A stretch of 64,000 nt of DNA from an uncultured Planctomycetota bacterium (lineage in GTDB: Bacteria; Planctomycetota; Planctomycetia; Isosphaerales; Isosphaeraceae). A program made the position numbers and the translations under genes. The stretch covers positions 320,001 through 384,000 of the forward strand of contig CAWGMQ010000008.1 of assembly GCA_963823665.1 (NCBI GenBank), given 5' to 3'. Positions 1 through 64,000 of this stretch are shown one piece after another. How positions within the stretch are numbered: the first letter of the stretch is position 1; every line of letters begins with the position of its first letter. A model generated the notes under the pieces. That model had not been told where the DNA came from and did no database searches. It was given only the letters and a program-made list of their open reading frames with translations.

Positions 1-2
1 AT

Positions 3-3000
3 CCCTATGTCACGGGCACTCTCCTGACGACCGCGGTCCACACCGGCGTCTTGAGTAACGACCCGCACGACCCTGACTTGCCCCAGAGCTACACCGAGAC
101 GGCGACGGTCACCATCCCCGAGCACGACAACGGTCAGTATTACCTCGTGCCGCAGGTAGATATCTACCAGCAACTCGACGAGACCACGCTGGCCGCCAAC
201 GTCAACCCCGACGACCCGAACGATTTTCGCAGCGACAACTTCAAGGCCGCCCCGATCACCATCCTGGCCGAGCCCCCTGCCGACCTGGTGGTCACTGCAA
301 TTCAGGCGCCGGCCGTTGCCGCAGCCGGCACGCCCTACACACTGAGCTGGACGGTAGCCAACCAAGGCGCCGGCGCGACCGAGGGTTCCCAATGGTCCGA
401 TTACGTTTACCTGTCAAACGTGCCGACCTGGATAGAGCCGGACACGACCATCCCGCCGGGGGTGACCCAGATTTTTCTCGGAGCGTTCCCGCACAACGGG
501 GCGCTGGCCTCGGATCAGAGCTACTCCACAGAGCAGACCATTCTGCTCTCGCCTGCATACAGCGGCCAGTACGTGATCGTGGTGACCAACCCCCCGTCTA
601 ATAGCACCATCTGGGAAGGACCGTACAGCAACAATAATGCCACGACTGCTCCCAGCGTGGTCACAACCGCGCCGGCGGATTTGCAAGTGACTTCGGTCGT
701 CACCCAGCCAGTCGCTTACTCCGGGGAAAATACGACGGTGACGTGGACGGTGACCAATTTCGGCGCACCTGTCTGGAGCGGGACGCAGTTCTGGTACGAC
801 GACGTCTGGGTCTCGCCCGACCCCACCTTCATCGCCAGCAGGGCCACGCTGCTGGGCCTGTTCACGCACACCGCCACGACACCGATGGGCACCGGCTCGA
901 GCTACACCACCAGCCAGGTCGTCACCCTGCCGCCGGGAATTGGAAACAAGGTCAATCCACTTACTTACTACATCTACGTCGAGACCGATCTACCCCCAAA
1001 TAAGACCCCCGATTCGGACTTCCTTCACCTGGGCAACACCGGCGATTACGAGTCGACCGTTTTTGAAGGAGAGGGGCCCAACGAAACGAACAACATGAAC
1101 TCGGCGCCTCTGCCGGTCTATTACCGCGAGGCCGACCTGGTCGTCAGCAACCTGGTTGTGCCATCCACAGCGCCGCACTCAGGCGACACGATCCCGGTAA
1201 CCTGGACCGTCACCAACCAGGGCACGCGCAACACCCGGGTCGGCACCTGGTACGATGGCGTTTACCTCTCGCCCAACCCCTCCCTCGACCCCAACCAGGC
1301 CATTTTCCTGGGCGAATTTGAGCACTTCGGCGTCCTGAACATCGGCAGCTCGTACACCGAGACCCAGTCTGTCACGCTGCCATATGGTATCTCGGGCAAC
1401 TATTACCTCCTCGTCTTTGTCGACGACAACAGGTACCAGAACTATCAAGGGCCCGGTCTGGTGCTGGAATATCAGGACGAGGGCAACAACATCACCGCCG
1501 AGCCAATGCAGGTGCTGCCCACCGCACTGCCCGATCTGCAGGTCACGGCAGTCACTGTGCCAGAGCAGGTTACCGAGAACCAAACGCTCGCCATCTCATG
1601 GACGGTCAGCAACACCAGCCCGGCACCGACCCTTCCCGGGCAGACGACCTGGAATGATCTGGTCTACCTGTCGGTGGACCAGTACCTGGACTTGAACAGC
1701 GACATCTACCTCGGCACGGTAAAGCACACGGGCGCCCTGGGCGGAGACGGCGACCCGGTGACCGACCAGTACACCGTCAGCGACACCCTCCAGTTGCCGC
1801 GCGGCATCACCGGGCCTTACTACGTGATCGTCATCACCGACCCGATCACGGACCCGATGTCCCTTCCACGCGGCCAGGTCTACGAGGAGAATGAGAACAA
1901 CAACTCCTTGCCGAGCACGCTGCCGGTCATCATCAACCAACCGCCCCCCGCCGACCTCGTGGTGACCACGATCCAGGTTCCCCCAACCGGCCAAAGCGGC
2001 CAGCCGGTCACCGCGGCCTGGACCGTGGCCAACCAGGGCCAGTTCCCCGCCATTGGTACCTGGACCGATGCCGTCTATCTCGCGACCACGCCCGTCTGGA
2101 ACATCACCGATCCCATCATCGGCGAAGTTCAGCACTCCGACACGGGCCTCTCGACCGGCCAGTCGTACACCTCGACCCTGACGGCCATGCTGCCGCCGGC
2201 CATCCCGGGCCAGTATTTTCTGATTGTGCGCACCAATATCTTCGACGATGTCTATGAAGGCACAGCCGGCTTCGCGAATGACATCACTCCCTCCGCCGGC
2301 CAGATGACCGTAACGGTCCCCGCCCTGCAGCTCAACGTGCCGCTGGCGACGAAGCTCACCGAGGGCCAGAATCAGCTCTACCAGGTTACCGTGCCCGAGA
2401 ACCAAACGCTCCAGATATCGCTTTCGACTGCCGACGCGAGCGCGGCCAACGAGATCTACCTGCGTTACAACGCCGTGCCCACTGCCTTCCAGTACGACGC
2501 CATCGACAGCGGCCCATTGCAGGCCAACCAGACAGCCGTGATCCCCGGGACCCAGGCCGGCGTCTATTACGTGCTGGTGAACGGCACGGATAACCCGGTC
2601 AGTTTGCTGGCGCAGCTCTTGCCATTCGAGATCACGAATGTGACTCCCGACCAGGGCGGCGACAGCGCCTACGTCACGACCATCATCTCGGGCGCGCAGT
2701 TCGACCCCAATGCGGTTGTCAAACTGGTGATGCCCGGGTTCGCGGAATTTGAGCCGGTCAGCTACCAGGTGGTCAACAGCACCGAGATCATCGCCGTGTT
2801 CGACCTGACCGATGCGCCGCACGGTCAGTACGACGTGAGCGTCATCAATCCCGACGGGGCGGAGGCCGACGCGCCCTACAGCTACCTGGTCGAGCAGGCG
2901 CTGCCGCCCTCGATCACCCTCGGCCTGGGCGGCACGCGCGTCATGTATTCGGGCGATACCGGCTATTACGGCTTTTCGCTGCAGAATACATCGAATGTAG

Positions 3001-6000
3001 ACATTCCCTATGTTCAATTCGAGTTCGGCGTTCCCAGCCTGGGCACCAACATCACGGTCAACGCACCCTACGTATCCTTGAGCAGCAACGTGGCGGGCAG
3101 CCCCGACGTCGCCGGGGTGCCCTGGGCTGACCTGAGCTCCACCGTCGACACGAGCGGTTTCAACCTGGCCTCCGGTTACATCATGGACCTGGCCGATGGA
3201 GGTTACGTCGGACTCAATTTCACGGCCCAGACCTACCCGGGCGTACCCAAGCCCAACTATGGGCCCTATTTTCCGCCGCAGACGGTCGGATTCACCTTCA
3301 ACGTCGATGCCGCGGCGACGCCGCTCACCACGGCCCAGTATATCGATGAGCAGACGCAGCAGGCCGAGTTCCTGCGGCAGAGCATTCTGGCAGACCCCAC
3401 CGCCACGCCGGCCTTGGTCGTGCTGGCACAGAACGCGACGTCGTGGGACAATCTGTACCTCAATTCGCTCGAGCAGGCCGGCCTGCTGCGCCCGGTGGAC
3501 CTGCCTCCGGCCGCCCAGCAGGACCCGAACGTGACCAGCATGACGGCCACCCTGGCCGCGGGCATCCTGGCAGGCTCGGCCGGCGAACAGATCATCACCA
3601 GCGGCAACCTGCCCGCATTTTTCGCTCAGCTCACGCAGTGGTACGGCAGTGATCCGAATATCATCGAGCCGGGTGCCGTGCCGGACAGCATCCCCCTGAC
3701 CGCCCCGCTGCCGACAGCCAGCCAGTTCACCCTTGACGGCGCCAATCCGGATCAGTTTGAAGCCTTCAATGTCTACGTCCGCCAGATCTCCGTGGAAGGT
3801 GATGACGTCGCGATCTACTTCCCGGACTTGAACGGCAACACACAGGCGCAACCGGCAGACCTCGATCAGTACCTCGACAGCAGCGGGGCCGTCGCCGGGG
3901 GCGCCACGCTCGTCGGGCCAACCGCCTACGGCACCCAGCAGTTCCTGCCCGAGGGCCAGGACCTGCCGTACACCGTTCAGTTCCAGAGTCCGTCCGACGC
4001 CGGTACGCCGGTCGAGCAGGTGCGCATCACGCAGCAGCTCGACCCCAACCTCGACCCGCGCAGCTTCCGCCTGGGGGACCTGCAGCTTGGCGACCTCTCG
4101 ATCCAGATCCCCAGCGGTCTGGCCACGTTCCAGGGCGACTTCGATTACACCGAATCGAACGGTTTCATCCTGCGCGTCAGCGCCGGCATGGATCTGGACA
4201 CCGACACGGTCACCTGGCTCTTGCAGGCGATTGACCCCAACACCGGTGAGGTGCTGCAAAGCGCCACCGAGGGGCTGCTGCTGGCCGGCCAGACCGGCTT
4301 CGTCGGCTACACCATCGAGCCGCTCGCCGGTCTGGCCACCGGCACGCAGATCAGTGCCGACGCCACCGTGCTGTTCGACAACGCCCCGCCCATGGACACC
4401 GGAACGCTGACCCAGACCATTGACGGCACCGCCCCGACCACGACCTTGACTGCGACCCCGCTCACGCCCGGCAGTTCCAACTACCAGGTCACCTGGAATG
4501 CCGTGGATGATGCAGGCGGCTCCGGCGTCGCCAGCGTGACGGTCTACGTCGCCGAGGATGGCGGCGATTATCAGATCTGGCTCGACCAGACGCAGGACAC
4601 CACCGACGTGTTCCAGGGAGACCCCGGCCACACCTACCAGTTCCTGGCGCTGGCCACCGACAACGCCGGCAACATGGAGCAGCCGCCCAGTGGCGTTTCC
4701 ACACCTTCCGACGGCTCGCAGCCGAACCTGGGCGCGTTGCCCACCGTGCCCCAGACGCCGACCAATGTGCCGCCGGCCCCGCCCACGCCGCCGGTCACGA
4801 CCAATACGCCCAATCCGCTGTTCACCCAGGCGCAGCAGGGCATTCCATCGTCCCAGCCAGCCGGCAACCGATCGGAGTTCACGACCGTCCTGGCGCCGTT
4901 CCAGGCCGAGGCGTTCGCCACGGGCATCGCCCAGAGCCATGCCAACATCGGCCCGATGGCCATCGTCGTACTGCCCGATGGAAGCGTGCTGATCAGCGGC
5001 GGGCCCGATCGCAACGAGTTGTTCCACCTATCCCAGGAAGGCGGGGCCGTCGGGCGCCGCTCGCCACCCTGCCGTTCCCCATTTACGACATGGCCCTGGA
5101 TGCGCAAGGCAACCTGTGGGCGGCCACCGGCGGTGGCCCGCTGCTGGAAGTTGACCCGGCCACCGGAACCGTCCTGGGCCAGTTCGGCGATAGCCTGACG
5201 CAGGCACTTGCCATTGATCCCGCGTCGGGCCTGATCTACGTTTCCTCGGGCCAGGGCGTCGAAGTCTTCAATCCGGCCACGTCGAGCTTCACGCACTTCA
5301 GCGACTTGCGCGTCGGCAGCCTGGCGTTCAACCCCGCCGACGACAGCCTGTGGGCTGCCTTGTGGCCCGTGGATCAGGGCGACATTATTCGCTTCGACTC
5401 AAGCGGCCAGGCCGAGAAGATGCTGGAGTTCAGCGACGCCGTCAATTCCATCGCCTTCGGCCAGTCCTCGAGCGTCCTGGCCGGCTTGCTTTTCGTAACG
5501 CACGACCAGGACGCCGCCAACCCGACGGGAATTGGCAGTATCATCACGGATTCCAATCCTGCCTACGGGCCCACCGAACTGACCATGGTCGACCTGGCCA
5601 CCATGCAGACGCTGGCGGTGGCCACCGGCGGCACGCGCGGCGATGAGATCACGACCACGCCGGATGGCCGGGTGCTCTTGAGCCAGTCGCTCCAGGTGGA
5701 CGTGCTCGGCCCGATCGTCGCCCCGCGCGTCCTCGCCGTCGATCCACCGCCAGGCGCCGTCGTGGCCTTGCCGCTGGGCAGCATCAGCGTCAGCTTCGAC
5801 CAGGACATGCTGGCCGACAACGCCGCCGATCCCAGCTCGGTGCTCAACCCGAACAACTACGTGCTGGAAGGCAATTCGGCGGGCTATGTGCCCATCATTT
5901 CTGTCACGTACGACGCGAGCACCCGAACGGCCGTGCTGACTTTTAACGCGCTTGCCGCCGACCAGTACTCCCTGCGTGTGCTCACCGGCATGCGCAGCAC

Positions 6001-9000
6001 CGAGGGGATCAACCTGGCCCAGGAATACGACTCGACCTTCCTGGCCACCGCAGACCTCTCGTCGGTCATCAACCTCCAGTTCGGACTCTCCCGCAGCGAT
6101 CGCGAGACCGGGACGGTCTCCTTCCTGGTGACCATCACCAACACCAGCACGCACGACCTGCTGCTGCCGGTCGTCCTGCACCTGACGCCCGTGAACCAGT
6201 ACCCCGGCGAGCCGCAGGGCAACGAGGGCAGAGCCCCGGACGGCTCGTGGCTGATTGATCTGAGCGGCGATTTGCCCGCGAGCGGGATCCTGGAACCAGG
6301 GCAGAGCTCCGCCGGCCAGACAATTACCATCGATTCCCCCAATGGCACGCCGGTCGCGTACGATCCGTGGGCCAGCGGCGTGCTCGCCGGCAACGAGGCC
6401 CCGGTCTTTGTCACGAGCCCCGTGACCACGGCAACGGTGGGACAAGAGTATCAATATCAGGCGATTGGTTTTGATCCCGATGGCGACCAGCTCAGCTACC
6501 TGCTCGACGGCGGCCCCGCGGGAATGACGGTCGATCCCGCAACGGGGCTCCTGACCTGGACACCGACCCTCTCCAGCCCGGCTCTGGCCCAGGTGGTGCT
6601 GCAGGTCTACGACTCCTCGGGCACGCCCGCGACCCAGGCTTTCATCGTCCAGGTGCCGGGCGTGAACCCGCCGCCGGCGTTCAACGGTTTGCCGGCCGAG
6701 GTGGATGGCAAGGAAGGTGCGCCTCTGACCCTCGTGGTCCATGCCACCGATCCCAGCGGCGACCTTCTCGCGTACTTTGCCTCCAACCTGCCGCCGGGCG
6801 CGGCCTTCGACCCGACCCAGCAGACGTTCTCGTGGACGCCGGCTTTTGGAGCCGCCGGGACCTATCCCGACGCCGCGTTCACCGTCAGCGACGGCGTGAA
6901 CCAGGTGACTCAGGATGTCACCTTCGTGATCGCCCCGAACCCACAGCCGCCAACCCTGCTGCAACCGTCGCAGACCACCGGCGAGGAAGGCTCGCCCCTC
7001 CATATTCAGCTCCAGGCCACCGACTTGGGCGACAGCGCGCCGCTCGTGTATTCCAGCACGGACTTGCCCGCCGGTGCGAGTCTGGACCCGAATACCGGCC
7101 TGTTCACGTGGACGCCCGACTATACGCAGCATGGCATCTACCAGGTGGCGTTCACGGTCAGTAACGGACAGGCCAGCGCGACGCAGACGGCCGCGATCGT
7201 TGTGTTCAACGTGAACGCGCCGCCGGTGTTCCAGAATCTGCACGATTTCCAGGTGCTGGAGAACCAGCAGCTCGAGTTCCTGGCGATGGCGTATGACCCG
7301 AATAACCCCGGCTTCGTCGCGCCGACCCTCGACGCGAACGGAACGGTTGTGCCGGGAGACGGCACGCCGGCGACCGTCAGCTACACGGTCAGCGGGCTGC
7401 CGGCCGGAGCGACGTTCAATCCCACTACGCTGCTTTTCGACTGGACGCCGACCTATGAACAATTCGGGCCCTTCAATGTGACGTTCACGGCCACCAACAA
7501 CGGTGACGGCACCGGCGTGGATTTCGAGCGCGTCGGCGACCGTCACGGTTACCGTACTGCCGGTGGACCGTCCGCCGCAGCTCACGCCGATCCCCGACCA
7601 GTCGGTCCCGGGCGGCGCCACGCTGGCCGTGCCTGTCATCGCCACCGACCCGGACGCGGGCGACAAGATCACGCTCACGGTGACCGGATTGCCCTCGTTC
7701 GGCACCTTCACCGACCTGGGCAATGGCAACGGCAGCTTCCAGTTCGCACCGGGGCTCGCCGACAAGGGCAACTACACGATCACGGTGCAGGCAACCGATG
7801 ACGGCAAGGACGGCCTGACCGCGCCGCAGTCCACCCAGGAGAGTTTCGTTCTGGCCGTGCCGGTGGCCAGCGAGCCGCCGCACCTGGACTACGTCGGCGA
7901 CAAGGTGGCGGTCATCGGCAGCCCCTTCCAGTTGACCTTGCAGGCCACCGACCTGGACCAGCAGCCGCTCTCGTTCACAGCCATCGGCTTGCCGGCCGAC
8001 GCGACTCTCTTGCCCAGCTCGATCTACGGCCAGGCAAGTATCAACTGGGTGCCGACGGCCGCCGACGCCGGCGTGTACGGCGTCACGTTCGTGGTCACCA
8101 ACACCGGCAACGGCAATCCTGCCCTGGTCGCCTCCGATCAGCAGACCATCCACCTGGTGGTGCGCACCTCCAATCAGGCCCCGGTGCTGCAAGATCCCGG
8201 GACTCAAACCGTCGCCGAGGGCCAGACGCTCACAGTCAACTTGTCGGCCACCGATCCGGACGGAGACCCGCTGACCTACTCCGTGGCCAATCCGCCCCCC
8301 GGATCGACGTTCGACCCGGCTCACGGTATCTTCACCTGGAAAACCAACCTGATCCAGGCAGGGACATATCCGGACGTGGTATTTGGTGCCAGCGACGGCA
8401 ACAAGACCGCGCTCCAGACCGTCACAATCGACGTCACCGAGACGGACCAGCCGCCGGTCCTGCTTCCGGTCGGCACCCAGACGGGCCGCGAGAACGCTCC
8501 GGTGCAGTTCTCGTTGGCCGCGACCAGCCCGGACAACGACCCGATCACCTTCAGTGCGGCCACGCCGTTGCCCTCCGGCGCCGCGCTCAACCCGCAAACG
8601 GGGCAATTCAACTGGACGCCCGACTACACCCAGTCCGGCAACTACACGGTCACCTTTGCCGCAACCGTTCCCAGCGGTCTGAGCGATACCACGACCGTGT
8701 CCATCCAGATTGCCAACGTCGACCGGCCGCCAACCATCCAGGTGGCCGACCAATCGGTTCTGGTGGGAGTGCCGCTCAGCTTCACCGTCCTGGGCAGCGA
8801 TCCGGATGTGGGCGATGTGCTCTCCTATTCGGCCACCGGCCTGCCCGCCGGGGCCAGCCTGAACCCGAATACCGGCGCCTTCACCTGGACGCCGAGTGCC
8901 GGTCAAGCCGGCGTTTACCCGGTGGTCTTTTCGGTCTCTGACGGCCAGTTGTCGGTGTCGAAAACGGCCGTGATCGATGCCCTCCTGACCAGCCAGGCAC

Positions 9001-12000
9001 CGACCGTCACGGTTGAGCTGACGCCCAGCTTTCCGGCGGTGCCGGGCCAGCAGGTCCTGGTTCACGTCAGCGCAACCGGCGTGGCGGCCATCGCGAACTT
9101 GACCCTGACCGAGAACGGTCAGCCTGTGACGCTGGACGCGCAGGGTCGCTATTTCTACACGGCAACCACACCGGGACAGATCACGTTCAACGCGACCGCG
9201 ACCGATGTGGACGGAAATGTCGGCCAGGCCAGCACCGTGGTTCTGGTACGCGATCCCAACGACACCACCGCACCGATGGTGTCGCTCGATCCGGGCTTGA
9301 GTGGCATCGTGCTGACGGCGGCGACGAACGTTGTTGGCACGGTCGCCGACAGTAACCTGGATTCCTGGAGCTTACAGATCGCGCCGGTCGGCAGCTCGGA
9401 CTTCACCACGCTGGCGACCGGCAGCACGCCCGTGGCGAACGCGGCGCTGGCGACCATTGACCCCGGCTCGTTCTTGAACGGCGTCTATCAGCTTCAATTG
9501 ACGGCGACCGACATCGCCGGGCGGACCAGCACGGTTCAGACGACCCTGGAGGTCGACACGGCCACCAAGCCCGGGCAATACCTGCGCTCGGAAACCGATC
9601 TGACAGTCCAGCTTGGCGGCGCGACGGTCGACCTCACCCGCGTCTACGACTCACTGAATCGCAACACGTCGTCCTCGTTCGGCTTTGGCTGGAGCCTGGC
9701 CGTCGAGGACACGAACCTTCAGACCAGCGTGCCGCTCACGGGCAATGAATCCGAGGGCATCTTTAACCCCTTCATCTCGGGCACGCGCGTCTACTTGACG
9801 CTGCCGGACGGCCAGCGAGTCGGTTTCACCTTCACGCCGCAGCGCCACGACCAGACCGGCATCACCTGGTACACGCCCGCCTACACCGCTGATCCCGGCG
9901 TCGACTGGCAGCTCAGCTCGGCCAGTGCCGTCCTGATCCGGGGAGGCAACGGCTTCTACAGTGCCCAGACTGCGCTGCCCTACAACCCGGCCAGCGGCCA
10001 GTTCGGCGGGCCCCAGTACACGCTGACCGGCCCGGATGGCACGGTGTATCAACTGAGCGCCTCGAGCGGGGTGGTGCAAGAAAACCTGCCGGGCGGCCAG
10101 ATACTTTATTTTAGCGGCAGCGGCATCACGAGCTCCACGGGCGACGCGGTGCGGTTCATCCGTGACGCCGCCGGCCGGATCACGACCATCGAAGCGCCGA
10201 ACGGTGCGCAGGAAGTCTACGAGTACGACGCCCAGGGCAATCTCGTCGAAGCGCACAACACCGTTTCTGGCCAGAGCAGCAACTACGGCTACGCAGCCGG
10301 TGACCCGCACCTGCTGACGCTGGCCACCGCCTCGGCCACCGGCAGCGGTGCTGCCGTGTTCTACGGTCCCACGGTGCAGGTCGTGCCCCTGACTGCCAAC
10401 CTGGGCGGCACCAGTCAGTTCCTGGCCGGGAATTTTGCTGGCTCGCTGACGGCGGGCGCGACCGACTCGTTCGCCTTCCTGCTCACGGCCTCGGAAGTCG
10501 CCTCGACCAGCAACGGTACCGTACTGGTGGGAATCGACATCCAGGCTGCTTCCGGCAGTGCGGTGCAGCCGGCGGTACCGGCCATTGCCGGATTGACCAC
10601 CCTGGTCCAGCATACCGGCTCGGGCAGCGCCTTTGGCCTGTTTGCGATCAGCCGCGCAGGGTTAGAGCTGCTCCAGTTTGCGGGCGGAAGCGCGAGCACG
10701 GCGGGCGGGTACACACTGCAAGTGTTCATCGCAGGTGACGCCAACCAGGACGGGGACGTCAATGGTGCCGACGGCACGCTGGTCGCCGGTCTCGTCGGCA
10801 CGAGCGCCGGGCAATCAGGTTACATCCTGGCGGCCGACGGCAACCGCGACGGGGTCATCGACGCGGCCGACGTGCAGCTTGTGGCCGCCAACTTCGGCTT
10901 CCGGGCGACCCAGCCGCCGGTGGTCCAGGCCGGCGCGGTCATGACCCACGCCGGTCTGCCGGTCCAGTTTAACCTGGCGCCGCTGGCGACCGATCCGCAG
11001 GGCGAACCCGTCTTCTTTACCATCGTCGGGGCCGTCAACGGCACGGCGACGCTCAACCCCGACGGCAACACGGTCACGTTCATCCCAGCCTCCGGTTTCA
11101 CCGGCACTGCTCAATTCCAGTTCGAGGCTGATGACGGCCAGGAGGTGTCGACGCCGGCGACAATCACGGTGACCGTCAGCGCCGCGCCGCTCTTGAGCCT
11201 GGATTTCCAGACCCGCGAGCCGCGGCTGGGCTTGGGCGGCGGCACGCAGATCGTCGCGGTCGGCAATTTCGCGGACGAGCAGGGAGTGGTCCTGGACCCG
11301 TCCTACGTGAGCTTCCAGTCGACCAATCCCGCGGTGGCAACGGTAACGCCGCTGGGCGCGCTGGCCGGTCTGAGCGACGGAACGAGCATCCTCATCGTTT
11401 CCGCCCAGGGTTTGCAGGCCGAGACCGCCGTCACGGTGGGGCCCGTCACCAGCTTATCTCCTCTCGACCAGACGCTGTACAACGAAGGCATCAATACCTA
11501 CCCGCTGGCGGTGGCGCTGAGCGCCCTCGGCGGCACGCGGCAGTTCGACGTACATCCGGTGGGCGACATCAACCTGACGACGGACCTCAGCACGGCCAGC
11601 TCGGGCACGCAGTATTTTGTCAGCCCTCCCGGCATCGTGACGATCACGCCCGACGGGCTGATGTCCGCCGTGAGTCCCGGGCAGGCGACGGTGACGATCA
11701 TCAACGGCCCGGCCGAGACCGTCATCCCCGTGCTCGTGCAAACGCCCCACACCGGCACGGTGACGGTTGGCGCCGGCGGTGGCGTGGTGGAAGGCAGTGA
11801 CGGATCGATCGTCGCGGTCCCGCCCGGCGACCTGGCCACCGCCACGCCGGTCAGCATCACCCCGGCGACAGAGGCCAGCCTGCCCCAGATCTTGCCCGAC
11901 GGCATCACCTTCGCGGGCGCGTTCAACCTGAACATCGGCGACTCGGGTGTCAGCGTCCCCGTGCAGCTCGCCATCCCGGTGGCTCCGGGTACGCCGGTGG

Positions 12001-15000
12001 GCACGACCGTGTACTTCTATCGGGCCGGGCAATTCTTGAACGCCGACGGCACGACCCAGCCGATCTGGTGGCAGGTCGAGTCCGGAACGGTCGAGTCCAA
12101 CGGCATGGCCTACACGCACTCGCCGCCGGAACAGGGAGTCGCCAACAGCGGCTACTACCTGTTGGGCTACGGCACGGAAGAACTGTCCGACTTCGAAATG
12201 GAGCTCAACCAGGATCAGATCGAAGGCGCGGAGGCCGGCCAGCTCGACGTCAGCGTTGCCATCGACGGCGCCAACGGCTCGCTGACGGGGGCGATGGCAT
12301 CGGTGGACGAGAGCGACATCGATGCCACCCTGGCCGTGCCGGCCGAGCCCGAGCCGACGCCCGTCGTCATTTCCATCCTGGAGCAGGCTTCGTTGCCATC
12401 GATCACCACCTACGACGTTCAGCTCGAGCCCGGCCAGGTCAGCACCTTCTCGTCGTCGATCACCGTGCCGCCGCCGCTCGTCGTGAACGCCCCGAAGATC
12501 GACAATGTCTCGCTCGCCGGCACCACGCAAGCTCCCGAAGTCCAGATCGACGGCTCCGGTTTCGTGAGCGCGACCAGTTCATTGCCGCTAGAGGTCAATT
12601 TTGAACTGGCCAACGGTCAGACGATTATGGCGACCGCCGGCCAACCCGGGAACCCCGACCAGTTGACGCTTCCCGTGCCCGACGGAGTGACCCTGGGCAT
12701 CAGCCAGATTACCGTGTTGCTGCCCAACACGGTTTACGACCCCGACCCCAGCGCACTCAACGGTTCCATGGCGAGCGTCCAGTATATCGGCAGTAACCCG
12801 GCCCAGTTCAATCCGGCCGGCAATTACACCTTTGTGGCCTTGCCGGAGGGCAACAGCGGCGGGGGAGCGCTGGCGGTGCTCGACAACGATTCGACCGACG
12901 TCAATTCACCCAGCAGCGACTTTGGCAACGTCCTCACGGAAATCCCGCTCGGCACCAGCGAGCAACCCACGTCCCCACGCGATGTGGCCATCACACCGGA
13001 CGATAGCCGTGCCTATGTCACCCTGGAAGGGTCGGGGCAGGTCGCGGTCGTTGACACCATCACGCTCCAGGAAGTGAATGTCCACCCCGGCAATTCAGCC
13101 GCCGCGACGGCCAGCACTCAGTCGATTCCCGGGCCCGTGACCCTGGACCCATCCCTGAACCTGACCCAGATCACCGGCCCGACCGCCATTCGCGGCACCA
13201 TCACCGACGTGCCCGGTTTCGACCACTGGTCTCTGCAGCTAGGTCAATGGACCAGCACGTTCACACCAGTCGAGGGCATCCCGAGCCTCCCGAACGGATT
13301 GATACCGCTCGCTGCAGGCATAAGCAGTTCCTCGTCGCAATCGAGCGAAGTCCTGGCCAATCTCGATCCCACGGCACTTGGCATTCCGAATGGTTTCTAC
13401 GTGTTGCAGTTGACCGCCTTTGACGCGAACAACGACGCCATCGGCCAGCCGAGTCAGGTCTTGATCGGCGTGGACGCCAAGAGCACGGTGATCGACCTGC
13501 CGCTGGGCGCCGAACCTTATGGCATCGCCATCGATCCTCAGGGGAATTACGCCTACGTCGCCGACGCGCGGCCTTACGCCGTACCGGACGACTACGTGGC
13601 TCCCGAGGGTAACGTGGCTCCGCCGCCGGGTTCGCCGATGTCCCAGGTGTATGTCATCGACATCAACCCCGCCTCGCCAACGTACAACCAGGTCGTCGAG
13701 ACGATTCAGATCGTCGTGTCCGGACTACTGCCGGATGGCAGCGGTTTGCCGAACGTGGTCGGCGGCGTGAACGGCTTGATCGCGCCTGACGGCTTGCAGG
13801 AAATAACGGTCAGCCCGGATGGCAACCAAGTGGACGTGGCCGCCCCCAACTTCAGCCCCGATCCCAACGGTGGACCGTATGACGAGCTCGACGGCAATCT
13901 CATCGAGATCAACCTGACGACCGTAGGTAATTTTAAGCCCCCCACGTACAGCGTGATCGCGATCCCCGGGGGTGAGGGGACCTTCGGCGTGGCGGTCGCA
14001 CCGACGCCTGACGCGTCGCAGTCAGGTGAACCGCCCACGTACCCGGTCGCCTTCACCAACCCCGAGTCAGACGCCACGGGAGTCGAAGTGGTGGACCTGG
14101 CCGCCGACACCAAGACCGTGATCCCGCTCGATCTGGATCCAGCCGACGACCCCAACAACCCCTTGTACGATACGGTTCAGGATAACCCCGACTACTCCGA
14201 CGCCACCTATCTCGAAGCCCACAATGCCGGCGGCATTGTGTTCTACACGGCGCCGAATGGCACCCTTTTCGCCTTCGTGGCTGGGCGTGCCGATCAGGTG
14301 ACCTCGGTCGTCGGCGGCGGATTCGACGGCGACAACTTGAGCGCCTCAGTGGTCAGTGGTTACCTCGATCAGGATCAGAATCCGCTGTACGAAGACGGCA
14401 ACGTCGCCATTATCGAGAACCCCCTCGGCAATCCCACGGGCGATGTCAATCAGCGGCCGGTGGTCGTCGCGGCCACCCGCCCGGTTCCGTACGGCTATCC
14501 GGTGGACCTGGCCCTCACCCCGCCCGACGCCTCAGGTAATCAGTACCTCTATGTCAGCTACCAGGGACTGCCCACCGCGAGCGTGACCGGTTCAGGAACT
14601 TCTTTTGGCCTGGGTGCCGTGTTCGTCTTCAACGCCACGGCCATGATCGAAATGGTGACGACGCTGTCGCAAACGCAATCCGGCAGCCTGATCCTCGATC
14701 AGGTTCCGGTCGACAGTATCACGATGTTGGCGGACGGCGATTATGAAGAGGCGGTCAACACGACCATCGACGTCAGGGCCGCGTACGCGCAATATGACGC
14801 CCAGTTAACCGATTCCGACGGCAATCCGATCACCGAGGAGGTATTCGGCGTTCCTCCCGACGATACCGCCAACGCCCCGATCGCCACCGGCGGCTTCCCC
14901 GGCGGCATCGCCATCGAAACCGGACCCGCACCCGAGATCACGGTGCTTCAACCCACGCCCGTCGCCAGCGGCGGCAGCAGCACCATCGAGCTCGTAGCGA

Positions 15001-18000
15001 ACAACATCATTCAGATCACCACCACGGTGGACTCGATCAACAAGAGTGTATCCACCAGCGGCGGAACGTTTGATTTTTCGCTCGACACTCCGGCGGTGGT
15101 CACCCTCTCAATCCAGGACTCGACCACGGACGAAGACGTCGACGTCGAAAATATTCCAGATCCAACTGGCGGGAGCGAAGATTTCCAGGACGGAATATCG
15201 CTGACCGCGGGCACTTACAAAACTACCCTGGCGAGCCTTGGCGGACAGGAGACGCCGGGAACCTATGACTTTAGCCTGACGGCCACGGCCGCGAATGGAA
15301 AATCCACGACGGTCACCGGAACGATCATTCTCACATTCCAGGAGAATGCCAGCCTGCCGATCGGCCATACCATCATCGACGGCGTGGACATCTTCGACGG
15401 CCACTTGACCGTCTCCAGCACGGACGTCACGATTCCCGGGCGCGGGTTGGACCTGGATTTCACCCGCACCTATTCCAGCTCCGGCAACTCAAGCGCCGGG
15501 CCGCTCGGTGCCGGCTGGACCGACAGCTACAACGTCCAACTTGTCCAGAACAGCAGCGGCACCTACACCATCATCGGCGGCGACGGCAGCGGCAACACCT
15601 TCAGCGCCGCCTCGCAGTCCAACCCCACGCTGGCTCAGGAATTCGGCCTGCCTGCTGCCGATTGGAACGCCGCCCGCTTCTACGCGCCCCAGGTGGGCTA
15701 TCACTCGACGCTGGTACAACCCAACCCGGAACAGGACCCGACGAAGTTCTATTTCTACACGACCGACCACACGCTGTACGACTTCGAGCTGCAGCCCGGT
15801 CTGTCGGAGTCGCAGTCGGTCTACACCCTGCGCTACATCCAGGACTCGAACGGCAACCGCGTCAGCCTGTACTACAGCGACGACCCGACCGGTGCGCTCC
15901 CGGCAGACCCCAATCTGCAGGCCGATCTCAACGGGCCTCCGCTCACCTTGGCTGTAATCGAAGACTCCTCCGGCCGCGCTCTGGTTCTTACGTATAGTTA
16001 TATTGCAAATTCTTATCGCATCGTGCAACTCACCGGCTACGACCCGTCCGGCAGCAATTTGCTGGGGCTGGCGGTTGATTACGGCTACGACCAGTGGGGC
16101 AATCTGACCAGCGTCGTTCGTGTCGACCCCACAACGCCCGGCGACGTTCTTCAGAAAGAGAGCTACACCTACTCTCCCGGCCTGGGCGTCACCGGGCACA
16201 ACCTGCTGACCTATACCGCTCCCGACGGCTATGACGCGCACGGGGCCCCAGTCAGCGGGGGATCCAATCCGACTGCTGCCTTCGGCCTGGATATCGGCGC
16301 CGACGCGAGCGGCGACGGCGATTTCACCACGACCTATACCTGGTATAGCCTCGACGCTCTAGGCAAGCCAATCGTGGGGGAAGGCTTCGTCACGTCGAGT
16401 GACGGTATCAGTGCTTACACCGGTGGTTATTCTTTGCTGCCGTCCGGCTTTGCGCAGGTTCCCGGCTATAGCCAGTTCTTCGGCGTTCCCCTCTACGAGA
16501 TGGTTGAATCCGTGACGCAGCCGGGCGGAGTGACGAATGTCAGCACGCCCGATTCGTTCTCCACCATCACCTTTACGTACAACACGGACGCAGGTACGCG
16601 GGTCGTGACCAATCCGAACCCGACCATGATCCCGCCGACGACGTACACCGTGGACAGCTACGGCGCCACCACGGAAATCGATGCCCCGACAATTGCGAAT
16701 CAGGGCCCCAACATCACCAAAATGACCTGGGCGGACCCGGCTTCTCCTGATCCGGCCGCCTTTTGTGCTGTCGATGGCGCGCTCACCGCAAATGAATTGC
16801 AGGGCATCGATGTGGAAATGGTCTCGGAAACAGACGCCGAGGGCCAGATCACCTCGTACGTCTACGATGTCAACGGCAACATCGTGAAGACAACGATCAG
16901 CTTCGCGGGCATGAATGGTTCGACGTATCTGCCGGTCACCGAGGCCGATGGAACCACGCCGGTCGCCGGTAACGACGTCGTCACCAGTTACACCTACGAC
17001 CCCATCTTCAACGTGATGACCAGCGAAACGGACGCCGACGGCCACACAACGTACGATATCTACGACAGCACGTATGAGCAGATGAATTCGACCCAGCCGA
17101 CCGGGGCCCGGCCGCCCGGCTTCACGGGTCACGACACGGGCAACCTGCTCGAAACCATCGATGCCGTCGGCGATACGACCACCTACACCTACGCGACCGT
17201 CAGTGCCTACAACGGTACCGACGGACCGGGCGACTTGACGTCCGTTACAGACCCGCGCGGCCTCGTGACGACCTACCTGTCCTACGACGCTTACGGCAAT
17301 GCCACGAACATTGTCGATGCCAACGGGAACTACACCACGCAAACGTTTGACGTGCGCAGCCGGATGACCTCGCAGACAACCTTCGGCACGCAGACCATCT
17401 CGGGCCCGACCACGGTTTCTCCCGTCGACGCCGGCGGGGTCGCTCAGTCGACCACCGTCTACGTCTACGACGGCCTGGACCGAGTGGTTCGCCAGGTGGA
17501 GATCGACGACCTGGACCCGGCAGATAACGCGTTCTCGCGGCCGCAAGATTCAGGCTTGCCGGCAATGACTCTGCTTGGCGGCGAGGTGGCCCAGGCGACG
17601 AGCACCGTGCTGTCTCAAACCACGTGGGCCGAAGAGACCATCAACCAGTACCTGCCGGGCGGCCAGCTTGCGGAAACCATCAACGGGCTGGGATTGGTGA
17701 CCCAGTACCAGTATGACAACGGCAACCGAGTCCTCGTGGAAACCCAGAGCGGCTTCATGCTGGCGCCCAAACCGGTGCCCGTCCCGGTGGCGACGCAGTA
17801 CGTGACCACGTATGCCTACGACCAGAACAATAACGTAACGCAGGAAACCGATCCGCGCAAAATCACGACCATGTACTACTACGACAACTTGAATAACCTC
17901 TACCGCACCGACGTATACTCGGTGCCCGGCCAGAACGAAATGACCGAGACGACGTTGACCAGCTATGACCTTGTAGGCAACAAGCTCACCTCGTCCGACA

Positions 18001-21000
18001 TTCACGGCAATGTGACGACCTACGAATACGACCGTCTCTATCGCCTGGTAGCGACGGTGTTACCCGTGGATGGGCCGACACCAGGCCTGGCCGCCAAGGT
18101 CACGACGGCATACGACCCCGTCGGCAACGTGGTCATTCAGACCGACGCCAACGGCAAGGCGACCATCTCGGTGTACGATAACGCGAACCGACTGAAAATC
18201 CAGACCGACCCCCTGGGTAACGAGATCGAATACACTTATGATCAAGACGGCAATGTCACCCTGGAGGTTCACGAAAGCCCTCTAGACGAAACGCCCGAAG
18301 GTCCGAACAAGGGCGGCACGGACCAGGTCACTTCTGTTGTCTTCAACACGTACGACAATCTGAACCGTCCCCTCGAGATGGACCAGTACGTGGTTCTTGG
18401 CGACCCGACGGTCCTGGGTTCCCCGCCGATCCCAGCGGGGCCGGCAGGACACACCTCGATCGGCACTGACCAGGCAGTCTACGTGACGGCCTACCAGTAC
18501 GACGACCGTGACAACACGGTGCTCACCACGGACCCGCGCGGCAAAGAAACCCTGGACCAGGACGATGGACTCGACCGTCTCGAAAGCGAAATCGTGGACG
18601 ACGGCATCGGCGGTCTCAAGCTCAAGACGACTTACACGTACGACGCCGACGGTAACCAGGCTTCCGTGACGGACCCGACGGGCAGCACCACGGCGTCGCT
18701 CTATGACGGGCTGGACCGGCTGATCGTCACCACCTATCCAAAGCTGAGCAACGGTGTGCAATACACCGAGATGTACTATTACGACGGTGACAACTACCAG
18801 ATCGCGTATATTAACCAGCGCGGCATCATTTTCACCACCGGCTACGATAACCTCAACCGCGTGGTCGCCCAGAACGTCGTGGAATTTAGCGGAGTGCTGC
18901 AAACACTCACCGCCACAACGTACGACGACAAGGGCGTGCCGGCCGGCGCGTACATGACCTACAGCGTGACCGTGACCGACGCGAACGGCAACCCGACCAT
19001 CACGACCTACGACGGGCTCGATCGCCCGCTGCTCGTGACCGAGCCGGCCGTGCTGATAACCGACGCTTCCGGAAACTCAGAGTTCGTCAACCCGACGATC
19101 ATTTCTACCTATGACGGCGTGAACTTGCTGAGCCAGATTGATGCGAACGGTAACAAGACGGTCTTCGGCTACGATGCCGATAACCGCGTTATCGAAACGC
19201 AAGAATACGACGAATCCGAAGCGCTCCAGGCCACGACCGTTGACGTGTACAACGATGCCAAGAACCAGGTTGTCGAGGAAGGCCCGCGGACCGACGCCGG
19301 TGCCCTGATCGACACTATCACGCAGAACGATTCCCTGGGCCGCGTGATTTCCCAGTCCGTCGAAAACCTGTCTCTGTCCAGCGAGTACGGCACCAGCGTG
19401 GTTACGCTGGTCCAGAACCAGTACGACGGCGACGGCAACCTGATCGCGACCACCGACGCCGACAACAACGAGACCACCTACACCTATGACGGCGCCAACC
19501 GGCAGATCAGCATGACCGTGGCCGCCAATACCCCCTCGGTCGCTGCCACCACGAACTACGCTTACGATGCGGCCGGCGATTTGATCGCGGTTCAGGGGCC
19601 GCGCATCCACGCCGCGCCGACGCAGCCCTTCCCGCAAGATCCCAACAACCCAGTTCCCACCGAGTTCATCAACTATTTCGACGCTTACTACACCTACGAC
19701 GCCATGCACCGCCAGGTCACCGAAACCGACGGCGCGGGCGACACCACCTATCAAACCTACGACGGCGACAATAACGTCGTCAGCACAAAGACTCCAGATG
19801 GCAACATCACGACCTACACCTACGACGAGTTAGACACGCTGACCTCAGTGAACGAAAGCGCGGAAGGCGGCGGAATCACTTACTACGTTTACGACGCGAA
19901 TCGCAACAAGATCGCCCAGCAGGACGCCAACGGAAACCTGGTCACTTACAAGTACGACGCCTTGAACCGGCTCACGGACACCTACCAGTTCTTGACCCCG
20001 GGCTTTTTGCACGGCACGCTGGAGGGTTCCTCGCTCTCCGCGAGCGAGCTTTATCCGTCGAATCCATCGCCCACCTTGGTGATCCACTGGCAGTATGGCT
20101 ACGATGCCGACGGCAACCAGACCCTGGTCATCGACCCCAAGGGCCAGCAAACCCACATGGCCTATGACTTCCGCGACCGCCTGGTCTCGGTAGCCTACAC
20201 CAATGCCGCGGATCCCAGCCTCGCTTACCAACCGCTTTCGATCACGTACCAGTACGATCTGGACGACAACCTGACGCAGGCCACGGAAACGGAGACCGGC
20301 CCGTCCACCGCGGACATCACCGAGCAATACGTCTACGCCTACGATGCGCTCGACCGTCTGACCCAAACCACCCGGCACGACGACCTCGGTGCCAGCGATG
20401 ACATCGTGACCTACATCGGCTACACCTACGATGAGCAAGGCAACCTCAAGAGCGAGACAGTCCCGGCCGCCAACAATCCGCTGCCGACGGGCCCGCCGAT
20501 GCCCAGTACGATCACGACCACCTACGATTACGATGCCCAGAACCGCCTGACGGCGGTACACACGGGGTCGGGCACGACGAGCTACGCGTACTTCCCCGAC
20601 GGCCTGGTCGCCTCGATCCAGTACCCCAACGGCGTCGTCGCCGATTCGAGCTACGCCAATTCGTATGACGCCGCAGGCCGGTTGACCCTGCTGGTGAACC
20701 ACACCGGGCCAGCCGGAACGGACCCGTCGACCACGTCCCCGGCCTTCATTTCCAGTTTCCAGTACACCTACGATGCCGACGGCAATCGACTGTCCCAGAT
20801 GGAGGCCCACTCCTGGCCCACCAGCACGACGAACGAGCTGGTGCGCGAGGAAACGACCTACACCTACGACCAACTGGATCGGCTAAGCTCTGTCCAGTAC
20901 GTCAGCCTCCAGAACGGCGTGAGCGCCGGCCTGTCTTACACCTATGACGAGAACGGCAATCGCCTGAGCGAAACCGGGTTCGACCCCAGCAACCCGTCTC

Positions 21001-24000
21001 AGCCGGTCAACCTGACGTACGCCTACAACCGACTCAATGAGTTAATGAGCATCACCAATCATGTGGATGCCTCGCAAAGCACGGCGTTCACCTACGACGC
21101 CAACGGCAACCGGACGATGGAGACCATCGGCCAGTTCGACACCGGCACCGACGGCAACGGTAATCCCGTAGTGATGATAGTCGGGAACGCCAGCAGCATG
21201 ACGCCCTACTTCTACAACCTCAACGATGAGCTGGTGAAGACGACCGACGTCGCCAACGGCGGCGTGGTTACGTTCGACTATGACTACACCGGCACGCGCG
21301 ACAAGATGATTGACTCGACGGGCGACACCCGCTACCTCTACGACGGCAGCGGCAATCTGGTGCTGGAATACAACGGCGCAAGCGACGCGACGGTTTTCAG
21401 GTACAACTATGGCCTGGCGCTGGTTTCGAGCGTGGACGCTAGCGCCAGGCGCAATTCTACCTGTTCGATGCGTTGGGCAGCGTATCCGAACTCACCAACC
21501 TGACGGGACAGCTCGTCGCGGAAGGCATGCAGTACGATGCCTGGGGCAACGTGATTCAGTCTTATGCCGGTGGTTCCAGCCCCGTTGGATTCACCGGCCA
21601 GCTTGCTGACACGGATACCGGGCTCGACTACTTCGGGGCTCGCTACTACGACCCAAGCACCGGGACGTTCATCACCCAGGATAGCTACCTTGGTCAATCC
21701 GATACGCCGATAACGTTGAATCGCTATTTGTATGCCGCCGCCAATCCCTTGGCCAATACTGACCCGACGGGACATGCGGACGCACCTCAGAATCCCGCGA
21801 ACTGGGTCGAATCCGACCCTACACCGAGTACTTCACCCAATGCCGCACCGTCGGGACAATTCAACGTTACGGCTGATAATCCCCCGAACTGGGTCGAACT
21901 CGACGCGTCAGCGAATCCCGCACCCGGCGCCACTGGAAACGCGACTGAATCGTCAAACAGTCCTGGGACAGCCGTTGGACAGCCGGTCGCAAGTGCCGCC
22001 GAGCAGTTGAAGGATGACTTTGGCATCGATGTCAACGATCCCTTCTGGAAGTGGAACCCCAAGCTCCAGGACGCATTGGCTCAGATCCAGCAGACTGCCT
22101 TGGAAAAGAACATCCAAGGTATGGAGTGGTCCGCCGAAAATCTAGATAAATACGGCGGCTTTGGTACCGTACCAGGCCCTTCACTGCTTGCCGTATCGGA
22201 TAGTCCTTCTGGCGGCTCAGGTATGGAACACATGGCCACAGTCGGCGCTGGTTACGCGTATGCGGCCACTGGGGATAAAGATTTCAGTTATGCGGTTGGT
22301 CAAGCCTCACAATTCACGTTTGAAGTTGCCCAGGCCGCCCAGGGCACGGAAGAGGCGCGCTTCGCTAATGAGGCAGTTGGCTCTGCCTCCCCACTGACAT
22401 CCGTAGCGGCAAGTCCTTCACGCGAAGCGGCAAGTATAACGCCCGCAGAGGTTCCAACAGAAAGCGAATTGCACTCCCTGGTCGACATGTTGGAAGGTGC
22501 GCAGAGTGGTGTTCACATTTCCATGCCAGCTTACAGGCCTAATTCTCCGGACAGCAATTTCGCGGTAAGCAATGTTAATGCTGTTGATGCTTTCAAACTC
22601 GTTAGTCAAGAGTATACGACGGTAGGTAAGCCAGGTGGTGATGTCTGGCTATCGCCCGGAGTGGATTTTCCCAGTCAGACAAACGTCGAGGAGGTTCAGC
22701 GTCTAACTGGCAGGGCGCCGAGCATAACGCCGGACTTTAATGCCGCCAGTTACCCCGAAAACGATGATAAATCAGGCGTTGGGATTTATAGAGTGCTAAT
22801 TCCGTATGAGCTCGCGACGCTATCTACGCCGACCGAGGGCACCGCTGTCGATTTCTTGCAGGGCGGAAACACGGCTGTCCGTGGGCAAGACTTTTACTTG
22901 GTGAATCCTACGAGAGAATATACCTCGCCCAGCATTGATGTTGTCCCAGAAATGAGGTTACAACGACTTTCCCCCTCTCCACTCGGAGAATTCGGAGCGC
23001 CACATGGTTGGCAGAATGTCAATTTCAATGTTCCGAATCCTACCACGGTACGGCAAACGGGGTCGGTAATCCAAACTGATGTAGGGAACGAGTCCGGGAG
23101 CGAGATTGATCCTGAGAATCTTGATGACGCTCTTGAGCAGCAAGTGTGGGCTGACAGCCTCGGTACCCAACTGGTCCTCTCTACCAAGATCGAATTTACT
23201 ACGCTACCGGTTGGCGAACTTGGTGAATCCATAATCACCGAGATTAGTCCCGCTGGTCTGCCGACCGCAGGGACGATCCTCCTGAGCGCGAATGCCTTGG
23301 GTCTGGGCTGGTTCTTCGATCCGACGCAACAGGGCAACGCCGAATTCAGCCAGCAGGCCGGCCCGTATTCTTTTCAGGCAACTCCAGGCTCGCCGGCCGC
23401 GGGTAAGTACGATCTGGAAACCGTGCTGCTGCACGAAATCGGCCACTTGCTCGGCATCGATCCGCAAATCCCGGGTTTTGTGGCACACGTCGGCATGGTC
23501 GCCGGGTCCGCAGTGTTCGCCGACGGCGGAGTCTCGGCAACCTTCGTGCCGCAAGCCGATGACCTCGATCCGAACCTGTATCCCAACGACCTGATGAGCC
23601 TCGACCTCGCACCCGGCGAGCGACGTCTTCCTTCGGCGCTGGACGTGCAAATCATCGACGCCGTGCGCAGCACGTCGCTGGCCGAGATCGCCAGCGGGGT
23701 GATCAGCAATGATGCACAGGCAACATCGGGCGCGCCCGGGAGCTCCGCATTTCCAGGATCGTCCCAGCCGGCACGGCTGGGCGCCTGGGACGACGACAAC
23801 ATCATCAACGGCAACTTCGCCATCACGGATCCCACCGTTCCGCAGTTCGGCTGGACCGAACGCGGCTCCGTCACGGTCACGGGCGGCCAGGGAGTGTTAT
23901 CGGAGAACCCGAATGTCTTCAGCGAGCTGGCGCAGAGCTTCACCATCCCTGCCAATGTCACCGCCTTGCGCTTCACGGTGTATTCCCAGTTCAGCGACAA

Positions 24001-26701
24001 CCTGATCGGGCCACCCGATGCCTTCGAGGCGGCCCTGCTCAACACGGACACCGGCCAATCGGTGGTCAGCGCGCCGACGGGCTTGACCGACACCGACTCG
24101 TTCTTCAACCTCCAGACCTCCGACCAGACCTTCTTCAGCCCCGAGACGCAGGTGGTCGGCGTTTCGACCTCCGGCGACACGGCAACCCCCGGCTCGCCGC
24201 TGGTCGTCACCGTGAGCCTGGCGGGAGTCGCCACCGGTACCGAGGTCACGCTCGACCTGGACCTGCTCGGCTTCGGCCCGGCCGGTAGCCAAGTCGAAAT
24301 CGCCAACGTGCAATTTCTCGGCCCCCAAGGCAACCACGCTCCGGTCGCCAATCCCGACAGCTACACGACGCAGGAAGGCTCGCCCCTGCAGACCACTGCC
24401 GCGATCGGCGTCCTGGCCAACGACACCGACATGGAGAACGACCCGCTCACGGCCGTGTTGGTGAGCGGCCCGGCCGACGGCACATTGACCCTGAACGCCG
24501 ATGGCTCCTTCCTCTATACGCCGGGCGCCGGTTTTACCGGGACAGACACCTTTTCTTACGAGGCCAGCGATGGCCAGTTGCTCAGCCAACCGGCCACAGT
24601 GAGCATCCTCGTCAACGGGAATCGCAACGGCAAATCGAATCAAACGATCACCTTCGGTTCGCTGGCCGACCAGACCTACGGCGTTGCCCCGATCACCCTG
24701 AGCGCCACGGCGAGCTCAGGCGATCCTGTTTCTTTCAGCGTCATCTCTGGCCCGGCGACTGTCGTGGGCAACCTCCTGACCGTGACGGGCGCGGGGAACG
24801 TCGACGTGGAAGCGTCCCAGGCAGGAGACAGCAATTACAATGCGGCCCCCGTGGTTGATGAATCCTTCACTGTGGCGACGGCGCCGTTGTCCGTTACGAC
24901 CCAGGGCGCCAGCCGGGCGTACGGCACGGCCAACCCGTCGTTCGCCGTCACGTACTCGGGCTTTGTGAACACGGACGGTCCGGCTGCGCTCGGCGGCACG
25001 CTGACCTTCACCACGGCTGCGAGCGCTTCGACGGGCATCGGCCAGTACGCGGTGACTCCCGGCGGTCTTACGTCCGCCAATTACGCGATTGTGTTCGATT
25101 CCGGCATGCTGACGATCATCCAGGCGATGCTGACCGTCACGGCCACCGGCGTGGACAAGGTCTACGACGGGACCACCGCGGCGGAGGTGACCCTGTCCGA
25201 CAACCGCATCACGGGCGACATCCTCACGGTCAGCTTCGGAAACGCCTCGTTCGCCGACAAGAATGTCGGTACCGCCAAGACCGTCACCGTCAGCGGAATC
25301 ACAATCTCGGGCACGGATGCGGACGATTACGCGCTGCAAGACACCACCTTCACCACAACCGCCAACATCACCCGAGCGCCGCTCACGGTCAGCGCTGCCG
25401 GCGTGAACCGGGTCTACGACGCCAACACCGATGCCACAGTCACCCTTTCGGACAACCACCTCGGCAGCGACTCAGTCAGCGACAGCTACGGTAGCGCCTC
25501 GTTCGCCGACGCGAACGTGGGTACCGGCAAGACCGTGACCGTGACCGGCATCACGATCTCCGGCACGGACGCGGGCAACTACACGCTGCAGAACACCACG
25601 GCCACCACCACGGCCAACATCACCCCGGCGCCGACGACAGTCGGCGTCTCCGCTCCGAGCCCGTCCACGTACGGACAGTCAGTGAGTTTCACGGCCACGG
25701 TCACTTCAAGCGTGTCGGGCACCGTGCCGGCGAATTCCGTCCAGTTCCTGATCGACGGCGTCGACTTTGGGCCAGCCGTCTCGCTTGTCAGCGGCGTGGC
25801 CACCAGCCTTTCGATCGCGACGCTTGGCGCGGCCAGCCACGTGATCACCGCAGACTACCTTGGGGACCTGGACGACTCGCCAAACTCCGGAACCGGCACG
25901 CAGGTCGTGAATCAGGCCCCCTTGTACGTCACGGCCTCGAACTTCGACATCGCCCACGGCGACGTCATCCCGACACTCACGGACACGATCACGGGATTCA
26001 TTTCCGGCGAATCGTCGGGAAACGTCACGATCACCGGCTCGCCCGCCCTCGCCACGACGGCCACGAGCACCAGCCCGGCGGGCCGCTACGCCATCACGGT
26101 GAATTCCACGGGCATGTCCGCTGCAAACTATACTTTCGTGCCCGTGAACGGCACGCTCACCGTCCACCCGAAGGTTCTCGACGTGATCGTGCTATACGGC
26201 TCGCGCTCCATGTCGATCGAGAACCTGACGAGGGACCTCCCCTTCAGCGACATCAGCGCGATCGAGATTCTCTTCAGCGACAACGTCACGGCGACGGGCA
26301 GCTCGGCGACCCTGAAGAGCTCGACCTCGTCCGGTACCTTGTACAACCTGGGCACCTTCGGATACACTTCATCGAGCGACGAAGCGAAATGGACCCTTCC
26401 CTCGGCGCTGGGGATCGACAGGTATCTGTTGAATCTGGACAACACACTTGCGGCGGCCGTGGACCATACCATTAACATCATGGGCACGACGTCGTGGAAC
26501 TTCTCCGTGTTGCCGGGCGATTTCGATGGCGACGGGATCGTCGGAACCGCCGACCTTACCGGCGTCCACAGCCAGATGCCGCAATACCTCGGGACCACTC
26601 AGACGGCTTCGGTGTGGGCAGATATTAACGGAGACGGCGTCGTCGATGTGAACGACTACAACCTGGTCAAGAAATACTTGAACACAAAGCTCCCCCCGTG
26701 A
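3..26701 (+). CDS. Giant secreted multidomain RHS/adhesin protein (5'-partial, about 8,900 aa in window; three apparent frameshifts near 5055, 7522, 21450)
   Basis: The frame is open from base 3. Four consecutive overlapping + ORFs join into sensible protein across single-base shifts, e.g. GAVG/APLATLPFPIYDMAL and VDAS../QFYLFDALGSV. Composition is acidic and T/P/G/N-rich throughout. Stop TGA at 26699-26701. Confidence 0.8.
51..5198 (+). CDS. Giant protein segment 1: CARDB repeats, IPT/TIG-like, DUF7619-like and Fn3-like domains
   Basis: Repeated PxDLxVxx..WTVxNxG..WxDxVYLS (CARDB) units; LPYTVQF..VRITQQLDPNLDPRSFRLGD block; YQFLALATDNAGNME. Confidence 0.8.
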   Translation: MSNDPHDPDLPQSYTETATVTIPEHDNGQYYLVPQVDIYQQLDETTLAANVNPDDPNDFRSDNFKAAPITILAEPPADLVVTAIQAPAVAAAGTPYTLSWTVANQGAGATEGSQWSDYVYLSNVPTWIEPDTTIPPGVTQIFLGAFPHNGALASDQSYSTEQTILLSPAYSGQYVIVVTNPPSNSTIWEGPYSNNNATTAPSVVTTAPADLQVTSVVTQPVAYSGENTTVTWTVTNFGAPVWSGTQFWYDDVWVSPDPTFIASRATLLGLFTHTATTPMGTGSSYTTSQVVTLPPGIGNKVNPLTYYIYVETDLPPNKTPDSDFLHLGNTGDYESTVFEGEGPNETNNMNSAPLPVYYREADLVVSNLVVPSTAPHSGDTIPVTWTVTNQGTRNTRVGTWYDGVYLSPNPSLDPNQAIFLGEFEHFGVLNIGSSYTETQSVTLPYGISGNYYLLVFVDDNRYQNYQGPGLVLEYQDEGNNITAEPMQVLPTALPDLQVTAVTVPEQVTENQTLAISWTVSNTSPAPTLPGQTTWNDLVYLSVDQYLDLNSDIYLGTVKHTGALGGDGDPVTDQYTVSDTLQLPRGITGPYYVIVITDPITDPMSLPRGQVYEENENNNSLPSTLPVIINQPPPADLVVTTIQVPPTGQSGQPVTAAWTVANQGQFPAIGTWTDAVYLATTPVWNITDPIIGEVQHSDTGLSTGQSYTSTLTAMLPPAIPGQYFLIVRTNIFDDVYEGTAGFANDITPSAGQMTVTVPALQLNVPLATKLTEGQNQLYQVTVPENQTLQISLSTADASAANEIYLRYNAVPTAFQYDAIDSGPLQANQTAVIPGTQAGVYYVLVNGTDNPVSLLAQLLPFEITNVTPDQGGDSAYVTTIISGAQFDPNAVVKLVMPGFAEFEPVSYQVVNSTEIIAVFDLTDAPHGQYDVSVINPDGAEADAPYSYLVEQALPPSITLGLGGTRVMYSGDTGYYGFSLQNTSNVDIPYVQFEFGVPSLGTNITVNAPYVSLSSNVAGSPDVAGVPWADLSSTVDTSGFNLASGYIMDLADGGYVGLNFTAQTYPGVPKPNYGPYFPPQTVGFTFNVDAAATPLTTAQYIDEQTQQAEFLRQSILADPTATPALVVLAQNATSWDNLYLNSLEQAGLLRPVDLPPAAQQDPNVTSMTATLAAGILAGSAGEQIITSGNLPAFFAQLTQWYGSDPNIIEPGAVPDSIPLTAPLPTASQFTLDGANPDQFEAFNVYVRQISVEGDDVAIYFPDLNGNTQAQPADLDQYLDSSGAVAGGATLVGPTAYGTQQFLPEGQDLPYTVQFQSPSDAGTPVEQVRITQQLDPNLDPRSFRLGDLQLGDLSIQIPSGLATFQGDFDYTESNGFILRVSAGMDLDTDTVTWLLQAIDPNTGEVLQSATEGLLLAGQTGFVGYTIEPLAGLATGTQISADATVLFDNAPPMDTGTLTQTIDGTAPTTTLTATPLTPGSSNYQVTWNAVDDAGGSGVASVTVYVAEDGGDYQIWLDQTQDTTDVFQGDPGHTYQFLALATDNAGNMEQPPSGVSTPSDGSQPNLGALPTVPQTPTNVPPAPPTPPVTTNTPNPLFTQAQQGIPSSQPAGNRSEFTTVLAPFQAEAFATGIAQSHANIGPMAIVVLPDGSVLISGGPDRNELFHLSQEGGAVGRRSPPCRSPFTTWPWMRKATCGRPPAVARCWKLTRPPEPSWASSAIA
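5090..7801 (+). CDS. Giant protein segment 2: beta-propeller, Ig-like domain and putative Ig (He_PIG/cadherin-like) repeats
   Basis: Repeated DPDGDxLxY..LPxGAxxDPxTGxFxWTP motifs. The ORF tail after about 7522 is out-of-frame read-through. Confidence 0.8.
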   Translation: MALDAQGNLWAATGGGPLLEVDPATGTVLGQFGDSLTQALAIDPASGLIYVSSGQGVEVFNPATSSFTHFSDLRVGSLAFNPADDSLWAALWPVDQGDIIRFDSSGQAEKMLEFSDAVNSIAFGQSSSVLAGLLFVTHDQDAANPTGIGSIITDSNPAYGPTELTMVDLATMQTLAVATGGTRGDEITTTPDGRVLLSQSLQVDVLGPIVAPRVLAVDPPPGAVVALPLGSISVSFDQDMLADNAADPSSVLNPNNYVLEGNSAGYVPIISVTYDASTRTAVLTFNALAADQYSLRVLTGMRSTEGINLAQEYDSTFLATADLSSVINLQFGLSRSDRETGTVSFLVTITNTSTHDLLLPVVLHLTPVNQYPGEPQGNEGRAPDGSWLIDLSGDLPASGILEPGQSSAGQTITIDSPNGTPVAYDPWASGVLAGNEAPVFVTSPVTTATVGQEYQYQAIGFDPDGDQLSYLLDGGPAGMTVDPATGLLTWTPTLSSPALAQVVLQVYDSSGTPATQAFIVQVPGVNPPPAFNGLPAEVDGKEGAPLTLVVHATDPSGDLLAYFASNLPPGAAFDPTQQTFSWTPAFGAAGTYPDAAFTVSDGVNQVTQDVTFVIAPNPQPPTLLQPSQTTGEEGSPLHIQLQATDLGDSAPLVYSSTDLPAGASLDPNTGLFTWTPDYTQHGIYQVAFTVSNGQASATQTAAIVVFNVNAPPVFQNLHDFQVLENQQLEFLAMAYDPNNPGFVAPTLDANGTVVPGDGTPATVSYTVSGLPAGATFNPTTLLFDWTPTYEQFGPFNVTFTATNNGDGTGVDFERVGDRHGYRTAGGPSAAAHADPRPVGPGRRHAGRACHRHRPGRGRQDHAHGDRIALVRHLHRPGQWQRQLPVRTGARRQGQLHDHGAGNR
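7503..21503 (+). CDS. Giant protein segment 3: putative Ig repeats, first DUF6531/YD module, internal dockerin, Ig-like and YVTN-like propeller domains, second DUF6531, long YD/RHS repeat shell
   Basis: DLTRVYDS..FGFGWS (about 9630); GDANQDGDVNGAD..ADGNRDGVIDAAD (about 10731-10900); GVDIFDGHL..DFTRTYSS..GPLGAGW (about 15381); dozens of YxYDxxxRL repeats from about 16000 to 21450. Confidence 0.85.
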   Translation: MTAPAWISSASATVTVTVLPVDRPPQLTPIPDQSVPGGATLAVPVIATDPDAGDKITLTVTGLPSFGTFTDLGNGNGSFQFAPGLADKGNYTITVQATDDGKDGLTAPQSTQESFVLAVPVASEPPHLDYVGDKVAVIGSPFQLTLQATDLDQQPLSFTAIGLPADATLLPSSIYGQASINWVPTAADAGVYGVTFVVTNTGNGNPALVASDQQTIHLVVRTSNQAPVLQDPGTQTVAEGQTLTVNLSATDPDGDPLTYSVANPPPGSTFDPAHGIFTWKTNLIQAGTYPDVVFGASDGNKTALQTVTIDVTETDQPPVLLPVGTQTGRENAPVQFSLAATSPDNDPITFSAATPLPSGAALNPQTGQFNWTPDYTQSGNYTVTFAATVPSGLSDTTTVSIQIANVDRPPTIQVADQSVLVGVPLSFTVLGSDPDVGDVLSYSATGLPAGASLNPNTGAFTWTPSAGQAGVYPVVFSVSDGQLSVSKTAVIDALLTSQAPTVTVELTPSFPAVPGQQVLVHVSATGVAAIANLTLTENGQPVTLDAQGRYFYTATTPGQITFNATATDVDGNVGQASTVVLVRDPNDTTAPMVSLDPGLSGIVLTAATNVVGTVADSNLDSWSLQIAPVGSSDFTTLATGSTPVANAALATIDPGSFLNGVYQLQLTATDIAGRTSTVQTTLEVDTATKPGQYLRSETDLTVQLGGATVDLTRVYDSLNRNTSSSFGFGWSLAVEDTNLQTSVPLTGNESEGIFNPFISGTRVYLTLPDGQRVGFTFTPQRHDQTGITWYTPAYTADPGVDWQLSSASAVLIRGGNGFYSAQTALPYNPASGQFGGPQYTLTGPDGTVYQLSASSGVVQENLPGGQILYFSGSGITSSTGDAVRFIRDAAGRITTIEAPNGAQEVYEYDAQGNLVEAHNTVSGQSSNYGYAAGDPHLLTLATASATGSGAAVFYGPTVQVVPLTANLGGTSQFLAGNFAGSLTAGATDSFAFLLTASEVASTSNGTVLVGIDIQAASGSAVQPAVPAIAGLTTLVQHTGSGSAFGLFAISRAGLELLQFAGGSASTAGGYTLQVFIAGDANQDGDVNGADGTLVAGLVGTSAGQSGYILAADGNRDGVIDAADVQLVAANFGFRATQPPVVQAGAVMTHAGLPVQFNLAPLATDPQGEPVFFTIVGAVNGTATLNPDGNTVTFIPASGFTGTAQFQFEADDGQEVSTPATITVTVSAAPLLSLDFQTREPRLGLGGGTQIVAVGNFADEQGVVLDPSYVSFQSTNPAVATVTPLGALAGLSDGTSILIVSAQGLQAETAVTVGPVTSLSPLDQTLYNEGINTYPLAVALSALGGTRQFDVHPVGDINLTTDLSTASSGTQYFVSPPGIVTITPDGLMSAVSPGQATVTIINGPAETVIPVLVQTPHTGTVTVGAGGGVVEGSDGSIVAVPPGDLATATPVSITPATEASLPQILPDGITFAGAFNLNIGDSGVSVPVQLAIPVAPGTPVGTTVYFYRAGQFLNADGTTQPIWWQVESGTVESNGMAYTHSPPEQGVANSGYYLLGYGTEELSDFEMELNQDQIEGAEAGQLDVSVAIDGANGSLTGAMASVDESDIDATLAVPAEPEPTPVVISILEQASLPSITTYDVQLEPGQVSTFSSSITVPPPLVVNAPKIDNVSLAGTTQAPEVQIDGSGFVSATSSLPLEVNFELANGQTIMATAGQPGNPDQLTLPVPDGVTLGISQITVLLPNTVYDPDPSALNGSMASVQYIGSNPAQFNPAGNYTFVALPEGNSGGGALAVLDNDSTDVNSPSSDFGNVLTEIPLGTSEQPTSPRDVAITPDDSRAYVTLEGSGQVAVVDTITLQEVNVHPGNSAAATASTQSIPGPVTLDPSLNLTQITGPTAIRGTITDVPGFDHWSLQLGQWTSTFTPVEGIPSLPNGLIPLAAGISSSSSQSSEVLANLDPTALGIPNGFYVLQLTAFDANNDAIGQPSQVLIGVDAKSTVIDLPLGAEPYGIAIDPQGNYAYVADARPYAVPDDYVAPEGNVAPPPGSPMSQVYVIDINPASPTYNQVVETIQIVVSGLLPDGSGLPNVVGGVNGLIAPDGLQEITVSPDGNQVDVAAPNFSPDPNGGPYDELDGNLIEINLTTVGNFKPPTYSVIAIPGGEGTFGVAVAPTPDASQSGEPPTYPVAFTNPESDATGVEVVDLAADTKTVIPLDLDPADDPNNPLYDTVQDNPDYSDATYLEAHNAGGIVFYTAPNGTLFAFVAGRADQVTSVVGGGFDGDNLSASVVSGYLDQDQNPLYEDGNVAIIENPLGNPTGDVNQRPVVVAATRPVPYGYPVDLALTPPDASGNQYLYVSYQGLPTASVTGSGTSFGLGAVFVFNATAMIEMVTTLSQTQSGSLILDQVPVDSITMLADGDYEEAVNTTIDVRAAYAQYDAQLTDSDGNPITEEVFGVPPDDTANAPIATGGFPGGIAIETGPAPEITVLQPTPVASGGSSTIELVANNIIQITTTVDSINKSVSTSGGTFDFSLDTPAVVTLSIQDSTTDEDVDVENIPDPTGGSEDFQDGISLTAGTYKTTLASLGGQETPGTYDFSLTATAANGKSTTVTGTIILTFQENASLPIGHTIIDGVDIFDGHLTVSSTDVTIPGRGLDLDFTRTYSSSGNSSAGPLGAGWTDSYNVQLVQNSSGTYTIIGGDGSGNTFSAASQSNPTLAQEFGLPAADWNAARFYAPQVGYHSTLVQPNPEQDPTKFYFYTTDHTLYDFELQPGLSESQSVYTLRYIQDSNGNRVSLYYSDDPTGALPADPNLQADLNGPPLTLAVIEDSSGRALVLTYSYIANSYRIVQLTGYDPSGSNLLGLAVDYGYDQWGNLTSVVRVDPTTPGDVLQKESYTYSPGLGVTGHNLLTYTAPDGYDAHGAPVSGGSNPTAAFGLDIGADASGDGDFTTTYTWYSLDALGKPIVGEGFVTSSDGISAYTGGYSLLPSGFAQVPGYSQFFGVPLYEMVESVTQPGGVTNVSTPDSFSTITFTYNTDAGTRVVTNPNPTMIPPTTYTVDSYGATTEIDAPTIANQGPNITKMTWADPASPDPAAFCAVDGALTANELQGIDVEMVSETDAEGQITSYVYDVNGNIVKTTISFAGMNGSTYLPVTEADGTTPVAGNDVVTSYTYDPIFNVMTSETDADGHTTYDIYDSTYEQMNSTQPTGARPPGFTGHDTGNLLETIDAVGDTTTYTYATVSAYNGTDGPGDLTSVTDPRGLVTTYLSYDAYGNATNIVDANGNYTTQTFDVRSRMTSQTTFGTQTISGPTTVSPVDAGGVAQSTTVYVYDGLDRVVRQVEIDDLDPADNAFSRPQDSGLPAMTLLGGEVAQATSTVLSQTTWAEETINQYLPGGQLAETINGLGLVTQYQYDNGNRVLVETQSGFMLAPKPVPVPVATQYVTTYAYDQNNNVTQETDPRKITTMYYYDNLNNLYRTDVYSVPGQNEMTETTLTSYDLVGNKLTSSDIHGNVTTYEYDRLYRLVATVLPVDGPTPGLAAKVTTAYDPVGNVVIQTDANGKATISVYDNANRLKIQTDPLGNEIEYTYDQDGNVTLEVHESPLDETPEGPNKGGTDQVTSVVFNTYDNLNRPLEMDQYVVLGDPTVLGSPPIPAGPAGHTSIGTDQAVYVTAYQYDDRDNTVLTTDPRGKETLDQDDGLDRLESEIVDDGIGGLKLKTTYTYDADGNQASVTDPTGSTTASLYDGLDRLIVTTYPKLSNGVQYTEMYYYDGDNYQIAYINQRGIIFTTGYDNLNRVVAQNVVEFSGVLQTLTATTYDDKGVPAGAYMTYSVTVTDANGNPTITTYDGLDRPLLVTEPAVLITDASGNSEFVNPTIISTYDGVNLLSQIDANGNKTVFGYDADNRVIETQEYDESEALQATTVDVYNDAKNQVVEEGPRTDAGALIDTITQNDSLGRVISQSVENLSLSSEYGTSVVTLVQNQYDGDGNLIATTDADNNETTYTYDGANRQISMTVAANTPSVAATTNYAYDAAGDLIAVQGPRIHAAPTQPFPQDPNNPVPTEFINYFDAYYTYDAMHRQVTETDGAGDTTYQTYDGDNNVVSTKTPDGNITTYTYDELDTLTSVNESAEGGGITYYVYDANRNKIAQQDANGNLVTYKYDALNRLTDTYQFLTPGFLHGTLEGSSLSASELYPSNPSPTLVIHWQYGYDADGNQTLVIDPKGQQTHMAYDFRDRLVSVAYTNAADPSLAYQPLSITYQYDLDDNLTQATETETGPSTADITEQYVYAYDALDRLTQTTRHDDLGASDDIVTYIGYTYDEQGNLKSETVPAANNPLPTGPPMPSTITTTYDYDAQNRLTAVHTGSGTTSYAYFPDGLVASIQYPNGVVADSSYANSYDAAGRLTLLVNHTGPAGTDPSTTSPAFISSFQYTYDADGNRLSQMEAHSWPTSTTNELVREETTYTYDQLDRLSSVQYVSLQNGVSAGLSYTYDENGNRLSETGFDPSNPSQPVNLTYAYNRLNELMSITNHVDASQSTAFTYDANGNRTMETIGQFDTGTDGNGNPVVMIVGNASSMTPYFYNLNDELVKTTDVANGGVVTFDYDYTGTRDKMIDSTGDTRYLYDGSGNLVLEYNGASDATVFRYNYGLALVSSVDASARRNSTCSMRWAAYPNSPT
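21473..26701 (+). CDS. Giant protein segment 4: RHS-associated core, low-GC cargo, HExxH matrixin-like domain, Big_9, MBG, two YDG, Big_3-like domains, C-terminal dockerin
   Basis: FTGQ..DTGLDYFGARYYDPSTGTFITQD..NRYLYAAANPLANTDPTG; LLHEIGHLLG..DLM; KVYDG/RVYDA repeats; GDFDGDGIVGTAD..ADINGDGVVDVND. Confidence 0.85.
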   Translation: MGSVSELTNLTGQLVAEGMQYDAWGNVIQSYAGGSSPVGFTGQLADTDTGLDYFGARYYDPSTGTFITQDSYLGQSDTPITLNRYLYAAANPLANTDPTGHADAPQNPANWVESDPTPSTSPNAAPSGQFNVTADNPPNWVELDASANPAPGATGNATESSNSPGTAVGQPVASAAEQLKDDFGIDVNDPFWKWNPKLQDALAQIQQTALEKNIQGMEWSAENLDKYGGFGTVPGPSLLAVSDSPSGGSGMEHMATVGAGYAYAATGDKDFSYAVGQASQFTFEVAQAAQGTEEARFANEAVGSASPLTSVAASPSREAASITPAEVPTESELHSLVDMLEGAQSGVHISMPAYRPNSPDSNFAVSNVNAVDAFKLVSQEYTTVGKPGGDVWLSPGVDFPSQTNVEEVQRLTGRAPSITPDFNAASYPENDDKSGVGIYRVLIPYELATLSTPTEGTAVDFLQGGNTAVRGQDFYLVNPTREYTSPSIDVVPEMRLQRLSPSPLGEFGAPHGWQNVNFNVPNPTTVRQTGSVIQTDVGNESGSEIDPENLDDALEQQVWADSLGTQLVLSTKIEFTTLPVGELGESIITEISPAGLPTAGTILLSANALGLGWFFDPTQQGNAEFSQQAGPYSFQATPGSPAAGKYDLETVLLHEIGHLLGIDPQIPGFVAHVGMVAGSAVFADGGVSATFVPQADDLDPNLYPNDLMSLDLAPGERRLPSALDVQIIDAVRSTSLAEIASGVISNDAQATSGAPGSSAFPGSSQPARLGAWDDDNIINGNFAITDPTVPQFGWTERGSVTVTGGQGVLSENPNVFSELAQSFTIPANVTALRFTVYSQFSDNLIGPPDAFEAALLNTDTGQSVVSAPTGLTDTDSFFNLQTSDQTFFSPETQVVGVSTSGDTATPGSPLVVTVSLAGVATGTEVTLDLDLLGFGPAGSQVEIANVQFLGPQGNHAPVANPDSYTTQEGSPLQTTAAIGVLANDTDMENDPLTAVLVSGPADGTLTLNADGSFLYTPGAGFTGTDTFSYEASDGQLLSQPATVSILVNGNRNGKSNQTITFGSLADQTYGVAPITLSATASSGDPVSFSVISGPATVVGNLLTVTGAGNVDVEASQAGDSNYNAAPVVDESFTVATAPLSVTTQGASRAYGTANPSFAVTYSGFVNTDGPAALGGTLTFTTAASASTGIGQYAVTPGGLTSANYAIVFDSGMLTIIQAMLTVTATGVDKVYDGTTAAEVTLSDNRITGDILTVSFGNASFADKNVGTAKTVTVSGITISGTDADDYALQDTTFTTTANITRAPLTVSAAGVNRVYDANTDATVTLSDNHLGSDSVSDSYGSASFADANVGTGKTVTVTGITISGTDAGNYTLQNTTATTTANITPAPTTVGVSAPSPSTYGQSVSFTATVTSSVSGTVPANSVQFLIDGVDFGPAVSLVSGVATSLSIATLGAASHVITADYLGDLDDSPNSGTGTQVVNQAPLYVTASNFDIAHGDVIPTLTDTITGFISGESSGNVTITGSPALATTATSTSPAGRYAITVNSTGMSAANYTFVPVNGTLTVHPKVLDVIVLYGSRSMSIENLTRDLPFSDISAIEILFSDNVTATGSSATLKSSTSSGTLYNLGTFGYTSSSDEAKWTLPSALGIDRYLLNLDNTLAAAVDHTINIMGTTSWNFSVLPGDFDGDGIVGTADLTGVHSQMPQYLGTTQTASVWADINGDGVVDVNDYNLVKKYLNTKLPP

Positions 26702-26756
26702 CTTTAGCGGGAGCCGGAACCGCCGCGAGCGTATCTCACAGAGGATCGCCTCGACC

Positions 26757-27464
26757 ATGAGCATGCATACAGAGCATCCCGCATTTTATGGGCAAATGCG
26801 TTCACTTGTCGTCGGAATCGTGATTGCGATTCTCGTTGCCGGGATGTCCGCCCCGCCCGCTTTCGCTGACCTGGTGATCGAAGCGCCGAACGTGATCGCC
26901 TCCGCTGGCGAGACCGCCTCCTTTGACGTCCTGCTCTTGAACAATGGCTCGACCAGCTATCAGATCGCGGGAGACGCGTTCACGCTGACGGTCTCGCCCT
27001 CCGGCGTGACCTTCACCGACGCCACGACGTTGACGACGACCGCTACCTACATCTACCAGGCCTCCTCCGACGTGGACCTGCCCACCACGCTGTACGACTC
27101 GCTCCCAGGCACATCGTTTACCGCAGCCGACACCGTGGACTTGCCGTACTTCTATCAGCAGGTCGATCCGGGCGCCACCTTCGGGCTGGCGCATGTCACC
27201 TTCTCGGTCGACCCGGGCGTTTTACCGGGCTCCGTGTTCCAGCTCACTCTGACTCCCTTCGCCGACTTTCCCGTGGCGCTCAACGATCAGTATGGAAATT
27301 ACCTTCCGTACGACGTCGAGAGCGGATCGATCACAATCGTGGCTGCGGCGGTTCCTGAGCCATCGAGCCTGCTCTTGGCCTGCGCCGGTGCGCTCTCCGT
27401 AACGGTCATCGGCTGGCATCGCACCCGTGCGGGCCGGCTCGAAGCGCAAGTTCGGCCATTTTAG
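26757..27464 (+). CDS. PEP-CTERM sorting-domain protein with a cohesin-like extracellular domain
   Basis: Signal peptide ending AFA-D (likely start ATG 26796); C-terminal VPEPSS + hydrophobic helix + basic residues. The body resembles cohesin strands (LVIEAPNVIASAGETASFDV ... GLAHVTFSVDPG ... LNDQYGNYLPYDVESGSITI). Confidence 0.8.
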   Translation: MSMHTEHPAFYGQMRSLVVGIVIAILVAGMSAPPAFADLVIEAPNVIASAGETASFDVLLLNNGSTSYQIAGDAFTLTVSPSGVTFTDATTLTTTATYIYQASSDVDLPTTLYDSLPGTSFTAADTVDLPYFYQQVDPGATFGLAHVTFSVDPGVLPGSVFQLTLTPFADFPVALNDQYGNYLPYDVESGSITIVAAAVPEPSSLLLACAGALSVTVIGWHRTRAGRLEAQVRPF

Positions 27465-27729
27465 ACAGACTGGTCGCAGCAAGAACGACTTTTTAGTACA
27501 ATTCACGATCGCGGTGAGCACCCGAGGTTCTCGACGACGAAGCAATGGGATGCTGTCGTTACTCGGTTTGCCGCAAGAGCGTTCTCGTCTTCCGCTCAAC
27601 TCGTAGCCCCGCGGAAAACGGTGCTGAAGCGAAAATCGTGACGATCAAAGGATCTCGATCGAGCCGCATTCCGATAATGGCGACCTGTAAGCTAACGCCT
27701 GCGAAGCCGGGCGGGCCGGAGCGAGCACG

Positions 27730-30003
27730 ATGACATTTCAAGCCAATCCCGAAGCCATACCTTACCTCGTCGCCGCGATCGTTTCGGCGCTGCTGGCGGT
27801 CTTCGCCTGGCGAAGGCGCGGCCAGGCGATGGCGCCGGCGTTCGCCGTGATGATGACGGGCGAGGCTGCGTGGGCCCTGTTCGAGGCGCTCGAGCTTGTG
27901 GTCGTGGAGATTGCGGCCAAACAACCGTTCTTCGAGCTGAGGAACGCGGGCGCGGTCACGGCGATTCTCGGTCTGCTCGCGGTCGTGCTGCGCTATACCG
28001 GTCACGTCGAGTGGCTCAAGCTGCCCGTGTTCACCGCGATTTGCACGCCGGCCGTCGTACTCATTCTCTTCGCCTGGACGAACAACTGGCACCACTTCTA
28101 CTGGTATGGGCACATACCTGTCAGCGTGCGCGGCTTCGCTTTCGCCCGGCCGATCTACGGGCCGGGTTTCTGGGTGCATTTCACTTACTGCTACGGCCTG
28201 GTCGCGGCCTCAACGATCTTGCTGGCCCAGGCGGTGGTGACATCGGCCGGGCTATACCGCGTGCAGGCAGCCGTCATGCTCTTCGGGGTGCTCTTGCCGT
28301 GGTTCGTGAATATGCTCGACATGTCACAGGTTCTGGGCGTGATGTACACCGATACCGCGGCGATGACGTTCGCCGTCACAGGCCTGGCGTTTCTGCCGGC
28401 CGTGTTGCGCTACCGATTGCTTGAGCTCAAGCCGGTTGCCTGGGCGTCGGTGGTTCGCGAAATGAACGACCCCGTGCTCGTGATCGATGCCTCCGGCCAG
28501 CTCGTCGAGCTGAACCAGGCGGCACAGCGGCTCTCTGGCCGCCCGCTGAACGAATTGCTCGGCATCGACGTGGCCCGATCATTCTCGCGGTGGCCGGAGC
28601 TGCTGCAGCGGCTCAAGGTGATGCCCGAGCAAGGGGAATCGAGCTTCGAGCTTGCGGGGCCCGAGCCGCAGGCAACGGCGGCAGCCTTTGACGCCAGGAT
28701 CTCCCGGCTGGGGGGCCATGCCGAGCTCCTGGGCTGGGTGGTCGTGTTGCGTGACATCACCGAGCATAAACGTGCTGAGGAGGAACGAGTGCGCATGTTG
28801 TCGGAGCGGGCTGCCCGAGCCGAAGCCGAGGCCGCGAACCGCGCCAAGGATCGGTTCCTCGCGACGCTGAGCCATGAGCTGCGCACTCCGCTCACTCCGG
28901 TTCTCGCGGCAGTCACCGGCATGCTGGGCGACGCCGCGACGCCCGAGTCGCTGCGCGTCGTACTGGAAATGATTCGCCGGAACATCACGCTCGAGTCCCG
29001 GCTGATTGACGACCTGCTCGATCTGGCGCGAATTCGCAAAGGCGCGCTGGACTTGAAGCGCGAGAACATCGACGCCCACGACCTGATCAAGCACGTGATC
29101 GCGATCTGCGACGACGATTTTCGGCGAGCGGAAATCAAGCTGGGCCTCGACCTCGCGGCGAGTGAGCACCACGTGAGTGCCGACCCGATTCGCTTCCAGC
29201 AGGCACTGTGGAACCTGATCAAGAACGCGATCAAGTTCACCCCCGCAGGCGGCCGCGTGAGCGTGCGTACGGTCAATCGGCAGAACGGCCCGGGCTCGTG
29301 TGACGGCGCGGCCTTGCTGCTGGAAGTGAGCGACACCGGCATCGGCATCGAAGCGAACATGATCGACCGGATCTTCGACATCGCCGAGCAGGGGGGAACC
29401 GCCGCAAGCCGGCGGTTTGGCGGCCTGGGATTGGGGCTCCTGCTCAGCCGCTCGATCATCGAGGGCCACGGCGGCAAGATCATGGCGGCGAGTCGCGGCG
29501 CCGGGCTGGGTGCCACGTTCACGATCCAGATCCCGACGGTGTCTACGCCCGCGCCGGTTCCAGAACGCGAGTCTGGCCCGGTGGAATCGAGTGCGACCGC
29601 GACCAGAACGACTCCGCGCCGCCTGAAGATCCTGCTCGTCGACGACAACGCCGACACGCTCGTGTTCCTGTCGACAATGCTCGCTCGCCGGGGCCACGAC
29701 GTCGCCACCGCGAGCGAGATGGCCGAGGCGCTTCGGCTCGCGACCGAAGGCGATTGCGACTTGCTGATCAGCGACATCGAGCTCCCCGACGGCAGCGGCC
29801 TCGAGCTGATGGAATCCATCCGCTCCCGCAAGCCGATTCCGGGGATCGCCCTTTCGGGATTTGGTTCCGCGGGCGACATCGAGCAAAGCCTGGCGGCCGG
29901 GTTTGCCGTTCACCTCACCAAGCCCGTCGACTTCCGCCGGCTTGAACGAGTCATCGAGCAGATTGCCGCCGGCGCGGCAGCCGAAAGCGCGGTCAGCGGT
30001 TGA
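27730..30003 (+). CDS. Hybrid sensor histidine kinase (N-terminal 7TM, PAS, HisKA, HATPase, receiver)
   Basis: Hydrophobic N-terminus; FLATLSHELRTPL H-box; NLIKNAIKFT; DTGIG; GLGLGL; C-terminal ILLVDD..SDIELPD..HLTKP. Confidence 0.95.
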   Translation: MTFQANPEAIPYLVAAIVSALLAVFAWRRRGQAMAPAFAVMMTGEAAWALFEALELVVVEIAAKQPFFELRNAGAVTAILGLLAVVLRYTGHVEWLKLPVFTAICTPAVVLILFAWTNNWHHFYWYGHIPVSVRGFAFARPIYGPGFWVHFTYCYGLVAASTILLAQAVVTSAGLYRVQAAVMLFGVLLPWFVNMLDMSQVLGVMYTDTAAMTFAVTGLAFLPAVLRYRLLELKPVAWASVVREMNDPVLVIDASGQLVELNQAAQRLSGRPLNELLGIDVARSFSRWPELLQRLKVMPEQGESSFELAGPEPQATAAAFDARISRLGGHAELLGWVVVLRDITEHKRAEEERVRMLSERAARAEAEAANRAKDRFLATLSHELRTPLTPVLAAVTGMLGDAATPESLRVVLEMIRRNITLESRLIDDLLDLARIRKGALDLKRENIDAHDLIKHVIAICDDDFRRAEIKLGLDLAASEHHVSADPIRFQQALWNLIKNAIKFTPAGGRVSVRTVNRQNGPGSCDGAALLLEVSDTGIGIEANMIDRIFDIAEQGGTAASRRFGGLGLGLLLSRSIIEGHGGKIMAASRGAGLGATFTIQIPTVSTPAPVPERESGPVESSATATRTTPRRLKILLVDDNADTLVFLSTMLARRGHDVATASEMAEALRLATEGDCDLLISDIELPDGSGLELMESIRSRKPIPGIALSGFGSAGDIEQSLAAGFAVHLTKPVDFRRLERVIEQIAAGAAAESAVSG

Positions 30004-30004
30004 T

Positions 30005-31426
30005 CTACCGTACATAGATCGGATTCGAGTAAATCCAGCCGCGCGCTTCACCGGCGAGCTCGAGCCAACTCTCGACACGGTAGACTCCCGGGGAATCGAG
30101 GGCAAAGTCCATGTTCGTTCCAGATTGATCCGCGATGCACTTCCCGCCCTTGATCAAGCGAATGCGGCAAGGCGCGGGGAACTCCGCAACCAGCCGCATT
30201 TCGGGGGCGAACTTCACCAGATCTCCCATGACGGCGTGGCGCTCGCTCTTGGCGCTGGCACCATCGCGCGAGTGAACCGGGTCGATCAGCTCGAATCGAA
30301 TCCCGGTGGGGTCGCACATCCAGTCGTGGCTCACGTAGGCATGGCCGGCGCGGAGCGCGTCGCGAAGGGCCGTTTCGCTCAGCTCCGGCGCGAGAATGTG
30401 TGTGCTCACATTGAGGAACGAGCGGCTGTAGGGATCGAAGTCGATCCGCGCCAGAATATCGCCGCGCTCGTGCCCCTTCGTGAGCTCTCGGATCCCTGGG
30501 CGCAACGTGGCATTGACCGTACGCATCTCCTTGTCTGAATCGACATTTGTGCCGATCTTGACGCTATTTTCGTCGACCATCTTCACCAGGAGGATGTAGT
30601 TGTGATGGCAGTCGTTGGCGGCAACTCCGGTCAGGCGGCGAGTCTGCGTCTCGGCGTCCCACTTGGCCAGATAGTCAGCCGGGTATTGCACCTGTGACCC
30701 GAAAAGCTCAGCCGGGAAGAGCTTCAGGCTCTCCTCGAGCTCTCGGAGGCTGGCCGGGGCGGTGAGCTTGAGCATGATCGCGAGCAGTCCGGCCCCGTCT
30801 TTCTTGGCATCGAAGTGGCGGTTATAGATCTCCATGCCATCCAGGCCCGCCATGGAATGGTCCGGCCTTTCCTCGATATGCGACAGAAAGATCAGGCCGG
30901 CGTCGGCGCGGGTAGCCTCGATCAAGGCGGCCGTGGGGCCATTCATGTTTTCCATGATGGAACGGGTCGGATAAAGCAGGAATCCGTTTGCCTCGGATCC
31001 CGGCACGAAGAGCACTCCCTCGTGCAGGCCGCGCCAACTGTCGCGAATGAAGTCTCTGGGCGGCCGATGATGGTCGCTCAGGAAGATCGCCTGGACGCCG
31101 GCTTTCCTGGCTTCGGAAAGCATTTCCGGCCGCGTTCCACCCGTATGCGACGAGTCTTCGGCATGCGCGTGCAGGATTGCTCGATAGTCATTCAAGCCCG
31201 GTAGCGCCGGCAGCCCGCGCCTGGTTTTGCGGATACGCTCGACATCGTCGTGTGTTGCCTTCAGCCTCGCCGGCACCATCCGTTCGGTGGGAGTATACGA
31301 ACGGCGCGCGACTTGAGATAGACTGCCGCCGGTTGGGCCCTTACGCGTTGGCTGTTCCGACGCGGCGCTCACGGCGGCGAGGGAGCCAATCAGCCAGTAG
31401 ATCGAGGCCGGCACGCATCGTTTCAT
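30005..31426 (-). CDS. Secreted PHP-like (histidinol phosphatase-type) metallohydrolase
   Basis: Signal peptide; LHAHAEDSSH, FLSDHH, GMEIYN, ANDCHH metal-binding motifs; WIYSNPIY C-terminus. Confidence 0.75.
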   Translation of the reverse strand: MKRCVPASIYWLIGSLAAVSAASEQPTRKGPTGGSLSQVARRSYTPTERMVPARLKATHDDVERIRKTRRGLPALPGLNDYRAILHAHAEDSSHTGGTRPEMLSEARKAGVQAIFLSDHHRPPRDFIRDSWRGLHEGVLFVPGSEANGFLLYPTRSIMENMNGPTAALIEATRADAGLIFLSHIEERPDHSMAGLDGMEIYNRHFDAKKDGAGLLAIMLKLTAPASLRELEESLKLFPAELFGSQVQYPADYLAKWDAETQTRRLTGVAANDCHHNYILLVKMVDENSVKIGTNVDSDKEMRTVNATLRPGIRELTKGHERGDILARIDFDPYSRSFLNVSTHILAPELSETALRDALRAGHAYVSHDWMCDPTGIRFELIDPVHSRDGASAKSERHAVMGDLVKFAPEMRLVAEFPAPCRIRLIKGGKCIADQSGTNMDFALDSPGVYRVESWLELAGEARGWIYSNPIYVR

Positions 31427-31916
31427 TCCGCACCTTGGAAAGTTAAGTGTTGCTGTAAAACAACGCGCCGTCCCCCGGAGTCAACGACACGGAACACAGC
31501 TTGTCCCGAAGTGACGTAGGTTTGCGTAGGAACATCGGTCGAGACGAAACGACAACCGCCTCGCCGGCAGACCAGACCGCGATCGGTCCTGAGCAATCCT
31601 GGTCGATCAAGCCGCGTCTTGGCGCTATCGCTCCTCGCAGGGGCGTCCGCACCGCTGGTACTCGAGGCACCTGTGCACGGTCCGGGCGTTCGGCGTGCGC
31701 GCCGTTGCCGGGATGTCCGGCTCATTATCGGGGACAGAGGTCAGCAATGCATCTACATTCCTGGGCGGAGTCGATCACCAAACCTGTCGGGCGAGTCGCC
31801 CGGGCACTCGGTCTTCGTGTGCTGGGATCGGAGTTTGTGATGGAGCGCGGGTTGCCGTTATGCGCTTTGCTCGTCCTCTGTCTTCGTCACGCGGTTGCTT
31901 CGATCAGCGTGTGAAA

Positions 31917-32282
31917 TCAACATGTCGCGATGACGGATTCGCAAGAGCGGATCGCATCGGTCAGAGTTTGGTTGCAGGGGGGATGCCAGCGCCCGATCAA
32001 GTCGCGAACCGCCGAGCCGCGGGCCGCTTCGTCCTCTAACGCCAGAACGTGCAGGTGCGTGGCCGCGTGGTTCCGGGCGCATTGACGCTTCGGGTGTTCT
32101 GGTAATTCGCGTGCGAAACTTCGGACCTCGCCGATGCAGATCGCCTTCCAACCGCCGTCGTCCTTGGTCTGTCTGGCAAAGATGTAGACCCCGCCCCGAT
32201 CGTCGAGTGGACCGTCGAGCGGTTGGGGAGTGAACGAATACGCGGCGCCCGAACGGCCGTTCCAGTTGGCAGGGCTCTGCAT
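31917..32282 (-). CDS. Small GIY-YIG-like protein
   Basis: WNGRSGAAYSF..GGVYIF..AICIGE..HPPCN pattern. Confidence 0.55.
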   Translation of the reverse strand: MQSPANWNGRSGAAYSFTPQPLDGPLDDRGGVYIFARQTKDDGGWKAICIGEVRSFARELPEHPKRQCARNHAATHLHVLALEDEAARGSAVRDLIGRWHPPCNQTLTDAIRSCESVIATC

Positions 32283-32570
32283 CGGATGCTAGTCCTTTCC
32301 TTATTTCAATCTATTTGACCCATTGATCGACGCTCAGCGCCCTTAGCACTTCGCAAGTACTACGTGAAGGTTCTCGACGCGTGTCGGCCATGAAGGCGGA
32401 CCGAGCTCTGCGCGTTGACGTGAAGCATCGAGCTCAAATCGATGCCCGTTCGCGCTTGACGACCGGACCCGGCGCCACCTTGCGGCGGGGAGAGAACGGA
32501 GGCGGTATACTCCCGTTCGTGAAGCATTTCGATCCGAGCTCACGCGGCCCTCGAAAGAAGGGAACACCCA

Positions 32571-34509
32571 ATGGGCGGCTTCTACGGCTCCGTTCAGATT
32601 CGTGGTATAGACCGCGTCGAGCTGAATGACGTGCTCGAGAAGCTCTCGCGCAAGCTAAAGACACGTTTTCTTCTGGGACCGCTGCTGGGCGATTGGGTCG
32701 GTGTCTACCCGGAGGGCAGCGGCCAGGAAACGGGCATCGGCACCCAGATCGCGCGAAACTCAAGTGCGAGCTGTTTCACATCCTGGTCCACGACGACGAC
32801 TTTCTCGTCTATGAGTATTACCGCGACGGAAAACTCGTCGATCAGTACAATTCTCGCCCCGAGTATTTTGCCCCGGTCGCCCCACGAAAACGTGAAAAGC
32901 TGCGTGGGCGGCCCGAATTGTTCGCCCACCTCGTGGGGAATTCCGAGGCCGTTGCGAGTCTGAAAACGAAGCTTGCGGAGGCGGACGCCGAGCCGTTTGC
33001 CTACGTGGCCTTGCAGGCCTTCGCCCTGGCGCTCGGAATTCGCAATGCGGTCACGAGCTACGAATACCTTCGCAACGGTGAAACGGACGAGATTGACGAC
33101 TGGGACCAGTTCGTCCACATTCCCGACCTGGCAAGTGAGGAAGCCAAGCAGCGAGAGGCCGAGGCCGGCGTGCGCGCGAAGAAAACGGGCTTGATGAAGG
33201 ACGGGCTGCTTTTGAAGGAGATTGGCGGCCTGCGCGGGATGGAAAAACCGTCGCCGTGGTGTTGCCGTGCGCCCGAGCCCTCCAGCTTCCTGATTGCTTG
33301 GAGCGGTCACACGATGGACGAGGAGAAAGCTTGCGAGCTGGAGCGATATGGGCCGCCGTGGGAGGCAAGCCCGACGCCGTTTTCGATGTCGATCGACGGC
33401 CACATCTACAACATGTCTCTGAGCCCGAGTGGCCGGTATCTCGCCGTGGGCCACGCGGCGGGCGATTGGAAAGCGACTCTGTGGGACCTGGTTGAAAAAC
33501 GACGCATCGTCGAATCGCCTCAAGTGCGAGCGGTGAGCTGGGCGGGATTCACGCCCGATGAACGCGCGATGATTTCTGTCAGCAACGACGGCCAGGAGGG
33601 CAGAGTGGTGATTCAGCCTGTCGACGGGTCAGAGTCGAGGGCCCTGCCGCTCAAGCACGCGAGCCGCGCAGCGTGCCATCCCGGTGGTCGAAAGCTAGCC
33701 GTCATGGACAAGCGGCTTTCGGTGGTGGATCTCGACACTCTGCAGATCGAGAGCGCCAGCTTTGTGGGCGGGCGGCGGGTCACCGGGCGCTCGAGCAGAG
33801 CATGATCGCGCAGATCAAGGCGTCGGTGGCCAACATCGACTATGAGAAGGTTGAGCAGATGATTCGAAAGCAGCACGCGCAAATCTTGCGTTCGCTGGAT
33901 CCGAAGCATCTTCCACCGGGCGTCAATTCGATCGAAGAAGTCAAGGAGCAGTTGGAAAAAGGAGTGGCGGAACAACTGAAGAGCATGCGCGAGCAGAATG
34001 AGCGGCTGGGAACGCCCGAGTGGCAGGCAGACCAGGTTTGGGGCTCGGAGGCCGTTTACAGCATGATCTTCGACAAATCGGGCGACCGCCTGTGCCTGGG
34101 TACGCAAAACGGAGTTCGGGTTTATCGATGGGATGAAGTCGTCAGGGCCCACGACGACATGTCGCGGCCGATCATGGCAGTCGATCTCGGGTCGAAGAGC
34201 ATGAAAATGGACAGTCATTCCACGGAGAAAGAACAGTACGTTAACGCACTCGACTACGACGCAGAGCGTGACTGGGTTCTTTTCGCTGGGCTCGAGGGCC
34301 TGGTGCGTTACCTCGATCTCTCGAGCGGCCGTTCTGGCGTGTTGCTCGAGCCGCCCGAAGACTGGCCGATCCTACAAATCGAGCTTTCGATCGACCGATC
34401 GGCGCTGGCGGTCCGGTACGGGCCCGATTTCTTCTCACAGAAACTCGACAAGCGCGGCATCGCAGTGCAGTTCTGGAATTACCGGGCGCTGTGCGAGCGG
34501 ATCTCGTAA
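32571..34509 (+). CDS. Hypothetical protein with WD40-like propeller (two apparent frameshifts, about 32755 and about 33790)
   Basis: Three overlapping + ORFs (32571-32963, 32693-33805, 33673-34509); SPSGRYLAVG..LWDL and LDYD..LFAGLEGLVRYLDL blades. Confidence 0.6.
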
Positions 34510-34657
34510 ACGTGAAGTTGGATTTTGACCACATACATTCGGGCGTGTGATCGTGCGGCGTATGATTCCATTGGACACGCAGGAGTGATGCCACAGGGGC
34601 AAGAACGATCTCATCGGGCACGAGAGACTGCCCCGACTGCGCGGTGGAGTCGACCCG

Positions 34658-34942
34658 ATGCCTGGCCGAGAACTCGAGGGGCTGCCCCCCTTTCCCCAGC
34701 CGCCGCCGGGCACGCCTCGGATGGAACACCGGCCGACCGTCGAGGCGAGCATCCGCTACTGGGAGGCCGTCCGCGACCGGGCGATCAGCGCGCGGGACCA
34801 CGCACGGGAACGCACCGCGATGAGTCTGCGGCGCTCGTACGAGGCTGTGCTCGCGGCGTTAACAAAGGCGAAGCCGCGGCCGGCGGGGTCCGGAGACCAA
34901 CCAAGTCAAAAAAAACGGCCGCCGCGGACGAGTGGAACGTGA
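34658..34942 (+). CDS. Small hypothetical protein
   Basis: ATG start with GGAG upstream; plausible helical 94 aa product. Confidence 0.4.
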   Translation: MPGRELEGLPPFPQPPPGTPRMEHRPTVEASIRYWEAVRDRAISARDHARERTAMSLRRSYEAVLAALTKAKPRPAGSGDQPSQKKRPPRTSGT

Positions 34943-34999
34943 ATTTGCCGCAGGCGAGACCATCTCGGACGACTGAATGCGCGCGTGTCTCAAGAGAAA

Positions 35000-35164
35000 T
35001 CAGCCGCTTTTGGGCTTCGGCTTCTTGGGTTTGGCAACCTTGACCGTTTCCAAGAAAGTGGTCTTGGGATGCTTCTTGGCGAAGTCCTTGGATTTGAACT
35101 GGCCGTCGTCGGCGCTCTTGATGACCTTGCGGGTTGTCTTCTTGACGGTTTTTTTGGTCGCCAT
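35000..35164 (-). CDS. 54 aa Lys-rich basic protein (not in the ORF track)
   Basis: Manual translation: MATKKTVKKTTRKVIKSADDGQFKSKDFAKKHPKTTFLETVKVAKPKKPKPKSG*. GAAAGGA ribosome-binding site upstream. Confidence 0.75.
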   Translation of the reverse strand: MATKKTVKKTTRKVIKSADDGQFKSKDFAKKHPKTTFLETVKVAKPKKPKPKSG

Positions 35165-35303
35165 GATGCACGTCCTTTCGAGATGCGACAGCCTCGGACC
35201 GGCTCGACGACCAATCGGGCTGCTCGCCGAGCTAGACTAACCGGATGATAACTCTCCGGATTGCGAACGTCAAAGTGACCTGGACACGCCAGCGCGTCCG
35301 AAA

Positions 35304-35736
35304 TCACGGTAATCGAGGTCTCCGCAGCCTTCGCATGAGGTCTGCGGGCACCGTGAATGACCACGCCTTGCCCACCTTTCGCTTCTTCAGGAGACCAAGG
35401 CTCGCCAGTTCAAGCAGGTCGCGCCTCGCGGTCTCGTAGACGATCTTGTTGGCATGCTGATGATACGCCACGGAATAGACTTGATCGGGGTGTTTTAGCG
35501 CGTGCCTGATGAGATCGCGCTGGCGGTGATTCAAGCGGACCTGGCTCGTCAATTCCGCGCTGACGGCCGCAATCTCCTGCGCGACGATCCGTGAAGCTGC
35601 GGAAATCCTCGATCGCCTTGAGAACGATGTCTGCATGATAGTGCAAGAAATAGGTCAGATCGTTTTCATCGTTCTCGCTGTAAAGAAACGCCATGCCGTA
35701 TCGAGCCGGGGCCTTCAATATGATTTTCGATATGCT
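35304..35736 (-). pseudogene. C-terminal fragment of a Fic-family protein (with wHTH), 5'-truncated and frameshifted
   Basis: SISKIILKAPARYGMAFLYSENDENDLTYFL..LNHRQ..YETARRDLLEL..GLL is typical of Fic C-terminal regions. The catalytic HPFxDGNGR region is absent. Confidence 0.7.
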
Positions 35737-35854
35737 TCTGGCCCGTCGCGAACTTCCACCTCAGCGTGGTGTCGTCCCCGGCCGCCGACCTGACCGCCGC
35801 AAGCAACATGACGACCAAGCAAGTGAAACACACGCTGTACCTTGAGCTCTTCAT
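35737..35854 (-). pseudogene. N-terminal stub of a secreted protein abutting the Fic fragment
   Basis: MKSSRYSVCFTCLVVMLLAAVRSAAGDDTTLRWKFATGQK: signal peptide plus LRWKF start, then an abrupt switch to Fic sequence. Confidence 0.5.
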
Positions 35855-35952
35855 CGCGAGATCCTCGATGGCACGGTTGACGAGGCTGTCGGCGTGGTGA
35901 ATGCCGCCATCAGCCGTAAGCGAGGCTAAGTCCCGCGCTGGCCTCGCTGCGG

Positions 35953-36228
35953 CTACGGTTTGGGAGCCGCGTTCGTACCGGCTTTCGGAGTCCCCCTGGG
36001 AGCAGCTCTGGGAGCAAAAAAATACATCCACGCGAAGGCCGCGACAAATAGGCAGACGAAGAACAGAGTGAAGTTCATCCGCCGCCGACAGCGCGGACAG
36101 TACGAAGTAAGAATCTCGTTCCCAACCGGCCAGACGAACAGGATTGGGAGAGCCAGTAACCGCAGAAGCCCTGCCGGAGGGCGAAGCTCCGCGGCGGCGA
36201 ACTCCTTCGTGCAACGCGGGCACTGCAT
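35953..36228 (-). CDS. Small Zn-ribbon membrane protein
   Basis: MQCPRC..YCPRC plus hydrophobic segments; purine-rich RBS upstream. Confidence 0.6.
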   Translation of the reverse strand: MQCPRCTKEFAAAELRPPAGLLRLLALPILFVWPVGNEILTSYCPRCRRRMNFTLFFVCLFVAAFAWMYFFAPRAAPRGTPKAGTNAAPKP

Positions 36229-36469
36229 ACCGTTTCTTCCCCCGCCAGAAGGAATAGCTCGGCCGACCTGGCCGACCAGCACGAAAGGGGGATGCCGATT
36301 CGGAACGCTCGCACTGTTCGATCGCCGACCCGCATCCCGACTTTGGACTGGCAAATTGCCAGATCGCTGTCGCCAATAGTAGTCGAATGGCCGACGACGA
36401 GCAACGAACCGGACGCATCAGTGACGCGGCGTGGATAATGCGTCGTGCCCACCGTACACTTGTCAAAGG

Positions 36470-36565
36470 GACCCGAACCTGACCGGCGTCATCGAGGCAT
36501 GGGATCGACTGCCCGAGGCCGTCCGGGCGGGAATCGTGGCGATGGTGAAATCCGCGTCGAATTGA
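36470..36565 (+). repeat. Copy 1 of conserved coding tail DPNLTGVIEAWDRLPEAVRAGIVAMVKSASN*
   Basis: Aligns without gaps to 40020-40115; most differences are synonymous. Confidence 0.9.
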
Positions 36566-36673
36566 GTCGGTGGATCGAAATGGTGACCGGATCTACCAGC
36601 CCTACAATCGCGTCGGGACGGAAGATATACTGATCCCATTGAACGAAGCAGTAGCCGATATCGAAATGCGAGC

Positions 36674-37330
36674 ATGACCGACCCTGCCAAGCCCGTCTCA
36701 CGCTCCTGGCGAAGATTCCTGCGCTTCAGCGTGCGGGGGCTGATCGTTGTTGTGCTTGTGATTGGCGGCTGGGTTGGCTGGATCGTGCGGAGCGCGCAAA
36801 TTCAGCGCGAGGCCGTGGCGGCAATCGCGAACGCCGGAGGCATCGTCAGTTACGATTGGGAGTGGTATGACGGAAAGCCCAAACCGGGAAGAAAACCCTG
36901 GGCACCACAGTGGCTCGTCGATCTTATCGGGGTCAATTATTTCGGGCACATCACCGAGGTTTGGATCTTCCGCGAGAAGGTGTCGAATGAGACGAATGTT
37001 CAGATCGGGAAACTCAAGCGGTTGCAACGGTTATTCCTTCGCGGGTGTTCGATCGACGATGCGGAGCTAGCTCATTTGACGGGCCTCTCCAGGCTTGACA
37101 AGCTCAGCCTCGCCGACAACCCGGTCACCGACGCCGGGCTGGTGCATTTGAAGGCACTGACGAATCTCTCCACCCTCTGGCTCACCGAAACTCAGGTCAG
37201 CGACGCCGGGCTGGTGCATTTGAAGGCACTGACGAATCTCTCCACCCTCGGTCTCCGGGACACTCAGGTCACGGACGCCGGAGTGAAAGACCTACAGCAA
37301 GCGCTGCCGAGGTTGAAGATCATCCGCTGA
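36674..37330 (+). CDS. Membrane-anchored leucine-rich repeat protein
   Basis: RFSVRGLIVVVLVIGG anchor; 24 aa LRRs (VTDAGLVHLKALTNLSTLxL); identical 49 bp at 37129-37177 and 37201-37249. Confidence 0.9.
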   Translation: MTDPAKPVSRSWRRFLRFSVRGLIVVVLVIGGWVGWIVRSAQIQREAVAAIANAGGIVSYDWEWYDGKPKPGRKPWAPQWLVDLIGVNYFGHITEVWIFREKVSNETNVQIGKLKRLQRLFLRGCSIDDAELAHLTGLSRLDKLSLADNPVTDAGLVHLKALTNLSTLWLTETQVSDAGLVHLKALTNLSTLGLRDTQVTDAGVKDLQQALPRLKIIR

Positions 37331-37604
37331 CTTTCCACCTCTCCGCCCGGCGCAAAATCATCCCTGTCGCAGCGCCAGGAGGCGGGACGTCGTCGTTCAA
37401 AAGTGAATCCGTTCGCGTCAGTTGGCCGAAAGCAGGCCCCGGGTATCGAGCCCTTGCCTGCCTCGTGACTAACGATTGCATTTGCGCGAAGTGAGCCCAG
37501 AATCGGACGCAATCAGACCGGCATTGCCAATCTGACTACAGTTGTGGCTAGAATTGGTAGACTCGGGGTGATGATAAAGCCCGCGGTTCCGGGAGAGTCA
37601 GGCT

Positions 37605-37938
37605 ATGATCAGTGACAAACAACTCGAAGCGAACCGCCAGAATGCTCTTCAGTCGACGGGCCGACAACTGTGGAAGGGGTGGACGCGGTCAAGCTGAATG
37701 CCCTTCGGCATGGTCTTCGGTCGGTTCAGACCGTGGTTCCCGGAGAAGACCCGGACGCTTGGGAGGACCATCGCGCCGCTGTGGTTGCAGACGTGAAACC
37801 GGTCGGCGCGCTCGAGCTGGCCCTGGCCGAACAAATTGCGGTCAAGCTTTGGCGACTTGGGCGTGACTTGTTGTTCGAGGCGTATGCAGATGCCGACAAT
37901 TCGCCGGTCGGTTTTGCCATGTGTCACATTCTCGATCG
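37605..37938 (+). pseudogene. Truncated mobile-element-associated gene (ANRxNA..STGP..NALRHGL family)
   Basis: MISDKQLEANRQNALQSTG / PTTVEGVDAVKLNALRHGL..PVGALELALAEQI..WRL across a 1-nt shift. Homology appears to end shortly before the degenerate att. Confidence 0.6.
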
Positions 37939-37986
37939 CCGGGGAGGCGACTCGAAGCCTGACCTGCGGATGATGCGACCGCCGCT
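37939..37986 (-). repeat. Degenerate att copy (3' part of tRNA-Met)
   Basis: Matches 54007-54055 with one deletion and two substitutions. Confidence 0.9.
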
Positions 37987-38058
37987 GTTGTGTCGGCACG
38001 AACACGTGGAAGAGTCATGTGTGATCGGAAATTAAGAGGTTTCCCGGTCGTTGGCCAA

Positions 38059-39222
38059 TCAGGAATCCTCGATCACCCGGAAATTACGCGGTTCGGTCAG
38101 CTCGTACTCCCGCACCTTGACCTCATTGCGAATAATTCCAGTTACGGCGACTCGTTTCCGGTCAGGGAGCGCATCGCAGGCCTGTCTGAATTCCTCGGCG
38201 GCGAGATCGACCTTGACCTTGGCAGGCCGGCCTGCAACTACAGAAGCGATGATGATTCTACCAACCAGGTCCGGCGTGAAGGGACGATGGACGAATTCCG
38301 TCCGGAGCAGTTCACCCTTGTATTCCTCGGGCTTTGCAAACGCCCGGCGGCGGAGTCCCCTGGCCGCCTCCTCGATGAATGAGAATGACTCTTGGGGGAA
38401 GGAGACAGACTGTGGCACTCGCTCAGGGACATGATGTCGGGTCCGAGCCCAACTGACGGAGATCTCGAGCCTCGACTGGTCACCGGAGGGTTCTCATCAC
38501 TCGCAGGGCATCGCAGAGATTCGCGCTGACGCCACGTTCGATTCCGTCGAGGATTTGACCGGGGTTGCCTGTGCGGATCGCATCAGAGACAAAGCCAAGA
38601 GTCGACATCAAGCGACTCGTGACCCGACGCGAATAGGGCTCCTGACTCAATCGCAAATCCTCATCAACGAAATCCATCAGCGTCTGAATCTCAGGCGGCA
38701 CGGGAGCGATGATGGTCGCTACGAAACTTCCTCGTTCTGTCTGACCCAAACGACAAGTCTTCAAGAATCTACTGACTTCCCTATTTACCTTCAGAGGATG
38801 AAGTGGTTGAGGGTGTACCGCGCTGCAAGCGGCCGCCAGAAGCAGGTCCCGGCCGCCGCGCAGCAATTCGATGCCCTCATCGAGCGGCAGGTTTCCCAGC
38901 GTGGCGTCAGCGGCTTCGACGCGAAATCGGAACACGTCGCCTGACGGTACCGAGAGATCTTTGAGAATCTCCCACGGGGAGCGGTCCTCGATCGTGGCAA
39001 GAGCGACAACGACGTCGGCCATGCGGAGAACGAAGTCCCTCATCTCACGCTTGAGCGGGAGCAACAGCTCCACCGCTTTGTGCGAGGTATGCCGGAATTC
39101 CAGGGCGTTGCTTGAGCGACCGTTTGGCGTAGAAACCCAGCCATGGGTCGTCAGGTAGAGTCGGACGTCCCCGGGCGCAACGCTTCGATCTGATCTCTCG
39201 GCAATTTCAAGGGGGACTTCAT
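38059..39222 (-). pseudogene. Frameshifted hypothetical protein partnered with the DUF4365 gene
   Basis: ATG at 39222 overlaps the upstream stop (ATGA). MKSPLKLPRDQIEALRP / DVRLYLTTHGW..LLLAAACSA..RLGQTERGSFV..; shifts near 39170 and 38450. Confidence 0.6.
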
Positions 39223-39503
39223 ATCGGTTCCTTACGGGCGGTCTGTTTCATCAGATCATCGTAATTCTTTCGCTTCAAGTGGTAAACGAGGTGCTCGCCC
39301 CGCATGACTCTGGCGCTGGTGCACTTCACCTGAAGTTCGATCCGCGGTGGTCGGGGGATTTCTTCGCCGACACGCCCGGCGATCCAGAGGTCGATGCTGT
39401 CGTCATCGACTGGGGGTTCAGCGACCATATTCCCTGCGAGGGTCGCAACAGCTCGAACATAAGCGAAACTGAATTGCTCCTTTCGTTGGCTGTTATCCAT
39501 CAT
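39219..39503 (-). pseudogene. DUF4365-like PD-(D/E)XK protein, apparently internally deleted
   Basis: KEQFSFAYVRAVA..DDDSID..IELQVKCT..LKRKNYDDL, then a jump straight to the terminal helix. Confidence 0.7.
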
Positions 39504-39885
39504 GCCGCAGCCTCGATCAGGCACTCGCTTCCTGCCGTGTTGGTGCTCACGACGGCGCCGGCTATGCGGTGTGGTGCTCTACGGCGCGATCGCCAACTTC
39601 GCGGGACCACAGTCTAACGATCATGAGCGGTTCGGCAACCCCCGACAAAGCGAGGCTTTCTTCAGCCTGGCGCGTAATTTGGCCCTGGAGGTGTAGCGAT
39701 AACGCGTGTAGTACGTTCACTGTCGATCTTGGAGTTTTCGGCGCTGCTGCCTTCCGCCGGATGGCGGAATCGCACTGGTTTCCGAGATCAGATATATCGT
39801 CCCGCAGATCCCAGCGTCGCGGCAAGTACGCAGCCGGCTCGTGGGTTTCGTTCGGGATTCGGCTTTGGCTAGCCATCCGATCGAT

Positions 39886-39937
39886 TACCGGGGAGGCGAC
39901 TCGAACGCCTGACCTGCGGATTATGAGACCGCCGCTC
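39886..39937 (-). repeat. att site: exact 52 bp copy of the tRNA-Met 3' part
   Basis: Identical to 54005-54056 (taccggggaggcgactcgaacgcctgacctgcggattatgagaccgccgctc). Confidence 0.97.
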
Positions 39938-40019
39938 GCGAACCGCAAAGATATCAAATCAAACGACTTGCGTCAACACACACCCGAGGCGACAGCGCAG
40001 GGACAGCGCGGCGTCGAAT

Positions 40020-40115
40020 GACCCCGGTTTGACCGCCGTCATCGAGGCATGGGATCGACTGCCCGAGGCCGTCCGCGCTGGCATCGTGGCGATGGTAAAG
40101 GCCGCGGCGAAGTAA
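40020..40115 (+). repeat. Copy 2 of conserved coding tail DPGLTAVIEAWDRLPEAVRAGIVAMVKAAAK*
   Basis: Lies 82 bp inside the left att. No in-frame start codon between the TGA at 39924 and the motif. Confidence 0.9.
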
Positions 40116-40201
40116 GTGCGTCCATTCCCGTCTCGTGCTGAGAACCGGTGCAAGTGAATTCGGAAGCCGCGATGTAGTAAAATCTCCCGGAGTGGATCGC
40201 G

Positions 40202-41102
40202 ATGGCGCTGGTTCATATTAACGGACGTCTTTATTACACCAAGTCAGTGCGACGGGGCGCAAGGGTCACATCCCAGTGTCTGGGAACCGGAGAAGACGCT
40301 GTATTGTTTGCCCAAATGGACGCGTTGCTCCGAGAGGAAGTGCGCGTGCAGGCGAAGCCAGGAATGGGAATGGAAGCGCGAACAGGCCAAGGCGCATCGA
40401 GCCCGGAAAGAGGAAAGAAAGGCCCTTCAAGATCAACTCAAGTCCACCGACCGCGCCATGGCAATGCACTTCCGGACGGTCGGCAAGACTGTCGAGACCC
40501 TGTTGATGGCGCTGGGGTTCCATCGACACGAACGCGGGGAATGGCGACGGAGGCGCAAGGCCATGAGCACCGAACTGGCTGAGACGGATGTTCAAGAACT
40601 GGTCAAGTTAGCTCGTGAAGGTGATCAGATCGCACTGGGCGAGCTGGCCTATCATGCCAGTCGCGCGCTTAAGCCGATCGATCCCTACTCAGGCGATCTG
40701 GCCCGGGCCGTCGTAGAGCCGATGCTGATTGATCTCGTTGCAGAGAAATATGACCCGTTGCGAGACGCCGTGGCCGCCAAACTTGAAGCGCTTCGCCGCG
40801 AATTGGCCCCCCGCGGTTCCTCGATGGCTGAGCGCCTGTTGGCTGAGCGCGCGGCATTCTGCTGGCTTCACGTGCTACTGCTGGAGAGGGACCGGGCCGA
40901 ATTGTTCCAGAACTTTGAGGCCGGTCACGATGTTGACTATCGCAAGATCACGATGGTTGACCAAAGTCTCTCCCGCGCGCAGGTCCGGTTAGAGCGATCT
41001 CTTGTCGCTCTGGCCAAGGTCCGACGACTGAAACTCCCGACCGTCATCAATCAGGTCAACGTCGGCGCGCAGGTCAACGGCGCCGTCCTATCCGAAATCT
41101 GA
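40202..41102 (+). CDS. Element-associated hypothetical protein; fused paralog of the 43757/44055 gene pair (frameshift about 40350)
   Basis: MALVHINGRLYYTKSVRRGARVTS..GFHRHERGEWRRRR continues in frame into ..ERLLAERAAFCW..LAKVRRLKLP..QVN. Confidence 0.65.
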
Positions 41103-41262
41103 AGCGCCGTATGGCTGGCTCGCCGATTGTTCCGGGCCGTTTGGGCCGGCATCGTGCTCATGGTCTGCGCCGCTGGTTCTCGAATCGAAGGATGATGCAC
41201 GTTAGACTTCGGTTTGCACGGCTATCGTGCAGCCCGACGTCTTTTTCGGTCCGGGGGGAGAA

Positions 41263-41892
41263 ATGTCCAACCGCTTTCAAGAGGGACGCTGGCGAGATTG
41301 GTACGAGGCCAACGCGATGGAGCTGTCGGCTTTCTGTCTCGCACGTGGTCGGTACGAGGTGGCTCACGAACTGCACGCCATTGGAACAGATTCGTACGAG
41401 CGAGAAGTGGTTAACAAGGCATATCCCGGCGATACCGCCGCTGAACGAGAACACTACCGCCAAGTCCTTCGAGAATACAAGGAACGCCTTGCCGAGTTTC
41501 CATTGCTGGTGTCCACCCGATCCCGATTCCTTGAGAGCCTGAGTGCGAATGCAGGGGGGATCGACCGAGACAAATTCAAGACCAAGGTAAACCATGAGGG
41601 CTCGACCGCCTTCGGGGTGATCTGCAATCAACTCGCACGAGGGGGATGGCTTCGCCAGGAGAAGACGTGAAAGAAGTACACGCTTTACCCCGCAGAAACC
41701 CCTCCGCCTAGCGATGAAGTTTTCGTGAGAAAGGAAATGCCTACACCGGAAGAGTTGGACGCCAAAGCTGCCTCGGCCCGCCCGATCGCATCGTTCAACG
41801 CGAATCTTCCGCTAGAATAGCGATCTGGATGTCTGCCAAGATTCTTTGCATTGATCATGGTCGTTCTTACTCTGATCTGGGGTTGCCGATGA
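41263..41892 (+). pseudogene. Hypothetical wHTH-like protein with a C-terminal membrane tail and two in-frame stops
   Basis: The frame reads ..GWLRQEKT*KKYTLY.. (TGA 41668) and ..LPLE*RSGCLPRFFALIMVVLTLIWGCR (TAG 41818). Confidence 0.5.
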
Positions 41893-42220
41893 CCGAAGTA
41901 ATAACCCCCTGCGATAACTCGACGCCAGCCCGCCTCGGCTCGGATTGGGGGAGACTGAACGGGGCGCGATGAGCCGCGCCGTTATCAACGCCGCCAGAGC
42001 GCCCACGCTGACGAATGCATGGCGATCGGCCACGCGGAAGTCTTTTGCATCGACAGAGGCCCTTCGCGCCCGCATCGGGGCGACGATACGCGCGCCGGGA
42101 TGAGTGTGATTCGAGTCTCACTCGGATAATTGATTTGAACCAATGCGAGTTTTTTAATTGCGAACCTCAGACAGATGGGATACCCTCCAGAATCCGCTGG
42201 TTCAATGAAAGGAGAAGGCG

Positions 42221-43399
42221 ATGGCTGCCAAGACTCGTCTCACATGTCCGAAATGCAACCGAAAATCTTCAACACCTAGTGAAATGAAGGAAGGGACGAA
42301 AGTCCGCTGTCCTTCGTGCCAAGAAGTTTTCAAATACGTCCCCGAGGTCGAAGCGATAGACCTGGCTGAAATCGCTGAAATCGAGGTATTGCCGCCAACG
42401 GGAACGGGACGTCTCAAGCCGAACGTCGTCAGAGCGGAGATAGTCCCGCCCCCCGTGCCGGTCCAGCCTACGCCTGTTCATTCCGTGCAGATGGTGAATG
42501 TCAATCTTCCCGCTACGAGAAAGGGGAATTCGCTAGCTGTTGCGGCGCTCGTGCTTGGAATCATCGCCGCCCTAATTTGCTGGGTTCCATTTCTTGGGCT
42601 CCTTGCTATTCCTGTCGCGTTGTTAGGGGCGTTTCTTGGGTTCATCGGATTGGCAATAGCACTGATCGGACGACGATCCGGCCTTTCCTCATCATTGGTC
42701 GGCACGGCGATTAGCTTGGGATCGATCGTGCTCTCGATCGTGATCACAGGGAAGACGTCTAAGTCGATTGCTGATGCGATGGAAAAAAGCTCAAGGGAAG
42801 AGCGTGCGGTTGCAAAAGCGGTCGATAATCCTGGCCAGCCGGTCGCTATTCCTACCAAAACGAAACCCAACGGAGCTGCTGAACCACAGCGATCGCCTGT
42901 CCAGAACGGCGAGGGCATTCCGGCAATCAAGGGTCGAGAGGAATGGGTCACCGCTCCGACTCCTGCAAAGCTCGGAGATGTGATTGTGATAGTTCGCACT
43001 GCCAAAATTGATCGAGTTCCTCTCAAGGTAATTCAAGGGGAAGGCCAATCCGAAGAGCCGATGTTGATGGTCAACTTGGAGATAACGAACACAAACCCGA
43101 ATCGAAAAATCGACTACAAGAGTTGGGCCGGACAAAGTATTTCATTCCAGCGCGACTTCGCCACCCTAAAAGACAACAATGGGAATAATTATAAAAGAAT
43201 ATCGTTTGGACTTTCCGAGCGGCCAATTGGAAGATCTGATTCTGACTCCATCTATCCAGAGAAAGCCCTCGGAGACGTCCTGGTCTTTGAGATGCCATTG
43301 AAGACCGCCGAGACTTTGGACCTTGAGTTGCCCGCCGCGAATGTTGGTGAGAAGGGCTCTTTTAGAATCCGCATTCCTGCTGCCATGATCGAAAGGTGA
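42221..43399 (+). CDS. Zn-ribbon + DUF4190-like transmembrane + Ig-like extracytoplasmic domain protein
   Basis: CPKC..CPSC; LAVAALVLGI..WVPFLG membrane helices; LKDNNGNNY..SIYP..DVLVFE; strong RBS. Confidence 0.8.
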   Translation: MAAKTRLTCPKCNRKSSTPSEMKEGTKVRCPSCQEVFKYVPEVEAIDLAEIAEIEVLPPTGTGRLKPNVVRAEIVPPPVPVQPTPVHSVQMVNVNLPATRKGNSLAVAALVLGIIAALICWVPFLGLLAIPVALLGAFLGFIGLAIALIGRRSGLSSSLVGTAISLGSIVLSIVITGKTSKSIADAMEKSSREERAVAKAVDNPGQPVAIPTKTKPNGAAEPQRSPVQNGEGIPAIKGREEWVTAPTPAKLGDVIVIVRTAKIDRVPLKVIQGEGQSEEPMLMVNLEITNTNPNRKIDYKSWAGQSISFQRDFATLKDNNGNNYKRISFGLSERPIGRSDSDSIYPEKALGDVLVFEMPLKTAETLDLELPAANVGEKGSFRIRIPAAMIER

Positions 43400-43756
43400 G
43401 TGCGTCGAGTGGATTCGGAACACCCGGCGATGTCCGGCTAATAGGTGCATGACTCATGCACGTACGCTTGGGGGGGCGATCAGACACCTGGCGGTCAGTC
43501 TTTTTCAACCGCAGATGGCCAAACGCGCGCATTTCGTCAAAATTGGAGCCGTTTGAATCGAGCCGATTCCGGCCCGGAATCATCGCAACGCTACAATAGA
43601 ACCGGCCCCCGGGGGATAGGGGGTTGATTTGCTGGGGGTTTCAACTGCGGGATCGTAGTCGACCCCGCGCACATTTATTCGCGCACTTTTCGCATTTTGT
43701 GATAGCATGCACTTGCCGACAGACTGAAGCGGCGCAAAGGGGAGACCGTAGTACAC

Positions 43757-44155
43757 ATGGCCCTGGTTCATCGCAACGGCCGAACCTACATCTACCGATC
43801 CGTTAGGCGGAATGGTAGGGTGACCTCGGAATATGGCGGAAGCGGCATCGACGCCTTCCTAATCAGCCGAATGGAGGCGATCGATCGCGACGAACGGGAC
43901 TACAATCGACGGCTGGAAAGTGAAGACCGCCGGAAACTCGACGAAATTGAGAAAGCCCTCGACGAGCTTACTGCACAAGCCCGAGCCCTCGCACGCGACG
44001 CCCTGACCGCCGCCGGGTATCATCAGCATTGTCGGGGCAAATGGAGGAAACGACGTGGAAACCACCGTGGTGGGCGCGAACGACCGCGAGCGAATGATGG
44101 ACAATTGGGTGGTCAAAGAGCTGGTCAACTGGACCGCCGGCAAGAGGGGCAATGA
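43757..44155 (+). CDS. Element-associated hypothetical protein (YRSVRRNGRVTSEYxG family)
   Basis: Paralogous to the N-terminal half of 40202-41102; GGAG RBS. Confidence 0.7.
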   Translation: MALVHRNGRTYIYRSVRRNGRVTSEYGGSGIDAFLISRMEAIDRDERDYNRRLESEDRRKLDEIEKALDELTAQARALARDALTAAGYHQHCRGKWRKRRGNHRGGRERPRANDGQLGGQRAGQLDRRQEGQ

Positions 44156-44495
44156 GCAGACAAAAGAGAAATTGCGGCAAGATTTGCGGAACATCGTCGC
44201 CGACCTTGTCGGCCCCAATCCAAGCCCCGCTGAGCTAGTGCTTGCCGAGACTGCCGCGATCAATTGGTTCGCCCTCCGCATGTTTGAGGCCCGCTATTCG
44301 GGATCGGCGACCTCCGATGAAGGGCTAACACTGGGTCAATCCGAGCATCAGCAACGTCGGATCGACCGGACACACCGACGGTTTTTGGACACCATCAAGA
44401 CCCTGGCAACGGTGCGCCGTCTCGCCCTGCCCGCCGTTCAGATCAACGTCGCCCGCCAGCAAGTCAATCAAGTGAACGTCGGAGAGTCGGCATGA
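44055..44495 (+). CDS. Element-associated helical hypothetical protein
   Basis: GTG start with GGAGG RBS; paralogous to the C-terminal half of 40202-41102 (TLATVRRLALPAVQINV..QVN). Confidence 0.75.
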   Translation: METTVVGANDRERMMDNWVVKELVNWTAGKRGNEQTKEKLRQDLRNIVADLVGPNPSPAELVLAETAAINWFALRMFEARYSGSATSDEGLTLGQSEHQQRRIDRTHRRFLDTIKTLATVRRLALPAVQINVARQQVNQVNVGESA

Positions 44496-44776
44496 GACGA
44501 CGAAAAGCGCTCAATCGGGGTGGCCGCCCATCCAAGTTCACGACCGCCGCCGTGGTGAGGATCACGTCCAGGTTGCTCGATGGAGAGACACTGGACGCCG
44601 CCGCCCGTGCTGCTGGCGTGGGACCCTCGACGCTCTACCGATGGATGGCCCAGGCCAAGGCCGGGGACCCTCGGTTCGGACCGATCAACGCCGTCGTGAG
44701 GCAAACCAAGCACGCGAAGCAACTCGGTGCTGCTCTTGGCTTCTTCCTACCAAAACTGATCAAGGCCGGTTTTTAG
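44492..44776 (+). CDS. HTH protein resembling the terminase small subunit N-terminus
   Basis: GRPSKFT..LLDGETLDAAARAAGVGPSTLYRW; ATGA overlap with the upstream gene. Confidence 0.6.
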   Translation: MRRRKALNRGGRPSKFTTAAVVRITSRLLDGETLDAAARAAGVGPSTLYRWMAQAKAGDPRFGPINAVVRQTKHAKQLGAALGFFLPKLIKAGF

Positions 44777-45009
44777 AAATCGTTTCGCTGGTTGCAGTGA
44801 AATAGCAGCGAAGGAATCTCCCAAAACCGACCCCGAAGGATGGCGGTGATTTTGAGAATCGCTTAAGTCGACAAATGAAGCCGGCCCTTGTGCGCGTTGA
44901 AAACTCTTGGCAATATTGACACCAGTGGCGTCCAAGTAACAAAAATGAAGGAAGTGCGCAAGATGGGTCAGATGGGATGCACTGTGACCTTTGAGAGTCG
45001 TCTTTTGAA

Positions 45010-45555
45010 ATGTTTGAAGCCGCAAGATTGCTCGGACCGACAACACGAAGTATCGTTTTGCAGACCCATCTTGGCAACAAGATCGTAAATGAGATCGCCC
45101 TAGCACCGGACGAGGGGAGTATAAGAAAGTACGAGCGCTTACTTGCGAATCATCCGCACTGGTCTAAGCGCAGGCCACCTTATGGCATTTGCAACTGCGT
45201 CGGGCATGTATGGGCAAGCAGGCGGACTGCTGTATACGAGAATCTTGACAGCCAAGTAATCAGAGTTTTTGACGACGATGGCTACACGGCGTTGGACTGG
45301 CCTAGAGAGAGTTTGTGGTTAGGCGACCTGGTTACCTATTGGGATTCGGCGAAACGACACAAGGGGTTTTTCCACGTCGGCATTGTGTTTGAAATTAGGA
45401 GTCTACCCGACGGAACTCAGCAGATACCTTGGATACTCAGTAAGTGGGATGACAGTTCAGGGGAAGTCCTGCATCACTACAAGGAAGTGCCTTTCTCGGA
45501 CGACATAGAAGCGGAGTTCTGGACGGACCGTGCACTAGGAAGGACTGGGCGATGA
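45010..45555 (+). CDS. Papain/NlpC-P60-like cysteine hydrolase-fold protein
   Basis: CNCVGHVW..GDLVTY..FHVGIV..ILSKW suggests a Cys-His dyad. Confidence 0.55.
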   Translation: MFEAARLLGPTTRSIVLQTHLGNKIVNEIALAPDEGSIRKYERLLANHPHWSKRRPPYGICNCVGHVWASRRTAVYENLDSQVIRVFDDDGYTALDWPRESLWLGDLVTYWDSAKRHKGFFHVGIVFEIRSLPDGTQQIPWILSKWDDSSGEVLHHYKEVPFSDDIEAEFWTDRALGRTGR

Positions 45556-46061
45556 CTGCGCTCGCGCTGCTGAAAACCGACGAGTTTAACTTCTCCATCG
45601 GATTTCATCATACGCCCGCCGTTGTCAGGCGCAGGCTGCTCATGTCTCCCATCGTGCGACACGTAGCAGCCGCTCTGCGGTTCGGCGCTATCACAGAAGC
45701 GATGCTGCGGGAGTTCGTCGGATCGATCATGTCAGAGTTCACCGCGGGGCGCCGCCTCCCAAATGATCTGGCGCTGGCTGCCGTTGCAGTCGTGCTTGAA
45801 TTACGCCCAACCGACTTCGCAGGCGAGTACCTTCATGATTTGGCGCGCCTTCGGTTATCCGAGATGACAGTCAGCATTTTCGTCGCCCGCGAATGTCTGA
45901 AGAATCGGTGTTCGGTTCCGAAACACCAGACTAAGACATTTGTTTTCCCGTCGGCCAGTAGACCCCCAAGGGAGTTGCGCGTGTCGATGCAACGACGACG
46001 AGTGTTCACCATGTCCCCGCGCTTGGTCGCGTCGTATTCCGCATATATAGAGACCGCGTAA
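45552..46061 (+). CDS. Hypothetical protein
   Basis: ATGA overlap upstream and TAATG overlap downstream. Confidence 0.7.
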   Translation: MTALALLKTDEFNFSIGFHHTPAVVRRRLLMSPIVRHVAAALRFGAITEAMLREFVGSIMSEFTAGRRLPNDLALAAVAVVLELRPTDFAGEYLHDLARLRLSEMTVSIFVARECLKNRCSVPKHQTKTFVFPSASRPPRELRVSMQRRRVFTMSPRLVASYSAYIETA

Positions 46062-46498
46062 TGGCAAGGCTCGAATACTTCATTGTCTGCGAATCTTGCT
46101 CCGTCGATGCGGAGAAAAATAGTGTCAGTTTTTTCCATGTGCTGGAAGACATATTCCCAGATAAATTCCCGTATGAGATCTCAACAGTAGACGCCGTGAG
46201 CCTCTGGAATCTGGACCCCGCTGACCGAGATACCGATTTCCAGGCGACGGTCGTGATCAGTGTTCCCGGTTCCACACGTGGCGTCGAAGTCCCTATGAAC
46301 CTGTCGCGGGGCCACATGAGACACAGGGCAGCCGTGACCATCACGGGCATTCCGATAATTTGTCCCGGGGAACTCCTGTTCGAGGTGAAGCTGAATGGCC
46401 TTCATGGGGCGAATCACATCGTATATATCCATGATACTCCGGCTCTAAAAGCCGCGGAGAGGTTGACAACAGATACGACCACTACGTCACTTGACTGA
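46061..46498 (+). CDS. DUF6941-like beta-sandwich protein
   Basis: LEYFIVCESCSVDAEKNSVSFF..PGELLFEVKLNG pattern. Confidence 0.6.
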   Translation: MARLEYFIVCESCSVDAEKNSVSFFHVLEDIFPDKFPYEISTVDAVSLWNLDPADRDTDFQATVVISVPGSTRGVEVPMNLSRGHMRHRAAVTITGIPIICPGELLFEVKLNGLHGANHIVYIHDTPALKAAERLTTDTTTTSLD

Positions 46499-46766
46499 TA
46501 TGTGGACACTGACAACCTCGCGGTTGCGTGTCTGCGACGTCGAAAGACGAGCCCGCGCGTCTGCTCAAACACTTCGCCGGGTATCGGAGAGGCGTAAGTA
46601 GATCTCACGGCCGCCTCGCGGTGACCTGGAATCGAACGCGCCCGCGACGCTACACTGAGCGGGGGATGGTTTGATCGGTGGCCACTGGTCAGGCCCAACG
46701 CGGACCCGGCATCACGCTCCCCTGTGCGTGCGCTGCCGGGTCCGGCCCGTTCACAGGAGACGCGAG

Positions 46767-48326
46767 ATGTCGAGCCGGGATGACTTTGAGGCCGCGCGCA
46801 AGGCCGCGATTGACTGCGCTACCGCCTCGGGGTGGTTGCTTCAGGTTGCCACCGGGAAAGCCCGGCTTACGCCAACCCAAGAGCGGGAGATTGCGAAGGT
46901 TCTCGATGAACAGGCAGGGGACGACCGACCGCTCGAAATGCCCGATCCGATGCCGATCTTTCTCCCGAACGCCATCGGCGCGTTGTGCCAGGCGTTGGCG
47001 AGCGGCTGGGGTGTCATCTCGAAGGTGGAGGATGACTTGACCCTGGCGGCCCCCGCCTCTGCGACCGCCGGGGGGATGACGCGCGCGAGCGCGCATCGGC
47101 TGGCCTGGGACTTTGGCCGCCACCTATGGGCGTCTATTCGCAATCTCGACCACCGCCTTGACCCTCAGTGGCAGTGTTCCGGTACTATCGACGCAAGCCG
47201 ATTCGACCTGGATGGGGCGTCTGTCAAAGAGAACCTGCCTGCCATTGTGGCTGAGCTGACCGCGAAACCGCCTTTCGATGGTGGCCGCGTCGTTGCTCTT
47301 ATCAAACAGGAATTTGTCCGCGCGATTGAGCGCTTGGAATCGACCCGGGCCGAGCCGTCCCGAGAAACCGACCGGCGCATCCCCTCTCTCGAAGAACTGA
47401 ACTTAATCGCGCACGCCCTTCGCGATTTTCTGGCCACAGTCGAGAAGTACAAGCTCTTGCTTCGTGAGCCCGACTCATCGAATGTAATGGCCGTTCAAAT
47501 GCCCCGTTTTGCGGTGCTCGAATCACTCTGCCGGCTGGAGAATCTGCTTAACCTTTCACGATTGCCCTACAATTCGGCGCCTGGCGCCAACTACGCTGTA
47601 CGTTTCTGGCCCTACGACGTCATGATCGCTCTGCCGACATTGAGAGCGCACGTATATGAACTCATCAAGCGATGGGACATACCCGAAGTCTGTAACGATG
47701 GCAAGATTTTGCGGAGTTATCCTGCCGGCATCTTCCCACCATCTTTCACTTTGACGCCCGCCGAACGCGATGGGCTGGGATTGGCGTTGTCGTTGCTCCT
47801 CGGAGTCTTGCAGCCGAGCCCAGCCAGCCCGCAGCCACCGCTACCCAATCCGGAGACGCTGGGCGCTGTACAGAAGCCGCCGGCTCACTCACATGGGGAG
47901 GCGCCTGGCGGGGTGATATTCCTGCCGCCAATTCACGACCCTACGCTATTAGCCGCCCCTCTCTACTTGATTGATCCGAACGCGCGTACGATCAGGAGAG
48001 TTGAGCCTGGCGCGGCGCCCTCGGCAACCGAAGCCGATGGTCAAGGGACCGCTGAACAGGGGAGACCGCCCGCCGCAGGGACCGTGACGCCCGAGGCCCC
48101 CGCCGAGCTGCCCGACCTTGTGACTTTGGATCAGGCCGCCGCGGCTGTCCACAAGAGCAAGCGCGCCCTGGAATACCATAAGAGCAAGGGTACGTTGCCA
48201 GCCCCGTTTGTCGAAGGGGGAGCCGGCAAGGCGTCTCTGTACGACTGGAAGTTGATCGGCCCTTGGCTGGCCAGGGAGTTCGGCATCCCACAGCCCGAGA
48301 AATTCCCGCGACCTCGGGAGAGCTGA
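46767..48326 (+). CDS. Hypothetical protein with a C-terminal MerR/Xis-like HTH (possible element regulator)
   Basis: AGGAGA RBS before ATG 46767; DLVTLDQAAAAVHKSKRALE..LPAP..LYDW. Confidence 0.7.
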   Translation: MSSRDDFEAARKAAIDCATASGWLLQVATGKARLTPTQEREIAKVLDEQAGDDRPLEMPDPMPIFLPNAIGALCQALASGWGVISKVEDDLTLAAPASATAGGMTRASAHRLAWDFGRHLWASIRNLDHRLDPQWQCSGTIDASRFDLDGASVKENLPAIVAELTAKPPFDGGRVVALIKQEFVRAIERLESTRAEPSRETDRRIPSLEELNLIAHALRDFLATVEKYKLLLREPDSSNVMAVQMPRFAVLESLCRLENLLNLSRLPYNSAPGANYAVRFWPYDVMIALPTLRAHVYELIKRWDIPEVCNDGKILRSYPAGIFPPSFTLTPAERDGLGLALSLLLGVLQPSPASPQPPLPNPETLGAVQKPPAHSHGEAPGGVIFLPPIHDPTLLAAPLYLIDPNARTIRRVEPGAAPSATEADGQGTAEQGRPPAAGTVTPEAPAELPDLVTLDQAAAAVHKSKRALEYHKSKGTLPAPFVEGGAGKASLYDWKLIGPWLAREFGIPQPEKFPRPRES

Positions 48327-48354
48327 CCGCAATGCATAAGAGTTCGCCAACCGA

Positions 48355-48381
48355 AAACCGCCACAAACCGCACTAAACCGC
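48355..48381 (+). promoter_or_regulatory. Three AAACCGC direct repeats with a 10 bp period upstream of the Xis-like operon
   Basis: Copies start at 48355, 48365 and 48375. Confidence 0.6.
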
Positions 48382-48440
48382 CCCCCTGCCTGATACGGTC
48401 ATTCGCGTGGTTCCCATTTCTCCATTTTGGAGACACGCGA

Positions 48441-48674
48441 ATGATCGAGCCTGTGCTGATCGAGCCCGGGGCGCTCTACGATGACGGATCGCTCCGCCAA
48501 GCCCTCGGGTTGACTGACGCCGCCCTCGCGAACGCCCGCCGCGCGGGGGTACTCCGCTACACACGGCAGGGGAAGCGGACCCTGTACTTGGGAAAGTGGA
48601 TTCTGGCTTGGCTGGAGAGCCAGGCCGCCCCCCAGACCGAGGCCGCCCGGCCCGAGGGGGTTGCCCGTGCCTAA
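48441..48674 (+). CDS. Excisionase-like HTH protein
   Basis: LGLTDAALANARRAGVLRYTRQGKRTLYLG; GGAG RBS. Confidence 0.75.
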   Translation: MIEPVLIEPGALYDDGSLRQALGLTDAALANARRAGVLRYTRQGKRTLYLGKWILAWLESQAAPQTEAARPEGVARA

Positions 48675-48942
48675 ACACGAACGCCCCCAGCCCGAGGCCG
48701 GAGGCGCTGTGGATGATCCGCGACAAGATCATCCTACCGCGCAACCGCCCGCTGTCTCAATCCACGACAAGCTGACCTGGGGATGGGACGACGTCGCCGC
48801 CCTGACCGGACTGTCCCGTCGGTTGCTTGAGCGCCAACTCTCTGCCGGCAAGATGCCGCTGCCTGACTTAAGGATTGGCCGACGTGTTCTCTGGCGACCC
48901 GAGACTATCCGCCGATGGATTGGGGAGGGTGGCCGCCAATGA
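48667..48942 (+). CDS. AlpA/Xis-like HTH protein
   Basis: DVAALTGLSRRLLER..GKMPLPDLRIGRRVLWRPETIRRW. Confidence 0.8.
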   Translation: MPKHERPQPEAGGAVDDPRQDHPTAQPPAVSIHDKLTWGWDDVAALTGLSRRLLERQLSAGKMPLPDLRIGRRVLWRPETIRRWIGEGGRQ

Positions 48943-50633
48943 GCTTGCCAACCTCCTATGAAGCTTGGACGCTTGCGCGCGTCGCTTGCGGGATGCCCCT
49001 TAATGGTGAGCTGCACAAACTGTCCGAGCCGTGGCGATCGCTGGCCGAAGCGATGGCAGGCGCGCTCAAGGACAAGCGGCAATCCATTCTCGACGGATTC
49101 CTGGCCGGCCGCCCCGATCGAGACGCCATCATCAAGGCCATAGCCGACGCCGATCCTAATGGACCGCCGCCGCCCTCCGAGGCAATCCCGTCGCGCGATG
49201 CGTGGCCGCCCTTGCGCCTCGACGAGCTGCCTTCTGTTGAAGCATTTCCGGCCGACGTTCTACCGCCGATCGCTGCTCAACTTGTAATCGAGGGAGCGGA
49301 CGCGATCGGTTGCGCGCCGGATTTCCTCGGGCTCACGATGCTGGCCGTTGCAGGGGGAACAATCGGCCGATCGGTGAGCTTGCTGTTGAAGCCGAATTAC
49401 TTCGTCAGTGCGACGCTCTACTCGGGTTGCATCGGACCGCCCTCGGACGGGAAGACGCCTGCCCTTAAGGCCGCCGCCGCCCCGGTTCGTTCGATTGACG
49501 ACGAGCTGGCCGCCGAACACGCCGCCGCGATGGAACGATGGCGAGCGGACCAAATCGGCCCCGATGGCAAGGAGAAGAGAACCAAGCCCCCCGCGCCGCC
49601 GAGACCCCGGAGGATCGATATCGATGACGCCACGATGGAAGTTTTGCCTCTTATCCTGGCGGACAACCCGCGGGGACTGATCATGATTCGGGATGAGCTG
49701 AGCGCATTCGTCCTCGGGATGAATCAGTTCAAGGGAGGAAAGGGCAATGATCGATCCAACGCGCTCAAGATCTGGTCAGGCGACCGAATTATCAAGGATC
49801 GCGTGAACCACGAAGGCGGAACGCCGATCCGTTGCACGCATCCTGCGCTCAGTATCGTCGGTGGGTTGACGCCGGACCTGCTCGGGGAACTGACCGACCC
49901 GAAGGGAAGCGCCGACGGGTTCATCGACCGGTTCTTGCTGGCATATCCTGACCCCCGGCCCGTGCCCGATTGGTCGGATCGCGGGATTCCCGAGGTTCTC
50001 CTCGACGACTGGCGATCTCTGGTCGCCCGTTTGTGGATGAGACCCCTCGACGTCAAGGAAGGCAAGGAAGTCCCCCATGTCATGCGATTCACGCCCGAGG
50101 GAAAGGCCCGCTGGCAAAAACGCTATGACGAGCATTCCGCGGAGATGAACGCAACAGATTTCCCGCCGTTCCTACGTGGACCCTGGGGTAAATTTCGCGA
50201 GTACGCTGGTCGCCTGACCCTCATTGTGACTCTGACGCATCACGCTGCGGACCCGACCGCGGACGCCTTGGCCCTGCCCGATGTTGGTCCGCGACAGGTT
50301 GACGCTGCGTGGCGATTGGTCAGTTACTTCAAGAGCCACGCAAGGCGAATCCGCGCTGTCATCGCGTCCGGACCCGGAACCGGTGAAACTCGCGCTGCGA
50401 AAGCCATCGTGGATTGGGTGCGATCCAGAGACCTATCAAGCTTCACCGAGAAAGACATCAAACAGGCGCGACGATGGATCAATCACAGCGACCTGCTCGA
50501 CGCCCTCGACTATCTAATCGACCGGGGTGCAATTCGGCCCCGTCAAGCACCGACGCCAACCGCCAAGGGTGGCCGGCCGCCGTCTCCAGCCTACGACGTT
50601 AATCCTGAGTTGCTGGCTACTGCAAACCCTTAG
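48939..50633 (+). CDS. DUF3987 (YfjI-like) P-loop replication protein
   Basis: FPADVLP..GPPSDGKT (Walker A)..IRDELS (Walker B)..DGFIDRFL..AGRL; C-terminal wHTH. Confidence 0.88.
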   Translation: MSLPTSYEAWTLARVACGMPLNGELHKLSEPWRSLAEAMAGALKDKRQSILDGFLAGRPDRDAIIKAIADADPNGPPPPSEAIPSRDAWPPLRLDELPSVEAFPADVLPPIAAQLVIEGADAIGCAPDFLGLTMLAVAGGTIGRSVSLLLKPNYFVSATLYSGCIGPPSDGKTPALKAAAAPVRSIDDELAAEHAAAMERWRADQIGPDGKEKRTKPPAPPRPRRIDIDDATMEVLPLILADNPRGLIMIRDELSAFVLGMNQFKGGKGNDRSNALKIWSGDRIIKDRVNHEGGTPIRCTHPALSIVGGLTPDLLGELTDPKGSADGFIDRFLLAYPDPRPVPDWSDRGIPEVLLDDWRSLVARLWMRPLDVKEGKEVPHVMRFTPEGKARWQKRYDEHSAEMNATDFPPFLRGPWGKFREYAGRLTLIVTLTHHAADPTADALALPDVGPRQVDAAWRLVSYFKSHARRIRAVIASGPGTGETRAAKAIVDWVRSRDLSSFTEKDIKQARRWINHSDLLDALDYLIDRGAIRPRQAPTPTAKGGRPPSPAYDVNPELLATANP

Positions 50634-50695
50634 AACCCTAGAAACCGACGCCCCAAGCGGTTGCCCGCGACCGGTTCTTAGGGTTCTTAGGGTTT
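50624..50695. repeat. 24 bp imperfect inverted repeat built of 9 bp iterons (candidate replication origin)
   Basis: aaacccttagaaccctagaaaccg ... cggttcttagggttcttagggttt, located between DUF3987 and the primase gene. Confidence 0.7.
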
Positions 50696-50721
50696 CTAGC
50701 AACAAGTATCGGGTGCATGCG

Positions 50722-52206
50722 ATGGGAATGGGCGCGTCTGTCGAGAACCCCTGGATCATGGTTGCTGGAAGTGATCGGATCGACTGGGCGGATGTCCGCG
50801 ACCGGGTTAACCTGGCCGCCATCGCGACCGCCTTGCTTGGCCCCGCCGCCGGCCGCCGCGGGGAGGGTGGCCGCCGCCTCTGGTGGCCCTGCCCGTTCCA
50901 TGCTGACCGGAATCCGTCTTTCGCCGTCGAGCCTGGCAAGCCCTGGTGGCGATGCTACGGGTGCGGAGAGCACGGGGATGCCCCCGCGCTGGTGATGAAG
51001 GTTCAGGCAGTTACTTTCCCCGAGGCCGTTCGCTGGCTTGCCGAGCAATCCGGAATCGCGACGTCATCGAGCCGCCCCTGGCGCCCCTCGGGGAGAGAGC
51101 CGATCCGCCGGAGGCCCCCGGACGCTGGCCCCCTCAAAGCCCCTGAGAGGCCCGCCAAGCAGCCCTCGGGATTGCCCCTGGCCGATGCGTTGAAGCTAGT
51201 CGAAGATGCCGCCGAACGAATCTGGAGGCCCGAGGGACTGGTGGCCCTGGAATATCTCCGACGCCGTGGACTGACCGATGAGACAATACGTCAGGCCCGC
51301 CTCGGGTGGGCGCCCGATGTTTCCATTCCGGTGAAGGATGGAATCCGATACTGGCGAGTCTCTGGCATCGTCATTCCCTGGGTGGACCGTGGCCGCCTGG
51401 CGATGGTGAAGATCCGCCGACGCACGGGACAAGAGCCGAAGTATGCGGAAGCGTTTCGCGACCGCCCTTCGATCTTTCCGACCCCCGAGGCCGTTCGCCC
51501 TGGGAAGCCGCTGGTGATCGTGGAAGGGGAGTTTGACGCCCTCTTACTGGGTCAGGCCCTCGGGGAGCTGGCCGCCGTTGTGACCCTCGGTTCGGCATCG
51601 GCCCGCCCCGAGGGATCGACCTATCTGGCGATGCTTCCCGCCCCTGTCTGGTATCTGGCGACCGACGCCGACCCCGCTGGGGACACGGCCGCCGAAGGGT
51701 GGCCGGCCCGAGCGGTTCGCGTCGAGCCCCCCTCGGGGAAGGATTGGACCGAGGCCGCCCAAGCCGGGGTGGACCTGCGCCAATGGTGGACCGACCGCCT
51801 CGGGGGACTCGAGACCGCCCCGCCTGACCCGGCCCCCTGGAAGGTGTCGTCCTCGGGGGACGTCGAGCGAGACACGCAATCGCCCTCGGGGTCCGAGGCC
51901 CCCGCCGCCTCGACGCCCTGGCCGCCCCGCCCCGATGAGCTGGCAAGCTGGCCCCTTGAGTGGCGCGAACGCTGGGGAGCGCTGGCGAACGACCTGGAAG
52001 CCCGAGGGGTGTCGTTCCCCGAATCCGAGGCCGAAGCGTTCCGACTAGTCAAACGCGAGATGGAAGCCGGCCCCGTCGAGCTGTCTCGCCCGCCCGAGGC
52101 GTCGAGCCGCGCGGCGGAGGCCCATTTCGCGCAGGCGACGCTGTTCACTAGAAGTAGTGTACAAGATTCCGGTTTACGGGGGGGGGTACACTATAATGTT
52201 CACTAA
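50722..52206 (+). CDS. DnaG-like primase (CHC2 zinc finger + Toprim)
   Basis: CPFHADRNPSF..CYGC; IVEGEFDAL; ATDADPAGD; KDWTE. Exact start is uncertain. Confidence 0.88.
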   Translation: MGMGASVENPWIMVAGSDRIDWADVRDRVNLAAIATALLGPAAGRRGEGGRRLWWPCPFHADRNPSFAVEPGKPWWRCYGCGEHGDAPALVMKVQAVTFPEAVRWLAEQSGIATSSSRPWRPSGREPIRRRPPDAGPLKAPERPAKQPSGLPLADALKLVEDAAERIWRPEGLVALEYLRRRGLTDETIRQARLGWAPDVSIPVKDGIRYWRVSGIVIPWVDRGRLAMVKIRRRTGQEPKYAEAFRDRPSIFPTPEAVRPGKPLVIVEGEFDALLLGQALGELAAVVTLGSASARPEGSTYLAMLPAPVWYLATDADPAGDTAAEGWPARAVRVEPPSGKDWTEAAQAGVDLRQWWTDRLGGLETAPPDPAPWKVSSSGDVERDTQSPSGSEAPAASTPWPPRPDELASWPLEWRERWGALANDLEARGVSFPESEAEAFRLVKREMEAGPVELSRPPEASSRAAEAHFAQATLFTRSSVQDSGLRGGVHYNVH

Positions 52207-52236
52207 CAAAGTGTGATGACATGTTCACTAAGTGAA
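52142..52236. promoter_or_regulatory. Cluster of five GTWCACTA motifs in an AT-rich tract
   Basis: Forward copies at 52143, 52186, 52198 and 52223; inverted copy at 52155. Confidence 0.6.
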
Positions 52237-52275
52237 ATTGATGCGAATTGTGGCGAATTTCTTCCGACCACATAC

Positions 52276-52304
52276 TTGCGTCGAGTCGAAGTATCTGGTA
52301 TCTT
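52276..52304 (+). promoter_or_regulatory. Sigma70-like promoter for the HTH-integrase operon, probably leaderless
   Basis: TTGCGT-17 nt-TATCTT, then 6 nt to ATG 52311; no SD sequence. Confidence 0.55.
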
Positions 52305-52310
52305 CGAGCC

Positions 52311-52526
52311 ATGAGATACGCAAAGCTGAGTGACGAAATCAGGGAAGCGGTGAACGCCTCGGGGATGAGCCGTTACGCGATCGCCAAGGCCCTCGGGATT
52401 GCCGAATCCACGATGAGCCGATTCGCGAACGGCAAAGGCGGACTATCGATGGACATCCTCGACCGGCTGGCCGAACTGCTGGGATTACACATCGTCGTGA
52501 AGCGCACGAAGAAACATGGGAGCTGA
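52311..52526 (+). CDS. XRE/Cro-like HTH regulator
   Basis: SGMSRYAIAKALGIAESTMSRFANG..LDRLAELLGL. Confidence 0.88.
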   Translation: MRYAKLSDEIREAVNASGMSRYAIAKALGIAESTMSRFANGKGGLSMDILDRLAELLGLHIVVKRTKKHGS

Positions 52527-52529
52527 CCA

Positions 52530-54059
52530 ATGGCATCGTTTCGGAAGCATGGCAAGGTTTGGTATTACCGGTTCGTCGATGGGGACGGAAAGAAGCTTGA
52601 GCGGAAGGGTTGCTCCGACCGCCGGATGACTGAGGACATCGCCCGCGCCGCGGAATCCGAAGCCGCCAGTATCCGCGGTGGCTTGGCCAACCCGAAGGAA
52701 CTGGGCTATCGCGACCACGCAACCCTTTCAATCTCGGATCATACTACCGCGTGGGTGGAATCCCTCGAAGCTAAGGGCGCGACGCCCAAGCATGTCGAGC
52801 TGTTCACTCGACGCGCCCGGAGGGTTTTCGCGTTAGTCAGGGGAGCTAAGCTGGCCGAAATCGAGCCCGCGAAAAACGCAACGCGAGCGGACATCAAGAA
52901 AGCCGAGGAGAGTCTCAAGACGTGGGTAGAACCGGCGCGGCTGGCCGACCTGACCGAAGAGCGGGTTCAGAAAGCTCTGGCGACGCTGAAGGCGGAAGGA
53001 CGCTCGCATCAAACTTGTAATCATCATCGAGCCGCGGCCCGTGCATTCGCGAAATGGTGCCACGACACGCATCGGACACGCGATAACGCCCTTCGAGCGG
53101 TGAAGGGCTACAACATCAAGGAAGACCGCCGACACGACCGCCGGACGATTTCTCTCGATGAGCTACACAAGCTCATTCAGGCCGCGGACCGCGGACCCAC
53201 AGTGTTGGGAATTCCCGGCCCCGTTCGGGCACTGTGTTACCGGCTGGCCGTGGCGACCGGCTTGCGCTATGGCGAGATTAGCAGCATCACGCCCGAGTCA
53301 TTCAACTGGGATGCCCCGAGCGTCACTGTAACGGCCGCCTATACGAAGAACGGCGACCCCGCGACGCTTCCTCTTCCGGAAGACTTGGCGGACGACCTGG
53401 CCGCATTTGTAGCATCGGTTCCCGCTGGGGAGGCTATCTTCGCGTTGCCAAACGAAAAGGGCGCGGAAATGCTTCGGGTGGACCTGGAAGCCGCTGGCAT
53501 CGACTATCAAGACGCCTCGGGGTTGTTCTTCGACTTTCATTCCCTCCGATGCCAGACGGCGACTCTGGCCGACGCTGCCGGGGTTTCCCCGAGGGTTGTT
53601 CAGCGTCTCATGCGACATTCGACCCTCGAACTGACCGGCCGCTACACCCGCCCGCGAGCGGTCGACATCGAGGCCGCCGCCTCGATGCTGCCGAGCCTTA
53701 AGCCCGAGGGAAGCCGGCCCGATTCCCTGGCCGCGACCGGGACAGACGGCGGGGTTTCCCACCGACCTGCGTCCGAGGGAAGCGGAACGCCCTCGGCAAT
53801 CGCTTGCGAAATAGGCGTCGAAGACCGACGCATAAACGAAGCCCTTTCCCACCATTTTCCCAACGCAGAGCCCGGATCGGTGCGGAAACACGCGGACACT
53901 GGCGCGATGGAGGGTTTCGCCGTCGATTCGTCGAAGAAGCGCCGCACGCTAGAAAGGAAGGGGTTTGACGCACGCCGCGGCACACTGGCGGGTTCTGTCG
54001 GAAATACCGGGGAGGCGACTCGAACGCCTGACCTGCGGATTATGAGACCGCCGCTCTAA
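52530..54059 (+). CDS. Tyrosine recombinase/integrase
   Basis: TGLR, TKNG, FHSLR, LMRH, GRYT catalytic motifs. The ORF extends through att and ends on a TAA inside the antisense tRNA. Confidence 0.95.
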   Translation: MASFRKHGKVWYYRFVDGDGKKLERKGCSDRRMTEDIARAAESEAASIRGGLANPKELGYRDHATLSISDHTTAWVESLEAKGATPKHVELFTRRARRVFALVRGAKLAEIEPAKNATRADIKKAEESLKTWVEPARLADLTEERVQKALATLKAEGRSHQTCNHHRAAARAFAKWCHDTHRTRDNALRAVKGYNIKEDRRHDRRTISLDELHKLIQAADRGPTVLGIPGPVRALCYRLAVATGLRYGEISSITPESFNWDAPSVTVTAAYTKNGDPATLPLPEDLADDLAAFVASVPAGEAIFALPNEKGAEMLRVDLEAAGIDYQDASGLFFDFHSLRCQTATLADAAGVSPRVVQRLMRHSTLELTGRYTRPRAVDIEAAASMLPSLKPEGSRPDSLAATGTDGGVSHRPASEGSGTPSAIACEIGVEDRRINEALSHHFPNAEPGSVRKHADTGAMEGFAVDSSKKRRTLERKGFDARRGTLAGSVGNTGEATRTPDLRIMRPPL

Positions 54060-54078
54060 CCAGCTGAGCTACCCCGGC
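54005..54078 (-). tRNA. tRNA-Met (CAT), probably elongator; CCA not encoded
   Basis: GCCGGGGTAGCTCAGCTGGTTAGAGCGGCGGTCTCATAATCCGCAGGTCAGGCGTTCGAGTCGCCTCCCCGGTA folds as a cloverleaf with a CAT anticodon. Confidence 0.95.
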
Positions 54079-54304
54079 ATTGACTGAGAACGCCCTCGGA
54101 GCGAATCGATCTCCGAGGGCGTTACCATTGACTGGTTCAAACTAACAGATCGATTGCTTGGCCGCAACTTCTCCACTGGACATCTGAGGTTCCGGCGGGT
54201 TTGGAGCGACGCGATCGTCTTCGCGGCTCTTCGCAATAGCGAGACGGCGAGCGAACGGGGGGTGCACGCCCACAAAGCCAGTGCCGTCCATCCGACACTC
54301 TCAG

Positions 54305-54332
54305 CGGTCGGCACACGGAGTGTGCCTGCTAC
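54305..54332 (-). repeat. GTAG-type REP-like palindrome
   Basis: Reverse strand GTAGcaggcacactccgtgtgccgaccg forms a hairpin. Confidence 0.65.
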
Positions 54333-54718
54333 ACAGCCCGACGCTCGCTCGCGCTCCAACTTCGAAATCGTCCGTCAACTTCCGCACAATCGACAACGAC
54401 CAACCACTTGGCGCCCGTCATGAACCGAGTTCCGATTCTTCGTGCGCCACACGCAACGAGAAAACCCGCGTGGAGTTGTGTCGATTCCGTGCGCGCCCGA
54501 TTATTCCTGCGCCACACGTAAGTCCAAGGCCCGCAAGGCCGTGGCGCATGTGGCGCAGAAATGAGGGGCTCGCAAATGTTTTCTCGAGGGCTCTTCTCAG
54601 CGAAACGCCCTGAACATTACCCTGGAAGGTTCGGAACGGCACTCGCCTGGCGCGAGTTGGCGCCGTGAACAAGTGCGACAGAGCTTCACGCTATCCGGGA
54701 TCAACCGAGCGAGACGAT

Positions 54719-56392
54719 ATGCCCCCGCAATACATCATGACCATCGAAAACCTCTCCAAGGCCTACGCCAAGAAGGAGGTCCTTCAGAATATCTGGCTCT
54801 CGTTCTACCCGGCAGCCAAGATCGGCGTCATCGGCGGGAACGGATCCGGCAAGAGCACGCTCTTGCGTATCATGGCGGGAATCGAGACGGACTTTCACGG
54901 GTCGGTGCGGCACGCGAACGGGATCACCATCGGGTACCTGTCCCAGGAACCCATGCTCGAGCCCGATCTCGACGTGCGCGGGAATGTGGAAACGGCCGTG
55001 GCGCCCATCCGCGCGCTGCTGGCGCGGTTTGAAGAGATCAACACCCGCATGGGCGAAGGGCCCGACGTCGACGAGATGGACCGGCTGCTCGACGAACAGG
55101 CCAACGTGCAGGCCGGGATCGAAACGGCCGACGCGTGGGACCTCGATCGCCGCATCGAAATTGCCATGGACGCCATGCGGCTGCCGCCGGGCGACGCGAA
55201 GGTCAGCACGCTCTCGGGCGGCGAACGCCGGCGGGTCGCACTCTGCAAAATCCTGCTCGAACGGCCGGACCTGCTGCTGCTCGACGAACCCACCAACCAC
55301 CTCGACGCCGAAAGCGTTGCCTGGCTCGAACGGACCCTTCAGGAATATGACGGCACCGTCGTGCTCGTCACCCACGACCGCTACTTCCTCGACAACGTCG
55401 CCAAGTGGATCCTGGAACTGGACCGCGGAAAAGGGATCCCGTGGGAAGGTAACTACTCGTCCTGGCTCGAACAGAAACAGGCGCGGCTGGCGCTCGAAGA
55501 GAAACAGGAGAGCTCGCGACGGAAACAGCTCGCCCGCGAGCTGGAATGGGTGCGCATGTCGCCGCGGGCCCGCGTGGCCAAGAACCGGGCGAGATTGCAG
55601 CGATACGAGCAGCTCGCGAGTCAGGATGCGGATAAGCGCGATGAGGCGATCGTGCTTCAAATCCCCCCGGGGCCGCACCTGGGTACGCTCGTCGTCGAGG
55701 CGAAGGACCTCGCCAAGGCGTATGGCGACAACCTCCTTTTTGAGGAGATGAACTTCCGGCTGCCGCCGGGCGCGATCGTCGGCGTGATCGGACCCAATGG
55801 TGCGGGCAAGACCACGCTGTTTCGCATGATCACCGGGCAAGAGACTCCCGATCGCGGCGAGCTTCGAATCGGCGATTCGGTGATGATCTCGTATGTCGAT
55901 CAGAACCGTGACGCCCTCACGGCGGAGAACACGGTGTTTCAGGAAATCACCGGCGGCCAAGATCCGGTTGTGCTCGGCAAGCGGAGAGTGCCGCCGCGTG
56001 CGTATGTCGCTCAGTTCAACTTCAAGGGGCCCGACCAGGAGAAGAGGGTTGGCAATCTCTCGGGCGGCGAACGGAACCGCGTGCATCTCGCCAAGCTGCT
56101 CAAGAGCGGCGGGAACTTGCTGCTGCTGGACGAGCCGACCAATGACCTCGATGTCGAGATGCTGCGGGCACTCGAGGAAGGCCTGGTCGACTTCGGCGGC
56201 TGCGCCGTCGTCATCAGCCACGACCGGTGGTTCCTGGACCGGATCGCAACCCATATTCTCGCCTTCGAGGGGGACAGCAAGGTTGTCTGGTGCGACGGCA
56301 ACTACCAGACTTATGAGGAACAGCGGCACGAGAGGCTCGGACTCGAGGCCGATCAGCCGCACCGGCTGAGATACAAGTCACTCACACGCTGA
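54719..56392 (+). CDS. ettA: Energy-dependent translational throttle ABC-F ATPase
   Basis: [20 protein letters not shown]; two ABC domains; [15 protein letters not shown] linker; [13 protein letters not shown]. Confidence 0.95.
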
Positions 56393-56419
56393 ACCATTCC
56401 TCGAAAAGGGAATCACTGC

Positions 56420-57157
56420 ATGTCACCGGAATTGATAGCGACGTATGCGATGCTGCTCGGACTGCTCGGCGCCCCTCCGGCCGGCGAGCCGAACGTCAAC
56501 ATGCCCACAGAGCTGATTCTCAAGCAGGGGGGCCAGATCGTCGCCATCGGCGACTCGATTACACAGGCCGGGGGTTACCTGCGGGATGTCGATGCCGTTC
56601 TCGCCAAGGCGTACCCGGCGCTCAGACTACCGCCCATTCACAACGTGGGAATCAGCGGGCAAAAAGCCGAAGACCTCGTCAAGCGATTCCAGAAGGATGT
56701 GGTGGACAAGAAGCCGGCGGTTGTCACGATCAGCGTGGGGATCAATGACGTCTGGCACCGAGTCGGCAATCCCCATGATCCGGGCGTGCTCGCCCAGTAC
56801 TGGACCAACGTATTCAAGATGGTGCAGATGGCTCAACAGGCTGGAATCAAGGTGATCTTGCTGGCGCCAACGGTGATTGGCGAGAACGCCGAGGAGGCTG
56901 CGAACAAGCGGCTGCGGATTTACGTCGAGGCCGAGAAACAGGTTGCGCGGGAAAGGAACTGCACGCTCATCGATCTGCACAACCTGTTCCTGACGGCGAT
57001 CGCCAAGCGGCCGAGCGACCTGGGGCGAGGCGACAAGTGGCTCACTTCGGATGGGGTGCACATGAGCCCGGCCGGCGATGCGCTCGATGGCGATCGGCAT
57101 GCTGCGAGCGCTGGGGGTTCCGGATCGGGAGATCGCGGGAAAGTGATTCTTCGGTAG
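56420..57157 (+). CDS. SGNH/GDSL hydrolase (probable frameshift near the 3' end)
   Basis: IGDSIT, GISG, GINDV, DGVH blocks. Confidence 0.9.
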   Translation: MSPELIATYAMLLGLLGAPPAGEPNVNMPTELILKQGGQIVAIGDSITQAGGYLRDVDAVLAKAYPALRLPPIHNVGISGQKAEDLVKRFQKDVVDKKPAVVTISVGINDVWHRVGNPHDPGVLAQYWTNVFKMVQMAQQAGIKVILLAPTVIGENAEEAANKRLRIYVEAEKQVARERNCTLIDLHNLFLTAIAKRPSDLGRGDKWLTSDGVHMSPAGDALDGDRHAASAGGSGSGDRGKVILR

Positions 57158-57205
57158 AATGAGGGGAGATCGCACCGACGTGCGAGGCACATGTTCCCCG
57201 TCTGA

Positions 57206-57227
57206 ACCACGGTCTCACGACCGTGGT
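57206..57227. repeat. Intergenic palindrome (REP-like)
   Basis: accacggtc-tcac-gaccgtggt is a perfect 9 bp stem. Confidence 0.5.
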
Positions 57228-57253
57228 CACGTCCCTCTCGTGGACCAATCGTC

Positions 57254-57802
57254 ATGCCGGATCTTTCGGTCGAGCAGGAGGCGGTTGAAACTCTGTCGCC
57301 GTATCTGGACCGGCTGCTGGATGCGTATGCGGATGAGTTGAACGAATCGACGCGAAAGCGGAAGGCGTTTTTTGTCTTTCTGTTCGGTGGAATCAGCGGG
57401 TTGGCCGTCGAGCGCGGGCTGACTGCGGAGCAGGCGCAAGCGGTTGCCATCAGTTTGTTTTACCAGGAGCTGTCTATCCCGCCGATGGACGGGCTACGGG
57501 TGGTGGAATTCGGAGTTGAGGCTACGGCGGGCGAGACGCCTTGGTCGTACGCGGCGCAGGCGGGGGTGGATGAGTTCTTCTCGTTTCAGGCTGACCCGGC
57601 GCGTATGCACCGAGCGGACTGCGCTCGGTGCTCGACCGGGCGCCTGAGGTTGATCGGCCGGAGCCGACAAGCTGAACGGCCATTTGGCATTGGTAGTGAT
57701 CGAAGGTGCACATGTCCTTTGGGATGCGGAAGACAAGATGGGGTCTGCTCGCCGCACTGGTGCTGGCTTGCGGCGCGGGAATTGCGGTGTGGCAGGTCTT
57801 GA
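57254..57802 (+). CDS. Hypothetical helical protein, possibly Imm48-like (3' end probably frameshifted; real end about 57650)
   Basis: AFFVFLFGGISGLA..GLTAEQAQAVAISLF recalls Imm48 (from memory). Confidence 0.45.
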   Translation: MPDLSVEQEAVETLSPYLDRLLDAYADELNESTRKRKAFFVFLFGGISGLAVERGLTAEQAQAVAISLFYQELSIPPMDGLRVVEFGVEATAGETPWSYAAQAGVDEFFSFQADPARMHRADCARCSTGRLRLIGRSRQAERPFGIGSDRRCTCPLGCGRQDGVCSPHWCWLAARELRCGRS

Positions 57803-58179
57803 TTCGGTCGAGCCTACGCGGGGCCGTTCCTGCCAACGCGATCATGGTGATCGCCCCTTACTGGTACAACGGTACGTGGGTATTCGACGATCCGGCGGTC
57901 GGGCTGAAGCGCGAGCCGTTTGTCGCGGGTGTACCGGCCATGATCGATCTGCTGGTAAAGGATATTCCGAATGCCAAGGAAGGGTTTCGGCTGACGTTTT
58001 CGGCGAATCCCTTTCCCGGACATCAGAAGAAGCTGACATGGCTGCGCGGGGATTCCGGTGGAAACTTTTACAAGCTGAATGACCCGCCGGTTGAAGGATG
58101 GATCTGCCCGGCGATGTTCAAATATTACAAAACGCCGCCGCCCAATCTTTACGTGCAGGCGGATCCGATCAGGCGGTGA
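57724..58179 (+). CDS. DUF6717-like protein
   Basis: NAIMVIAPYWYNGTWVFDD..GLKREPFVAG..GWICPAMFKYY. Confidence 0.75.
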   Translation: MRKTRWGLLAALVLACGAGIAVWQVLIRSSLRGAVPANAIMVIAPYWYNGTWVFDDPAVGLKREPFVAGVPAMIDLLVKDIPNAKEGFRLTFSANPFPGHQKKLTWLRGDSGGNFYKLNDPPVEGWICPAMFKYYKTPPPNLYVQADPIRR

Positions 58180-58201
58180 ACGATGGATTCGGGAGACGCC
58201 C

Positions 58202-58909
58202 ATGACGGCAACTTTGGGTGACGCGTACCAGCAAGCGCTTGCACGCCGGCGCGCGGAAGAATCGACCGAACTTGCGACGATCAAAATCGAGCCCACGGAA
58301 ACTGTGGGGAACGAGTCCGATTTCGTCGGCATCGCGATCATGGACGAGTGCTCGCACAGCGACATGTACCATGGCCGAAGCACCGAGTTTCGTGTTGAGG
58401 CCGGAGAGCATCTGGTGACGGTGCATTTTGGGAGGCGGTATCGGGTCGCTGGGTATCTGGGACGGGCCAGGGTATCGCTCGCGGTGGTGGTTAAGCCGGG
58501 TGAGCAGCTTGACCTTGTTTATGGCGTTTCGCGCGATTGGATGTCCCCGCAGAGTACGCGGGATTTCTGGCCCCCGTTCTTGTGGGTCACAGGCGGCGTT
58601 CTGGCATTCGGAATCGGGTGGAACGTTTCTCCGCTCTTGCGGGAGGTCATCGCATCGACGACCGCGGCGCTGGGAATACGGCAACCGTGGCGATCTCTCT
58701 TTGGCTTCTTCGTTTCAACGAGAGAGGCAACGGCATTCGCCGCCATGTACGCCTGGCTGATCGTTGGGACAATCGTCCTGAGGATATTCGCGCGGCGGCT
58801 ACGTTTGCGGATGATGAGCGTCGAGAGTCCGTACGTTTTGATGCGCCGGTGCGATCTCGGAAGAGCATTGGCCCGGTCCGAAAAACCATACGTGGACCCC
58901 TTCGAATGA
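58202..58909 (+). CDS. Hypothetical membrane protein
   Basis: Two hydrophobic helices; ATGA overlap with the next gene. Confidence 0.6.
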
Positions 58910-59679
58910 GCGATACCCTTCTTGTCGAATCCGAGGGCGGCATTGTCCGGTTGACGCTCAACCGCCCCGAGAAACGAAATGCGCTTTCGCTAGAATTGCT
59001 CACACGGCTCGAAGGCGCGATTGAACGGATCGCGGCCGATCCGGACGCGCGGGTGGTCGTGCTGGGATCGCGCGGGCCGGTGTTCTGCTCGGGGCATGAC
59101 CTGGCCGAGATGGTCGGGCGGAGCGAGCAAGACTATCGGGGGCTGTTCGACCTTTGCACGCGGGTGATGCTGGGATTGCGGCGGCTGCCGCAGCCGGTGA
59201 TCGCGCGGGTGCAGGGAATTGCAACGGCCGCCGGATGCCAGCTCGTGGCGGCTTGCGACCTGGTCGTTGCTGCCCAGGAGGCAACGTTTGCGACCCCCGG
59301 CGTCAAGATCGGGCTGTTTTGCACCACGCCGATGGTGCCGCTCGTCCGCGCAGTGCCGGCGAAAGCCGCGATGGAAATGCTCCTGACGGGCGAGGCGATC
59401 CCGGCGGGGCGTGCGCTGGAGCTAGGGCTGGTGAATCGCGTGGTTCCGAGCGGTGAACTGGATGCGGTCATCGCGCAATGGACCAAGGTGATCCTGTCGA
59501 ACAGCCCGCTCGTCGTCCGGACTGGAAAACACGCGTTTTACGCAATTGAGGGGCTCGACGAGGCGGCTGCGTATGATTGCGCGGTGCCGATCATGACGAG
59601 CAACGCGCTCTACTCCGATGCCCAGGAGGGGATCTCGGCATTTTTGCAGAAGCGGTCGCCGCGGTGGACCAATTCATGA
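58906..59679 (+). CDS. Enoyl-CoA hydratase/isomerase family protein
   Basis: [43 protein letters not shown]. Confidence 0.93.
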
Positions 59680-59727
59680 TGGGACGCGGATCGCGGCGGG
59701 ATGCGTGTAGCGAGGGACCACGATTCC

Positions 59728-59755
59728 GGACGGTCCGCAACGGCGGACCCTACGA
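59728..59755 (-). repeat. GTAG-type REP-like palindrome (copy A)
   Basis: ggacggtccgcaacggcggaccctacga is 26/28 identical to 63654-63681. Confidence 0.75.
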
Positions 59756-59885
59756 CTTGGGGGGGTTGCGACAAATTGACGGGGTGCACGCGTGACTTTG
59801 ATTTCGAAATAACTCAATTGCGGGCCAGGGTTTTGTTATAATCGCGTGCATCGAGGTTCTGCTGCTTATTGATGCGGGGGCAGCC

Positions 59886-60530
59886 ATGCGTACCGTGGAC
59901 GCGTTTCTCGATTTTTGCGATCTGGTCAATACGCAGGACTATCATGAATGCTGGTCCATAACGTGGCTCGACACCCTGCGGAACGGGAGATCTCTCGCGT
60001 TGCGCCTGGGTGTGCACACGGGGCTGGACGATATGCCGGACCAGGTCTGGGAAGTGGGCACGCGGTATACGCGCGTGTTCTCGCTGGTCGACTTTGAGTT
60101 CACGGCGTGGACCATCTCAGACGACCACGTGTTGCTCTGGGACGATCAGGAGCCGTTCAACCAGCTTAATTTCCGTGGTCCGGCGTCGAGCCACGGCGAG
60201 ATTCTCTGGGATTTGTTCGAGCGTCATCGGGAGATTGCCGGTCACTGGATTCCGTTCGAGCGGTATATCAATCCCGCGTTTCTCGAGAACCGGCTTTCCG
60301 GCGGGTGCGGAGTTCTCGCCGACGGCCCGGACCGTCTGCTGCGCGAGTATTCGGCGGTGCTCAAGGAAAGCGACCTCGAGCCGTATTTTCCCTATTCACC
60401 GCGTCCGCCTCACTGGTGGGACGATGAGAACCGGCGCTGGGAAGACGGCGACCAGAACCTCTCGGTGCTGATCCTGGGCAGCTCGTCGTATATCGTGGGT
60501 ACCGAGTTCTTCGCGAATCGACTCGAATAA
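59886..60530 (+). CDS. Hypothetical protein
   Basis: 214 aa ATG ORF filling the intergenic space in the operon direction. Confidence 0.65.
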   Translation: MRTVDAFLDFCDLVNTQDYHECWSITWLDTLRNGRSLALRLGVHTGLDDMPDQVWEVGTRYTRVFSLVDFEFTAWTISDDHVLLWDDQEPFNQLNFRGPASSHGEILWDLFERHREIAGHWIPFERYINPAFLENRLSGGCGVLADGPDRLLREYSAVLKESDLEPYFPYSPRPPHWWDDENRRWEDGDQNLSVLILGSSSYIVGTEFFANRLE

Positions 60531-60549
60531 TCGCCGAGCGCTCGACGTC

Positions 60550-61499
60550 ATGCCGATCGACCGATTCGAAGAGCTATATCGTACGGCAGATTCACGCCTT
60601 GGGCCTGAGCCGATTGCTGTTGCCGGCGCAGAGGATGCAACTGTCTTGCAGGCGATGGCCGCAGCGACGCTCGCGGATGGGTGCGACCGATACTGGTTGG
60701 CCCGGAAGCGCGGATTCGATTCGTCGCGTCGGTCGAACAGGTCAACCTGGAGCGTTTCGAGATTCGTGACGCGGAGGGCCCGGCCGTTGCCGCGCAGGCC
60801 GTTGCCGAAGTTCGGTCGGGCGCGGCGCGAGCGCTCATGAAGGGGCAGATTCCGACCCCCGAACTGATGAAAGCGGTGTTGGACTCCAAGGATGGTCTGC
60901 GTACAAACCAGGTGATCTGCCAGATCGTGCTGATGCAAGTGAGGCGAGACAATTGCACCCGCGCGTTTTTGCTGGCCGATACGGGCATCTGTGTGCAGCC
61001 CGGCCTCGACGACCGGATCGACATTCTGGGCAGCGCGGTGGACGTTGCCAGAATGCTCGGCGCAAAGAAGCCCAAGGTGGCGCTCATGGCCGCGACCGAG
61101 ACCGTGAAGGCCTCGATGCCGGAGACGGTGGAGTGGGCCGAGTTGACGCGCCGCGGACGGCTCGGTGAGTTTGGCGATTGTGTGGTTGAAGGGCCGCTTT
61201 CGTTTGATCTGGCTTTCGCGGTGGATGCGGGAGCGAAGAAGCACGTCGAGAGCGAGGTTGGCGGCGCGGCGGACGTCATGCTCTTTCCGAATTTGCTTTC
61301 CGCGAACCTGACCGTGAAGGCGATCATGTACACGGCGGAGTGCCGGTTTGGCGGAGTGCTTCGCGGAACCAGTGCGCCTGTCGTTTTCATGTCGCGCGCG
61401 GACACGACCGAAACACGGCTCAACTCGCTCGCGTTTACCTTGCGCATCCTCGATGAAGAGCGGAGGCGAGTTCATCTCGCGGGCAAAGCTTTGACGTAA
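60550..61499 (+). CDS. Phosphate acetyl/butyryltransferase family protein (frameshift about 60680)
   Basis: IAVAGAED..; ALMKGQI; VEGPLSFDLA; DVMLFPNL..N; PVVFMSRAD. Confidence 0.88.
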
Positions 61500-61511
61500 A
61501 GGGGGCAGGCG

Positions 61512-63650
61512 ATGCGAGTGCAGCAAGTGGCGACGTGGCTCGTTCTCGTCCTGGGCGCGGTTCGGGCGATCGGAGGCCGGGACGTCATCGCTGCCTCCGA
61601 TGAAGGTGCCGCAAACGTAGCAAGTGCCGTTGAGCCGGCGCCTTCGGACACACTCAAGCGCTACCTGCTCGCCCAGGCGAAGGTCCACTTTGACGCCCGG
61701 CGCAAGGCGATCGCAGCCATCAAGACACCGGCGGACGTGGACCGGCGGAAGCAGGAGCTGCGGGCATTCTTTCTCAAGTCACTTGGCGACCTGCCCGAGC
61801 GAACGCCACTGAATCCACAAGTCGTGGGGAAGCTCGAGCGCGATGGCTACCGGGTGGAAAAAGTCATTTTTGAGAGCCGCCCGCGGCACCACGTCACGGC
61901 CAATCTGTACGTGCCGCAAGGGCAGGGGCCTTTCGCTGGCGTGCTGGTTCCCTGCGGGCATAGCGACAATGGCAAGGCGGGTGAGACGTATCAGCGAATC
62001 TGCATTCTTCTGGCGAAGCACGGAATGGTGGTGCTCTGTTACGATCCGATCGGGCAGGGCGAGCGATTCCAGATGCTGGACTCAAGCGGCAAGCCGGTGA
62101 TCCGGGGCACGACCGAGCACACGATGGCGGGCATCGGCGCGCTCTTGATCGGCCGGGAACTCGCGAGCTATCGGATCTGGGACGGCTTCCGCGCACTCGA
62201 TTACCTGGCGAGCCGGCCCGAGGTTGATCCCAAACGACTGGGCTGCACGGGCAACTCCGGGGGCGGCACGATGACCGCGTACTTGATGGCGCTTGATGAC
62301 CGGATCCGCGTGGCGGCGCCCTCGTGCTACATCACGACGCTCGAGCGACTTTTCGAGACGATCGGTCCGCAGGACGCCGAGCAGAATATCACCGGCCAGG
62401 TTGCGGCGGGTATGGAGCATGCCGACTTTATCACGATGCGGGCGCCCGAGCCGACGCTCTTGTCGGTTGGCACTCGCGACTTCTTTGACATCCGCGGGAG
62501 CTGGGATACCTATCGCGAGGTGAAGCTGATTTTCGGGCGGATGGGGTATGGGGAACGCGTCGATCTATTTGAGTCGGATGAGGAGCATGGATTCACCAAA
62601 CCACGGCGCGTCGCGGCCGCGCGCTGGATGAGCCGCTGGCTGCTCAAGCGCGACGAGGCATTTGACGAGCCGGAGTTTCCGATTTCGACCGACCAGGAGC
62701 TTCAATGCACGCGGAGCGGGCAGGTGCTTACGGATTTCCACGGGCTATCGGTGTTTGATCTCAATCGGGAGCGGGAGCATGAGCTGCGGAAGGTGCGGGA
62801 GGCGGCTGGTGCCAAGCGAACGCTGGCGGAATTCCGGGCGGAGGTGAAGAAGAGATTGGGGCTTGGTGAGTGGAGGGCGAGGCGGTTGCCGATGAAAGTT
62901 TCGGAGATGCCGCTCGGGGTCTTCACGCACAGCGGGGTCCTTACGTTTGATGTTGAACCGGGATTCGAGATTCCCGCCGCCGAGTGGAATAACGGAGAGA
63001 TCGCTGCGAATTCGCCGACCGCGATCATTGTTGGCTGGGCGTCGGGCTATCCGAAGGAGCCGCAGACAGAGCTACCGGATTGGCTTGGTGGCAGGGGAAT
63101 CCGACATATTCGATTCGGGACGCTCGGCGAGACACTTGGGACCGCGACAAGAGGCGATCCGCGCCCTGAATCCCCTTTCGGCAAAGACTGGCGGGAGGCG
63201 TTCATGGCGCTTTCCATGGACAAGCCTCTCCTCGGCCAGCGTGTGGCCGATTTGCTGAATATCCTCGAGACGCTCAATGCCGAAGGAGGCGGAAAGAACT
63301 CCGCGGGATTCCATGTTGTGGGACTGGGGCCGCTGGGACCTTTGGTGCTACACGCGGCGCTGCTTGATGAGCGCGGGCTGATCAAGAAAGTGACGATTCA
63401 AGACTCGCTGGTGTCATGGTCGAACATCGTGGAGAAGGGACTCAGCCGCAACCAGATGAGCAACGTTCTGCCGGGGGTGCTCACTTCGTATGATTTGCCT
63501 GACGTGGCGGCAGCGATAGCGCCGTTGCCGCTTGCGATCGTCGACGCGGTCGATAGCGAAGGCAAGAGGCCGGGGGTCCACACGGTGCGAGAGATTTATG
63601 CGGGGTGCTTGCAGAAGTATGGGGCGTCCGGAGCGATTGAGATTCGGTGA
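61512..63650 (+). CDS. Secreted alpha/beta hydrolase (acetylxylan esterase-like, tandem domains)
   Basis: Signal peptide; PCGH, YDPIGQGER, GNSGGG nucleophile motif, EEHG. Confidence 0.85.
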   Translation: MRVQQVATWLVLVLGAVRAIGGRDVIAASDEGAANVASAVEPAPSDTLKRYLLAQAKVHFDARRKAIAAIKTPADVDRRKQELRAFFLKSLGDLPERTPLNPQVVGKLERDGYRVEKVIFESRPRHHVTANLYVPQGQGPFAGVLVPCGHSDNGKAGETYQRICILLAKHGMVVLCYDPIGQGERFQMLDSSGKPVIRGTTEHTMAGIGALLIGRELASYRIWDGFRALDYLASRPEVDPKRLGCTGNSGGGTMTAYLMALDDRIRVAAPSCYITTLERLFETIGPQDAEQNITGQVAAGMEHADFITMRAPEPTLLSVGTRDFFDIRGSWDTYREVKLIFGRMGYGERVDLFESDEEHGFTKPRRVAAARWMSRWLLKRDEAFDEPEFPISTDQELQCTRSGQVLTDFHGLSVFDLNREREHELRKVREAAGAKRTLAEFRAEVKKRLGLGEWRARRLPMKVSEMPLGVFTHSGVLTFDVEPGFEIPAAEWNNGEIAANSPTAIIVGWASGYPKEPQTELPDWLGGRGIRHIRFGTLGETLGTATRGDPRPESPFGKDWREAFMALSMDKPLLGQRVADLLNILETLNAEGGGKNSAGFHVVGLGPLGPLVLHAALLDERGLIKKVTIQDSLVSWSNIVEKGLSRNQMSNVLPGVLTSYDLPDVAAAIAPLPLAIVDAVDSEGKRPGVHTVREIYAGCLQKYGASGAIEIR

Positions 63651-63653
63651 GAG

Positions 63654-63681
63654 GGACGGTCCGCAATAGCGGACCCTACGA
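63654..63681 (-). repeat. GTAG-type REP-like palindrome (copy B)
   Basis: ggacggtccgcaatagcggaccctacga. Confidence 0.75.
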
Positions 63682-63694
63682 ACCGGGAGGCAGC

Positions 63695-64000
63695 ATGAAC
63701 CGTTCTGGGATGGGCGCGCTCGGGGTGATCCGGATGGGGCTCGGGCGAGCTGCACTCGCACTCGTGTCGTGCGCGATCTTGTTCGGCATGGTGAATGGGG
63801 CCGCGGCTCGGGGGTTTTGGCAGCAGCCGGCCACGATCGATTTTCGGCAGCCTGAGCGGCAATATGAGGGTGTGAAGCTGGTGGATGCCAAGTACGGGGA
63901 AGTGACCGTTTCGGTCGAGAAACAACTGAAAGCCGAGGCCCCTGCCGTTTCCAAGCGCGCGCTGGCGCGGCTCAAGACCATGCGGGCGAAGGCGCTCGAG
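63695..64000 (+). CDS. Secreted hypothetical protein, 3'-partial
   Basis: GGAGG RBS, signal-peptide-like N-terminus, open to the window end. Confidence 0.6.
   Translation, partial: MNRSGMGALGVIRMGLGRAALALVSCAILFGMVNGAAARGFWQQPATIDFRQPERQYEGVKLVDAKYGEVTVSVEKQLKAEAPAVSKRALARLKTMRAKALE

Follow-up and report, generated by a model that had tools for sequence, protein, structure and literature searches.

The 64-kb stretch of planctomycete DNA analysed here (the window) contains an integrase gene that runs through one copy of a direct repeat and, at the other copy, a conserved open frame that has no start codon. This arrangement raises the question of whether the two are parts of a single gene that is taken apart when the element integrates. 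The interval between the repeats is best explained as a 14-kb mobile element inserted in a tRNA gene, a phage-satellite-like island (coordinates refer to the plus strand unless stated otherwise).

The integrase gene and its att site

The att core is 52 bp long and its two copies are identical: one lies at the tail end (39886-39937), where it forms the displaced 3′ fragment of the tRNA, in antisense, and the other lies inside the 3′ end of the integrase gene (54005-54056). A 35-nt portion of the core occurs twice in the window, against 0.00 occurrences expected by chance. The target is an intact tRNA gene with a CAT anticodon on the minus strand (54004-54079), called as Met by ARAGORN, with Ile2 also possible. 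The tyrosine integrase (52530-54059; 509 aa in its integrated form) carries PF00589 and, weakly, PF02899 of Pfam, and the predicted model of a homologue (P0018) matched lambda Int (1z1b) over ~390 columns (E 1.4e-9) and has a fold like that of Tn1549 Int as well. Its architecture is of the lambda type, with an N-terminal beta-rich domain, a core-binding domain and a catalytic domain bearing R-K-H-R-H-Y; the motif residues R246, K273, H337, R340, H363 and Y372 are all encoded upstream of att. The core corresponds to residues 493-509, beyond the catalytic domain; the frame then ends at a TAA (54057-54059) outside the core, in the part supplied by the host tRNA. An earlier note on this DNA had described this read-through and the stop on the host TAA, and we confirmed both base for base. 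Searches with the integrase among viral contigs, and with both integrase and tail among annotated phages, gave no match.

Because the recombination site lies inside the integrase gene, integration detaches a 31-residue helical tail, which excision would restore. When the circle of the window element was rebuilt in silico, the integrase frame continued from the core through an 82-nt linker (39938-40019), gaining 27 codons, and ended at a TGA (40019-40021) as a protein of 536 aa. This reproduced the earlier description of a circle-frame stop that overlaps the first codon of the start-less tail (40020-40112, stop codon 40113-40115). In the window copy the open frame of the tail holds no Met upstream and is displaced by +1 relative to the integrase; as assembled, the integrase frame stops one base before the tail, so that the fused protein would not be made.

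Direct repeats with a period of 11 lie in the tail-side arm (39991-40009, an equivalent position being occupied in homologues) and within the integrase coding sequence (53845-53862), and both are putative arm-type integrase binding sites. The two arms do not match each other in the window copy; the tail-side unit is shared with the integrase-side arm in 31/50 elements. Behind the tail lies a gene pair (40202-41102), the first gene of which is frameshifted near 40340, and a second copy of the pair is found at 43757-44495, the first genes being paralogous (54% identity over 48 aa, E 3e-13). This duplication suggests that two elements have been combined in one chimeric island, whose two ends probably derive from different elements. 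The island also contains two small HTH_17-like genes below the Pfam cut-off (48441-48942), candidates for excisionase or AlpA-type factors, a replication module made of a DUF3987 protein and a CHC2 zinc finger/Toprim primase-like protein (48915-52206) and, directly upstream of the integrase gene and 1.5 kb upstream of the core, an HTH_3 regulator (52248-52526).

The reading frame across attP in relatives and in the window copy

Reconstruction of attP in elements of the same family placed the tail in frame with the integrase in 37 of the 50 two-ended elements, and the frame was open from end to end, through integrase, att and tail, in 34/50 compared with ~5 by chance, these counts covering related genomes whose elements are not independent. 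Thirteen of the 50 were out of frame and another three in frame but closed, under the single crossover rule of the script. The set spans 14 named tRNA/orientation classes, and among distant planctomycetes 7/7 elements were in frame and open. The tail frame is not random relative to the integrase, and a conserved start of the tail's own, for which we also looked, was absent from the homologues. Natural integrase-att-tail fusions were present in P0018, P0022, P0040, P0048, L082, L099, L119 and L145, and a viral contig (L149) carried a fused ORF of 573 aa, with no full tRNA called within the 6-kb locus. Of the four tRNA-Leu(CAA) elements, three have a tail-end tRNA half without the in-frame TAA that is present in the displaced fragment; in L071 both tRNA copies keep an in-frame stop. 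L094+95 and L127 look fused but are out of frame, and L165 is out of frame too. Pattern scanning gave one match in metagenomes, with in-frame spacing, and three in genomes: one in frame, one offset and one unrelated. The layout, the conserved frame, the conservation of the tail at the protein level and the natural fusions together make, as far as sequence can tell, an almost certain case, and on the same footing attP inside int is the usual arrangement across a large group of related elements from planctomycetes.

In the window copy the frame breaks at a GCGC (40004-40012). Since the in-frame homologues L082 and L154 have two bases more at this point, the offset is best read as a 2-nt loss at ~40004-40012; the offset is no conserved feature, and the earlier idea of an indel stands, but not its size of 1 nt, a 2-nt loss fitting the homologues better. 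Programmed frameshifting at the TGA was rejected because the offset is not conserved and L082 and L154, both near-relatives, are in frame. We consider an assembly error quite likely, and more so than decay. Out-of-frame elements account for 11/22 in incomplete assemblies of few contigs versus 2/28 elsewhere, and further apparent frameshifts of the window, in genes outside the island (57077, 33782 and 21438), also fall at GCGC, these breaks having been located by eye and 7% of positions lying within 3 nt of a GCGC. Both observations weigh against the alternative, which we find somewhat unlikely, that a genuine mutation produced the offset as a chimeric island decayed. That reading draws on the mismatch between the two sets of arm repeats, on the duplicated gene pair inside the island and the frameshift in the gene behind the tail, on a decayed copy in the same genome that contains a stop and has another offset (L002), and on an identical 2-nt loss in L018. 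A shared real mutation is possible because the 2-nt offset recurs in L018 and, from translation, in P0001. A frameshifted host gene had no close homologue among 12 genomes of relatives. None of the eight read runs listed matched half of the query words, and no RNA run was listed; four runs searched as contigs contained short identical pieces of the element, and among the pieces listed none bridged 40004-40020, with no indel at these positions and no circle joint.

The predicted hairpin and its possible roles

The tail contained no stop in 86 copies and had a pN/pS of 0.47; pN/pS was lowered too in one reverse frame (0.63), and this codon test is biased because the copies were collected by protein similarity. 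With a cut-off of E<=1e-3 the tail matched 9,225 protein clusters, and it persists across integrases 32-67% identical to P0018 and across elements with different targets. Conservation is concentrated in an internal W-x-x-L-P core that is predicted to fold, not at the free end. The hairpin was modelled with a pLDDT of 96 and was again confident in a full-length fusion model, where the linker (residues 406-511) had a pLDDT <50; the prediction for the tail is accordingly a hairpin of two helices, preceded by ~105 residues of disordered linker. Family frames, fusions and models all agree with the earlier proposal that the circle-encoded integrase has an extra conserved helical tail absent from the integrated form. 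Searches with the window tail found no family in Pfam (best member E 0.012), and the tail matched no NCBIfam family and no PDB sequence (best E 0.52); its model had no match in Foldseek, and the ESM Atlas returned only unnamed Planctomycetota clusters (<0.9). In the full-length alignment (A3) the tail is present in ~8 rows only.

We propose that the gene in the circle would encode the integrase domains, the disordered linker and the conserved hairpin in this order, the linker being the translated attP DNA itself (arm repeat, tRNA fragment, arm repeat). On integration into the tRNA, the hairpin would be moved in the manner of an exon and end up start-less at the far end, and the enzyme left behind would be catalytically complete, with all motif residues kept and a short random end. 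The hairpin would mediate self-association and thereby assist the circle-encoded integrase in assembling the attP x attB complex, for which reason the circle form would favour integration; the tail-less form would suffice for excision together with an excisionase. We give about even chances to the hairpin being an oligomerisation module that is present only on the circle-encoded integrase and favours integration. The explanation as a whole, comprising an Mx8-like integrase gene with attP inside it, a detachable hairpin, its role in self-association and a break in the window copy, appears reasonably probable. A wider proposal, to which we give slightly less than even chances, is that the planctomycete integrases of a large family so far lacking annotation may switch directionality through their own recombination, with a tethered oligomerisation hairpin on the circle-encoded integrase alone driving integration. 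Tandem insertions would then rebuild attP-like junctions in the chromosome and produce full-length hybrid integrases, with the enzyme of one element and the tail of another, and selection for read-through would even edit the tRNA half supplied by the element.

Hairpins of helices occur in hetero-oligomers and in homo-oligomers alike, and with the same layout the hairpin might bind another partner, such as an excisionase or AlpA-like protein, a host factor or the integrase surface, and might inhibit recombination of the circle. The long predicted linker would allow the tail to reach any partner, and the element encodes two HTH_17-like proteins; retention of the tail across such divergent integrases and differing targets is more simply fitted by self-association, and binding to another partner seems to us clearly unlikely. 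The earlier note had suggested, beside a directionality module, a degradation tag, which would destabilise the circle-encoded integrase. Measured against the ending of ssrA-type tags, this proposal fared poorly: Ala-Ala ends occurred in 0/86 locus copies and 0/145 database proteins, where Arg and Lys were the commonest last residues and Gly and Ser came next, and the window tail, described as Ala-ending, ends in Lys. The conserved part is, moreover, the internal core. A degron is therefore very improbable, even though the tail is C-terminal, its last helix is Ala-rich, and mycobacteriophage Rep and Int have C-terminal tags according to an excerpt of one paper (PMC3694055).

Very improbable as well, in our judgement, is that the tail is, or is also, a stand-alone micro-protein of the integrated state, for instance a dominant-negative or directionality factor. 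Gene callers annotate thousands of short tail ORFs, in sense-type elements the tail follows directly on an intact tRNA gene, and an ATG or TTG immediately precedes the first Asp in 14/93 copies. Yet predicted starts were spread over offsets between -6 and 179 residues, none of them shared by >7/145, an in-frame ATG was absent within 50 codons in 48/93, the most frequent start candidates were TTG codons within DNA repeats, and an ATG or GTG with a Shine-Dalgarno-like word was found in 1/93 only. Frame conservation across att is also left unexplained by this model.

Under the preferred reading, as a detachable self-association domain, the tail is small and defined, and deleting it would show cleanly in what way integrase behaviour depends on the state of integration. 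Thousands of short 'hypothetical proteins' beside tRNA fragments would be explained as detached integrase ends, and integrases cloned from integrated islands as planctomycete genetic tools may miss a part required for efficient integration.

Comparison with known systems

The top structural neighbours of the tail model were the dimerisation domain of the TP901-1 repressor CI (Z 4.2) and the C-terminal domain of CFAP410 (Z 4.1), a Z of ~4 being in the range expected of a common arrangement for a 31-residue hairpin. CTD1 of TP901-1 CI (PDB 6fxa), a dimerisation region according to an excerpt of the literature (PMC4941734), is likewise a two-helix hairpin of ~30 residues (rmsd 1.8, 30 aligned), but identity was 17% and its Z was tied with those of unrelated hairpins. 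The modelled resemblance is a lead on tail function, not evidence of homology. In mycobacteriophages such as BPs, with integration-dependent immunity, attP is described as lying in the repressor gene, and integration removes a C-terminal degradation tag (PMC3694055, in part). There, as here, attP lies within a coding sequence and integration strips a C-terminal segment; the analogy drawn in the earlier note gives way at the gene concerned, since the window att is in int, and the tail removed has no tag-like end.

The archaeal SSV-type 'suicidal' integrases (SSV1, pTN3, pT26-2) also have att in the integrase gene, use a tRNA target and are split on integration; in the part of the review consulted, Int(C) holds the catalytic domain and the separated halves are inactive (PMC8371274). 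The window integrase is not of this type, because its integrated form retains all six catalytic residues upstream of att and loses no more than a hairpin of 31 residues; the analogy with SSV-type enzymes was dropped accordingly.

The closest parallel is the tyrosine integrase of the Myxococcus xanthus phage Mx8. Excerpts of two papers place attP in the 3′ part of its int gene, which gains a new 3′ end on integration while the enzyme stays functional (PMC6070905, PMC4383910); the phage form is IntP and the prophage form, with an altered C-terminus, IntX, and Mx9 is said to follow a comparable principle. In both systems the att core falls within int, beyond the part that encodes the catalytic domain, and the circle frame is open past attP (34/50 and 7/7 in the planctomycete sets); the integrases are of similar length (533 aa in Mx8), and the structural neighbours of the P0018 model included Mx8 Int (E 2.5e-10, 16% identity). 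They differ in the tail, whose profile scored 0.3 bits on Mx8 Int, with the best match outside the C-terminus, and matched no Mx8 frame. The planctomycete tail is, by prediction, a compact hairpin; it is conserved, with thousands of clusters containing it, and it is used with many tRNA targets, in both orientations and in satellite-like islands. One review, in the part consulted, calls self-splitting integrase genes exclusively archaeal (PMC8371274), and they have so far been seen as an archaeal trait plus the oddity of Mx8; such islands may already be contained in the texts or supplements of the primary Mx8, Mx9 and TIGER papers. Going by the comparisons made here, IntP/IntX of Mx8 is the right analogue for the window integrase, with tails unrelated in sequence, and in the planctomycete family examined the Mx8 layout is routine.

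Layout of the window element

All coordinates in the earlier note proved correct when re-checked against the window sequence. Two identical 52-bp copies of the att core lie at 39886-39937 and 54005-54056, the latter in a tRNA with a CAT anticodon (54004-54079, minus strand), and the integrase ORF (52530-54059) runs through this core and ends at a TAA immediately behind it. When the circle was rebuilt in silico, the integrase comprised 536 residues. Its stop codon at 40019-40021 overlaps codon 1 of the start-less conserved tail (40020-40115), whose frame in the window is shifted by +1. The DNA flanked by the two cores encodes an HTH_3 protein, a primase-like protein, a DUF3987 protein and two HTH_17-like proteins, and none of the island ORFs scanned matched a capsid or tail (virion) family. 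The island is satellite-like.

Three consecutive cargo ORFs at 45010-46498 (181, 169 and 145 aa) had no Pfam match, and two of them had no NCBIfam match either. A third, degenerate core copy at 37939-37986, with one base missing and a few mismatches, is the remnant of an older insertion into the same tRNA; DUF4365-like and other cargo lies between it and 39886. Elsewhere in the window, two very long, repeat-rich, surface-protein-like ORFs (7503-26701; 4,666 and 1,742 aa), with a frame change near 21438, are probably one giant gene.

Frame and conservation of the tail

The earlier note had proposed that the circle-encoded integrase carries the tail as a C-terminal extension. We examined 75 regions (74 plus the window), picked by integrase or tail matches irrespective of frame; 50 were usable, with both ends and a shared core, and 25 were without integrase, same-strand tail or core. 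In these 50 elements, scored by the outermost tail only, drawn from related genomes and including L094+95 (scored via a non-tRNA match), L091 (in frame yet broken) and L070 (open only with the crossover at the anticodon loop), integrase and tail were in frame across attP in 37, and the frame was open from catalytic domain to tail in 34, where about 5 would be expected by chance. The tail frame relative to int was therefore not random, in keeping with the proposal. Open elements span 14 named tRNA/orientation classes, with core-to-tail distances of 80-262 nt. Among 20 regions from distant planctomycetes (11 without integrase in reach, one without core), all 7 two-ended elements, two of them from one genus, were in frame and open; one of the 20 was a fused-looking copy, out of frame.

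In tRNA-Leu(CAA) elements, an in-frame TAA was found in the displaced fragment in 4/4 and was absent from the tail-end tRNA half in 3/4, the latter being a prediction of selection for read-through. As against L071, the tRNA-Leu(CAA) elements L070, L073+L074 and L112 donate a tRNA half in which the variable arm is altered, which takes a stop out of the integrase frame. In elements L160 and L164, ARAGORN called a complete tRNA-Ala at each end, so the duplicated core may span nearly the whole tRNA.

The tail is genuinely coding and is widespread, being present in 83 of 121 family genomes, in 37 of 301 sampled across the phylum and in 9,225 protein clusters (E<=1e-3). A codon test used 86 of the 93 copies that had been gathered, one near-duplicate and six poorly aligned copies having been removed. 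Although collection via protein similarity biases this test towards a coding outcome, the tail frame contained no stops, where the two remaining forward frames had 43 and 23, and its pN/pS was 0.47, compared to 0.97 and 1.68 in those two frames and 0.96, 0.63 and 1.81 in the reverse frames. No conserved start was found, start offsets being widely scattered among 145 database proteins, and an ATG/GTG with a Shine-Dalgarno-like word preceded the tail in 1 of 93 copies. Short database proteins P0049, P0050, P0056, P0068, P0078, P0122 and P0142 carry the tail twice per ORF.

The window's genome holds four tail copies. A second orphan copy (L003, window 36470-36565; 87% identical) has only a trace of the arm repeat, the period-11 direct repeat otherwise found beside the core, upstream of it, and no att core was seen next to it. 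The third (L002 1489-1590, G000:C8:1997962, minus strand, and L007) shares the arm type of the window element, but its arm frame contains a stop and its frame offset is a different one; an integrase fragment lies ~4.5 kb downstream.

The frame offset in the window copy

The window and L018 lack 2 bases at a GCGC, and loci L082 and L154, which have the window's motif with 2 more bases, are both in frame. Out-of-frame elements made up 11/22 in long-contig assemblies <95% complete compared to 2/28 in the rest (Fisher p 9e-4, relatedness ignored, the grouping drawn after the first table and the technology behind the assemblies not given). Reading frames in the window seem to shift, by visual placement, at or beside a GCGC at 21438, 33782, 40004, 40340, 57077 and 57598, which suggests a motif-linked sequencing error in its assembly. 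Among the read pieces listed, none bridges the offset site. We consider an assembly error the probable cause of the offset; real decay of the copy is possible but doubtful. By a crude test, 31/50 elements share the arm-like repeat unit between their ends, whereas in the window element the two ends carry different repeats. The island also contains one gene pair twice and probably arose as a chimera from two elements in tandem. As an example of the layout, the window copy is either damaged or mis-assembled.

Natural fusions, structure and known systems

Integrase-att-tail fusions occur naturally. Database proteins P0018 (544 aa), P0022 (522), P0040 (517) and P0048 (565) are PF00589 proteins with the tail at their end, and P0003 and P0006 contain the window's att reading, continuing in frame into the tail. 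Genomic in-frame fusions were found at L082, L099, L119 and L145, and two further fusions were out of frame. These four in-frame fusions sit in chromosomes; L099 and L119 look like junctions of tandem elements, and the two arm motifs of L082 differ, as in a hybrid. A 43-kb IMG/VR contig contributes L149, which codes for a fusion of 573 aa. Its 6-kb locus contains a fragment of a tRNA, and no complete tRNA was called there, the pattern that attP should show.

The tail was modelled as two helices (pLDDT 96). A natural fusion was modelled as a lambda/Tn1549-like integrase, then ~105 residues of pLDDT <50, which are translated att DNA, then the hairpin. Since 6/6 catalytic-motif residues lie upstream of att, the integrated form should remain catalytically complete. 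In fold comparisons the hairpin came closest to small oligomerisation domains (Z ~4, weak), and it may therefore be an oligomerisation module favouring attP x attB synapsis, a role to which we give an even chance. The Ala-ending degron also put forward in the earlier note is unlikely: Ala-Ala ends were found in 0/86 locus copies and 0/145 database tails.

The attP of phage Mx9 reportedly lies inside int likewise. For Mx9, a review speaks only of 'a similar principle' to Mx8. In the Myxococcus xanthus phage Mx8, attP lies inside int and integration creates a new 3' end, altering but not abolishing activity (PMC6070905, PMC4383910). When SSV-type elements integrate, their integrase is deprived of its catalytic domain (PMC8371274), whereas the window integrase retains all six catalytic residues upstream of att; in the mycobacteriophage switch, integration splits the repressor gene (PMC3694055) and not, as here, the integrase gene. 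No printed description of the planctomycete version was found in a search that covered titles and the opening of abstracts but not the original Mx8, Mx9 and TIGER publications or their supplements, and the word 'Planctomyc' is absent from PMC13626063. The Mx8 tail does not match the planctomycete tail. By analogy, the planctomycete element would work like the phage (IntP) and prophage (IntX) forms of Mx8. It differs in that its conserved tail domain is distinct and is spread across the phylum.
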